Assembly: GCF_018143015.1 (NCBI RefSeq)
Contig: NC_054742.1
Span: 58,348,853 to 58,412,852, forward strand
Direction of reading: 5' to 3'
Length of the DNA: 64,000 bases
Origin: Lytechinus variegatus
Lineage: Eukaryota
Program-made: the position numbers and the translations under genes
Shown here: piece by piece, positions 1 to 64,000 of the stretch
Layout of the letters: every line of letters begins with the position of its first letter
Numbering within the stretch: position 1 is the first letter of the stretch
The notes under the pieces: generated by a model
Databases searched by the model: none
What the model saw: the letters and a program-made list of their open reading frames with translations, nothing else
What the model was told of the DNA's origin: nothing

Positions 1-1379
1 CTCCTCATCTGCATACCAGCCAGGATGTGCATATAACTATTTTGTTAAATTAAGCGAAACTTTAAAGTGTCATAACTTTCTTATTTGACATCCGATTTTG
101 ATGAAATTTTCAAATCAACTTTTTGTTGGGGGTGGACTTGTCCTTTTATATGTGAAGTCCCCTTTTTGTGCTGTAAGCTTATAAATGTCAAATGGACTCT
201 TGGCCGGGTTAGTTGGAACAAAATTAAAAGGGCTATTTGGAACATGTTCCAACTTAATATAAAACATAATTATGAATAAACACATTGGATATAAAAATGT
301 ATACAGTATTTCACTATTCTGAGTATGTACTGAAAGCCATGCTTGTTTTGTTTCTCAGCTAGGCCTGAGTATGCAGTTAAGGCCTATTCATTAACCCTTA
401 TCAAACTGGGAGGTCAATTTGAGCCCCCTTGCCAAATTTTGTCACTACGCCGTCGCGCGACTTTTTTTTACCGCACCGCTCACTGACTTTTCAATTTCAA
501 GTCTTGTGCATCATTTGAGACCAAATTTGCGATGCCCGGGTGCCCGGTTTTGAAATTACGCAAAATTTTGTATGTGCATGTCGGACCCAAAATTGCTCAA
601 AAACGTGGTTCCATTTACAATGTCAATGCAAATTGTGTTTCAACCAAAAATCATAAATGTATGATTACTTTTACTTTTGTTGGTTAAAATGGATTTATTT
701 CATGCTATTTACGATTGCAAAAAGATCCCTGACAAAGTTCATCAGAAAAAACACAATAAAAGAACAGAGGTTCGAAAAAACAAAGAATACAAATTCCAAA
801 AACAAACAATACATAAAAAAATTATATTTGTTACATTTTTTGTAGATATTTGTTATAAATGTAAAAAACAATGTAATTAGTATTTTACATGTACTAGCTA
901 AATAAATTTAGTCAAAGGCAAAACCGTTTGAAAAAAATTAGGGCAAATTTCATAAATGTATATTTGCATAATTAATTAATAAAAATGTTAACAATTGATT
1001 TTTGTCATGTAAATTTAATACTGATACACTTTATTGCATGTAAAATCAAACGCACACAAATTCGCGATATTCTAATACACTGACATTCGGCTTGCATGAT
1101 GGATGGATGATTGATTGATAGATTGATAACGAATTTATTTCATTCCAAAATTTTAACAAAGTTACAAAGTAAAGCCAAATATAATATAACGTTATGAAAC
1201 GAAATAGAAACCTTCTGAAAAGCAAAGCTTGTTATTGAAGGTTTCCTGGCTGTATAATAGAAAACACGAAGTTCAACAAATAATACACACCATTAATATT
1301 TTGAACGTGAAAAAAATAAACCAAATAGGCTAAAACCATGTAATATTACAGTTTTAAGTAGTTTTGGTATAATTCTTAA

Positions 1380-1620
1380 TTGACCATGCAGTGTTCCTAC
1401 TTACCCCTAGACCAAAAGCTTCAGTCTCTGTATTTTGGTTGTTCCGCTGAACTACGTTGGCTCCAATCACCATACAATGGGGATTACAGTAAAATGTCAG
1501 AAATTGTTGAATAAATCCCCAGAAACGACGGTTATTCCTGTCTAACTTACCCCATGCCATGTTCCAACTTACCTTATATGGGGTAAGTTGGAATGCTTGC
1601 GATAGTCTTGTTCAAGATGG
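1380..1620. repeat. Dispersed repeat (gaccaaaagcttcagtctctgtat...ttccgctgaactacgttggctccaatcacca...) with an adjacent gtctaacttaccccat/atggggtaagttggaa hairpin. A related copy lies at 27990-28090.
   Basis: About 70 bp are shared between 1408-1480 and 28022-28088. The shared sequence explains the paired artefactual minus-strand ORFs (MVIGANVVQRN.. and MVSGANVVQRN..). Confidence 0.45.
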
Positions 1621-1699
1621 ATTTTTTTTAGTAACCATCAAGAGTTGAAAAATTTATGGGGTACATTTTAATTTTGAGCCCTGAGATGTGTGTTTTTTT

Positions 1700-1848
1700 A
1701 TTATTTCTCGAATAAAATCCACCCCATCTCCCCGAAGTCATTATAGGGGAGGGAGGGGGTGAGAATCGCGTTACCGTAACTTTTTTCTCCTTCAATTTTT
1801 TCCATCAACTTCACCATATCAAAGACGACGGACGATTCAATTTCGAAA
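1700..1848 (+). promoter_or_regulatory. GPKOW: Putative GPKOW 5' UTR and proximal promoter region.
   Basis: This is inferred only from its position just upstream of the ATG at 1849. It includes a GC-rich patch, ggggagggagggggtgagaatcgcgttaccg. No TSS is defined. Confidence 0.25.
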
Positions 1849-2015
1849 ATGGAATATGACGAAAGTGAGAAGAGGAAAGGATTTTCCTTTTCCTTTGCCA
1901 AGAAGAAACAAGAAACGAAAACCTTAGAATCTAAGAACATTGGTGATACGGAAATTTTGGAAAGCAAGACTGAAACGGACTACATTTTGTCAGTAGACTC
2001 AAAGAAAGTAACAAG
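1849..2015 (+). CDS. GPKOW: GPKOW orthologue, coding exon 1. ATG at 1849-1851, donor AG|GTACGT at 2016, phase 2.
   Basis: Translation MEYDESEKRKGFSFSFAKKKQETKTLESKNIGDTEILESKTETDYILSVDSKKVTR. The basic GF-rich N-terminus resembles that of vertebrate GPKOW. The phase joins to exon 2 exactly. Confidence 0.75.
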
Positions 2016-2470
2016 GTACGTTCACTAGCCTCAGTTTCAGTTCGTCAGCGGCTCAGCGTGAACTTATGCCGGAACCCACCCGGCGATGAACCAGGCATGA
2101 GTTGAGAGGCTCTGGCGCCGCAGTACCGCTTCGCAGGATTGAAAATTTACTTTTTCAGATTATGCTCGCTATATTTTTCATATAGGAACTTAGTGCCTAG
2201 ATCTATGGGCATTATCGTGATATTGGGAACCATCGTTCACTTCACACAGCAGCGCTTTATTCAGTCACACGCACGGTTCCCTATAGTATTTCCACTCATT
2301 CAGCTCCATTGACATTGTACACAAGTGCGCGTACACAAATCTACGAGTGGTTCCCAAAACCACGATTTGGCCGATCTATGTCTAGCTGGTCATATTTCCC
2401 AATCAATAACAGTAAAATTTTAAGTAATAATCAGTTTTTGCTTGTGCCTGTTTGGCATGTTGGAGTTCGC

Positions 2471-2562
2471 TCTAGTAGTCTAGTACTAGTACTACTAGTA
2501 CTAGTACTAGACTAGTACTAGTACTAGCCGGCCTACTACTAGTAGTAGTAGGCCGGCTAGTC
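2471..2562. repeat. Palindromic microsatellite (ACTAGT and CTAGTA units). It ends in a 37-bp perfect palindrome, ctagccggcctactactagtagtagtaggccggctag.
   Basis: Read directly from the sequence. Confidence 0.8.
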
Positions 2563-3270
2563 TTGACTTGAGGACGCAATGATGATGACTTTTTTAAAAT
2601 CAGACTGTCATATACTTCTTCATCATTGACGTCTTGAACAGGCCTTCATTGACATGTTGTAAGAGAACGGAGTAAACGAAGATGGATTTCCCTAGGAAAT
2701 ACATCTTTTCATATTACAGGATCGCGCGAAATATGTTTATTTTATTAATTTCTACACATTCCTACGCCTAATCATCTGATGCATAGGAAGGTTTATAAAA
2801 ATGTTAAATAAAAATGTACGAAATGTAAGAAAATGAAGGTTTCTTACCTAATTGATGCCGCGTAGACCCCTCGATCCACATGTAAACAACGGAAATACAA
2901 TAGCGTCGACCCTTGAACCGCTTATGTATGACATACATGTACATGTACTTCCGGCTAACTATGCCGTTTTGAAGCACTCACACAACATGCGAGGTTAGTA
3001 ATACTAACCTCGCACAACGCATGTGGTTTCATAGTGGACTTTGACGTTTTTCATTCATCACACGAATGTGAGGGAATGAAAAACGCCAAACGTTTCAGTA
3101 TTTCTCCACTATCGTATTATTATTTTAATAATTTAAGTTTGTTTTAAAAATGAATTGGAAATTGTTGATAAAAGTGTTTTTTATCGCTTACCTCCAAGTC
3201 TCAACCAGGATACTCCGTTCGATCCGTCCTTAATACGGCGGTGGAAAGTACGCCAACTAGGCCCGTTTCG

Positions 3271-4220
3271 GGTACACGTGTACACGTGTACACGCACGGT
3301 CAAGTCAGTGCACGTGTACTAAATTCCATCACCGTGTACACGGTAGCATCTGCATAAAGCTTGCGTGGGACTGTAAAGTCAGTGAACAAGCTCACAGCCT
3401 CACATTAATTCTTAGTTCTAAGACACTGCACATGTTTTAATCACTAATATATATATATTTCAATTAACCTTCCAAAATCGCCGATTTAATCCACATTTAT
3501 TCTGGAGACTCAAGTTTTTGTACCACACGAAATGGGTATGCTCCGGTCAGTGCAGGGCCCTAGTTAGCGCCGACGCTCGGTGGATGCGCACTTTGCATAC
3601 TGTACCGTACATACATGCACAGATTGCTGCAGAATTGAGTGTAACTGAAGTTATCGATTGATTTTCATTATTTTATTGCCAATTTGAGGAGTGTGTTTGT
3701 AGGCGTGTAGCACATGTGTATGAGCGTATAACACCTTACGAGACTCGAAAGCGTTCTTCAATCACTTTTAGAGTCAATTTGAGAATCACCAATTGCGACA
3801 GTTACGTGTTATACGGTCATAAACATATGCTACAAGCCTACAAACACACGCTCCTCAAATTGGCAATAAAATAATGAAAATCAATCGATAACTTCAGTTA
3901 CACTTAATTCTGCAGCGATCTGTGCATGTAGTACGGTACAGTATGCAAAGTGCGCATCCACCGAGCGTCGGCGCTAACTAGGGCCCTGCACTGATTTACT
4001 TTTGCATTCTTTATTAATTTAATGCGCTGCTAAGCTGAGTAAACTTTTTAATTGCACCAATTTTTGTGGATTGATACTTCTAACTTCTCAGGTAAGCTTT
4101 AAAACCGTGACTTAGGCTACATGTAGGAAACACTGAAAACATAATACTGTAACTCCTCTCACTCAGTGTTTACAACGTGTACACGTGTACACGACCGAAA
4201 AACACGCCGTGTACACGTGC
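3271..4220. mobile_element. Nested foldback element. It has outer clusters of the palindromic decamer CGTGTACACG (3271-3345 and 4175-4220) and inner long inverted-repeat arms of about 158 bp (3547-3704 and 3836-3994).
   Basis: Arm 1 (tcagtgcagggccctagttagcgccgacgctcggtggatgcgcactttgcatactgtaccgtac...) is the reverse complement of arm 2. The GTGTACACG motif occurs 7 or more times at the two outer ends. There is no ORF. It lies in GPKOW intron 1. Confidence 0.55.
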
Positions 4221-4470
4221 ATCAAAAATGGACTTTCAAACCAGGCCTAACGCAACAAAAAGCGAAAATTTTCGTATCAAACATTCTCATTTCAAGTCGT
4301 CAGTCAGCAATAATAGGAAATTGTACCAAAAATCATCTCATTGTATATAATATATACTTATTGGAAGTATGCCATCTTTTGACAAGATGATGATGAAAGT
4401 GTTGAACGAGCAAGAAAATAATGCTGATCGCCTAGAATGCAGCTAGCTTGCAAGACCGTAAACAAAGGTA

Positions 4471-4693
4471 CGGTAGGCACTTAAGAACCAAGTTTGAAAG
4501 GACACTCGTAAAATTACGTCACTGTCGCGATGAATATTCATTAGATCGTGGTCGTGCGTGTTCAATACAAACTCTCTGCATGCATGCACTCAGTGTGTAT
4601 TGAACACGCACGACCACGATCTAATGAATATTCATCGGCGAGAGTGACATAATTTTACGAGTATCCTTTCAAACTTGGTTCTTAAGTGCCTAC
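4471..4693. repeat. Near-perfect hairpin or foldback of about 220 bp. It has inverted-repeat arms of about 95 bp and a loop of about 30 nt (loop ...aaactctctgcatgcatgcactcagtgt...).
   Basis: The sequence ggtaggcacttaagaaccaagtttgaaaggacactcgtaaaattacgtcac...gtattgaacacg is mirrored by cgtgttcaatac...gtgacataattttacgagtatcctttcaaacttggttcttaagtgcctacc. Confidence 0.6.
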
Positions 4694-4974
4694 CGGCTTG
4701 GTGAATAATATCGCGCGCCCTCTTTAGGCAAAAATTGATATCCACGCTGAGCAGAAGTTATCTACGTGAAGATCACGAAAAATGCTCTTATTTTATTTAA
4801 AAAAACAGCAAAGAGAATTCAACGAACGATCCATATGGTTCGGTAAGTGCTATAGAACAAGTAGAATTCTTAGCTATGATGTAAAGTCATAGTTATTTTC
4901 GTAAAAAGGGTGTGAAAGATTCGCGTGCACCAGGTGCATATGAATCCTTCACACACGAGACGATTTGAAACCAT

Positions 4975-5560
4975 GAGTGGTTTTGAAGAACCATTTTATT
5001 ATTGCTTTAATTGCTTTAATACTACAAATTATTCATAATTACATAATGTTTTTTTCTCCTTCATTTGTTGATCAATTTCAATTTTGTTTGCTCGTGGTGG
5101 GAATTCTGAAACTCATTAAATATGCTAATTTATGCATTTTTTCAAAACTCACAAAAAAATGTTTCTTATTCACTTGTTGACTGATTTCGAATTTTTTATT
5201 CCATCTGAAAGCTACATGAGGTTCACCAAGGTCCTACACAGAATTTAGAAATTTTGACTAGAAGATTATTTATGCTTATTCATACAAAATTTATTCCTAA
5301 ATAACAAAAAAAGCTTCTTCTGTGTCATTTCTTCATCAATTTCAATTCTGTTTACTCAATTTATGTCACCAATATGATTCACTTCAATGTCAACTGGGCT
5401 CTTAGCTGAAATGAAAAATTGTGTTAAATTTCTTTGTGAGATACCAGATGAGCTCTACATCATTAATGTGCTAGTTGTAATGTGAGATTTATATTGCTTA
5501 TGACTAAACAGTATCATGGGTAGGATACACGCATTGTCATTAATCATGACTTTAAATCTG
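4975..5560. repeat. Truncated copy of the AGCTCATCCGGC-TIR element family. It is followed at 5586-5790 by poly-G and poly-C tracts and a 3x tandem repeat of about 45 bp (cccctgaYgagcttgaaRgaccttttttt).
   Basis: It aligns by eye to 20280-20760 (caatttcaattttgtttgct...ccatctga.agctacat.aggttcaccaaggt.ctacacaga.tt.agaaattttgactaga...). It lies in GPKOW intron 1. Confidence 0.5.
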
Positions 5561-6130
5561 ATAATAAGAGTCACTAGCGTACCTACGGGGGGGGGGGTGG
5601 GCAGTCTGCCCCCTGACGAGCCACAACCCATGCAAAGGACGCATCCCTGCCCCCCTGACGAGCTTGAAAGACCTTTTTTTGCCCCTCCCCTGATGAGCTT
5701 GAAGGCCTTTATTCCCCCACCCCCCCCCCCCCCCCCCCGACGAGCTTGAAGACCTTTTTTTTTTTGGCGGACATTTTTGCCCCCCCCCCTTGGAAAATCC
5801 GAAAATCCTAGGTATGCCACTGATAAGAGTCTACCCTGCTATTATGAGTCGAGCCTTTTTCAGCTCATTAACATAAATAAAGGAATTAAATCTTGCCAGT
5901 GACACGTTTACCTTGTCTGGGTTGAGTGCATCATAATGTGGATCAGTTTCTTGCTGTAAGAACTTTGACCATGGATGCCTTTGATCCATGACCCTCTATC
6001 TCAAAGTCTGGAGACTAATTCATTTTTGGCAGACAGTGCATGTGCATGCAACTCACTGCATGACAGTGGCTAATGAAGGTTTTTTAAATTGTTGAAATGT
6101 TAGACATTAAGATAATAATAACTTGTCATC

Positions 6131-6200
6131 CCTCTCGTCAAAAGAAATGAATGGTAGACAGATAAGATCATTGCAAAGGATGAGACAAGAATAAGATTAA
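6131..6200 (+). pseudogene. Decayed duplicate of about 70 bp of an internal segment of GPKOW exon 2. It lies in intron 1, about 75 bp upstream of the exon 2 acceptor.
   Basis: The copy cttgtcatccctctcgtcaaaagaaatgaatggtagacagataaga...ggatgagacaagaa matches exon positions 6302-6371 at about 85% identity. The copy has TAG where the exon has CAG, which is an in-frame stop. Confidence 0.6.
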
Positions 6201-6273
6201 TTGATACAAATGAAATCAAAACAATGTATGCTTTATTAATACAATATTCTGTATGCATTCAATTACATTGCAG

Positions 6274-6503
6274 TGTCATCCCTAAAGAGAAACCAAAGGA
6301 GCTTGTCATCCCTCTCATCAAAAGAAATGAATGGCAGACAGAGAAGAGCAGTGAGCAGGATGAGACAAGAAAACGACCAGCAGAGACTCATGGCAAAGAT
6401 GCTGAGCACAGCCACAGTTCCAAAAAGAAGCAGAAAGCTGAACAAAAGCCGAGTTCTCCTGTCAATTCTTTGGAAAATGAGGCCGTGAAGGAGATTATGG
6501 AAG
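6274..6503 (+). CDS. GPKOW: GPKOW coding exon 2. Acceptor ttgcag| at 6273, donor AAG|GTGTGT.
   Basis: Reads SVIPKEKPKELVIPLIKRNEWQTEKSSEQDE...NSLENEAVKEIME. The KELVIPLI motif is a conserved GPKOW N-terminal motif. Phases are 2 in and 1 out. Confidence 0.75.
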
Positions 6504-7227
6504 GTGTGTGTACTGAATTCACTGATGTAGTTGAGGCTGGAACTTCCAAATCACAAGGATGCTGGTAGAAACATTCTCCTGTAGACTTTGTCCATGTGAC
6601 TCGGGCTGAGGTGGGAAAAATTGGCTCAAGGCCAGCAAAATTTGGCTTCAAGGCAGGGCTCAACTACCATATGGGCACTAGTATTCAACCTGGCATAATT
6701 CAAAGATTTTGACATAGTCCCCAAAATATTTAGAAATAGGGAATTTGTCTTAATTTCATACATTTGTTATTTCCAGGGTAATCTGTTGTCGGATATTTTC
6801 TTCATCAATCTGTCGACTGTATGCGCGGACAGTCAGACCGCAGGTCCCTATGCTAATGAGCAAAAAGGCCAGATTCATCCAAATCATCTCGTGGCCGAAT
6901 CCTCCTCCTTGCAAACTCTCGTGATTTGTGAGATTTTCTTTCTCTAAGAATTTACCTGTTTTAACCTCAAGTTAAATGAAATATTATTGTACCATCAGAT
7001 AGAGTAAAAGTTGCTCTTTCATATTGGTCATTTATTTTGTATACAATATTTTGTTAAATAAGTAAATTTCTGGCCTGAAAATGTGCCTCAAAACTGAATT
7101 TTCTTCCTCTGTTTTCTTTTGCAAATTGTGCAAACTTTTTATTTTGAGCATCAATGATATCTATATCACCATAAAGCCGAACTTCTGTACTTTCTCACAA
7201 TGCCACTCTTGATATGCGGCACCTTTT

Positions 7228-7520
7228 AATCGGGTCAAGATCACACTTTTCCCATCAAGGTACAAGACGAGATTTCTGAAATTTTGTACTTGCATGAAAT
7301 CCAGAGTTCTGATTGGCTGGATAAGGTTCACAGAACAACAGGCGCAGGGTATTTGAGGAGATTACCACATGGGAAGTGTGACCTTCCCACGAACCCAGGC
7401 ACTGGAACCGTTGGAATTTGCCATTGTGTGGTCTCTTTGACCAATCAGAGTGCAGTATTCTTGTTTTCAAGCTGCTTTATGTACTTGGCAAATGAAAAGT
7501 GTGATCTTGACCCGATTAAA
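7228..7520. mobile_element. MITE of 293 bp with a perfect 26-bp TIR (TTAATCGGGTCAAGATCACACTTTTC), flanked by TTAA at both ends.
   Basis: The left end is ccttTTAATCGGGTCAAG and the right end is CTTGACCCGATTAAacc. Inward-facing inverted CCAAT/ATTGG motifs (ctgattggctgg, gaccaatcagag) lie inside. It lies in GPKOW intron 2. Confidence 0.55.
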
Positions 7521-7953
7521 CCAATTCTTATTTTGAAACCTATATCATTTCAAAGCATACATATTCAGCTTTATCATGATATAAAAATCATTTGGGCTCA
7601 AACAAAAATAAAGTGTGAAAATAGCAGCTTTTGTCAGGTGAAAATATTTATTTTGTAGCATATTTCAGATCAAAATTTTAACCTATATTACAAAATCTTT
7701 GAATAAATCCAAACACATGACCTGAAAGAATGATTCTTCTTCTTTACAATGGTACCAAATTCATGAAATTCGATGCACAATTAGAGCAGCAATGACCGAA
7801 TGAAAAGAGGTGTTTTGGTCCGCATCAAGCTCATTAAATATGCAAAACATCTCAAGTCATGAATATCACTTGGATGAAAGAAGCCACTTTCTTGGGACCT
7901 GCAGTCTGACTGCGGAGGATCGAATTATGCGGCGATGGCCTTTTGCACTGAAT

Positions 7954-8158
7954 GGCACTAGTATTCAACCTAGTGAGGATAGATAGCAAATCTCAAAAGG
8001 GTTTAGATTGCTAAATTAGATCTAGATCTATGTAAGTCTCTGGCTTTGATTAATTCCCTGTTTGGTCTCATCTCAAATGGTCTAGTCCATAGTCGGATGG
8101 GACAAGGGCAGATTGAGAGACAGGGCCATCTTTCATCGCTAGGTTGAATACTAGTGCC
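7954..8158. mobile_element. MITE of about 205 bp with a 17-bp TIR, GGCACTAGTATTCAACC. Extra solo or nested TIR copies lie at 6674-6690, 8164-8179 and 8332-8348.
   Basis: The same 17-mer occurs 5 times between 6674 and 8348, twice on the + strand and three times on the - strand. This indicates nested or adjacent copies of one MITE family in GPKOW intron 2. Confidence 0.55.
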
Positions 8159-8953
8159 GACGGATTGAATACTAGTGCCAAAAACCGTCGCCGTATAATT
8201 TGATCGCCCGCGCACACAGTCGACTGGTTGAAGAAAAAAATAACAGAAAAAGAATAACCAGCATTTGCTCTTGGAAAAAAGACGGGTCTGAAATTCAGGT
8301 AAATTATATATTCGAGGAAACTCTCCAAACGGGTTGAATACTAGTGCCCTTACGGTACATCTGTAAAAATGATGTACAGCTACATGTACTTGTGCAGTCA
8401 CATAAAATTAGAAAAAATACATACCTTTTAAAAAGGTCAGTCTCCTTTACATATGATTTTGGTTTGTAAGAAATGTAGAACAAGAGAATGTCTTGTGTGT
8501 TTATGTGAACAAGGAAATGCTGAGAGCTGTTTCTTAAACTGTTTGTTAGTTGCATGTATCACTTATGCACAGATGGTGCATGTTCTTATGTTTTAAGAAA
8601 GGTGGACTGAATTTACACTACAACCCAGATCAAATATTGACTACTGATATTAATTACCGGTATACTTTATATGACACCTAAATACATGTAGATCCTTGTT
8701 ATTTGGTTGCTTGTTTGATATTGATCATTCAGCCCATTTTCCAATGACATCATTTTTGTAATTTTGGATCCATACGATTTTGTCTATGGCAAGCGCTCAC
8801 TGAGACCACCGTCACGACCTGTAAACATCAAGGCTGTACAAACATTCGTGTTGCAGCGTACAACAGACTGCATTCGGCACGTCATTCAGCTGCATGCAGT
8901 GCATGCACTTTTGCATCTTGTTTTATTCCTGACTTGTTTGTTTTATTCATCAG

Positions 8954-9093
8954 ATGTATCAAGATACAGTGAGAAATGGGACGAGAGAGGTAAAGAGGAT
9001 CTGAATCTAACCATTCCACTTCTAATGCAGAACAAGGTCCCAGAGGGTTTCGAAACCGATGATAAATTAGATGTCTCCATCAGGCCGGATGCT
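8954..9093 (+). CDS. GPKOW: GPKOW coding exon 3. Acceptor ttcatcag|, donor GCT|GTAAGT.
   Basis: Reads DVSRYSEKWDERGKEDLNLTIPLLMQNKVPEGFETDDKLDVSIRPDA. The LTIPLLMQ box matches the second conserved N-terminal box of GPKOW (LAIPMIQ). Phases are 1 in and 0 out. Confidence 0.7.
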
Positions 9094-9861
9094 GTAAGTT
9101 TATTCCTTCAAATTTATTAGGGAGTGGTTTCACAAACAGTCATGCATTATACTGCTGTTCCCTGACAAAAGGAAACAATGCTGTGGAATGAGATTCTCAT
9201 TAAAATGCTTCATTATTTTGTGTGGAAATAAATAGGCCTATAGTTGCTTGCCATTAAAAACTCTATATTTCAGAAATTAGGGGTTACATGTATGTGACTC
9301 CAAAATCAAGATAAAAGTAAATGTTGAAAGAAAACCAGTTGCTTCCTTTTGTCATGGGACAGCAGAAGTATACCCAAGTTTACAAACATTGGGATTCATT
9401 AAGTGCAGTCATGCCTTACTTTGACACAAATCAAATTTTACGTCTAATCAACAAATACCTCTTCATTATCAAAGCATGTACCACTTAAATATGGTATCAA
9501 GTTATTAGGAGAAGTTATTCTTTCAGGATATATACATTGCGTCCCAGAAAATAATGAAACTGTAATATGGTGTAATATTTGGCTATCATAATCATAAATT
9601 TGCTTCATGAGATGTATATATGTGTTTGGAATGGCATGCTTATAGCATTTGAAGCCCACCAACATTCATAATGCATGCATGATGAGTTAGAACAATAGAC
9701 AGTGGTGCAACCAAACTTTTAATTTGCACATGCAAAGTGTGTCATCGATAGAGTTTTTCACTTTCACTGCTCTCCATTCGGAAAACCATTTCATAACTTT
9801 AGTATCCACCTTTCTTTTTCATATGCCCGTTCTAGACGGGGTGTACTATGGTATCATGCTC

Positions 9862-10150
9862 GGTGTCCGTCCATTAACTTTTCCTTGTAAATGCGGTAAT
9901 TTCAGTTTGACTTAACCTATGATACCAGCATGGATCCCAGGAAGCCAATTGATTTTGAGGTTAAAAGGTCATAGGTCAAGGTCACAGTGACATGTTTTCA
10001 TCTTTCCCTTCTGAAGTCCTTGTAAACGCGATAACTTCAGTTTAACTTAACCTAGGCTCATATAATTTGTTTTGTATGATACTCGCATGGATCCCATGAA
10101 GCCAATTGATTTTTAGGTCAGACAGTCAAAGGTGAAGTCACCACCTACTT
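9862..10150. repeat. Tandem duplication of 2 units of about 145 bp (...cagtttaacttaacctag...catggatcccaggaagccaattgattttgaggt..ggtcaaggtca...).
   Basis: Two adjacent copies were read directly. It lies in GPKOW intron 3, next to the mariner relic. Confidence 0.6.
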
Positions 10151-10252
10151 TTCTTGCCTGACCAATAACTCCATTTTCGGTGTTACAGGCGGGCGTATTA
10201 TGGGCTCGCCTTAGCGACACCCTTGTTTTATTTTCAAATGTTGGTAGGCCTG

Positions 10253-10870
10253 CTATCTGTATAGTTGTGCACATTTTAGTATGAAATACATTTTTGGGGG
10301 GAAAAATACAGTTTTTTTTAAATCACAGAATACAGTTTTTAATTCCCAGAGGTTGGCAGGTCTGTCTATCGCTTCATTGATTCTGGCTCTGAGATCTTCA
10401 AGATCATAAAGAGTGACAAAGACTTTCCCTTGAGAAAGCACCAAAGAAAGAAGACAAAGGGATAAGGTTTGGACTCCATGGAGGCCTTTCCATGGGATGG
10501 TTCGGATGTTGTGACTGGGAGACACAGTCATCCATGAAAAAAAAAAGAGACTCGACGACATCCTGTAGGGATACCATCTCATCTCTTGCCAAAAGTGTGA
10601 TGAAATGAAGATTTGGATATCACCAGCCCATTTCATGGATACTTGGAGGTTTTCTTCGATGGTACACCTTACTGCTGCCATATTTTCCTTTGATCTGACA
10701 GTCCTTCTTGGACCAGATCGCCCCTTGTTGAGATTGATGCTTGTTCCTTCTTGCTCATATTTCCTAACATTTCTCCCAAGCGTTGATTTCATTGCCTTGT
10801 GAAAATTGCTCATGGAAGGCTGCTGCAATTTGTTGCTGGCTCCCAGAACGAGACCAGTCCGTCACAATAA
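10253..10870 (-). pseudogene. Mariner-like (Tc1/mariner) transposase relic, frameshifted.
   Basis: The minus-strand ORF 10828-10253 reads ...NKGRSGPRRTVRSKENMAAVRCTIEENLQVSMKWAGDIQIF... This resembles the mariner transposase N-terminal HTH region (ERSGRP...D...LRAIIE.DP..T.RE.A). A second frame (10592-10404) reads LQDVVESLFFFMDDCVSQ...PNHPMERPPWSPNL, resembling the DE.W....P....QW region. No intact ORF remains. It lies in GPKOW intron 4. Confidence 0.45.
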
Positions 10871-11367
10871 AAAACCTTTGCTCTGTGCTTAGCTGTATGG
10901 TCAGGCCAGCTTTCCTTTATTCGTTTAAATGTTGACCCTATTTATTCCCGAACTATAACATTGCCTTTTATTTCCCTGTTGGTGTAAATTATTTGAAGCA
11001 TCATGACCAATGTACGATGCTGAGTAGGGAAACCTAAATGGCCCCTTATTCAACTATCTCTGGGTAAAATTGAAGCATAGTAGCCTCATGAAACATTATG
11101 GATATTGAGGCTGTGATTATTTTCTTTTTGCAATAGATAGTGGAAAAAGGCAGAAAAACTCACTCAAACTCCTAATTCACTCATGCAAATGAAAATTTGG
11201 TTGCACTGTCATGCTTGCACTGTGAGCATTGAGTTTAATAGGCTTCAAATGGAAAAAAAGAGAAGGCAGATCTTTCCATTATGTACATATCATGAAGCAA
11301 ATTTATTATCATGATAGGAAAACATTACACTTAATTTCTTTTCACCACGCTGTATTTTATGTTTCAG

Positions 11368-11474
11368 GCTACCGAGGCTAACTACGAAGAGATTCCCATT
11401 GAACAGTTTGGTATGGCTATGCTTCGTGGAATGGGGTGGAAGGAAGATGAGGGAATAGGAAATAAGCTGAAAAA
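11368..11474 (+). CDS. GPKOW: GPKOW coding exon 4, first half of the G-patch domain.
   Basis: Reads [36 protein letters not shown]. This is the canonical G-patch core (GxAMLxKMGWKxGxGLG). Acceptor gtttcag|, donor AAAAA|GTAAGT. Confidence 0.85.
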
Positions 11475-12139
11475 GTAAGTGAAGATTGTTTAATTAATAA
11501 ATAATTATAATAATGATACATTGTATTTATATAGCGCTAAATACATGGTGTTTCTAAGCGCTTTACAAAACGATTAAGTAGCATACATTAATATAATTGA
11601 ACATTTTAACAAACAAAAAAGGAAATGTACAGTGTAAAGTATTTTCATGTTACAAATTAGCTAAGAAAACTGCCTACTCAAGTTGGGAAATACAAAATAA
11701 TGATAATAATAAAAGCAATGAGATTTATTAATTAAATAGTTCTAATACAATAAGTTAAACAAAATGAATTATCAGAAATACAATGACTTATAAATTATGT
11801 TCGAATAATAAAGCAGTGCAATAGCTAAACATACACAAACAAGAAATAAAGGAATATTCTTTAAGTATTGACAAGATTAACTTAAAACGGAAAGGAAGAA
11901 TTGTAAAGGTTTGCTTTGAGAGGGAGCATCCTAAAGCTAGGAATGTCTTATGTATATTTACCACATAAATTTATTGATGGATATGTGATAGCGCACAACT
12001 CCAGATCATGATCTGACCATTATGACACACATCTAGCAATTTAAATGTGATATTTATTAATCAGACTTAACTTTAAGTGAAACATCCCTAGATTGTATTG
12101 ATTGAGAATACGTGCACGACTTTGTTTCATTGATCCCAG

Positions 12140-12349
12140 AGTTGTAGAACCCATTGAAGTGACTGTGCGACCCAAAGGTCAAGGGCTCGGCGCAGACAGA
12201 CGACCCGAGATGCTCTGAACAAGAAAAAGAAGCGAAGGAGAAAACCGGGAGAGCCAGCTGTGAAGGAAGAAGAAGGAGAACCAAAAGGTTTTTCAAAGGG
12301 AGCTCATGTTCTTGTGTGCAGTGGTCCACACAAGAATCTTTATGGAATG
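12140..12349 (+). CDS. GPKOW: GPKOW coding exon 5, carrying the end of the G-patch and KOW motif 1. The frame is disrupted near 12204-12216 by an in-frame TGA at 12216-12218.
   Basis: Frame 0 gives KVVEPIEVTVRPKGQGLGADRRPEML* and then stops. Frame +2 continues RDALNKKKKRRRKPGEPAVKEEEGEPKGFSKGAHVLVCSGPHKNLYGM, which is KOW motif 1. An apparent 1-nt indel lies between the two frames. Donor ATG|GTATAT at 12350. Confidence 0.6.
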
Positions 12350-12966
12350 GTATATCTTCTTTCTTTTAAGTTTTGTTAAACTGAGCAATTATATAAAATA
12401 GTCAACCAATTAGTGCATGGAACCCCCATTTTTCTCAGTTTTTACTGCACTTCATGAGCCTTTGGGCAATTCCATAAAATATGTGTGTCCGATCCCCTAT
12501 ATGTGGGACCTTTATGAAATTTTCGTGTCTGATTTTTTTGTACTTTCGACAGTCTATAATGTTCTCTAATTGACCATGACTTGGTCAGTTTATGTAGTGA
12601 AGTGAGACTTGAGAAAAAATGGTGGTCGAAGGTACAAAAAAAGTAGATGGAATTGCCATTTTCAAGCCATGATAAATTGAGTCCATTACACCTTTTAATG
12701 TGAAACATTTAAAACAGAAACAAATAATTTCAGCAAGGTCACTCATAAAGAGGGTCAGATGTAATACTTTTTTGAATTGGCAAAATATCCCATTATTTTG
12801 TCATTCAACTCTATTTTGGTATGAAAAAAACATAGGTTAACACTTGTAGATTATAGATGTGTATTACCTTCATTATTACGAAATATTTTGAGTAAATTTT
12901 GCCATTTAGATTCCGTTATGAATGTCACTCTTTTCACAACAATCCTGACTGTACTTAATACCCTAG

Positions 12967-13106
12967 ATTGAAGGTGTGGATGAAGATAATTCTCGGGTCG
13001 TCATCAAGTTTGCCTTGAGCAACCAATCAGCAACTCTTAGCCAGTTTGCAGTTCAGCTAGTCTCAAAAGAGGAATACAAGAAATAATCTAAAGATCTACT
13101 CGCGCG
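12967..13106 (+). CDS. GPKOW: GPKOW coding exon 6, carrying the rest of KOW motif 1. An in-frame TAA sits at 13084-13086. Removing one base in aagaaataatc restores a phase-1 junction to exon 7.
   Basis: Reads IEGVDEDNSRVVIKFALSNQSATLSQFAVQLVSKEEYKK*. With 1 nt removed it reads ...KEEYKNNLKIYSR(g), which parallels vertebrate ...QQEFDKNTLDLRQQNG. Acceptor ccctag|, donor CG|GTAAGT at 13107. Confidence 0.55.
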
Positions 13107-14292
13107 GTAAGTGGATTAGAACAGATGAATAACTTTAATTATCATGGAATTGTTACACATCATCAAGAACGTTAGTAAGAATCACACGCCGGAGATACCT
13201 AATGAAAATCATGGACTTCTTGCATCATAAGCATACTCCCATCCTTATAAAAATTGATGAGAACACTTTAATATGATTCCTTATAAGAAATCTTCAATTG
13301 ACATTGTTTTATAGACAATGCGATACCCCTTGAATTGCATTCTTTATCTTTTCCATTTGCCTGTTTGGAGAAGGAATGTTGATGTGAATAAGAAACTATG
13401 GAAAACAAATTTTCTTTCTTTTTGCAATATTTACATAGGGTTGCATTTGTTAGACATTCACTCACTTTTTTAAAACAAATGCAATTTGCGGCATCCCAAT
13501 TATTACAGGATTATGTCAAATTATGTCACCCGTGCTGTTTTAAGTCGTACATAACTTTCAGTATATAAAACAGTCTCCCCCCATCATGCAAACATCTGTG
13601 ATGACAAACTATATGATGATATAATCAATGATATGATTGATATTTTTCATTTCTCATTAGTTTAAGTCTGAGGTGTATTCCACTCTTTAGCTGTGTATAA
13701 TAATGACTATAAAAATGATATGGATGATGATGATAGTAATAATGATAATATGAAATAATGCATGTAAGCGTGTGCATGCAGGGCCAATAATGAATGATGT
13801 GCGAGAAGAGGCAATGGATCTACCACAACGAGGTCCGCAGGACCGAGTGCAGTATATCCATTTGGCGAGTTGAGCACAGGTCCTCTAGCACAAGAATGCT
13901 GTCGTACTAAAACCTCCCTAAAAATCCTGTTAAACAGACAATGTGAGCACCAGAAACAATGAAGACATAGGCCCTGAGCAAATTATGTTTCATAAAGTTG
14001 TGAAAAACATGTTTCATATGTCATATAACATAATAATGATAAAATATATGTTTCTCTTCCTTTTCCCTCTTTTTCACCTTTCCCGGTTTTTTTTTTGCCA
14101 GTCGATTGGGGGGGGGGATGTGCCCCCCCCCATGCCCCCCCTACCCCCATAGTTACACCACTGTCACTGTTGTTGACCAATTCCTCAGGATTATTCCAAA
14201 GTAGTTAATTCACAATAAGATTTTGATTTTTGCACAGTGATTGTGATGTGCGCAAATTTTTTTACTGCTATTCATTATGTTTCATTTCTTAG

Positions 14293-14707
14293 GGAAGTTT
14301 AGTCGAGGTCATGATGAATTGAAGAAGAGAGAGGACCAGACATCGCAGGATGATAGTGAATCGGATCGGAGGAAACACAAACACAAGATTGATAAAGATA
14401 GGACTAGCAGTAGTAGACATGATAAGCATTCTAGAGACAGGAGAAAAGAGGATGGAGATGGGTCGGATAAGTATTCTAAACGGGACAGATATGAGGATAG
14501 GGAGAGATATGAAAATGGCGAGCGTCACAGAGACAAACACACTTCAAGAGATGATCGACGGAGAGATGATAAGGATTATGACAGATCAAGAACTAAAGAC
14601 GATAGGCATCGGAAAAGAGATGATGACAGGAAGGACTCCAGTCAAAGGAAAGAGGAGAGAACAGATAGATCGGTCAAGCATCATTCAGATTATGATAGGC
14701 ATTCTAG
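14293..14707 (+). CDS. GPKOW: GPKOW coding exon 7, an Arg/Asp/Ser-rich low-complexity region.
   Basis: An open frame of 138 codons reads KFSRGHDELKKREDQTSQDDSESDRRKHKHKIDKDRTSSSRHDKHSRDRRKEDGDG...SVKHHSDYDRHSR. Acceptor tttcttag|, donor AG|GTATGT at 14708. The outgoing phase 2 joins exon 8 exactly. Confidence 0.7.
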
Positions 14708-15308
14708 GTATGTGAATGACAGATTCTAGATCATGCTCTGTTAGTGCCTTGCAGTGCCTCTCTTACTTGCCTATTTTAGGCAGAAATGTCGGCTATATCT
14801 TTGCTGCTTCACTCTTATTATCAAGAAATGTTCAGTTGCAGTTGTTCCAAGCTCACATGCACGGCACTGTACATTGGCTTTTGCATCGGATTGGGTACCC
14901 ATTCAACACCTGGGTTGAGAGTGGCAAATTGTAGATTGATGCCTTGCAAAAGGATATGAGTATCATGGTGGGATTCAAATACACAACCTGTGTCCTATTT
15001 CATGAAAGCATCATAACTCCAGCTGGACACTATCTCAATGGAAAGCCAAGCTGGTCAAATATCATCTGTGATGTCTGCTTTCCATTTGCAATATGTGTCT
15101 ACAATTTGTCTAACCAGTGGATTGTCCATAGGCTTGGCTTTCCATATGGCATAAATTTAGAGTTGTGATACCTTCATTAAATGGGACAGAGTACACCACA
15201 TTACATTTAAAATGTATTAACTTGACACACTCCATGAATACTGATTGATGTGTACTGTTTTTTGTTTCATAAATCTATGATTTATTTTTTTCTTGTCCCA
15301 TATTGTAG

Positions 15309-15475
15309 CTCAAATTCTGAGAAGACGACCTACTGGTTGCGCCCTGATTTGAGAGTACGCTTTATTGACGCGACCTACAAGAAGGGCAAGTATTACAATG
15401 TCAAGGTCAAGATTGTCGATGTCATCACCAGAGATACTTGCACGTGTCAAACAGATGATGGCAGATTTATTGAAG
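15309..15475 (+). CDS. GPKOW: GPKOW coding exon 8, the start of the C-terminal KOW motif 2 region.
   Basis: Reads SSNSEKTTYWLRPDLRVRFIDATYKKGKYYNVKVKIVDVITRDTCTCQTDDGRFIEG. This aligns with vertebrate HWLHRDLRVRFVD..YKGGQYYNTKM.IEDV...DTC.CRTDEGR..EG. Acceptor tattgtag|, donor AAG|GTAAAG. Confidence 0.85.
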
Positions 15476-16284
15476 GTAAAGACAGTCAGTAACTTTGTCC
15501 AGGATTGACAATCTTTATTATACGACCTAGATAGATCCTTGTGATTTGATTGGTTGTTTCATAACGTTCATCCACCCTATTTTGCAATGACATCACCAAC
15601 CGTGCAATTTTGGATCCATTCATTGCGCAAGTTTGGATGCGTACGATTTTATCCATTGCACGCACACACCAAGATAACTGCAGCTGCAGGCACCAGCAGT
15701 GCGCATGTTGTAATGACGTAACAGTTAACAGACCGAACTCGCATTGCATGAGAATGTTTTGCATCGAAATTCATAAATTTCATATGAAAAAAAAATTAAG
15801 TGTCATATAAACCAAATAATGAATGTTTTTTCATTCGTGCAATGGACAGATAACTTCATGAGGAGAAAGATGAAATAATGATTACGCCTCGTTGAATGGA
15901 TCATTATTTCATCTTTCACCTCATGAAGTATTCTATCCATTGCACTGATAAACATTCATTATTTGTATATTGATCAAAATCACATATTAACCTAGTAATT
16001 CATTCAGAATCCTGTCGGTTAAACAGAACAGCCATAGCTTAAATAAGTCAAGTAGTCAGCTATTCCAGTAGCAAGTGTTACTTGTATCTCAGAAGCATTT
16101 CTTTTGAGATTATTTTTCTAGTTTACTGCTTTGTTTTATATTTCGAAGCGTAATATTGCTCTCAACCCCCCCCATGACTTGGATAATAAAATTTACATGT
16201 ATATCAAGGCTGGGAAATTGATGGAAATGCGTTTGTCTATTTGGGAAAAGCAAAAGGTCGTTGTAAAAACAAATCTTGGTTTTT

Positions 16285-17558
16285 GTCTCACCTGCGAAGC
16301 AAAGTGAGACTTAGGCGCCGCTTTTCCGACGGCGACGGCGGCGGCGGCGGCGGCGTCAACATCAAATCTTAACCTGAGGTTAAGTTTTTGAAATGACATC
16401 ATACTTAGAAAGTATATGGACCTAGTTAATAAAACTTGGCCATAAGGTAAATCAAGTATTACTGAACATCCTGTTAGAGTTTCATGTCACATGACCAAGG
16501 TCAAAGGTCATTTAGGGTCAATGAACTTAGACCATGTTGGAGGAATCAACATCGAATCTTAACCTGAGGTTAAGTTTTTGAAATGTCATCATAACTTAGA
16601 AAATATATGGACCTAGTTCATGAAACTTGGACATAAGGTTAATCAAGTATCACTGAACATCCTGCATGAGTTTCACGTCACATGACCAAGGTCAAAGGTC
16701 ATTTAGGGTCAATGAACTTTGGCCGAATTGGGGATATCTGTTGAATTCCCATCATAACTTTGAAAGTTTATGGATCTGATTCATGAAACTTGGACATAAT
16801 AGTAATCAAGCATCACTGAACATTTTGTGCAGGTTTCAGGTCACATGATCAAGGTCAAAGGTCATTTAGGGTCAATGAACTTTGGCCGAATTGGGGATAT
16901 CTGTTGAATTCCCATCATAACTTTGAAAGTTTATGGATCTGATTCATGAAACTTGGACATAATAGTAATCAAGCATCACTGAACATTTTGTGCAAGTTTC
17001 AGGTCTCATGATTAAGGTCAAAGGTCATTTAGGGTCAATGAACTTTGGCCGAATCGGGGGTATCTGTTGAATTACCATCATAACTTTGAAAGTTTATTGG
17101 TCTAGTTCATGAAACTTGGACATTAGAGTAATTAAGTATCACTGAACATCCTGTGCATGTTCAGGTCACATGTCCAAGGTCAAAGGTCAATGAACTTTAG
17201 CCGAATTGGGTGTATCTGTTGAATTACCATCATAACTTTGAAAGTTTATGGATCTGATTCATGAAACTTGTACATAAGAGTAATCAAGTATCACTGAACA
17301 TCCTGTTCCAGTTTCAGGTCACATGATCAAGGTCAAAGGTCATGTAAGGTCAATGAACTTTGGCCATGTTGGGGTTTTTTGTTGAATAACCATCATATCT
17401 CTGTAAGTTTATTGGTCTAGTTCATAAAAAGAGGACATAAGAGTAACCATGTATCACTGAACATCTTGTGCGAGTTAGAGTAGTATGCAAAGTCAGCACT
17501 GCTGCTATAGTGAACCGCGTGATGCAGGTGAGACGGCCAGAGGCATTCCACTTGTTTT
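16285..17558 (+). mobile_element. Composite non-autonomous element of about 1.27 kb, copy 1. It has an 11-bp TIR (GTCTCACCTGC ... GCAGGTGAGAC) enclosing a GC-rich (GGC)n head and about 6 tandem units of a satellite of about 180-200 bp (core GACCAAGGTCAAAGGTCATTTAGGGTCAATGAACTT).
   Basis: The ends and the internal tandem array were read directly. A near-identical second copy with the same ends lies at 40037-41138. The two copies diverge immediately outside the shared ends. This copy lies in GPKOW intron 8. Confidence 0.6.
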
Positions 17559-18264
17559 TCACGAAGTTCTATGACATTTCTCTAATGGAAGAAAACTAGT
17601 GGAGAGATGCCCTTAGGGAGGTCATGTTCTAGGAAATAGTCAGATGGGAATAAGCCAGTTTATAGTTGGCTCATGAGCTGCTTTTTCCTAAATTACCTTA
17701 TCCTTTTTTTCAATGGGAGAAGCGATAACACTTTCCAGATTGGGATATTTCCCAACATAGCATCATGTGGTATAAAGAAAGCTATGCTATAGACCAGTAC
17801 TGACTGCACAGAAGCGTTATTAGCGCTAACAATAGGCTAACAGAGGCCCTGTTACAACTGGTATGGGGCAGCGATGCCTAATGTTACAACAAAAATTTGT
17901 GGTCATGGAAAGTCAGGGAGTTTGGAAAATTTGTGAAAAGTCATGGAATTGCATTTACCTCTTGGCTATGGCAGCTTTCCAGTTTGTTGTATCTCGCAAC
18001 TCTCATACTCTATGATCATACTCTGCTATTATGATTGGTGTCGATGATTTCCATTTTCCCAGGTTTGTAACATCCCAAATTAAAAAACTCCCGGGACGTC
18101 ACAGGAAGTCATGGAAGGCAGCAATTTAGTCATTGAAAAGTCATGGAATTCTGTTTTCAAATTTCTGTGGGAACCATGCCTATGTATCAAGGAGCATTCT
18201 TGCTTGTTTAAGTTTCGATAATATTGTATTTCAACTTTTTATATCATCCATTTTTTTCTTGCAG

Positions 18265-18350
18265 ATATCCATCAATCTATGCTGGAGACACTCATACCAA
18301 AAACCGATCCTGGATACATTATGGTTGTCAGTGGGAAGTACAAAGGCCAG
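18265..18350 (+). CDS. GPKOW: GPKOW coding exon 9.
   Basis: Reads DIHQSMLETLIPKTDPGYIMVVSGKYKGQ. This aligns with vertebrate L.EDMLETLVPK..GDRVMVV.GP..G. Acceptor cttgcag|, donor CAG|GTCTGT. Phases are 1 in and 0 out. Confidence 0.8.
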
Positions 18351-19283
18351 GTCTGTCCACTGTTATCTTCTATCTACTCATAGCCCATTTTTTCTGCCTG
18401 CACAAAGTTCAGCAGATACCCTAGTGATCACTTTTCCTGTTAGTCTTAGTCTGTTACAAAAATGTTTTTGTTCAACTTGCTGTCATTTCTTTATTTTTGC
18501 ATCAATTAAATTCATATTTGGTACAAATGATCCCTGGGTAATGCCACATGTGTGCCCATGAGGGTGTTGGGATCAAAAGGTCGTGTTTGGGGGGGGGTGG
18601 AACGAGTATTGCGAGACAGTAAATTAAAGGTGAGTATTAAAAGGGGGCGGGGTTCACAGTAAGCTAAGTGCAATTCCCCATTCTATCTGACAACAGTACT
18701 ATTAAACACATGTTGAGAATTGGGGACGAATGACTGCCTAAAACGTACTCTGTTTGACACAGACACAGAGGCGAACACCGGACCTATTGAAGTTATAATT
18801 GTAGTGTAGAGGGTGAGATTGATCTTTTAAGATAGCCTGAACTTTAGCCAGTAATCTCCCGTTGTACAGAGTTCAATTGGGAGTAATTCAAGACCGATTA
18901 TTTTCTGGGCAATTTTCCGTGGACGTTTAAGCTTCTCTTTGTCCGATTTAGTAAGGTTGCTATAGAAGCAAATTATGTTGAACATTAAGGGATCATATTG
19001 CATATTTTATTGATCGCGAAATCAGGCGAGACTCTTGGTTCATGAACCACCGTGTCTTTCAATAAATCTCTTTCCCCAAAATGCATCACATTTGTGACAA
19101 TACATGGCATAACCAAGAAAATGACACTCTGTGATTCACAGTTAGAGGATATCAAATGTGATTTTGATCAGAAGGGTCATTTTCATTTTCTATATATTTC
19201 TTAAAAAAGTTACTTTTTATTATACGCTGTAAAATAGTAGTACCAAACAAACTTAAAAGGCAATTTTTTTATTATTGTTTTTA

Positions 19284-20719
19284 GCTCATCCGGCCCGAAG
19301 GGCAAGATGAGCTTATGCCGTGGCGTGGCGTGTGTCTCCGTCGTCCATCCACAATTCAAAATGCTATTCTTCACCATTTCAAGTCCGATTTCAATTCTGT
19401 TTGCACGAGGTGGGGCATTCAAAACTTTTACACAGAATTTTGAAATTCATTAAATATGCTAATTTATGCTCATTTTTCAAAATTCACAAAAAATGCTACT
19501 TCTTCTTTATTTGTTGACCGATTTTGATTTTTTTTTGCTTCATCTGGTAGAGCTTCATGAGGTTCACAAAATTCTACACAGAATTTTGACCAGAACAATT
19601 TTTATGCTAATTTATGAGAAATTAATTTATACATATTTTAAAAAATTCACATAAAATGCTTCTTCTTTTTTATTTGTTGACCGATTGTGAATTTTTTGCT
19701 TCCATCTGGTAGAGCTTCATGAGGTTCACCAATCTTCTACACAGAATTTTGAAATTTTGAACAAAAGAATTTTTTATGCTAATTTATGCGAAATTTATGC
19801 ATATTTTTAAAAATTCACATAAAATGCTTCTTCTTTATTTGTTGACCAATTTTGATTTTTTTTTCTTCCATCTGGTAGAGCTTCATGAGGTTCACCAATC
19901 TTGTACACAGAATTTTGAAATTTTGACTCGAGCAATTTTAGGCTAATTTATGCGAGATTTATTCAGAAATCACAGAAAATGCCTCTTCTTCTTTATTTGT
20001 TGACAGAATTTGATATTTTTCTTCCACCCGGTAGACTTCATGAGGCCCACCAAACTTCTACACAGAATTTTGAAAATTTTCAACAGAAAATTATTTATGC
20101 TAATTTATGCGAAATGTATTCATAAATCACAGAAAATTCCTCTTCTTTATTTGTTGCCAGATTTTGATTTTTTTCTTCCATCTGTTAGAGCTGCATGAGG
20201 TTCACCAAACTTGTACACAAGTTTTTGAAAATTTGTCTGGAAAATTATTTATTCTCATTTATGCAAAATTTATTCATAAATCACTAAAAATGTTTTTTCT
20301 TCTTCATTTGTTGATCAATTTCAGTTTTGTTTGCTTTATATGATAGCTCGAGGTGGTGATACAAAATTTAAACATAGAATTTTGAAACTCATTGAATCTG
20401 CTATTTATTCATATATTTTCAAAACTCACAAAAATTGCTTACTTATTTGTTGATTGATTTTGGTTATTTTTGTTCCATCTGAGAGCTACATTAGGTTCAC
20501 CAAGGTTCTACACAGAGTTAAGAAATTTTGACTAGATAATAATTAATACTTAATTCATATGAAATTTATTCATAGATTACAAAAAATGCTTCTATGTCAT
20601 TTCTTCATCAATTTCAATTCTATATCCTCAATTTATTGTCACCAATATAATTCACTACATTGTCAGCTGGGCTGAAATTAAAATTTTGTTAAATTGTGTT
20701 GCGAGATGCCGGATGAGCT
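19284..20719. mobile_element. Non-autonomous DNA element of about 1.4 kb with a 12-bp TIR, AGCTCATCCGGC. It carries about 7 internal tandem units of about 150 bp (...ttcttccatctggtagagcttcatgaggttcaccaa...cacagaattttgaaatt...).
   Basis: The left end is tttAGCTCATCCGGCccgaagggcaagatgagct, which is itself a hairpin. The right end is gatGCCGGATGAGCTccacatcattgatgtgctagtt. A truncated homologous copy with the same 3' end (gataccagatgagctctacatcattaatgtgctagttg) lies at about 4975-5560. Confidence 0.55.
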
Positions 20720-21070
20720 CCACATCATTGATGTGCTAGTTACAGTTAAATACACCCATATTTTGTTTTTACCCCCCAAAATAATATATTGCAATTCTTT
20801 TTCGTGATAACCAAAGTACAGTAAGCCCTTTTTTTAACTCCCCCAAAATTTACATTGCGTAGGACTTTGAAATACAAATCTTTCTTAGCAGCCACCTGTC
20901 TATAATGAAAACTTTATCTTTAGTTGACACCTAAGTTGTTTCCCATTTGAATAGAATGTGTCAAAGAACTCATTTTGACTGAACAGTTTTGACTGAACTT
21001 TGAAAAAGGAGAAACATTTATCATCAATGTTAACACTGGATGGTTCTTTTTATTTACAATTTCATTACAG

Positions 21071-21211
21071 ATTGGTACCGTTCTCAAGAGGGACAAAGCT
21101 AATTGCCAAGCCAGTGTTCAGCTGCTGAGAGAGAGAGACCGGATCATCAAGATGGATTATGATATTATATGTGAATTTGCTGGAAATATACATGATGAGG
21201 AAGATTACTGA
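21071..21211 (+). CDS. GPKOW: GPKOW terminal coding exon, ending in stop codon TGA at 21209-21211.
   Basis: Reads IGTVLKRDKANCQASVQLLRERDRIIKMDYDIICEFAGNIHDEEDY*. This aligns with the vertebrate C-terminus (VGHLLSRDRARSRALVQL.REN.VV.LHYDAICQY.G). Acceptor cattacag|. Confidence 0.85.
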   Translation: MGTVLKRDKANCQASVQLLRERDRIIKMDYDIICEFAGNIHDEEDY

Positions 21212-22094
21212 AACAGGCAGAGCCAAGATTGATGGATGGGGGAGGGGGTTGTCTAATGGGCACACTTTGAAGAAAAAGTGTTGTTGCTTGTGGAAAGCAT
21301 TTCCCTTTTTTACTAAAGAAAACAAAAAAGGATGTGGCTAAGGACCTTGCGTCCCCCACCCAACCCCTCTCGGATCTGGGCCTATACCGATATATATATG
21401 GGTTGCTAACTTAAAATCATAAATGTATCTTGTTATTTATTCTCTATTCTCCACAAATAATCTTGCTCTTGCTTGGTCTAAATGCAAGACTGGCACAAGA
21501 AAAAAAAGTTTTATGACAAACGTGAAGAGTAGTTAATGGACTTTCTAATCATGTCTGCTTTGATTGGAATACTAGTGAACTTGTGTTTACAAAACTCTCT
21601 ATCTCTATACCATTTCTTTCTTCTGTCATTATCAGCAAATCCTCAGCCATCGTTACTTTGTCTGTTGTGTGTTGCAAGACTTCCATGTTTTCACTTGCAC
21701 AGATACGAAGACAAGCTTTTGAGTGAAACAAAATCTTCTTATCACAAGAAGAATCTATGCAATAGAAAGACCTGGTCCCCCATGTCTTTGTGAAGAGCTC
21801 TTCTTTTATTGGTTGCATGAATCATGGGCTCATAACAAGGAACCTAAACTAGGCTATTGTTTTGAGAAGGGGTTATTGATTTCCCCCTTCCATTCCTCTT
21901 TCAATTGACTTCCTTGTGTCATTGTTATGTCATGAGGGAGTGTTAATTTTTTCTCCTTATAAAGAACATCTCATTAGCATCCCACTTGACATTTTTTTTT
22001 ATAGTGAATGTATCAGTAGGGGAGTGGATCCTAAATGCTGTTCATGTAAAAGTGGGTCAATAAACTAAAACATGCTCCACTTGAAATGTTTGAA

Positions 22095-22497
22095 TTAAAG
22101 AGAAATTTCAGTAGTTGCAGTAAACACTGATTTCATGAGAAAGTCTGTAAAACAAGGCTTAATTGTCAGTATATCATCGAGGATCTAGATCTGGTACAGT
22201 TACATTAACTGAACTTTGTGAAATCTTGAAATCTACGCTGAAAAATGTTCACACCGAAGATCCCCAACACAGATAAGCGCACGTGGGACAATGTATAATT
22301 ATTGCTTAGAGCGTCGGGCCCGACGCTCTACCCGAATCCTGTGCTTATTTGCTGATTTCTCAGCAATTACACGATTTCTTCTAGAATCCTTTCGCACATG
22401 CGTTTTATTTATACAAACAGACACTTTGGTGGTCATTTCATTGGATTCTGTACGAACTCATTTTGATATCGTTACCGAAACTAGCATTTGCCTTTAA
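22095..22497 (+). repeat. Dispersed repeat of about 400 bp, copy 1. It forms a large inverted pair with copy 2 at 26270-26665 (- orientation), about 3.8 kb apart. A diverged third copy lies at 31712-32110 (+) in NIPA intron 2.
   Basis: The sequence ...gggacaatgtataattattgcttagagcgtcgggcccgacgctctacccgaatcctgtgcttatttgctgatttctcagcaattacac... has its reverse complement at 26400-26470. Each copy contains the palindrome gcgtcgggcccgacgc. Confidence 0.65.
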
Positions 22498-23331
22498 AAG
22501 AGTGAATGCATATTAATCATAAATTCCATGTGCACAGAATTTGTGCCTAAGAGCACTGGAAACTAGAAAAAGGTCGATTACAGGAAATCCATGGTCATTC
22601 TGTATAGCAAGTGGGCATGGTAATGAAATATATTGTGGAAAAATGTGAATATGCCCACAGATGTGCAATGGTGCGAAAGAAATGCACAGATAATTAAACT
22701 ATATTTTGCACTGTACCATAATTGTTTTGTTTTTAATAAAATGTCAATTTTTATAGAAATTAAATTTGTATTATTGTATACATTCAAGAAAATCTTTAGT
22801 TAGCTTTGTTGCTTTCATAATGCTATGTGCTGTTGATATAAGAGAAGAGGCGTTGTTATTTGAAGGCTTAGCATTAAATATTTGGGATTGCATTATTTTC
22901 TTATGATCTATTGTTTGAAGACATGCATTGTTTGGGAGAGAGATGAATGACAGAAATATGCATTGAATGCTGGAAACGAGGAATACATGGTATTAACCCA
23001 TTGGAGACTTAATCATTTTTCTATAGCACATGTTTTCCATAGACTCCAGCCCTTGTATGTGTTGGCTCAGTCTTCTAAGGTTAAGGTTGGCCAATTGCCG
23101 AATGGTCTACAACCATTTTGCCTACCTTCCGTTTTGTCTCATGAATGATCTAATCCTAGTTCGTCTACAAACCATTTGATCTAACTTCTTTTTTCCCATT
23201 TATCACTTTGTCTAATTTCCAGTTGGGATACACCAATTTCATCCAATATCCACTTGGTCTGTTGGTCTGAAACCAATGAGTGTATAATGTTGGATTAACA
23301 GATTTCATTTGGCGAAGTTAAATAATAAGTC

Positions 23332-23486
23332 GGGTGTTTCATAAAGCTGTTCCTATATTAAGAGTGACAGGTGATCCTTTCTTATGGTAAATGATATTCG
23401 CCATTAATGTTCATCGCTTATTATTTAGCGTGTAAGAAAGATTCACCAGTCGTTCTTAGCTTCCGAACAGCTTTATGAAACGGCCC
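23332..23486. mobile_element. MITE of about 155 bp with TIR GGGTGTTTCATAAAGCTGTTCC / GGAACAGCTTTATGAAACGGCCC.
   Basis: Both ends were read directly. The GTTTCATAAAG end motif is shared with the MITE at 36001-36163 and with partial copies at about 59395-59470 and about 60826-60850. Confidence 0.5.
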
Positions 23487-26269
23487 CCAGGTATATTGTA
23501 GACCAATCAGCATTTACATCAAATGGTAGACCAATTGGATGTAGCCCATGTGGTATTGGACTAAATGAGAAGTAGACCAACTGCCTGTAGAATGTAGACC
23601 AAGTGAATAGAAACGTACATATGAAAGATGGATCGAGAAGTATGCATGTGGTGAGGAAATTAACTGAAAAAGAGTGATAAAAAGAAACATTGACACTAAG
23701 AGAAAGTGAGAGAAAGTGTATGAATAGATTTTTCCAGTGGGGATACAGATTGGTGGGGTGTCTTTCTAGTATCTTCAAGAATTTAAAGTGAACGATAATG
23801 TAACATCTACAGCGATGCACCTAATTTGAAGAATTTTAAAACTAAAGCAGTCATAGGCGGTGGAAGCAGGGGGGGGACAGGTCCCCCAAAAAAATTAAGG
23901 TGGGGGGATGGTCCTTCCCCTAAAATTTTAGTTGATAACCTTTTTTTTTCCTTCTTTTTTTTTGCTTGTCATCTTTTTTTTTTACATCATGTGTCCATTG
24001 CTCCCCCCCTGACCATGACCCTTATGAGCTATGCTATGAATTCCCTGCATGTAATGCAGAGATGCCAAGTTCAAAGACCAGCTATGCGTGAGATTTTCTA
24101 TGAATCTGAGTGAGATTACAGACATTGTGTACAATGTATATATCTGGATAGGCTGTGATAGTTACGTGAGACAGAAATTTGAGGGGATGAACAAGAGTCC
24201 AAAATGCTTGAGTCTCACGCATAATGCGTGAGACTTGGTAGCTCTGGTAATGTAGTCTCAGAGCAAGTTTGTCAGTGAACTGAAATCAGGCTGGATATTA
24301 ACTCCCCATATGAAAATGAACTCGGTGCATGGAAATGCACAAGCTGACCATTCTGAGGTGGTGGATTATTTAGAGGCCAAAACGTATGGAAAGGTGCTTT
24401 ATCGAACTACAGTATAAATGGATTTAATTGGATAAAGACTGCTAGCTTTAAAGAAATATATCTATATATATATGACAATTTACACGCTTTTTACGTACTG
24501 CTTGGTGAACGTCATTCTGCCGGGATTAAATTAGCCCTTTTGTCCTTCATTATGTGAAGCTATAAGGGTAGTTTCATAGTTCATATTGTCATTTTTCCGC
24601 ATTGGCTATTCAACTACAAATTGAATTTTCTGTTGAAAGCCACTTCAGAATGAAAGGTAATCACATTTGCAAAAGACCAAGTCCTAGCAAATAATATTCG
24701 CCTTATTCTCATCATCAGTGGCCGAAAGGGATTGTTTCATAAACTTGTCGAGGGAGCACCTCAGTTTGAAAACTTGGTATTCACTCAGATTTTTAATCTG
24801 TCAATACTAGGTGATCAGAACATCTTCATAAATGCGTCTACCTCTGTAAATCCATGAAACAATTTTCACCAGTCCCACCCATGCAATTCACAGTACGCTA
24901 TGATTTATGAAGGTTTTATTTTTAATCCCAATTTGCAGGAAAATTGAATAAACAATCCCATAATTTACTACCACCCCCCCCCCCCCCATCTCCATTAAAA
25001 AAAAGGATCCGAAAGATAAGAGGTAGAATCAAGTACATGTACTACTAAACCCCGGCTGTAAATGGACAGCATGCAGTACAGCAAAGTGCATGCTGTCAAG
25101 ATAGTATAGTACGTCGCGATATGCGATTGCACAAAATACGAGAAATGAAAGCTGGCGTGTGTTTTGCATTGTTGATGCATATGACGTCACGTATCAGGTT
25201 CACTGAAGCTAACCTTGGAATGCGATCGATAGAAAGAGAGGAGTGTCAGTAAGTATGTGTAATTTAGACTATAACGTTAGTTTGAAGCATGATAATCATT
25301 TGAATTTTATTTGATAAGATCCGTTGTGCATTTTCACAAATACAAACATCACGAAAAAAGCGGGATATGATGGGAATTATTTACTAATCAAGGGCCATTT
25401 TAGTATGCGAAGAGATTTGCTTACTTCGGTCCCAGACGCAGAGTTTGGAGTAGGATTAGGGTAGGCCTAGGATTCTTTTCTGCATGGCCTGCGTTATGGT
25501 GGGATTCCTCCAAAAGAGTCTGAGGCGGTACCGAATAGATCTAACTCTGGGGTTCTGAATCTGAATGGTTGGGTTAATAATTAGGTATAATTGTACTTGA
25601 TGCCCCCAGGGGACTTCAATGTTTTAACTTTGTGGTACTCCTTGATTTCGCGATGATTCTTCGTTTCCAAAATGTAAACATTTTCTTTTCTCTCGCTTAA
25701 AAAAAAAAAGAAAGTAGTTCCGGTTTGCGCTAGCACAAACAGGTGCATCTAAATGAGCGCGCATCCTTGCCTCCTCATCTATCCTCTTATTACTTGCACT
25801 TGATGCCCCCAAAATTGATGAAAGCGGTGATCCGGCAGATTCCTAGTCGTGTTAACAGAATAACCTTGATAGCTAGAGAATAAACTCTATTATTACTTGT
25901 ATGATGGGGTGTCCAAACTTCGCGCACTTTTCAAAAATATTTATCAGGCTTAATTTTGTCCACAAATTATTCATAATTTATACAAAACCAATTCAAGAAA
26001 TAGCTACCACATTGACGGCAAGATCATTAACTATAAAATCATGGACGAAAATGTAAGGTAGGTCACCGGGCTTCGCCGGTATTGTGATTGTGATTGTGAT
26101 TGTGAATGCGGGCTGTGCTGGAAAACCGTTCAGAAAAAGTGTGACCTAACTTCGCGCACCAAAGCTTTTGTGGAGATTTAAACAAAGACTCAAGCTCAAA
26201 AAGTGAAATATTTATATCAGATTGATGACAAAATGCTATGGAATTGGTTAGTACCACATTTAAAGGTAA

Positions 26270-26665
26270 ATGCTAGTTTTGGTAACGATATCAAAATGAG
26301 TTCGTACAGAATCCAATGAAATGACCACCAAAGTGTCTGTTTGTATAAATAAAACGCATGTGCCAAAGGATTCTGGGAAGAAATTGTGTAATTGCTGAGA
26401 AATCAGCAAATAAGCACAGGATTCGGGTAGGGCGTCGGGCCCGACGCCCTAAGCAATAATTATACATTGTCCCACGTGCGCTTATCTGTGTTGGGGATCT
26501 TCGGTGTGAACATTTTTCAGCGTAGATTTCAAGATTTCACAAAGTTCAGTTAATGTAACTGTAACAGATCTAGATCCTCGATGATATACTGACAATTAAG
26601 CCTTGTTTTACAGACTTTCTCATGAAATCAGTGTTTACTGCAACTACTGGAATTTCTCTTTAACT
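26270..26665 (-). repeat. Inverted copy of the 400-bp dispersed repeat, the partner of 22095-22497.
   Basis: It is the reverse complement of 22095-22497 at high identity over about 400 bp. Confidence 0.65.
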
Positions 26666-26930
26666 CACATTTTTTATGATTTCTGCTTGTAAAATGGTGA
26701 TATCGTGATGCTTGTTGCTTTCTTCAAAACGGGCGCTAACGGTGACAAATTTGCCGATCTTTTGCCAATATTTTCATGAATACTGGACTAATCCTAAAGA
26801 AACTTTCAGCGAAGGGTAATTTTAGGTCGCTTTTCACATTGATGATGTCAGATTTTAAGGATATTGGCAAGTTTTGGAGATAATGACCGTCCGCGAAGAT
26901 TGGACACGCGCGAAGTTTGGACTCAATGCC

Positions 26931-27790
26931 ATACTTGATGCCCCCAAATTTTCCGTCATAACATTGTCAAATCAAGTTAACCTTGTTGGCTAAATTAATC
27001 TTGATAGCTAGAGAATAAACTCTCTATTATTACTTGTACTTGATGCCCCCAAAAATTTCAACAAAATTAACCTTGTAACCAAATTTAACCTTGTTGGCAA
27101 AATTAACCTTGAAAGCTAATGTAACCTTGAGAGCTATAGCTCGTCTCTCCTATATTACTTGTACTTGATGCCCCCAAATTTTCCAGCCATTCAGCACGTT
27201 TATTCAGAAGTTTACATTCCACTAACCCCATTTTCCCCTCTTTCTATTTTCTAGCCGTGCAAGCCTTCATAACATCAAATCAAATTAACCTTGTTGGCTA
27301 AATTAACCTTGATAGCTAGAGAATAGTCTCTCTATTATTACTTGTACTTGATGCCCCCCAAAATTTCAACAAAATTAACCTTGTAACCAAAATTAACCAT
27401 GAAAGCTAATGTAACCTTGAAAGCTATAGCTCGTCTCTCCTATATAACTTGTACTTGATGCCCCCAAATTTTCCAGTTATTCAGCACGTTTATTCAGAAG
27501 TTTACATTCCACTAACCCCATTTTCCCCTCTTTCTATTCTCTAGCCGCGCAAGCCTTCATAACATCGTCGAATCAAATTAACCTTGTTGGCTAAATTAAC
27601 CTTGATAGCTAGAGAATAATCTCTCTATTATTACTTGTACTTGATGCCCCTAAAAGATTCAACAAAATTAACCTTGCAACCAAAATTAACCTTGTTGGCA
27701 AAATTAACCTTGAAAGCTTATTTAACCTTGAGGGCTATAGCTCGTCTCTCTTATATTACTTGCACTTGATGCCCCCAATTACTTTATTTT
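26931..27790. repeat. Satellite or tandem repeat of about 3 units of about 295 bp (the units carry ...tacttgtacttgatgcccccaaa... and aattaaccttgttggc.aaattaaccttga.agct... sub-repeats).
   Basis: The unit boundaries recur at about 26990, 27290 and 27585. Scattered acttgatgccccc fragments lie at 25600-25900 and 27880-27910. Confidence 0.6.
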
Positions 27791-28825
27791 TTGCGCGATC
27801 AACCGAATCACGCGCAGATGGATGTCAACTTGCCGATGGTAAACAAGGTCGGGTCGAGGATCCATGAATCAAGGTAAAACGTTGATGTCCCCTGGGGGCA
27901 TCAAGTACAATTATGCCAATAAATATTGTTGAGGAGAGCGGCAGCGCACTGTAGACAGTGGAATTACTTGGGAGCTCCGGCCCGCTTCGCAGGTCGGAGC
28001 CTACAATAGTATACATCATCATGTAGTCGACCAAAAGCTTCAATCTCGGTATGTTCCGCTGAACTACATTGGCTCCACTCACCAATACATAGACTGAAGA
28101 GCTTAAAGGCTCGTACGCACAGATGACGTATTGACGTTAGATCTAACATTCTGCGGAAACCCGATTTTCGGATTGTTTTTTTGTACTAAAGTCACATTTT
28201 TTAATATAAAAAAGAAATTACATCCAAATTTACGAAAAAATATATAAAATTCAGAAATATCGTACCATAGACATTATTTGCAGTTGACCCCGAGAACATA
28301 TTGACAACATTGAATAGGTACATTTCCAAATTCACATTCAAAGTATAGGCCCCTAACTCCATTTTCCCAACTTTTAACTGTAGATTTTGTTCAATGCATC
28401 TATTACATTAGGGCAGTTTCAAGGTAATAGAGTGACATTCAAAAGCAAATTTTTGTATACAAACAAAGATATCACCCATATTTTAATAGTTTTTTGCGAA
28501 GAAATGGTACCTGATGGAAGTTGCTGAAACCCACTTTTCAAAATAATAACATTTGTTATTTTGATCCACTGAATAAATGAGATATGAATATTCATAAACA
28601 TGGTTACAGAGTGACGCAAAATGGACATGCATATATGAGGAGAAAACATATTGCTCAAACTCTATGAACTTTAAATTGCTATCACAAATTTGATTTATTG
28701 TTTGGATTCTATGTTCTAGCTTTATGTTGCATTACATTGAAATATTAGTGTATTTCATTATTTACAACTTCAAAAGTAAACCCATACCTGGTTACGGAGT
28801 GACGGTGTCATGTACAGTATACAAT

Positions 28826-29315
28826 CCCGGGGGGGCACTCGACCAAAAAAGAAGTAGGGATGTGCCGTGGGGGAGATAAAAAAAAACGGGGCCTTGGAGC
28901 GGGCTTGTTGTAAAAAGGAGGGTCCTTGGAACGGGTTGCCTGCGTGTGATTGCCTATGCATCCCTATGGAACGTGCATGCAGCTAGCTCGGCGGCACGGG
29001 GCCGGATGCGCTAGGGCAGAGGCAATGGTCGGACAGTGCTCTGCGGCCGCTTTTCACCAAAAATGCGGCTTATGTAGCAGATCAATGCGGACAGAACAGC
29101 CAACGGTGTAACGGAAAATATGCATAGCTTTGGAGCGGATTTCTTTTGTCTCGACAAAAAGAAAATGCTATTCTTTCGAGCGGCTTTCTTTGTTCTTTTG
29201 CTTAATAAGACAAAAATGCTACGCCTTGGAACGGAAATTTGAGTGTGAAAATGGGGGTCCCCTCCGCGGCACATACCCACTATGCACTATATAATGAGTG
29301 CCCCCTCCCCTCGGG
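28826..29315. mobile_element. TIR-bounded element of about 490 bp. Its ends are CCCGGGGGGGCACTC and GAGTGCCCCCTCCCCTCGGG. It has internal tandem units of about 55 bp (aaaatgctaYYCtttGGAGCGGnTTTCTTTG).
   Basis: The inverted ends and the internal repeats were read directly. No clear TSD is visible (the flanks are gtatacaat and tatgtaaat). Confidence 0.4.
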
Positions 29316-30363
29316 TATGTAAATTCTTGTATGGTAATTCTTGTATGGTTTGGATTCTCCTATGAGGAGATGCGTAAGAAAGCAAATTTGTGGCTAGTTA
29401 TGTTCCCCTTTTGTATTCATGAAATTCCATAATCATATGAGTTTTGATAGAAAAATTTTTATCCAGATTTGAAATACCGCCAATATAATTTTTTTGGAAA
29501 ATTTCCACTTTTGCTTGGAATTGCCCATTAGAACCCTACATACACTTTTAACTATGACGTGAGTGCTGTGTATAGTATTACGAAAAATTGAGAGAAAATG
29601 ACACTAATGGCAATGATGACAAAGCAGGCAGTATCTCAGCTTAAATTAATAATTTTCCTGGTATTGCAATTTGCTCCATAATTTTTGAAGACTCCTACAG
29701 AGAATGTCTTGTTGTGTGGCAGCTTTTTTCCATAGGATTTTACAGAAAGTAATTAAGATCTTTTATCTTATGACAAAAAATGATAAGCAATTTTTACAAG
29801 CAAAATTCTTCCTTGGGCCCATATTCATGTTGAAGTTCACAATATCATTTTTAAAAATATGTTTATTCATTTAAGTTATTAAATAGGTTAAGGGCATATA
29901 TATGCTAAAGTTGTAGACATGTAATTTAAAAAATATCAAAGGAGAGATGAAATATGTACATGAATGTCTTTCTGTCAACCTAAAAACTCTAAAACAAAAA
30001 AATTGAAAGAAATCCTTTTGATATACGTTATAATTGATGGTTTTGTGTAATTTCTATCGTGCCGATAATAATAGAACACATAAGTGTATGAATGAAATTA
30101 AGATGGTATTTCCGGTCACTTTATATTTCACTTTTTTGAAGCACTTAATGATTTTCAGACGCGATTTTTTTTCTGGGCTTCATTTTTGTAACATATCACA
30201 GGTGCAGGTGACAAGTGGGACCTCGCAGCTCAGCTTTTTTAAAAGTCAAATCAATATTAGCAAATACCTTTAAAAGATAATGTAATTGTAATTTAATCAT
30301 GCCTCTGCTTTTTTTTCCTCCCTAGCAAATCAAAATACTACCAAGCTTGCAAAAGCTTGTACA

Positions 30364-30505
30364 ATGGGAGGTGAAGAAGAAAGATCCAGTAGTGATCTGA
30401 CAGTTGGATTGTTGCTTGCCATCAGCTCAACGGTATTTATTGGATCAAGTGGGATAGTCAAGAAGAAGGCTCTTATTAAGATTCATGCATATGCAACAAG
30501 AGCAG
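30364..30505 (+). CDS. NIPA-family Mg2+ transporter (NIPA2-like), coding exon 1. ATG at 30364.
   Basis: Reads MGGEEERSSSDLTVGLLLAISSTVFIGSSGIVKKKALIKIHAYATRA. This matches NIPA TM1 (GL.LA..SS.FIG.SFI.KKKGL). Donor CAG|GTATGT. An upstream acceptor-like site (ctccctag at about 30322) suggests a further 5' non-coding exon. Confidence 0.8.
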
Positions 30506-31255
30506 GTATGTTTTGGTGGACTTGCAGTTTAATGTAATTGAGATCATATTTTGGCCAGTAGAGATAAGACTTTACATGTATAAGGATAATGGTAACATAT
30601 CAGTTATGTTTTTAAATGATTATCGTATATCCTTTTAAAAATTGTAATTTGTTCAGTTTTATCAATTTTTACCATCCTTGACCATGTGACAGTTTAGGAT
30701 TTGGTTGGCTTAAACTTTTAGTTTGGTTACATCAGAAGTTATGATGGATACTTGTTAAATATTTGCAGATTATACATGTACATATAAATAAGGATTTTGT
30801 TCACAATGTTAGATAATTTGATTCAATGAATTTATCAGTTGACCAAACCAATAAGATGAACTGTAATTCTCAAGTTCTAAGGAACTTAGGTGCTGACTTC
30901 AGTGCAATTGCATGATGTTTTTAGGAGATTACCTATAAGATTCTTTGCTCAAAATATTCAACATTGCTTTCAGTATTTTTTTTAATCATTCTCTTGTCTG
31001 TTCAAACTTTTTGAAGCCCTTGCATATTTTGGAAATTGGATGTGTAAAGGTGACTTCTGCAGAATTAACCGGTCAATGCCTATAATGATTTGCACATGAG
31101 GATGTAATTAGATTATACACATTGTTTTAAAGGATTATTTATTCATATCATGATTTTGGGTATTAGGTATTGCATGGTATTTTTTTCAGTATGTAGTGTA
31201 TGAAAGTCCCTTTTTTTGTAAAGTTCAGAGCATAACTTGTAATTTTATCTTGCAG

Positions 31256-31312
31256 GTGATGGTGGCCATGCATATCTGAAGGAATGGCTCTGGTGGGCAG
31301 GCTTTGGACTGC
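31256..31312 (+). CDS. NIPA-like coding exon 2.
   Basis: Reads GDGGHAYLKEWLWWAGFGL, the hallmark NIPA motif (GGHAYLKEWLWWAG). Acceptor tcttgcag|, donor GC|GTAAGT. Phases are 1 in and 1 out. Confidence 0.9.
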
Positions 31313-31711
31313 GTAAGTATGATTATTATTTCAAAAAAATCATAAGTTTGTGTTTATTTGTGAATCATAGGGGGCAAGGTGGAGTGGATAGAATTCCTAA
31401 GCTGGAATTCACCTTAATGCCATGGTCACACCAGTAAAATTGACTTCAGACCAGGGAAAAATTAACTTGGGGATCTGGGCGATTTCATCCGCAAGAGGCT
31501 CAAAAGAGCTCCCGAAAAATTCCTATTCACGGCATTGGAGGACATGGCCTTGGATAGCCTTAGATTAATTTGAACTCTGTACTACATACGTCTATAAATA
31601 AGAATCTTGTTAATCTTTGTAGAAGAAATTTCTTATTGTGTTACCAAGCATCTGAAATTCTGAATGCTCAATTAATGATGTATCAAAATTTGATAAGGGT
31701 TATAGTTAAAG

Positions 31712-32110
31712 ATAAATTACAGTAGTTGCAGTAAAACTCTGATTTCGTGAGAAAGTCTGTAATACCAAGGTTAAGTAATACTATATCATCGTCGATCTAG
31801 TTCTGGTACAGTTACATAAACTGCACTTTGTGAAATCATAAAATCTAAACTGAAAAACAATCACACTGAAGATCGCCAACACAGATAGGCACACATGGGA
31901 CAGTGTATATTATATTGCTGGAATAAAGACCCAATGGAAGTGCCCAAATCCACACTTATGCTTATTTCTCAGCAATTACACAACTTCTTCCAGAATCCTT
32001 CGGCAAATATTTTTTATTCATATAAACAGACACTTGGGTAGTCATTATATTGGATTCTGTAAAAAGTCATTTTGAGATCGTTACCACAACTGGCATCTAT
32101 CTTTAATTCA
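31712..32110 (+). repeat. Diverged third copy of the 400-bp dispersed repeat, in NIPA intron 2.
   Basis: Reads ...cagtagttgcagtaaaactctgatttcgtgagaaagtctgtaa...cttatttctcagcaattacacaacttcttccagaatcctt...ggattctgtaaaaagtcattttgagatcgttacc... Confidence 0.55.
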
Positions 32111-32739
32111 GTCCCATGTTGTAGAACATACAGAAATAAAATGCACATAATATCTACTTTCTACCATGCTGATAAAGCATAACACTGCATACAAGGTTGA
32201 TGAGCATATATTTTCACTTATGCACAGTTTTGTTTAATTGCATTTACTTTGAGTTGCATGATTTTCCACTATATATTTCTTAATTCTTTCTTGGGGGGTG
32301 GATCATGGGATGGGCTTAATAATTGTGCTTTCTGTAAAATTACGTTTATTCAGATGGTGCATGTATGTATGTATTGTTTTTTGCTTCACAGAAAACTGGG
32401 GCTTTTATAATAGACATTTGAAATATGTCTAGGTATTTTTGTACAAAAAGTTTTTTGTCTCTCGCTCTTTGATTTTGTACCACTGATGTCGTCTACTTCA
32501 CTCAAAACATTGCAAAATTTTGTCATTGACTCATGTTTACTGAGTTGTGCATGAATATGACCTTAACAAAGCAAAGGTGTGAAAGTACTGACTATATCTC
32601 TCATAATTATTTTCAACATACCAGTATACAAACCAAAAGTAAAATTGTCAGTGTATTCGTTTCCTGGTTGGGAGATCAAGTTCCTCTCCTCTCCCTCTTT
32701 TCCTATATCAGACGTACATACTCTCTACTTTCCATTTCC

Positions 32740-33360
32740 ATTCGTTGAATGTGTAATGCAAGGGATTTCAATATCTTTCTAATTCATTTTCATTTGTTGA
32801 ATGTGTAAATGTAATGCAAGAGATTCACATAGATGTATATTTCTTAATTCATTGTCATTAATATTGAATATGAAATGCAAGAGATTCCAATATATTTCTT
32901 GATTCATTTTAATTTGTTGATTGTGAAATTCAATAGGTTCCAGTATTTTACTAAATTCATTTTTATTTGGTATATAAACAATTAAAGAAATAACAATATC
33001 TTTCTCATTTCCTTTCCATTTGTTGAATGTGTAATGTTAGAAATTCCAATATATTTCTAAATTAATTTTCATTTATTGAGTTTACAATGCAAGAAAAAAT
33101 GAATAAGTTTCCATTTGTTGAATGTGCAATGAGAAAGATTCAGATATCTTCTAACTTCATTTTGATTTGTTGATTCTCCGATTCAAGAATTAAAAAATAT
33201 TTTATTCTAAATTAATTTTCATTTGTTGAATGTTCAATGCAAGAGATTCCAATATCTTCAAAAATCCATTTCCAATTTGTTGAATACATGTGCAATGCCG
33301 TACCAGTATCATTCTAAATTCTGATCATTTTCATTTGTTGAATCGTTCTCAATCTCTATT
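32740..33360. repeat. Minisatellite of about 10-11 units of about 60 bp (consensus ttcatttgttgaatgtgtaatgcaagagattccaatatatttctaaattcatttt). It directly abuts the acceptor of NIPA exon 3.
   Basis: The array runs to within 5 nt of the acceptor at 33365. Confidence 0.7.
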
Positions 33361-33365
33361 TGCAG

Positions 33366-33456
33366 TGGCTACTGGGGAGTTCCTCAACTTCATTGCCTAT
33401 GCCTTTGCCCCAGCTCTCCTCGTCACCCCGCTTGGTGCTCTTAGTGTTTTAGTTAC
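33366..33456 (+). CDS. NIPA-like coding exon 3.
   Basis: Reads LATGEFLNFIAYAFAPALLVTPLGALSVLVT (NIPA TM2-TM3: GE.ANF.AYAFAPA.LVTPLGALSV). Acceptor atttgcag|, donor AC|GTAAGT. Confidence 0.9.
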
Positions 33457-34551
33457 GTAAGTTGGATATATCTACATTATATCTATATGGATTTGAACTT
33501 AGCCATGTATACATGTCAGACCACATAATTTTTTAGGGGTATGCAGACCATGTAAAAAAAATTAATCTGATGGTAAATTGTATAATGTTTGTTTTTTTCA
33601 ATTTTCACAATTATTGGAAAAACTGCCTCCCCCTCCACTAATTACCTTGACATTTGTATTTACAATGTACATGTACAATCATGTGCCAGTGACTGTGATG
33701 TGTTTGTTTTGTCCAGCTGTAGAGGCAAATGTGTATGTAGTACAATGCAGTAAATAAAGATTGAGTGTGTTGACTATCAAAATATTTGTGCTTTGAGATA
33801 GGTCATTCGAAATGGATTCCATTTGACCTAGAAGATGCTTTATTTTTTTGTCCTTTGGTCTTTGAATTGATTGGAGTCTTTATTCACTTTTGTGTATTTT
33901 CTATTATACTATTGAATGTAGATTTCAGGGTCATATACATGTACTTCTACGGGTGATATTTTTTTTACGTGGTTCGCTGTACATGCAGTTAAGCTCATTA
34001 TAAACTATATACATAGTCTGTATTAGTCAAATACTATTAATATCTCACAATAAATAATCATGTATTACAATGTTGGATATAATATTGTTCCATTTGACAT
34101 TATTCTATCGTTGAATCCCTTTTTGTCAGGGTGGTGCTACAGGGTGGCAGGGTCGAATGCCCTCCCCCCCCCCCCCCCTCCCAAGCTTTTTCAAGTCGTG
34201 AACAAGAAGAAAAGAAAATAAAGAAGTTCTTGCCCATGTAATGTTAACCATGTAATTCAATTGAGAGAAAAAATGATGTCACCTTTAAGGCAGTCTTGCC
34301 CCGCTATACCCTGCGCCAATTAGTCTGCCGTGCAAACTCTTCACTCTAGTAAAGTGGTCTGAATGCCCAGCCTACAATGGCTTGTGTACCGAAGGCCCTC
34401 GAAATTGAAACAGCAAGGTTTATATGCTAGTCTCGTGCAAAGACCCACTTTTTTATCAAAGTTTCAATCAGGGTCTGTGCCTGCAGACTAGGGGCCACCC
34501 CTGCTTATTGTGATATTTCCTCTATATTTCTTAACATTTTCTATGCTCCTT

Positions 34552-34712
34552 TGTACTCCTAGGGCTGTATTATCCCATTACTTCTTGAAAGAAAATCTTA
34601 ACTTACTTGGTAAAGTCGGCTGTATGCAGTGTATATTTGGGTCAACCATCATGGTTTTACACGCACCGGCAGAAAAAGGGGCCAACACATTGGCTGAACT
34701 GTCCATACTTTT
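34552..34712 (+). CDS. NIPA-like coding exon 4.
   Basis: Reads TAVLSHYFLKENLNLLGKVGCMQCIFGSTIMVLHAPAEKGANTLAELSILLQES (NIPA: ...YFL.E.LNL.GK.GC...I.GST.MV.HAP.E). Acceptor ctcctag|, donor CAG|GTCAGT. Confidence 0.9.
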
Positions 34713-35111
34713 ACAAGAGTCAGGTCAGTATATTCTTTCTATGCATGCTCCCAAGTGCCATTTACCTGACGAGACAGCGAGAAATTTTATCTTGCCATGT
34801 CGACTTGATTGCCGTTATATGATTCTTGGCTATCTTTTTAATTTGACTTAAAAATGTTTGTCATCATGGAGAAATATGTAATAAATAATGATAATGTAAC
34901 TTGTCATGACAACATACATGTATAACTTTTTATACATTTACTTAGCAAGATAAACTATCTTGCTATTTGTACATAAGCCGACTTGGCAAGATTACATATT
35001 TCACCATGCATTTATATTTAGGATATTAAGTAAACATATCAAGGTAAAATGATGTATTGTGAGATGTCAAGAAGATAGGTACTTAAATCCTCCATACCTT
35101 TCATCCTCATT

Positions 35112-35830
35112 CAGAGGCGTCGATCCTGGGGGACAGGGGGGCAATCGCCCCACCAATGAAATATTTGGGGGGGGGCAAACATATCGTTTTGCCCACCCCA
35201 TAATTCTGCATATGCAAAAAATAAAATAAGATTGTAATGTTACACAGAAATCAGCAAGCGAGATTGAGATACACAACTTGCTCCTTATCTAAAATCATGC
35301 TAAAAAGTCCGCTTTTTACATTGGAATACAAAAAAAATTTCAGCTCTCGCTTCCCGCTCGCATCATTTTATGTAGCAAAACCCATACTTTTCTTGATTAA
35401 ATAGGTGAAAATAATGTCCCGTTTTCAGTTCTAAACCTTGAAAGAATCTCACTTCGATGTGCAATAATCTTTGTTGAATATATATCTTGTTGTTTATTGA
35501 AAACGTCCATTAAACTCAATTTTTTTCAGATCGAAATATCAAATTTTTTTTAATTTTTAGATACCCATCTTAAAAATGGTACCAAAAATGCTTAGAACAT
35601 CAAGCTTTCAGGTCTGATTAAAAAGAAATTTCAGCTCGCACTTCGCGCTCGCATTAATTTGTTGGTGAGATATGTGTCTCTATCTCATGAATCATATACT
35701 GTATACATGTATATATATATATGTGTGTGTGTGGGGGGGGGTGTATGTGTGAGTTTGTGTGATCGAGCGCCTTTGGAAAGTTGATTCATGATTTTGCCCC
35801 CCCAATTTGAAAAATCGATCGACGCCCCTG
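35112..35830. mobile_element. hAT-like MITE of 719 bp. It has 14-bp TIRs, CAGAGGCGTCGATC and GATCGACGCCCCTG, and a perfect 8-bp target-site duplication TCCTCATT at 35104-35111 and 35831-35838.
   Basis: The TIRs and the flanking direct repeat were read directly. An 8-bp TSD is diagnostic of the hAT superfamily. There is no coding capacity. Internal direct repeats (aaatttcagctc.cgcttc.cgctcgcat) sit at about 35335 and 35622. It lies in NIPA intron 4. Confidence 0.65.
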
Positions 35831-36000
35831 TCCTCATTCTTGTTTAATTTGAGCATTTTGCAATCTTTGTGCCCTTATTGTGACATGATTGTTAATCCTT
35901 AAAGATTGGTTTAAAATGGTGTACTCATTTCTCTCCTATTCAAAGTGATTACAATCCATTACATCCTATGATTTTCTAAGGACCCATCCTTCCCTCCTGG

Positions 36001-36163
36001 GGCCTGTTTCATAAAGGACTTGCAACCGTTATAATTATGCCACTATGGCAACTACCATGGAAACCTTGATTCTGATTGGCTGCTGAGCCCTGTTACCATG
36101 GTACATGTAGTTGCCATTATGGCAAAGTTACAACAGTTGCAAGTCCTTTATGAAACGGGCCCC
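36001..36163. mobile_element. MITE of about 163 bp with a TIR of about 26 bp (GGCC.GTTTCATAAAGGACTTGCAAC). It carries an internal GATTGGCTG (inverted CCAAT) motif.
   Basis: The end ggcctgtttcataaaggacttgcaac is mirrored by gttgcaagtcctttatgaaacgggcc. The internal ttgattctgattggctgctgagcc is also found at 59440-59465 in a related partial copy. It lies in NIPA intron 4. Confidence 0.55.
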
Positions 36164-36538
36164 AGACGTGCATCCAGACAGATTATTACTGTATATTATT
36201 GAAAATATCTCTTACAAGTTTTTCTTTGATTGTTTAGCATGCCTTGTCATTACCACGATGGGCCATGTTCTCAAAAGTAGTTTGAATTGTGCCATAGTAC
36301 AAAACCTTGGTTTATGCAGATTTGTGTACATATTTATGCTTATTTCATTTCATGCACTAAAGAAAAGACCATGTATAAATACATGTGAGATCTGCATAAA
36401 CCATGGTACAATTGAAACCTCTTGAGAATAATGGCCTACATGTATGTCTTTCCTTTAATCCCTCTCTGACAATGTTTGTGATGTACATCAAATAAGAAAT
36501 AAATTATTATTACAATACTTTTTACTCCTCTCCTACAG

Positions 36539-37119
36539 TATTTGTAACATACATCGTAGGACTATTAATAGTGGTGATCGTCCTCATCTACGTAGTCTCA
36601 CCAACGTATGGCCATAAAAACATCTTGGTCTACCTCTCTATTTGCTCCTTGGTGGGCTCCCTCTCTGTCCTCGCTTGTAAAGGTTTCGGCATCGCCGTCA
36701 AGGAATTCTCCAAAGGCACAAACACTTTCCTCTTCCCCATCACGTGGTTCCTGCTGACAAGCCTTGTAATCTGTATATTAATGAGCATGCACTATTTGAA
36801 CAAAGCTCTGGACACCTTCAACGCCGCGGTCATCGCTCCGATCCATTACGTGTTCTTCACGACGTGTGTGGTGACCGCTTCGGGGATACTCTTCAAGGAG
36901 TGGGCCAGCATGAGCATACAGGACTCGTTATCCACGCTCGCCGGCTTTGGGGTCATCTTTATGGGCATCTATCTCCTCCATACCTTCAAGGATGCGAATA
37001 TATCAATGGACGCTGTCACTCTGATGTCGCCAAAGACCAAGGGCGAAGATCTGTCGCTGATGAATAGTCACAGTGAGGTCGTCTCTATGGATAGTGATAC
37101 AGAGTCAACAGGCAAGTGA
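36539..37119 (+). CDS. NIPA-like terminal coding exon (TM5 to the C-terminus), ending in stop codon TGA at 37117-37119.
   Basis: Reads VFVTYIVGLLIVVIVLIYVVSPTYGHKNILVYLSICSLVGSLSVLACKGFGIAVKEF...PIHYVFFTTCVVTASGILFKEWASM...GIYLLHTFKDANISMD...ESTGK*. This is collinear with NIPA2 (GQTNILVYI.ICS.IG..SV.C.KGLGIAIKE; TPIYYVFFTTSV; FKEW; LLHAFKD). Acceptor ctcctacag|. The total CDS is 344 codons. Confidence 0.9.
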
Positions 37120-37589
37120 AATCCCATTATCAGAGCTTTCCTAAAGCTTTGTTTAGATATTAAGATAACATTTAGTTTTTGGTTGGTAATTTGAGTAATT
37201 GATGAAACAGTTGCAAAGTGACTGTGGAAGGTTGTTTTCCCCAAAAACTTATGTTTGCAGTAACTCATTAGAATAACCAAATTGATAACACATTGAGCCA
37301 ATACTTCCCAGAGATGCCAAGTTCAATGACAAGCGATGAATGGGATTTTAGGCAGGGAACCATGACCCCTTGGGAGATCACCAGGGACACACTGCAATAC
37401 TGGCATGAGCAAGAGATTTAGGGGATGAGCAAGTGTCCCTAATGCAAGAATCTCATGCCTAGGGCCCCTGGTACTTGGTCATGTGCACTGCACTCAGATG
37501 AGCATTATATGGGACTACATGAAAATTGTCGGCCAGGCAGTCTCTGATTTTATTTGTAATGTTCTGAATGTGAAGGCATTTGAAGAGCA

Positions 37590-37890
37590 GTCCTCGGCAT
37601 ACGACCATTCATCAAGTTATTCTTCCGGTTTGTTTCCAATTCGTCTAATGCCAATTCGTCCAATTGCCAACTTGTCTACTATAATTTGGTCTACCATCAG
37701 TTCGTCCACTATCCACAGGGTCTAATTGCCAATTTGACCGCTCACCATTTCATCTAATAACCAGTTAGTCCAATAGCCATTTAGTCCACAAACCATTTGG
37801 TCTAATTCAATAAGTGGGCGAAATGAAAGAAAAGAAAATGGGTATGAAAGTAGACCATGTGGTGAGTGGACGAATTGGCAATTTACCATT
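37590..37890. repeat. Low-complexity dispersed repeat built from short (T)TTGGTCTA / AATTGGCAAT sub-repeats. Related copies lie at 23100-23290 and, in inverted orientation, at 23500-23610.
   Basis: Recurrent motifs ccaattcgtc, ttggtctac and aattggcaat occur in all three regions. Confidence 0.4.
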
Positions 37891-40036
37891 CTTCCATGAT
37901 ATCATGGAGAGAATTTAAAAGCCCAGTGATTATTTCCTTCTTTACATTGCAGCTTTATTTATCCCTTTATTTATTTATTTGTTCAGGTTAATTCTAACTA
38001 AGAATGAAAAAAATATATATATTGTGTGTAATGGTGCTTGTATTTGATACCAAAAGTAGAATTTATTCTAATTTAACCTTGTATAAATTATGTACTACCT
38101 AGTTCACACTGTCACGATTTGTGTCACGATCAAAACCCTGGTCTGGATCATAAAATAGGCATACATGTAGTGAACTTATCAGATCAATTGTGGCAATGTA
38201 TTGACTTTGGAGAAAAAAAATTCGCAATGAGCCAATCGTGGTATTTGTAATGGATCGCTCTATAGTGGAAACAAGGTATCAGAGACAAAAATATGCTCTG
38301 ATAAAAAATGTCATCTTTATACTTTTAATATAAAAAAAAAATAGGTAAAGACCTACACTGTATTGAGATGATTTTTTTTGCCTATTTTGTGGCTGTAAGC
38401 TTCTTCAGGCGATGTCTGCTGTGACTGGCTAGAGGTGAGGTTTCAGCACACACAGTTGCTGTCCAAAGATGCAGACCGCACTGTAGTGAACAAAAAGCTT
38501 TCGAAATATTTTCGTAATTTCTTGACTGTACAGAGTTCTTAGAAAATTCTGTATATTTTTGGCTTTAGAATCAGGCTCTTAAAAAGTTTAAACAGCATGT
38601 TTGTTCTTAATCACTGCTCTGTATGACACACATAGAAAATAATAAATCCATGCCATGAAATGTCTTGAAAAATATATGTAATTGTATGCTGCCACCAGTG
38701 ATTGTTAGAGATCAACTTTCTCTAAGTACTTTATGTGTAAAGTATTCAAATTCATGTTTACGTAATTATTTTTTCGAAAATAAGATTACTATTATCATTG
38801 CAATAAACTCTTTATTGAAAATTGAAATACAAGAACATAGATTGCAGTGCTTGAGTAACTTAATAGAAACATAAATACTTCATAAATTATATTTTATATA
38901 CTTGTATAGAGAGGTGAAACAATTGTACTGTAGGCCTAACGATTTTAAACTCAAATCGTGTAGAATTAGGAACCTTTTATGGTGTATTTCTTCGACCTTT
39001 TTCACTGGTTACAATAAAGTTACAATGTAGTAAGCATATTTTGGCTAATATCCTGATTTTCATCTTATAAAGTTATTTCTGATGGTGTTTTTTTTTCTTG
39101 CATACCCTGTTTATGAGCTCGAAGAGAATTGTCCACAAGCCATGGTTTATTTAAAATACCCATGTTAATTTAATCTCTGTTTACTCTTTTTACAAAGAAA
39201 TTATATCCCCCAAACACAAAAAATTAAGACAAGAAACATTCTGTGATGGTTTTATTTATTTTTATTCTGTTATTATTGTATGAGGGGATATATTTGCATT
39301 ATCTTGAATTTGATTAATAGTTGATCAAGGCTTTAGGGAATCGTTCTTCCACAAGTAAGTTAGGAAATATGCAATTTATAAAAAAAATATTAAGAAAGAC
39401 ATCTAGACCTGTATTATGGTTTTTAAAACACATAAATGATATAGAATAATCAAGAAAAAGTATGTAAATACTAAAGATATGATTTATAAAGTACTTGTAT
39501 TTTTCCCTTTATCGTCTTTTTAAGTGGTTGTTATCTGGAAATATCTTGTATATTGTGATTTTTGTGTGTTTTTTTGTATAGATAAGGTATTGTATACTGG
39601 GGGTAATTGATATTAAAACAGTACATGTAGTTTGTAATGCCTTACGGGTAAGAGTCATGTTCGTAAGTTAATTCATTCAGGAAAATGACAAATGGCTGTT
39701 ATTTTAATCCAAATTATAAATGCAAAGAACTGGGGTGTATGTCCATGTAGAATTTTGTGCATTGTATGCATGGCCGTATGCAAATTTTTTTCCTTCGATG
39801 GCAAGACGCTTAAAATTTTTTGAAGAAATTCATAAGTGAAAGAGCGAAGTGACCAAGCGTGACGCTGGGGCGCTTTTCTTAAATGATATTGAAGGGTTTT
39901 GTGCACATTTTTGGTGCATTTTGTGACAATTTTCAATTAATAAAAATGTAAGTTTTCAAAATTTCTGCCCCCCTCCCCTTTGTTGTCTACCGTCATGATT
40001 GTATGGATTTATAGAGTGCCATATATTACCCTTTTT

Positions 40037-41138
40037 GTCTCACCTGCATAGCAGAGTGAGACTATAGGCGCCGCTTTTCCGACGGCGGCGACGGCGTCAA
40101 CATCAAATCTTAACCTGAGGTTAAGTTTTTGAAACGACATCATAACTTAGAAAGTATATGGACCTAGTTCATGAAACTTGGACATAAGGTTAATCAAGTA
40201 TTACTGAACATCCTATTAGAGTTTCATGTCACATGACCAAGGTCAAAGGTCATTTAGGGTCAATGAACTTAGACCATGTTGGAGGAATCAACATCAAAAT
40301 CTTAACCTGAGGTTAAGTTTTTGAAATGACATCATAACTTAGAAAGTATATGACCTAGTTCATGAAACTTGGACATAAGCTTAATCAAGTATCACTGAAC
40401 ATCCTGCATAAGTTTCACGTCACATGACCAAGGTCAAAGGTCATTTAGGGTCAATGAACTTTGGCCGAACTGGGGGTATCTGTTGAATTCCCATCATAAC
40501 TTTGAAAGTTTATGGATCTGATTCATGAAACTTGGACATAATAGTAATCAAGCATCACTGAACATTTTGTGCAAGTTTCAGGTCTCATGATTAAGGCCAA
40601 AGGTCATTTAGGGTCAATGAACTTTGGCCGAATCGGGGGTATCTGTTGAATTACCATCATAACTTTGAAAGTTTATTGGTCTAGTTCGTTAAACTTGGAC
40701 ATTAGAGTAATCAAGTATCACTGAACATCCTGTGCGCATTTCAGGTCACATGACCAAGGTCAAAGGTCAATGAACTTTGGCCGAATTGGGTGTATCTGTT
40801 GAATTACCATCATAACTTTGAAAGTTTATGGATCTGATTCATGAAACTTGTACATAAGAGTAATCAAGTATCACTGAACATCCTGTGCGAGTTTCAGGTG
40901 ACATGATCAAGGTCAAAGGTCATGTAAGGTCAATGAACTTTGGCCATGTTGGGGTTTTTTGTTGAATAACCATCATATCTCTGTAAGTTTATTGGTCTAA
41001 TTCATAAAAAGTGGACATAAGAGTAACCATGTATCACTGAACATCTTGTGCGAGTTAGAGTAGTTTTCAAAGTCAGCACTGCTGCTATATTGAACCGCGT
41101 GATGCAGGTGAGACGGCCAGAGGCATTCCACTTGTTTA
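40037..41138 (+). mobile_element. Second copy, in the same orientation, of the TIR-bounded satellite-carrying element (ends GTCTCACCTGC and GCAGGTGAGAC).
   Basis: It shares the head (gtctcacctgc.tagcagagtgagact.taggcgccgcttttccgacggcg), the tandem units and the tail (gtgcgagttagagtag...gcaggtgagacggccagaggcattccacttgttt) with 16285-17558. Confidence 0.6.
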
Positions 41139-44100
41139 TATCATATTTTGGTTGAGCATGATGAAATACTTGTGCAACCCAATTTTGATGGGAATCGGTC
41201 CTTTTCGTCATACTTTTTATAAATAGGGTATCAAAAAGCTGAAATGCAAATAAAGTGTTTATGACGTCATCAATTCGGTACTGTACATACCCTGAATGTA
41301 CTTAGTAAAAATAGGTTTGTACAGTGCAATTTTATGTTTAATTATTTAATAAATTGGACATTCTGCAGCAAAGGATGTACTTTTTCATACTGATGTGAAA
41401 ATTAGGGGGAAAATTGTAATGATTGATACATGTATGAATAAACATGAATAGATTTGATTTTTACTTGAACTAATTTACAGGTGTAGATCATACATAATCA
41501 TTTCATGGGATGTGGTGTTTGACACTTTTTTTAAATTTCTTCTTTTAAGCCTTTTGTTTTATACGTTTTCTGTGTTTTTCTTTCACTCACGTTGAGATGA
41601 TTATATCATCAACAGATGGTTTTCGTTTAATTGGTTTTATTCTTTCCTCTGTGTGTTTAGGACATATGAAATCTACCAGCGAGAGGGTGAGATTCTTGTA
41701 ATTTCTATTACCAGGGTTTTTTTGTGTGTGTTGTCGGTTCAGTTGGCTTACAATTAATACAAAACAAGCGTCATTGACTTTAGGAGATTTTAATGAATTT
41801 TGAATAGTGAAAGCTGCAAGTGAGAGGTCGTAAATACTTGTAACTCTTTCTCGTCGTCAATGCCATATACCGGTATGTAGAGAAAATGGTATTGACCACA
41901 TGAAACAATACTGCAAATTTTACTGGTTTTCATGGCTTATCAGACTAGTCATAAGCTTGTCATAATAACAAAGTTGAAACTGTTCAAAAGCTATACTGTA
42001 ATTATTCAACCTGGTTGGCTGGTAATAAACTTGTTCTAGATATTTTGCGATATCTTTCGGATGGTGACCTTAAAGGTCGGTCCCAGACGTAAATAATCAT
42101 ACCTGATTGATACACGTCTGAAAAAACTCAAATACATACATACTTAGTATCCACATTGGGGCTTGGGGTGATTTTGTCCCCAATTATAGAACGCACAAAT
42201 TTAAAGCTTATACCCTCTAAAAAATTCCAAGGATTTAAAATCAATTCAGATCGGCTGTGAATAGTGACCAGCCGAATATTAGATTTAGAGTTAAACCTTG
42301 TTGGTTTGAATATAAATCTAAAAGACTTGAATTTGAATCTTATGAGATTTAAAAGTTAATCATTGAGATTTAAAATAAATTTGAAAAATTCAGCTGGTTG
42401 CTATTCACAGCCGATCTGGATTTATTTTAAATCCTTGGAATTTAGAGTGTATACATGTAAGCTATGTAAAATTATAAAGCAATGCAAATTTTTCAAATTT
42501 TTGTTGTCACCGCTTTCCAGACTCATCAGTTAATATCATCATCATGGCCTTGTGTTGTGCAATCCTAACATCCTACTTGATTATTAGTATAAGCTTCCCA
42601 AAATCGTCAATGATATAATATACTGATCATGATATTTGCCATACATTCGAATGTTTACATTTTAATACATTTTTTGTATGTTGGATGTTAACTTCATTTG
42701 TTCCTTTTCTGCTACATTGTATTTAATTTAGATTTGCAATTGTCAACAGTTAAAGAAAAATATTTTATATGAATTATTACAAATTATGTTGCCAGCAGAT
42801 TGAAATTTCAATTACCTTTGGGCTTTAGAACAAAGTACTTGCATGCAATTCATGGTCTGTGTTTTACTCTTGCACAATTGCGAGGCGGAATACCCTGTCA
42901 ACAATGTTTGGGGTTTTTTTAATCAGAGTAGCAAAGTACAAACATACCTTGTTTGTTTTACTGATATCAACTATTACATCATAAGAGTTTTCAAGAATGC
43001 CATTTGTTTATCATGCTGGCACATCAACTGTCTGCATGTTTCTTTCTTGTCAAACATTTTTGTGTAATTCCTCATTCACTAAATAGATTACCACCATTAA
43101 ACAAGATATGAGCCCTCTTGTGGTGAAATAATTCATAACTCTGCCATCAGGATTGAAGTTTGAACTTTATTGCAAAGAATTTTTTTGTTTTCATTCAAAT
43201 CATTGAAAATGTATGACTTGTTAAATCATCACTGACGTTACATGTACATAGCGTGCATGTTTATTTTAGGAGACATTACACGTACATGAAAGAAAAGTCA
43301 TGCAAATCATTGAAAGATTAAAAGTGTTTTACTTGTTTGAATGAAGTAAACATGTAATGTAGATTTCAAATAATTGACATTGGCAGAGGCATGAATTTCC
43401 ATGTCAAAATCAATTGATTATTAAATATAATGTAGTACTCTCTTATAACTTAGCCTTAAAGTATTGTGTCATTTCATTATGAATTTCTTGTTGATATTTG
43501 TGTAAATGATTGGTAAATATATATATGTATGTTCATGTCAAAATGATGATTTTTGTTGTACCTGTGCAAGTAAATTTATCTTCCATCGAATGGCATTGTA
43601 ATAGATATATTAGTGATTTTATTCTATTATGAGGCTGAACGGGAATTTATTGCATTTTATATGCCATTGTTCTATGCAAAGATATGATTTTTATAATCAT
43701 TGATCGATGTGTATTAGTGCGGCAGATGTGGATACTGTAACAATTACTAACATGAAAAATGTAAATCATTGTTCAATTAAAGGTAACTTACATATATGTA
43801 TGAAATGTTGCGATTGATTGTGAAAATCAATCGTAACTCTTTGTGTTACCCCCCCCCCCCCCATGGTATGACCTATCAACTTCAGAATGGGATTGTCTGT
43901 TTAAAGAGATTGTGACCATGTTTAACTATAATTGTCTAAGTGTGTACTTATGTATGTATGAATTTATGAATGTATATTAATGTGATGCCAATATATATAT
44001 TTTACATGGGAGTTAGGCAGGAAATTGGACTAATAATAATTCCCCTAAATGTTCATGTAGCAGAAAAGAAGTTTTGCATTTTCCATCAAGCATAACACTG

Positions 44101-44351
44101 AAAATTTCATCAAAATCAGATGTAAAATAAGCAAGTTATGGTATTTCAAAGTTTCGCTTGATTTCACACAACAGTTCTATGCACTCTGGTCGGTATGCAA
44201 ATGAAGAGACTGATGACGTCATCCACTCACTATTTCTTTTGTATTTTATTATATGAAATATGAAATATTCTCATTTATTCCTCATTGTCAAGTGCAACAA
44301 CTACTAATTACTCCCTGAACATGTAGAATTAGCATTGCTTGATACTACAGT

Positions 44352-46167
44352 GCGTCCCAAAAAAAACTATACACTTTTGAAATGGCTGCCAAATAAAAAA
44401 TGTAGCACTTTGGGGGAAAAGACTTATAGATATGGAAAGCCAATAAAGTCAACTTTCAAATGACACCAAAAAGTTGGAAAATTATTCATGCTTGAGCGAG
44501 CACTGCCCACTGAAACAGAGGGTATGCAAATAAGGGTGGGCTGGAATTAGCCTTCCAATTTCTTTCAGATGTTTTGTTTGGTACTTGCAAAGTTGAAGGT
44601 TATTTGGTGAGTTAAAGATCAGATGTTATCAGTTTGTTGTTTGTGAAAATTTCATACGTTATTAAATTGAAATTTAATGCATGAGTGATCATGAATTGCA
44701 ATTTTTAGTGCAGCTTTATCATGTGGATCATGTGGATCTTAACAATGTGTTCATGACAGTCAGGAGAAGAGGGGGTAATATGACTTAGGTAGGTGAAGTA
44801 AGTTGATGGGCTTAAGGTCAACAGAACATTTAGCAACCCCTCCCTCCATCTCACCCCCTCCCCCCACTTCCCTCCTCCTGGGAGACTAAGCTTGGCTAGG
44901 CTGGGCAGGAATTAGCCATACAGTTTTTTGAGAGGTTAGTCCTTTGGAACTTACAAAGCTAAGGGTGTTCTGCTATTCATGAGTGAGATAAGTTTTGGTT
45001 TTAATAGGCAAATTTCATGAATTACTCAATTGAAATGTACTGCATGAGTGAACAGGAATGCAATTTAGTGTGTAGCATATTCATCTTGTGGACATCAGAA
45101 GTGTGTTCATGAGAGTCAGAGTAATGTGATGGTACATGTACCTGTTACAAGCAAGAAGGCGAGGTATGCTAAGACTTGGTTAAAAGGGCATTCCTCTTTT
45201 TTGTCCTTTTACAAATTAAAAGTCATAGGTACCCTCCCCTCTTCACCTCCATTTTCCAGCCCCCCCCCCCCCCTCTCTCTCTCTCTGTCTCATCTCCCGG
45301 ATTGTAGCCTTTTCAAAACTTAACTGCCAAGTGACCGGTGGCTGATGGTCAGTTTGAATGATTGCCAAAAAAAAATTAATGATTATGATGATTAATGAAA
45401 TAATTTATTGGAAAAAAAATGAATGTTTTATTGATCACATTGCACATTGAATGAGTTAATTTACTGATAAATTGTTGATTGAATGATTGATAGGAAAAAG
45501 TTGATGCCCTAATTCAGAATTAATCATTAAACCAACATTCTGCTCTGGACTTCACGCGTACATAAGAATAGCCATCAGTCTCTCAACAGGAGGGGAGGGT
45601 GGGAAAGAGGGAGGGGGCGGGGCTGAATGTTCTGTTGACCCTTATTCCATCAACCTACTTCTCCCACTTAAGCCCTATCTCACCCCCTATTCTCCCGACT
45701 GGCCGACTCCCATGAACACATTGCTGAGATCGCCATGATAAAGTTGAAATGCTGCCCCAAAAGATATCCAAATGATAAAGCTGAAATGCTGCTCCAAAAG
45801 TGTAATTTGTGTTCACTCATGCATAAAAGTTCAATTTAATAACTTAAAAAATTTGCTTAAGCTATCAAAACTGATCAAGGTTGATCATTAATTTATCACA
45901 ACGCCCTTAACTTTGCAAGTTCGAAATGATTTGCCTCTCAACAACTGAAATAAATTGGAAGGCTAATTCCAGCCCACCCTAATTTTCATACCCTTTGTTT
46001 CAGTGAGCAGTGCTCGCTCAAGCATTAATATTTTTCCAACTTTTTGGTGTCATTTGAAAGTTGACTTCATTGGCTATCCATATATGAGAGTCTTTTTCCC
46101 CAAAGAGCTAGATTTTTTATTTGGCGGCCATTTCAAAAGTGTATAGTTTTTTTTGGGACGCGCTGTA
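44352..46167. mobile_element. Large foldback-type element of about 1.8 kb with terminal inverted repeats of about 270 bp (GCGTCCCAAAAAAAACTATACAC...), further nested inverted segments, and no ORF.
   Basis: The left arm is 44352-44620. Its reverse complement is at 45880-46167 (…gtgtatagttttttttgggacgcgc). Internal segments at 44560-44770 and 44910-45120 are paralogous. Segments 44800-44900 and 45570-45720 are a GC-rich inverted pair. Confidence 0.55.
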
Positions 46168-48234
46168 TATTGTTTAGTCAAGTTGGTCCTTATTGTCAAA
46201 TCTGTAAAAAATGAAATAATGTATAATTTAAACAAGAAAAAAATAGTGAGGGGCATCATCAACTGTCTCATTTGCATGTCACTTAGCTGTGGATATCACT
46301 CTTTTGTAAAAAAAATGAGAGAAGCTTTAAAATGTAATAACTTTCTTATTTTAGATCTGATTTTAATGAAATCTACAGCGTTATGCAAGTTTGATTTTTT
46401 CGATTTATCCAAATCAACATTTTTCTGGGATGGACTTGACCTTTAACTGCAGGGAATCGATTGGTTGTAGATTTCCTGGAACCAGTCTCACAGCCGAAAA
46501 CTTTGGAATAAATTTGTGGTTTACTGGTACATCCTGTCTTTTGTATCAGATCTCGTTATTTTGTATCACTTTCCCTACTTGATGACCTGCATCATGTGTT
46601 TGGGTTCGATTCAGCATGTCATAAGTTTTTTGTTCGGCATTTTGTCGTTATATTTCATGATATTCTTTGTTGTACTTTTCATATTTTTCTTCCAATTTGT
46701 GACACAAACTGTTACCCTTCTCTTTCCATACTTTTTGGTAACTAAAATCTTCAAGATAAGGCTCAAATTTGGTAGGTTATATCACCAATTGTTTATTAGG
46801 AATTGAGTTTTAAATAAAAACCTTGAATATTTTGTATATTAAATTTATCTTCATAATATGTCAGTCAACACTTTACTGCTTACAAACCTTTCACTATTGA
46901 ATTTATAATAGATTTTTGATAGATTCTTGTTAGATTGTTCTATTTTGAGAAATAGAAATATCAGCAAATAAACTTTTATACTAAAAAAATTGTATGCAAA
47001 ATGACAATTATTTAAAGTAATATGCGCATTCATGAATAGATTATATTGAAATTTCATAATAATTTAAAGTTTTAAAATCTAGAAAAATTGTAAAATCCAA
47101 ATAAGTGAGTTAACAATCAGCAGTGATAAAGCTGTATAATTATTGGCAACATGCAGATTAAGATACATGTATTCATTTTCAAGTTCCTTTGCATTTAATA
47201 TATTGTTGAGAAATGTTCCAAAGATTAATTTCGAATTATTTTACCAAATATGACAAGTGCTAATACTGTTTAATTTGCTTTCATTTTTTTTTCAATATGG
47301 CATTCAAAAATAAGTTAAAGTTGTTTTCAATGAGTCTGTGCATTAAACATAGATAATGAATGAATGAAAACAAACTATGTTGCTCTTTTATTAGCACCAA
47401 TCGTGTATCACGTTACGATGATAAGAATTTGTTGTCAGTGAGATGGGGTAATTATTTGAATTGAATTGAATTTTCTATTTTAGATGAACAATTACAACAT
47501 TGAACCATAATCCATTTTTAGTTGATTATGTTTTAAAGAAAAAAACACACTTTTTTAATCTCAATAGATTATGCCTCCATGTGTTGATGCCTTAGAACGA
47601 ATGGATGTGATGAAAAAGGAAATCGTAATTATGCTAAATCAATGTACCTAATAGAAAGACATTTTTCAATACATAATGATATGTGTCTTACATTTCATAA
47701 AATTAAAATGCTGATTTGAGAGAGCTATGAGATTGACTCTGTGGTAACTATTAGTTTTATGTTGTTACCATTAAGGGATTCGAACTTTGAACCTCACGAC
47801 TTAAGACTTGTCCACAAGACTACAGTTTCATGTTTTGATTTGTTTTCTTTTGTTGTTGTTTTTAGAACCACTAAGTCTTTTTGTATGTTGACTTTTAAGA
47901 ATGTGTAATGTGACAGTAATATTTATGAAGTCCCTGTGTTCACTGCAGCTACACAACGTGTGGTCAGTTTGTACTTATATTGTATTATATATTGTTTTAT
48001 GTGTAATTATATTGTATGAATAAAATATTCAATTGGGTATCATGATATATTGCCTGACTCCTCCTCTACATCGGTTATCGCCTGGATCACCACATACGCC
48101 ATACTAGTCTCTCCCTAAATGTGAATTGTGTACTTTGGTTAAGTGTTGTTGGAGTGAAATGAAAAAGAGTGATTTTTTTAATTGAATTATTCTTTCTTTC
48201 TTTTTTTTTGTGGGGGGTAAATGAAAATTATAGC

Positions 48235-48235
<1 letters not shown>

Positions 48236-48273
<38 letters not shown>

Positions 48274-48296
48274 GATGACGATAATGATGATTGAGG
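48236..48296. repeat. (GAT)n microsatellite of about 20 units. Its reverse strand gives the His-run ORF artefact.
   Basis: Read directly from the sequence. Confidence 0.9.
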
Positions 48297-51200
48297 ATAG
48301 TGGTAGTGATTATAGTTATAAGAATGGTTTTCAAATGGAAATTGTGACACAGTAATTCAATTAATGTAGGCCTATGACATGTTCCACGCTGTGACATATT
48401 TAGCCAAAAATATTGAGGGGGCACAACATGGTTTACGGGGCAAGATTTCTATAATGTCGTTTTCAATTCTTTAAAATGAAAAAGAAATTTAGTTTTGGAT
48501 AGATTTTGACATAGTATTCAGTTGATAGTATATTCTACCTATTTTCAATTTCACTGTCTTGAACTTACTCGTTAATTCTAGTTTTTAAAGGAGAATGTGT
48601 CACTTGTGAACAACTCTCCCCATTACTTTAGTATATATTTCACTTGAATTGCCCCTTTTCTATCACATCTATCCATAGATCATGTGTTCATTCTACATGA
48701 GGGCATGTAATACATATTTTTTAAGAATACATCTTGGATAAAGAGTTTGTATCATCATCAGAAAAAGTAAAAAGAGACATTTTGAGGGTATTTTATAGTC
48801 CACCAAAGGGAAAGTTGTTCATCAGTGACATCACACATCCTTGTCGCATTGCCAATGGGAGGATCTCCATAGCATTAGTGATTGCAATATTCAAATGCTC
48901 ATAACTTTCTCATTATTTGTCCGATATTTCTCAAACTTTCTTTATTCTTATTCTTTGATTTTTCTGTTTCTACACAAGCCTATTTGTTCCAAAGGTTTCA
49001 TTCCCCTTTAATGGTCGTACGTGGACCCTCATTTTTTTTTTTGGGGGGGGGGTGAGTCCAGTGCCCAAGCCCCGCCCCCCCCCCCATCTGTAGTGCATGG
49101 TTCCGTGTGAATTCAACCTGAATTTTAATTCCTACAAATCCTATCGGTCCAAGTGGTTGTACCATACATGTTCTTGCTGTAGCATTTCTTTTTCACGTTT
49201 TATAATTTCTCGGGACAACCACTGAAATGTATTAAAAGTGCATTAGGGGTGCGGTGTATTTAACGAGGTGATTAAGTGGATTTAAGAAGTACACTTTTAA
49301 GGTCAATTTCCAACAGCATCGAATATTCATGATATTCGCGCGTATCAGAGCTCTATTTACTATAAGCACAGGACTGCGACATGCCCACATTTATGTTTCA
49401 GCTTTCAAGGACAGAGGAATATTTCAAAACTCTTTGGCAAATTCCTCATGAGTATTTATAGATATATATTCCTTAGTATTATGACAGCTATTTAAAGTAG
49501 GAAATACGAAAGTCACTTTACGGAATGTCATGTGCTGATATAGACAGCTCGTCCCCCTTTCTCTCTTCCTAAGATGTTTGCAAGAGGCGTACTTTTGCAA
49601 CAAACTGTCAATTTTCAATTTCAGATATATGCAAATGATAAATTGATCTTTATGTGTAGCATATGAATTTATATCTCCTGGTGCAAGGAGCTGGTAAACA
49701 TTTGTACAAGAAATAAGATTAAATTTGGGACGTACATGGACTTGCACTCGAATTTCTTGAACACTTCTCATGTCGTGCGGATGTGATGTCGCTCTATATA
49801 CGCCTTACCAAACCATAGAGCGACAAGACAACCGAACCACCTGGGGAGGGTGCAGGGGCGCTGACACAGGGGGCGACCACCCCTACTATTTATTAAATAG
49901 TTGAGGGAAAACAAGTGGAGAAGCGGAAATAATGTAAGAAAAAAGGTGATTTAATGACCTTGCTATAATTATTGTTTATGACATTGTTATGATTGTATTT
50001 TTGCTTGGTTTATATTTTTTTCAAAATAACAAAAATGAAATGAAAGAAGAGTGTGAAGGTTAGAGGTATGAGTCGTATATCACCCCTGTTGATCTAGTGA
50101 TATAATATATGTCGTCACATTAAGGGTAGTCATTTCCACCCTGCCCCCCTCCCCATATATGTTTAAATGAAAAAAAATCATGGCTCTGCCCCTGAGAATT
50201 CCCCGATGTATATTTCACCTTTTAACAGAAACCCTTAAATTAATCCTAAAGGTACTCAAATAAGCCTCCTTTCATGCCTTGAGGTGACCATATTGGGGGT
50301 GTTGCACGTCATCCCACCCCTATCGGATGGTAAAACTGGAAAAATGAATAAGATTTAACCAAAATGTATGTAGTTATAATGTTTTTATATTAGTTTAGCG
50401 TGAATATTGAATTGATTATACACTTTGGGTCATCGCCAAGTAACATTGCCAAGTCAGATATGTTTCACTTTTGGACGCATTTGCAAATCTTTCCCCGCAA
50501 CTGTATTCAAGATTAGGAATCTAATTTGGGTGTGGTATGAATTTTCGTGGAAATGGTTAGTGATATAGGACTGCTAGTCCATTTTGATAATCTATCATAA
50601 AACCTGATTGTATATGTACACCTTATTCGGGTTCATGTTTTGTTTTACTCTATTGGCCTACCTCATCCTCAGACACATCAATATCCTTATTGATTCGTAA
50701 TATAAATATTATTCGAGCTATATACGGAAAAAATATGAATGCCACATTTTAGTGGGTTATACAAAGCTTTTGTCACTTTTTTTGTTTCTTGTCGAGCAGC
50801 GGATTCTATCACTATTATACAAATAGCCAATCCGGGAAAGTGTTGATTAGTTTATCCACCCCCCCCCCCTTGAATATAATGCATGGTTTCGCCCCTGTTT
50901 GTTTTCTCTTCAGAATTAATCAAAGGCACAAAGAGTAAAAAAAAAATAGATCAAAATAATGATAATGTCTTTCTTTGAATGATTTCTGAGAAACACTGTT
51001 CAATACATTTTTCTTGTTATTTTTATTAGCAAAAGGTTACAAAAAATGCGATTTCCGCGATTTCCCAAATGCAGGGATCAGCTTTCTTTCATATTATGAG
51101 GAAAAATCGAAATATTTCAGGTACTGAAATACATAAAAAAAAATGAAATGAGAGATGTCATCGGGTCTCATGGACATACCGACCAGGATAAAGCATAACT

Positions 51201-54200
51201 GTTTTGTAAAATTAAGGGAAACTTTCAAATATCGCAAGAAAACCATTTTATACCAGATTTTGTTTCAGCGTTGTTTGATTTTTCTCTTTTCATTTAAAAT
51301 CAAATGCGTATTGGTGGAACTTCCCCTTCAACGACACTGAGCTATGAAACATTTAAATGTGTCTTTTTGCATTGATAATTATTCCCCCCTACTCATTCCC
51401 TCCTACTCATTCCCTCTCCTTTAGGTATGCTGAATTAAGATTAAAGAAGGACGGATAACATTCCAGAAGGTGGTACACCTTTCGTTTCTTCTTGATGGTA
51501 CGAGCGGTTCAAAACAGTAGAATCGACACTAATGTCACGAACAATCTTCTGACAATGCCTCAAAATAGATTGACACTCCCCACATACCCGGTTATAGAAA
51601 ATAACATTGACTTCCGTAGGAGGGGGTAACTGGTGGAAGGGATTAAACACTTTAATTAGAGTACCTCTTCCGCGTTTTCCAACACATTTCAAAGTCAATA
51701 TTGTAGGGTAAACTGTGGACAAAACTGATTTTTTTTTAATAGTTTTTTAATGTTAATCTTGCTCTCGGCATATTCTCAAGTATAGGCATCTTTTTAACTG
51801 GAGGGAGTAGAATCATTTTGTCATTCATTTCTTGTAAATGTACCAAAGAAGTTCTTTTTATAATACATTTAACCCAATAATATAGCGTAATCAATATTGC
51901 CTTACCGCGATGCTTTCGACCACTCTCAATATTATGCATTTGTTACATTCCACCCCCTTCTGTCTCCCATTCTGAATATTCAGACCCCCGTCCTTTAACT
52001 TAGGCCTACCCCCCCCCCCCCTCCATCCATCCATCGCACTCATCCATGTCATCAGGCCTCCGTATTTGAAATTACCTTTACATTATTTTGTACTCTCTAA
52101 ATGCTTTAGCGGACCAATCCATTATTGGAATGAAAACCTCAATCAAGTATACATTCAAAGTTTATTCTTATTTTTCAGTCTATACTTTTGGATTGGGGAT
52201 AGGTCCCCAAATACCATCATTTCATACAATTATTTCGAGCTAAATTTAAAAGTTTTCTTTCTTTAAAAGAATATAGACCGGCATGGCTTGTACCGCTCGC
52301 TGCACGAACACTCAGTGACACTCAAATCTTTAAGCAACGGTGTAACTCTAAACGCGTTCTTTTAAAGGAGTTTTACAGATATACATACAGGTATACCTCG
52401 GCTTTACCTGGAAAGGGTTGAGGAATGAAGGCTTAATCGATGACTTAATCATATGGCCGGAAACGTGTATTGTGTGAACGGAAACTCCACAAGCAACTAA
52501 GACTACCATTTGTGTATCTATGCCTTTGTTAGACTGATACTAAACCAGCTACATGGGGACGAAGTGAATATAAACATGTCTGTATTGTCTACTAACATTA
52601 TAGATTTTAATCCATATACCCTATTTTGTACCCCTAGTTTCTATTCATATGTTTCATTCATCCGTTTTCATCTCATTTACGCAAAAAATCATGAACCGGG
52701 AACAGTCCACATCCATGACTTAAATGGGGTATTGAGTATACCAAGTCACGCGATGAATCTCGCCCACTGCGACAGTGTTCTAAAATATTGCTGGGCTTAA
52801 AATAACGGAATCAATACAACACGCCAAGTTCTTATTTGTTATTTTATTAATAAACTGTACTTCATTTTCATACATACAAAGATATATATATATCTACTTT
52901 TTGTAGATGATTTCTCACGAACCACATCCCAAATAGGCAAGTTGGCAGTCGCCCGAAAGAGTGCTACTCCACCGAGATAATCAGTAAAGTGATTTTGAAC
53001 AATGATTTTGTTTTTGCACAATAATTTTCATTTGAACAAATTTTGATACTAAACGATGGAAGTGTCAAAGCAGTTCAATTAGAGTCCAAAATCGTGTTTT
53101 GTCTGAGCAGTAAAGTGTGACAATGTAATTGCATGATTCAAAATGGGAAAAGGAAACTTGTATCATCATTATCTCCATAATTTGGACACGGCCTACCATG
53201 GAATAATAATGCTATCTTTAGACGAAGTAACTTCGGGGAGGGAGTCATCGTCCAATTTCCGTGGTATTCTCATCATTTTGTTCTTTGCTTATATCCTGCT
53301 CTCTTTTTCTTCAGGGTTGACGACAGGGTGGAGGTACACCGGTTCGTGTATAAATTGCGGGGGGGGGGCTTAGCGGGGTTCTGACCGCCACCCCCCCCCC
53401 AAAAAAAAAAAAACCCGAACAATAAAAATAGGATAGGAAAAGGTGTGAAATGAGATATTATTTCTTGAACATGTATATAAAAAATCTATGAAATAGTGTT
53501 CATTTTGATAAGACCACAAATTATTGTTTTCTCGCTCGCCCCCTTTTAAAAAAAAACCTCCACATACGCCATGATGCCCCCCCCCCCCCTATTTATTCAT
53601 TTTTTTGGGGGTGGGGGTTTATTGCGCCAATCGTGGAGTATCAACCTCTTTCAAAATAACACTTCTCTTAGTTCTTACTTTACAATACCAATTATAATAA
53701 ATTATACATACTACCACAAGCAAACAATAAATACTTTTGAAAACATATACCATTGAACATATTAATAAAAACAAACATGATAATTCTAATGGGAATAAAT
53801 GATATAGAAAGATACAAAATGTTTGTTCGTACCTGTAGTGCAAAAAGTAAGTCCCAAGTAGCTGATTAGGGATCATTAGGCCAAGGTTTATTATAGTCGT
53901 CGAACATAATTATGAGTATCGTGTATAAGGGTTATAATGTAGAAGGCATTACTCATCTCGTGAATTAACGTCCGTGTTTTCAACCTAATTGGTCTAATTA
54001 TTTGGTAATCGAAAAGAACAGAAAACACTTTAATAGTTAAGAATTCACCTTTCAAAGGCCAATTTGTTCCCGAACAAACAAAAAGAGATCCGTCAGCACT
54101 TCATAGTGAACCATTATTGTCTCGTGAAAAGCAGGCTATAGGATATGTGTATTACGTTATTGCATTTCCTGCAACAAAATGAGCGTCAAACTACTCGGAT

Positions 54201-55146
54201 TAAACTTCCTTAAGACCAAACTGTAATTATAACAATTTTATTTTTCATTTTCTACATTCATTAGAATTTAAATAATATATTCATCGCAGCATTTTATTTG
54301 AAACAATAAATTAACAGATACAAATTGACATGAAAATGTGAAAGGCTATAGATATCCAGGTAAGCATATGCCTCTGTTAAATCAAAGTTTAACATTACCA
54401 CCAAAGATTGATAATAAAAAATCAAACGATTTATTTTGGTAACAAGCAGAAATAAGCTCGAAAGTTATTTTTTAAACATTGTTTGAATTCAACAAGACAA
54501 GAGAACAAGATGAATTGCACATTTTGTTGTAATCAAACACATAAAGAGAGTTATCTGGGACACATCAAACTTTGAGGACCTTCTCAGGCAATTAAGAACA
54601 TGGGAATACTCCGGGCGTTCGAAAACACTTTTCTTGAGAACTCTGTCTCCGGGAGAAGTCCTGTTGGAACTTTATCAACAACCCACTGCCCTGGAATGAA
54701 ATGTAAGATGACCGTCAAGATTCAATAAGAGCGATTTCCCTCTAGGAATTGGCAACCAAACCAATGTCCTTTGATGTGACTGATAAAACAGTTCCCAGAT
54801 TGAACATCGGGCCGGGACGAGTTGATCTCTCCTTTCAAGCCATATTAGCCATTATCACTCATTTTCAATTCTTCATACATGGTGATTGCTTCCCTCAGCG
54901 TTCCTCATTTTTTCATCCAATGGCAGCGTATTTCTTATTCAATTATGGTGACATCTTCCTTGAGCGTTCCTTACTTTTCATTTAAGGACAACGTGTGTCT
55001 TTCCGTCTCTGATTCACGAGTAATCCAAAAAGGCCTCATAAGTTTCTTTTACATATACTAACAAGTCAAAATGTCTTCATTGACTCAATAAATAAACATG
55101 TCATATGTAAAAATCAGTTTTTATGCTGTTCTTTTATGATCTATCA

Positions 55147-55686
55147 TCATACAAATAAGACGGCGGCGTTGCCTTTGTCATGCACGCTATTATCTTCTTC
55201 TAATCCATCCACCTGAACTATTTGGTTGACATACGCTCCTGTCCCGCTGATGTCGTCACTTGAGGTGCGCGTATCGCTGGCGCCCTCCGCGTAGCCGCTT
55301 GCTTCAAAGTTCTGTTGCTCGTACGTGTACGCCGACTGCGCATTGTCCACAACCGGGTCTATCTCGGATAGATTGACAACCGACGACACAACCGACGTAT
55401 CCTGTGACGTATCCGCCGTCGATCTTCCATTGCGGTTGGCTGTCGCCCTCGGAGTCTTCCCCGTCTTCAAGCAGAAACAGATGAACCACGGTAGGAAGAC
55501 GAGCATGCCTAGGAACCCGATGATGACGAGGCTGATGGAAACCCAGATCTCACTGGAACCGCGGACCTTCGGATCGTGTTTGACTTTGACTAGGTATTCG
55601 GCGAGGAGGTAGATTCCTACGGATAAGACACCTATCAGCAGAAGAAGGATTGTTATTGCTGAGGCTACTGTATTCTCTTCGGACGA
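55147..55686 (-). CDS. MARCH-like terminal coding exon, with two predicted transmembrane helices and a Ser/Thr/Asp-rich tail. The stop codon is at 55149-55147.
   Basis: Reads SSEENTVASAITILLLLIGVLSVGIYLLAEYLVKVKHDPKVRGSSEIWVSISLVIIGFLGMLVFLPWFICFCLKTGKTPRA...GNAAVLFV*. The acceptor is cgcttacag| on the minus strand. Two hydrophobic segments follow a RING-CH, which is typical of MARCH1/8 and MARCH2/3 topology. It enters at phase 0, so it joins exon 2 directly, though an intervening exon cannot be excluded. Confidence 0.7.
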   Translation of the reverse strand, partial: SSEENTVASAITILLLLIGVLSVGIYLLAEYLVKVKHDPKVRGSSEIWVSISLVIIGFLGMLVFLPWFICFCLKTGKTPRATANRNGRSTADTSQDTSVVSSVVNLSEIDPVVDNAQSAYTYEQQNFEASGYAEGASDTRTSSDDISGTGAYVNQIVQVDGLEEDNSVHDKGNAAVLFV

Positions 55687-58600
55687 CTGTAAGCGAAAGG
55701 AGACAGAATAAAGAGAAAATAAAGAAGTGAAACTTTTAACACATCTATATGCATTTTAAATTTTAATTTAACGCTAGATAGCCAATTGAATTCGTCAAAT
55801 TCAAACATGAATTCGACATTTTGCTCGCATTACCCCACATCTTGCCAAATTGTCAATTCATGCAAGGTCATTAATAAATTCGTATACATTTTTGGCTCAG
55901 ATTTAGCACTGTCCATTTCAAAAGTACAAACGCCCTTAAATTGCGCTTTGATCTCGTACTCTCTATTGGATAGGAAATCGAAAATTTCTCCAAGGCGATA
56001 TACGAAATCACAATTTCCGACCCTTTTTTTCGTTTGGGAAGGCAAAGAACTTTTCGGTCTTTCCCAAGATGATGCCATAATGGATCTAACCCTATTTCCG
56101 TCCGCACTGGATAGACGTTCTCGGCCATGTATGAGCTCTTAATCATCACTCAAAAACGTTACCCTTGAGGATTTCCAGCACTCAACATCGCACTAACTGC
56201 TTTCAATTTTAGAAGGTAACAATAAGGGAGAAAATGGATAAATTTAGCTTAAACCGAAACATTGTCATCATCTCGAAGTAATATGAATTGTCATGGAAAA
56301 CTAGCCTGTCACGCGATGTTTCCGCTTGGTGTATGATATCCCGATCATCTTCAACAAGTCATCTTTCGCATCGTTGCATTGGTTAAATGACTAATCAATT
56401 ATCAACCAACAATTTGCGGGATTCTTCTTTTTTCTAAAGACACGGACCAGCGGAAGAGGTCCAATTTGATCGGATTGACACGATGTATGGACGATTAACA
56501 TTTCAAGATTTAAGATCTGAAGATCAATCTCATGGGGCTGTCACATCTGAACGTTTTAGCCTGCGTATAGGCTATGGCAAGCTGTTTTCTTAATCCTATG
56601 TTTTTTATACAAAAAAACCCTGCATTTTGTTTGAAAACACAAATGATTCTTCATACAAAGAATTAATCCGAATTCTCTTTTTTGCGTTATTAACAAATTT
56701 CAATTCTTGATATCAGTAAACGTGATAAGAAAGAAAGCAGCTGGTCACTAGTACAGTATACGCCCGGGAGTATACGTCGGTATACGCTGGCTATGCAGGT
56801 GTGACGACAGCCCCTTAACGAGAATGTATATGTTTTGTTAACTTTTTTTGTGACAAAGTATAACTACTGCGTGCGTGATCTGTATATTGATATCATAAAA
56901 CGAATTACCGGAATCAACGATAAAGAATCTATACAAAAGTTAAAGTTTTGAGACATTTTCTTCAGTTGGCATGACTACTTTTAAGAGCTGTATTTTATTA
57001 CAACTTCAAACCGATGGCAAACCATGAAATAAGTGACGCTTTCTTCTAACAAAGTGTTGTGAACATGATTTAAGTCGACAGCAATCAAGACAATGGAAAG
57101 AAAACATCAGGCATAAACACGAGACATCACATGTCATGTCCGATAGAAGGCAAATCCTATAGCGATCGAAAGTGATCATTATATCCTTGAAGAATAGCTG
57201 AAAAGTTTTGTTGCCAGTCAGGCTACTATATTGGTTCCGCGTTGAACTGCATGTTCTATTTACCTCACAAAATCACCAGTCTACGATATTTTCAAGTCCA
57301 GAAAAGTAAAACATTTTTTCGCGGGTCAAATATTTCGGATCTTCATATTTTCCAATGTTATAGCAAAACACAACACAACACGAATTGTAAGAAAAATAAA
57401 AATAAATAGTAATAATATTCGAAAGACTTAAGCTTGATCCCCAAACACCTATCAGCCTATAGACCCCGTAACCCATAGATCAATGTGAAATGGTAATGAC
57501 CGATCAAGGCAATATTATTGCATGCGCGGTTTGTTCAAAAGACTGACTAGTAACCAATCATATTTTGTTTTTCCAAATTCCGATTATATTGCGAACATTG
57601 AGTTTTACGGGGACCCTTGTTGTAAATTTCTCCCTTGAATATTACCATCTTTCTCACCGTTTACCACTGATGCAAGTGTATTTAAAACGGATAACAAGCT
57701 TTTTAGACCATGATGCTAAAATTGGAAAATGACGCTGCTTGAATTAATGGTTGTCTCAAGAACAAAAGGGTGTGATCAACAGCTGTTGTGTCAAGGATAG
57801 CCAACGAACAGGCCCATTTTCCTTCCCTTTCTTTTATTTTTACCATTTTTCCCCTTTTCGGCATGACTAAGTTGAGACTCATTCCACAACGTCTGGCGCA
57901 CCTCGACAAACTGAGGCAATTTTCACATTTCTTGTATATCTGATGATTAAGAAGTATTTAATGAAATCAAGTTGATTAGGTTAAGATGTTCATGAAACAT
58001 TTCCTCTGCATGCGAAGGAACCGTTCTTTTATAAGAAATATCTTAACAAATTTCGTCAACACGCGCTAACGATCGACGGGCCTGTTGGGGTTTTGAGTGA
58101 AAATGGTCGGCGTTTCTTAAGTCAATTATAACGTAACCTTGGTTAAAGGGAGCCTGTCATATGAATTCATCTAAACGGAGCAGTCACACATAAGAAACGT
58201 AATATATCATTAGTTTCGGCAATGTGACTGATGCCTAAAATAAGGTTTGAAAACAACCGGTGTCATGCGACTATTTGATATTGTTTTCACGCTTTCTGCT
58301 GGTAAGTAACCGTTCCGGGGTAGACGCATGTCCTTTAATTACCAACCGCTTAATGTTCGTTACCATGACAACGATGGATAGTCACTTGCTCTAGTGGGGA
58401 TATGGCGGCAATGATAGAACACTTTTTGACGTGCATGTGGCTGAGCATTACAAGAGCTTCTCCAAATTTAAGTCCACCTTTTGTTTTATCATCATGTGCC
58501 ATAATAGTTTACGTAAATCATTTCAATTAAAATTGACAAGCTATCTCTCGACAGACCGATTGGTATAAATCCATGGTCATAACGTTGGGTGCAATTATCA

Positions 58601-58867
58601 ACCTTAAATGAGGGTGTTTGTTGTGTGTTTTTTTATGACATCCTTGCACCCGTTTCACAAAACTTGTTTTTATAACAAATTTATAATAACAACGTAGAGC
58701 TACTGAAATCCATCACTTTGATTGGCTGATAGTAGTAATTGTCCATTTGTTATTCTAAGAAGTCTTAATGAACTGAGACCCAGCTAGGTTTGGACAAAAC
58801 GGATGTCCGATTATTCCTTCCATGAACTTCAGCGCCTGGGCATGGAGTGTGTTTTCAAGAATAACAA

Positions 58868-58945
58868 GGGTCATGTGGTCTAGTGGTTAGAGCATTGGAC
58901 TCACGACTGTGAGGTTGTGAGTTCGAATTCCCACTCAACCACTAT
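58868..58945 (+). mobile_element. tRNA-derived SINE-like element. It has a tRNA-like head with an A-box-like GGTCTAGTGGTTAGAGC and a B-box-like GAGTTCGAATTCCCAC. It is not a functional tRNA.
   Basis: The sequence is GGTCATGTGGTCTAGTGGTTAGAGCATTGGACTCACGACTGTGAGGTTGTGAGTTCGAATTCCCACTCAACC. The acceptor stem does not pair (5' GGTCATG against 3' ...CTCAACC). The T-loop has a 10-nt loop. The anticodon arm is aberrant. It lies in MARCH intron 2. A truncated homologous B-box copy sits on the minus strand at about 47757-47830. Confidence 0.45.
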
Positions 58946-59156
58946 CTCCACTTTAACCCCCAAAGTCCCGAGACTGATTCCTGACGTCTCTGTAAGGTCA
59001 ACCACTATGACTGATTAACTTTAACGTGAAATGTTTCCTCTGTCATGTCTGTAATTAGCTACACCAGCTTGGCATTAATGCTGCGGAATTAAAGATGCGC
59101 TGCCAAGTTCCGATGGGGGGGGTTATACTTCAACACAAATAGAAACAGACACTTAC

Positions 59157-59311
59157 TGTCATTTTGAATTTGACGTATTTCTTCTGGTATGACTTGTTGC
59201 AGATCTCGCATGTGGAGGCTCCTTTTAACCTTGTCCATTTCTGCAGACATTGTTTGTGGATATACTGAGCAGAGCCGGTGCAGCCGCACGGTGTTATGAG
59301 CTTCTTGTTAC
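59157..59311 (-). CDS. MARCH-like coding exon 2, completing the RING-CH (C4HC3) domain.
   Basis: Reads GNKKLITPCGCTGSAQYIHKQCLQKWTRLKGASTCEICNKSYQKKYVKFKMT. This is the classic MARCH RING-CH (LI.PC.CTGS...VH..CL..W.......CE.C...F). The acceptor is ttctgcag| on the minus strand. The donor GTAAGT is on the minus strand at 59156-59151. Phases are 1 in and 0 out. Confidence 0.85.
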
Positions 59312-60032
59312 CTGCAGAAGGTCATCGTGAGATCATAACAGACATTATAATTTTAATCAATAAGGGATAAACTACATGAATTAGAGGTCTGTTTCATAAA
59401 GACATTGACGTTATTTTGCCATGTAACTACCATGGAAACTTTGATTTCGATTGGCTGCTGAGCCAAGTTACTATGGTCACAGCATGGACCTACTCATGTA
59501 CTATACGTTCATAGCCATTATTTTTAAGTTTGTAACATTTTATGAAAAGACACACAGATCTGTTGTGATTGCACGCCGCCCTATAAGATCATTCCCTATG
59601 ATCATTTTTATGGACGATAATCTCTTAACAATGTTTAAGATGAAGGAAAAATAATAGTCTAGAAAAATTCCTGTGATACAAAGACTGGAAAAGTTCTGGA
59701 CATTAAGAGAAACAGAAAGAAGAGGAGCATGTCTTTGATGACGAAACTATACATTCCACTTACAGAAGATGTAATAACTTCTTATGGTAAAAAGTTATGA
59801 TATATTTAAATGGCTATAAACAGATAGGTGGGTAAGCAAGCTTAAAACCGTATACCAGATGGTTGGTCATTCCGGGGCATCCCCCCCCCCTCCGACTTTT
59901 TTCTTATTGAATATTTGTAAACGCCTAATGCCCTCCGTTTCAGAATTATCCATTGGAATCAGTCAACCTATTTAAAAATCACGAAAACTTGACAATACAA
60001 CATTACAAATTCAAAAACAAAATCATCCTAAC

Positions 60033-60219
60033 CTGAAACATCTGTGACGTCATGGCATATTCTACATACGGGTCCGTCAAAGGAGTAGGCCGAGAAAGTG
60101 GGCGACTTTGGCTCGGGATCTGTCGTCTTGGCCCCGCCAATTGGCGAAGTTCCGCTCCCCGAGATTGAATACACAGGCAGGCGATTCGTGTTGTCGTGAA
60201 GACTGGTTGGCGGCATCAT
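60033..60219 (-). CDS. MARCH-family RING-CH E3 ubiquitin ligase, coding exon 1, on the minus strand. ATG at 60219-60217.
   Basis: The minus-strand translation is MMPPTSLHDNTNRLPVYSISGSGTSPIGGAKTTDPEPKSPTFSAYSFDGPVCRICHDVTDVS. It ends in the RING-CH signature CRICH. The donor GTTAGG is read as AC on the + strand at 60031-60032. The outgoing phase is 1. Confidence 0.7.
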
Positions 60220-62515
60220 GCGGTTTGCCTGGCGATAAATAAAGACAGAAAATAGCTAACGATTCTTTAATAAGAAAAACAAAAGTTTGAGTATTATAAT
60301 CCCGGGCCCGTCCTCTTTAAACGAAAATGTCGACCAGAATGAGCTTATACCAACACAGTCGGAACTGAAATACCATACCTGTCTCTCAATGTTATGACCA
60401 CGTGATCACTACGTTATCTGAAGACGGAAAATACAGAGTAAAAAGTTTTCTTTGAATAGCTGTCAAAATGTGCCAATATCCTGGTCGGATATCACTTCAA
60501 TCAAATAACAATGTCGGCTATTTGGTGCTTCCTGGCGATGTGTTCTGTTTAACACAAGGGAATTTACACATTTAATAGACAGAAAAATTGCGATTTCCTT
60601 TAAAAAACTTTATATGAGGAACTTCTGGAATAATTTTCTCACGCATGGTTTACCGACAACTTTTGTTCGGACCAAATATGTTTACAAAAGAACACAGACC
60701 CCTTGAAAGAAGTGTCCTGTGTTCTTTTCTCGGTAATGCAACAGTCACACCTACGACACCGACTCTGAACTGACCGATTGTGTGTCTTTGGAAATAAGGT
60801 ACAATATTAATTGATCGATCTGGGGAGCGTTTCATGAAAGGACTTGTCGGACGTTTTATCCGACAAGTCCCATTTTCATGATTTTATCCGACAGTTACTA
60901 TAGTAACAGTGCCTCTCAGTCAATCAGAATCAAGGAAAGATGTCAGATCTGACATCTTGTCACACAAAAATGTTGAAACGGTCCCTGGAGTCAAGGTCAT
61001 TGGTGTGCCTGCAGTATAAAGACCCGCAGTTTAGGTGATGATTCCCATTGTTGTAGTATGCTACAGTTAGCATGGTTAGGTACGTTTGCGGGCCTCAGTG
61101 GCCCTCTGCACTGATTACCATTGATTTCGTCAAGTGTTGACTGTTGAATGCATACTTTCACACTTATTTAAGTTTAAAGCGATGAATCAAATCAGTTATT
61201 GAAAAATCATAATTTGTTTTATCAAACCGGTCCTCTGGGACATATTGAGTCTGAACAGCCCCTACTTCACAAGGTATGACGTATCCAGGTAACTTTAAAG
61301 ATACAGGGACTTTCCCCATTTTATAGACCTACTCTTTGGACTTCATTGATTGTGTTTATTTTACTGCATGAACTGATTTCTCACACTGTATCTCCGTTGA
61401 GCAAGAAACTACGTTAGATAGTTCCTTATAAAGTTATAGATGAGCCGGTTCGGGAAATATCAGCTGTAAATTATTTTATAATAAATTTGCGTTAATATTT
61501 TATGGGGAGGCGCCAAGATGTTTTGATAGGGGGCAAATTCTTTACGTCCGAACTAGAATGTTAAATTTCTCTCAAAATGAATTATGTGGGTATACAGAGT
61601 TACACGTCCAAGACCTCTCATTTTTATATTTTTCTCCCTTCCGTATTCCTTTCCATCTTTTAAATTTTCTACTCTTTTTTATCACTTGAAAAAGGGGGCA
61701 GCTGCCTCCTCCACATTATGGCTCCGCCACAGCATAAGAAAACTCTATCTCAGCCATGAATTTCCCTAGTAGATTATTTTTTTTATTATTCACTCAATCA
61801 AACGGCGGAATACAACAATTAGGCCTTTAAAAAAAGAGATTGCAAAATCTGTTAAAAATGGCTTGTTCACCAACCGATGTCATATAGTTTTGTCATTTCA
61901 TGATGTCTAATCAGGCCTACATGAAGAACACTGTCCGAACGGAATCGAGTTCAAGTCTGATTCTGCGACGAAAACATGAAGAAGAAGGTGCATTATGGTA
62001 AGAGATCTGGGAAATACAAAGTAAATTTGAGCTCTACAATTTCATATAATTGTTATTACACGTAAAACGAGGCACACATAATAACCATATAGACAGATCC
62101 CTATGGAATTCTCTTTATTCTCCTACTTCATCAGTGGCGCATGGCGTCTTCATTGCCACCTGACAATATCACGTGACAGGCGATTTATGAACCTGCACAA
62201 AGACGTGATGTGTATTATGCGTTAGACGCAGGATATTAATTTCATTCATTCATTCATAAACCCTTCAGCGGCAACTAATCTGATTGGCACGTGAAATTAA
62301 GTTGTCGACAAATAAAACGGTGAACGTCGTGTTCTTGGGCGATCACGTGTTGTTAATATTTTGATAGAGGGGTGCATTATTGAATCACGAATTGAATACG
62401 TACCACCTCCAAGGGGGTCGCATATAGGTAGAAAACTATGATTGTATTAAAAACATAAATGAATTATTAACATTTTGTAGGCATTATAACAATTGGGATC
62501 AAGACTGTTGATAAT

Positions 62516-62710
62516 GCACTCTAAAAATTCGAATGTTAAATCAACATTTGAAAGGTTGGAGGAGTGACAACCTTTTCCAAATGTTACATCCAACCTTGTA
62601 TAAAGCTGAATCAAACATTTTAAGTGTTGGGTAGAACCATTTAAAGTGGTAAATGCAACATCTCCAACCTTTCAAATGTTAAGTTAACATTAGTTGTTTT
62701 TAGAGTGTGT
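62516..62710. mobile_element. MITE of about 195 bp with TIRs of about 45 bp (CACTCTAAAAATTCGAATGTTAAATCAACATTTGAAAGGTTGGAGG).
   Basis: The right end is cctccaacctttcaaatgttaagttaacattagttgtttttagagtg. The central region is also partly self-complementary. Confidence 0.5.
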
Positions 62711-64000
62711 AGGTCTATAATGCAGTATTAATATATATTTTTTCGCGGTCAAGACGCTTTTATAAAATGTTGGCATGGATCCTAATAAAAAGATTGACTA
62801 AAATTATACCCACGTGACCAGTTATTTATTCAAATCGAAAAAATACCAATGACTGGTACTATTGACCGGTCATGGTTATAAGGGATGAAGATGGTTTATA
62901 TCAAATAACGATGATACACATCACTACCTTTTAAAACATATTTCTGCAAATCATTTTGCTCGGGTATTAGCATAAGAAATTGTTTCAAAGGTAAACACAC
63001 TTGTTACCTTAATTGAAACAATCTAAACACCCTCGGCATTTCCTCGTGCGTCATAGACCCGTTCCAAAGGTATCTCGTGCAATAATTCTTATTAACGCCC
63101 TTGACTAGTTCACTCAAATGTTACGTGCACGCGAACGGGGTGACCACCATCCACCTTACGCGTGCATCTTTGTGTCAATAAACCCAGGAATCTTAAATGC
63201 TTATAAGAATGCTGTATCTATGGTGTCAACTAGAGCTCACATGCATCCAACGTGTACTACTTGAGGGGCATGAAGTAGATCAATTTTATGAAATGAGGAA
63301 AGAAAGGGTAGAAAAGAATGCAACTATTCATCATGGGCTCCACGTGATATCTTTAATCATAATTTTGAAATAATTTTATATCGATCGCGAGTGTTAACAT
63401 ATTCTCGACTGAATAATTTTCCAAGAGAATATGAAGAACAAGAAGAAATTAATAAATCTAAGTTTCGGGAATTCACGAGTGAAATACCAAAATAATAGGC
63501 CATTCTTCTTTCCTTTTGACTGAAGATAATTACATCTTATTGAAAAGTAATAATGAAACTTCAGGAACAAAACGCCGAAAATTTAATTAAATTTGATCTG
63601 AAATAACAAAGGTGTTGAATTACAGCAAAATATAAAATTATAGTAAACCGTAGGCATATGCCGGCGTGCATGAATATGCAATAGATTGGCTGATGACATC
63701 ATGCCCCCATTTCCCGATTTTCTTATTTTATTATATGAAATCATAATTATGTGTAAGCAGGAGTCGATTATATTTTACATTATTAGGAGCCGAAAATTGC
63801 ATGAATAATGTTATATGAAATTTCACATTAATGAGGGCATCGCCGAAATAATGCACAAATTAAAATTTTATCAATTTGTTACTTCTCATCCATTTATGAT
63901 GAAATTTGCAGTGTTCTATTTAGATCTGATTTACTTCGGTCTAGAGCTGAAATAGCAAGATGATTACAGGTAAACGTTACATCATGCATTACGCGGGGAA

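What the first reader, a model, noticed from the sequence alone, without database searches (positions are those of the whole stretch)
12140..13106. The GPKOW orthologue has two independent apparent single-base frame disruptions in consecutive exons
Exon 5 encodes an intact G-patch up to GLGADRR and then hits TGA at 12216. The KOW-1 motif continues perfectly in the +2 frame from about 12206 (RDALNKKKKRRRKPGEP...KGAHVLVCSGPHKNLYGM). Exon 6 hits TAA at 13084. Deleting one base in aagaaataatc gives ...KEEYKNNLKIYSR with a phase-1 junction that joins exon 7 exactly. That reading parallels vertebrate ...QEFDKNTLDLRQQNG. The other eight exons are intact, with canonical splice sites and conserved motifs. 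Two compensating indels about 880 bp apart point to assembly indel errors, which may reflect low consensus quality. The alternative is a very young pseudogene or a polymorphic null allele of a normally essential spliceosomal factor. It cannot be both.
Basis: partly seen in the sequence, partly recalled or inferred. Interest (0 to 1): 0.6.

Follow-up and report, generated by a model that had tools for sequence, protein, structure and literature searches.

The report
Broken GPKOW gene in urchin assembly
In the Lytechinus variegatus reference sequence, the sea urchin copy of the essential splicing factor GPKOW carries three small reading-frame-breaking changes in two neighbouring exons, yet it otherwise evolves like a working gene, so the changes are most likely assembly errors or at most one broken allele, not a dead gene.

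Summary
The window is Lytechinus variegatus. Its NIPA2-like gene encodes XP_041460181.1 exactly, exon by exon. The GPKOW locus (10 exons, 1849-21211, + strand) is collinear with the L. pictus GPKOW-NIPA2 locus, so it is the true orthologue.

The disruptions are in the sequence, but there are three, not two. Exon 5 has lost one base (CCC-GA against CCTGGA), which gives TGA at 12216. In exon 6 the TAA at 13084 is a point change of a conserved Tyr codon (TAT), not an indel. The frame break in exon 6 is a 7-bp insertion (13098-13104) just before the donor. A third urchin shares the L. pictus state at all three sites, so all three lesions are derived here.

Everything else looks functional:
- All splice sites are canonical.
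- All other indels are multiples of three.
- dN/dS is 0.10 overall, and 13 synonymous to 1 non-synonymous between the lesions.
- This lineage has no excess of amino-acid changes.

An old pseudogene is excluded. The tools cannot separate consensus or polishing error (favoured, about 0.55) from a real lesion-bearing haplotype (about 0.3). Read mapping would decide. Interest is low.

The parts
1849..2015 (+). GPKOW exon 1 (start codon at 1849)
   Evidence: tblastn of L. pictus GPKOW P0001. Boundary is homologous to the L. pictus exon, donor GT.
6274..6503 (+). GPKOW exon 2 (+3 nt, in frame, against L. pictus)
8954..9093 (+). GPKOW exon 3
11368..11474 (+). GPKOW exon 4 (first half of the G-patch)
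12140..12349 (+). GPKOW exon 5. Holds the second half of the G-patch, the linker and the start of KOW-1. It is 210 nt against 211 nt in L. pictus.
12204..12218 (+). Lesion 1. One base is missing (CCC-GA against CCTGGA in L. pictus and CCGGGC in a third urchin), between 12207 and 12208. The resulting stop is TGA at 12216-12218.
   Evidence: DNA alignments; frame switch in tblastn
12464..12658 (.). Repeat insertion of about 195 bp in intron 5, absent from L. pictus intron 5. It lies between the lesions. Any link to them is speculative.
   Evidence: blastn: the flanks 12001-12463 and 12659-13347 abut in L001 (17875/17872). 12476-12640 matches L001 15721-15559 on the other strand.
12967..13106 (+). 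GPKOW exon 6 (KOW-1 end and linker). It is 140 nt against 133 nt in L. pictus.
13084..13086 (+). Lesion 2. TAA replaces the conserved Tyr codon (TAT in L. pictus, TGT in a third urchin). This is a point substitution, not an indel.
13098..13104 (+). Lesion 3. A 7-bp insertion (ACTCGCG; placement is ambiguous by a few bases) lies directly upstream of the donor GT at 13107-13108.
   Evidence: The sequence is unique in the window.
14293..14707 (+). GPKOW exon 7 (R/D/K-rich linker; +15 nt, in frame, against L. pictus)
15309..15475 (+). GPKOW exon 8 (start of GPKOW_C; -6 nt, in frame)
18265..18350 (+). GPKOW exon 9
21071..21211 (+). GPKOW exon 10 (stop codon at 21209-21211)

Best explanation
This is the single, syntenic, functional GPKOW gene of Lytechinus variegatus. 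GPKOW is the G-patch cofactor of the spliceosomal helicase DHX16/Prp2. The three frame-breaking differences in exons 5-6 are most likely local faults of the reference consensus: long-read consensus error, short-read polishing error or haplotype mixing in a highly heterozygous genome. They are probably not features of the living gene.

Shown:
- The lesions are in the given sequence.
- They are derived relative to two other urchins.
- The gene has otherwise been under strong purifying selection in the conserved frame, right across the stretch that is out of frame as assembled.

Inferred: the lesions arose in the assembly process rather than in the animal.
For: 1. Species and orthology. The window encodes L. 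variegatus NIPA2-like XP_041460181.1 at 100% per exon. It is collinear with the L. pictus GPKOW-NIPA2 locus.
2. All 10 exons keep AG/GT at homologous positions. The other exon length differences are +3, +15 and -6.
3. dN/dS against L. pictus is 0.10 overall. It is 0.018 (13 synonymous: 1 non-synonymous) in the 92 codons between lesions 1 and 3, and 0.137 downstream. dS is 0.18.
4. I polarised the amino-acid differences by eye on the outgroup alignment. That gave 2 changes on the L. variegatus side (plus the nonsense) and 7 on the L. pictus side, so constraint is not relaxed here.
5. All three lesions fall in 344 of 1797 coding nt. The chance of that is about 0.04 (my arithmetic), which points to a local cause.
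6. Lesion 1 is a GG-to-G length change next to a CCC run, a typical long-read consensus error.
7. GPKOW is required for splicing and its loss is lethal in humans (PMC4266926, PMC5558180). No second L. variegatus GPKOW-like protein exists in the 5.8-billion-protein collection, although L. variegatus proteins are held there.
8. The collection also lacks a GPKOW protein from S. purpuratus. For L. pictus it holds a single GPKOW accession, although NIPA2 has accessions of two series for that species. I read this as the gene also failing to be annotated in other assemblies, including one of a species whose gene is demonstrably intact. That the two accession series are two annotation rounds is my inference from the numbers.
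Against: - Only one of the three lesions looks like a classic homopolymer error.
- A T-to-A substitution that creates TAA and a 7-bp non-repetitive, CpG-rich insertion are unusual for consensus error. They look more like real mutations.
- The neighbouring NIPA2-like gene (about 1.03 kb of coding sequence matched to its protein in the window) has no lesion, so the window is not generally of poor quality.
- The intron sequence around the lesions is not unusually divergent or gap-rich against L. pictus.
- No reads, transcripts or second assembly of L. variegatus could be consulted.
Confidence: 0.55

Rival explanations
1. The lesions are real and sit together on one haplotype of the sequenced animal. 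This would be a heterozygous null allele of GPKOW, with an intact allele on the other haplotype that the collapsed assembly does not show. Three independent hits on a recessive-lethal allele are very unlikely. So they would probably stem from one clustered mutational event, for example error-prone repair, perhaps linked to the repeat insertion in intron 5.
For: The lesion spectrum (1-bp deletion, nonsense substitution, 7-bp insertion) resembles real mutations more than consensus noise. The lesions cluster within 900 bp around a lineage-specific repeat insertion of about 195 bp. No relaxed constraint is seen, as expected if the allele is very young. From my own knowledge, sea urchins are highly heterozygous and highly fecund marine invertebrates carry many recessive lethals.
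Against: Three disabling changes in one allele of an essential gene require either long persistence, which is implausible for a lethal, or a rare complex event. There is no direct evidence for a second haplotype. The link to the repeat insertion is speculation.
Confidence: 0.3
2. This locus is a very recently inactivated pseudogene that is fixed or common in L. variegatus. Function would be supplied by another copy, such as a recent duplicate or retrocopy, elsewhere in the genome.
For: There are three independent-looking disabling lesions. No protein product for this locus appears among L. variegatus proteins in the collection, which fits a pseudogene call by the annotators.
Against: - This is the ancestral syntenic locus with all introns.
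- No other L. variegatus GPKOW-like protein turned up.
- dN/dS is 0.10, and 0.018 between the lesions.
- There are fewer derived amino-acid changes here than in L. pictus.
- All other indels are multiples of three.
- By my rough estimate, enough neutral time for three lesions would also give about 15-20 extra non-synonymous changes.
Confidence: 0.08
3. The assembled sequence is correct and still functional. Either a truncated 240-residue G-patch-only protein, like yeast Spp2, suffices, or the message is repaired by recoding (frameshifting, readthrough or editing).
For: The product as assembled keeps the complete G-patch. From my own knowledge, yeast Spp2 works without KOW motifs. The two frame errors cancel.
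Against: The KOW and GPKOW_C parts downstream of the first stop are under strong purifying selection in the conserved frame. There are five stops in the shifted stretch. No known recoding mechanism repairs a -1 shift, a TAA and a +7 shift together. A premature stop in exon 5 of 10 would normally trigger nonsense-mediated decay.
Confidence: 0.02

Closest known systems
GPKOW / MOS2 / Spp2 family (G-patch cofactor of the DEAH helicase DHX16/Prp2)
   Same: After repair the product has G-patch_2 and G-patch, two KOW stretches and the GPKOW C-terminal domain. Over the 367-residue query (exons 3-8) it is 92% identical to L. pictus GPKOW and 43-58% identical to other deuterostome GPKOWs; the full-length alignment gives 96% to L. 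pictus. The exon structure and gene neighbourhood match L. pictus.
   Different: As assembled, the open reading frame ends after the G-patch at residue 240. The spliced sequence holds five stops before it returns to frame in exon 7.
Frameshift and stop artefacts in long-read assemblies of heterozygous genomes (the cases NCBI labels 'LOW QUALITY PROTEIN' or calls pseudogenes)
   Same: An otherwise perfectly conserved essential gene is interrupted by small local changes. One of them is a GG-to-G length change.
   Different: Two of the three changes (a substitution to TAA and a 7-bp insertion) are not the usual single-base homopolymer errors. That this is an artefact is inferred, not shown.
Unitary (non-processed) pseudogene
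   Same: It sits at the ancestral locus, keeps its introns and carries several disabling lesions.
   Different: There is no relaxation of constraint and no excess of amino-acid changes. All other indels are in frame. The gene is essential in other organisms (PMC4266926, PMC5558180).

Membership tests
GPKOW orthologue | G-patch domain | tested here: met
   PF12656 at 83 bits and PF01585 at 39 bits, residues 177-235, both above the curated cut-offs. Present even in the product as assembled.
GPKOW orthologue | Two KOW motifs | tested here: met
   PF00467 at 55.6 bits, 2 stretches, in the repaired product only. KOW-1 lies in the stretch that is out of frame as assembled.
GPKOW orthologue | GPKOW C-terminal domain | tested here: met
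   PF25088 at 138.9 bits, residues 482-590, covering the full profile.
GPKOW orthologue | Orthologous position (conserved neighbours and exon structure) | tested here: met
   Collinear with the L. pictus locus from the upstream intergenic DNA to NIPA2. Ten exons with homologous boundaries.
GPKOW orthologue | Uninterrupted open reading frame | tested here: not met
   A -1 shift at 12207/8, TAA at 13084 and a +7 shift at 13098-13104. The spliced translation has five stops.
Long-standing pseudogene | Relaxed selective constraint (dN/dS near 1, excess lineage-specific changes, indels of any length) | tested here: not met
   dN/dS is 0.10. Polarised changes are 2 here against 7 in L. pictus. The other indels are +3, +15 and -6.
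Processed pseudogene / retrocopy | Loss of introns and a new genomic location | tested here: not met
   All nine introns are present and the locus is syntenic.
Assembly or consensus artefact | Raw reads or independent sequence of the same species disagree with the assembled bases | not testable with these tools
   No L. variegatus reads, transcripts or second assembly could be reached. Exact-product look-ups failed. No near-identical protein was found.
Assembly or consensus artefact | Error types typical of the platform (single-base length errors in short runs) | tested here: inconclusive
   Lesion 1 fits (GG to G after CCC). Lesions 2 and 3 do not fit well.

The most novel reading that the evidence does not exclude
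The three lesions are real and lie on one haplotype. That would make this a natural null allele of an essential spliceosomal cofactor, created by a single clustered mutational event around a young repeat insertion in intron 5 and carried heterozygously by the reference animal.
Probability: 0.3. Interest if true: 0.3.

Novelty: not a real feature. Interest (0 to 1): 0.12.

Why it matters
The main consequence is practical. The L. variegatus reference probably lacks a usable protein model for an essential splicing factor. Anyone using this assembly for orthology tables, BUSCO-like counts, morpholino or CRISPR design, or expression analysis should treat exons 5-6 of GPKOW with caution and use the repaired reading. 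If the lesions proved real, it would be a small case study of genetic load, or of clustered mutation, in a highly heterozygous marine invertebrate. It would not be a new kind of biology.

Tried and rejected
1. Independent L. variegatus sequence.
   - Exact-product look-ups found nothing for the exon-7 ORF, the last NIPA2 coding-exon ORF, L. variegatus NIPA2 P0123 and S. purpuratus NIPA2.
   - Of the four sea-urchin (echinoid) proteins I looked up from named assemblies, only the two from L. pictus (GCA_037042905.1) were on record with gene positions.
2. A second protein search with a short exon 5-7 query collected only 43 candidates and missed even L. pictus. It did not answer the question, but it gave the third-urchin contig L003.
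3. The L. variegatus genome paper (Davidson et al. 2020) is not held. The sequencing and polishing methods are therefore from my memory only and are not used as evidence.
4. The homologous frame runs on through the TAA to SKDL.
5. Alternative splice sites cannot rescue the frame, by my inspection of the sequence:
   - No GT or GC donor in exon 6 gives a phase-1 junction upstream of or around the insertion.
   - The next AG acceptor in exon 7 runs into a stop.
   - Skipping exons 5 and 6 removes 350 nt, which is not a multiple of three.
6. The antisense ORF over exon 5 (12057-12329, 90 aa) has no support and is ignored.
7. Rfam and tRNA scans of the window found nothing.

Full report
**What the window is.** The sequence is sea urchin DNA. 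A conceptual translation of exons 3-8 of the flagged gene finds GPKOW proteins. The best hit is Lytechinus pictus at 92% identity, followed by Diadema, starfish, sea cucumbers and hemichordates at 43-58%. The next gene downstream (30364-37113 and beyond) encodes, exon by exon at 100% identity, the NIPA2-like protein XP_041460181.1 of Lytechinus variegatus. The window is therefore from the L. variegatus reference assembly, on a 75.8-Mb chromosome record. A blastn comparison with the L. pictus locus (L001) is collinear from the upstream intergenic DNA through all GPKOW exons to NIPA2. This is the ancestral, intron-containing orthologue, not a retrocopy or a dispersed duplicate.

**Gene model.** I fitted the L. 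pictus exons exactly to its protein and projected them onto the window. This gives ten exons: 1849-2015, 6274-6503, 8954-9093, 11368-11474, 12140-12349, 12967-13106, 14293-14707, 15309-15475, 18265-18350 and 21071-21211. Each has AG and GT at the homologous positions. Exon lengths differ from L. pictus by +3 (exon 2), -1 (exon 5), +7 (exon 6), +15 (exon 7) and -6 (exon 8).

**Checking the observation.**
- Exon 5 reads ...RPKGQGLGADRRPEML and stops at TGA 12216-12218. The KOW-1 region continues in another frame. DNA alignment shows GACGACCC-GAGATG in the window against GACGACCTGGAGATG in L. pictus and ...CCGGGCGATG in a third urchin (ENA contig L003). One base is missing at 12207/12208. This part of the finding is correct.
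The alignment has no indel there. AAATAATCT against AAATATTCT is a T-to-A substitution in a conserved Tyr codon (TGT in the third urchin). The same frame continues to encode the conserved SKDL.
- The frame error of exon 6 is a 7-bp insertion, GATCT[ACTCGCG]CG|gtaagt, at about 13098-13104. It lies immediately before the donor, is absent from both other urchins, and is unique in the window.
All echinoderm and hemichordate orthologues read KK(Y/F)S.D(L/I) and then G/S-K/R-F/L-S across the junction.
- There are therefore three derived lesions: -1, nonsense and +7. The two frame errors cancel (1803 nt, in frame overall), but the shifted stretch contains five stops.

**Is the gene evolving like a dead gene?** No.
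- After repair, dN/dS against L. pictus is 0.10 (56 synonymous and 25 non-synonymous differences, dS 0.18).
- In the 92 codons between the first and last lesion it is 0.018 (13 synonymous, 1 non-synonymous). Downstream it is 0.137.
- I polarised the amino-acid differences by eye with Diadema and more distant outgroups. Two derived changes fall on the L. variegatus side (plus the nonsense codon) and seven on the L. pictus side.
- All other indels are multiples of three.
- The repaired product has G-patch_2, G-patch, two KOW stretches and a full GPKOW_C domain. The product as assembled has 240 residues and keeps only the G-patch.
- By my rough estimate, the neutral time needed to collect three disabling lesions in 1.8 kb would also bring some 15-20 extra non-synonymous changes. 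Nothing like that is seen.

A long-standing pseudogene is excluded. The lesions are either extremely young or not biological.

**What they most likely are.** GPKOW is needed for splicing in vitro and binds DHX16 (PMC4266926). A human splice variant is male-lethal (PMC5558180). No second L. variegatus GPKOW-like protein is present in the protein collection, although L. variegatus proteins such as NIPA2 are. A fixed loss is therefore very unlikely.

A recessive-lethal null allele would not persist long enough to gather three independent hits. All three lesions fall within 344 of 1797 coding nt, which has a chance of about 0.04 and suggests one local cause. Two local causes are possible.
- **A local fault of the consensus** (long-read error, polishing error or haplotype mixing in a very heterozygous genome). 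I favour this at about 0.55. In its favour, lesion 1 is a typical GG-to-G length error. The collection also lacks a GPKOW protein from S. purpuratus. For L. pictus it holds a single GPKOW accession, although NIPA2 has accessions of two series for that species. I read that as the gene also going unannotated in other assemblies, including one of a species whose gene is demonstrably intact. That reading is an inference from the accession numbers.
- **One clustered mutational event on a single haplotype**, about 0.3. In its favour, a substitution to TAA and a 7-bp CpG-rich insertion are not typical consensus errors. The neighbouring NIPA2 gene is clean. The surrounding intron is not unusually gap-rich. 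A lineage-specific repeat insertion of about 195 bp (12464-12658) lies between the lesions, but any link to them is speculation.

A recent pseudogene backed by another copy (about 0.08) and a functional truncated or recoded product (about 0.02) are poorly supported.

**What could not be done.** No reads, transcripts or second assembly of L. variegatus were reachable. The assembly paper is not in the library.

**Verdict.** The gene is an ordinary, known GPKOW orthologue. Most probably they are not a feature of the organism. Interest is low, and the value lies in flagging a faulty gene model in a widely used reference.

Noticed in passing
window 6122-6211 (and L001 13544-13639): A partial copy of the 5' part of GPKOW exon 2 (LVIPLVKRNEW*TDK...) lies about 150 bp upstream of the real exon 2 in intron 1. 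It has an in-frame stop and is present in both L. variegatus and L. pictus, so it is an old tandem pseudo-exon.
   Followed up: partly
protein collection: No GPKOW protein from L. variegatus or S. purpuratus is in the collection, and only one L. pictus GPKOW accession is. The NIPA2 neighbours of L. variegatus and S. purpuratus are present, and L. pictus NIPA2 has accessions of two series. The gene may be mis-annotated or called a pseudogene in several urchin assemblies.
   Followed up: partly
window 12464-12658: An insertion of about 195 bp in GPKOW intron 5 is absent from L. pictus at this site. It matches a dispersed repeat elsewhere in the L. pictus locus (L001 15559-15721, opposite strand).
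   Followed up: partly
window 16356-17476 and 40097-41056: There are two arrays of the same 163/191-bp tandem repeat family (about 5 copies each). One is in GPKOW intron 8 and one is downstream of NIPA2. The same family sits in L. pictus GPKOW intron 1 (L001 11233-12187).
   Followed up: no
window 19455-20408 (also 5052-5478): A 154-bp tandem array (about 5 copies, 77% matches) lies in GPKOW intron 9. It is related to sequence in window intron 1 and to L001 20212-20681 (L. pictus intron 6).
   Followed up: no
window 14095-14150: GPKOW intron 6 holds long G and C runs (ggggggggg...ccccccccc...ccccccc). Sequence of this kind is prone to length errors in any sequencing chemistry.
   Followed up: no
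window 30364-37113: The NIPA2-like magnesium transporter gene (+ strand, 5 coding exons seen here) is intact and identical to XP_041460181.1. The last 12 residues of that protein (HMKSTSERVRFL) are not in the long exon that ends at 37113, so they must come from a further exon downstream.
   Followed up: partly
window 55147-55506 (- strand): A 119-residue ORF has a hydrophobic start and a Ser/Thr/Asp-rich tail. It looks like a terminal exon of a membrane protein and was not identified.
   Followed up: no
L003 (ENA assembly ERZ26222911, contig ctg647616_3x_l, 9263 bp): A metagenome-labelled contig carries exons 4-9 of a sea urchin GPKOW gene, with exon matches 74-80% identical to L. variegatus at the protein level (excluding one weak 35% match). 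This is host DNA in an ENA assembly, and the species is unknown.
   Followed up: partly
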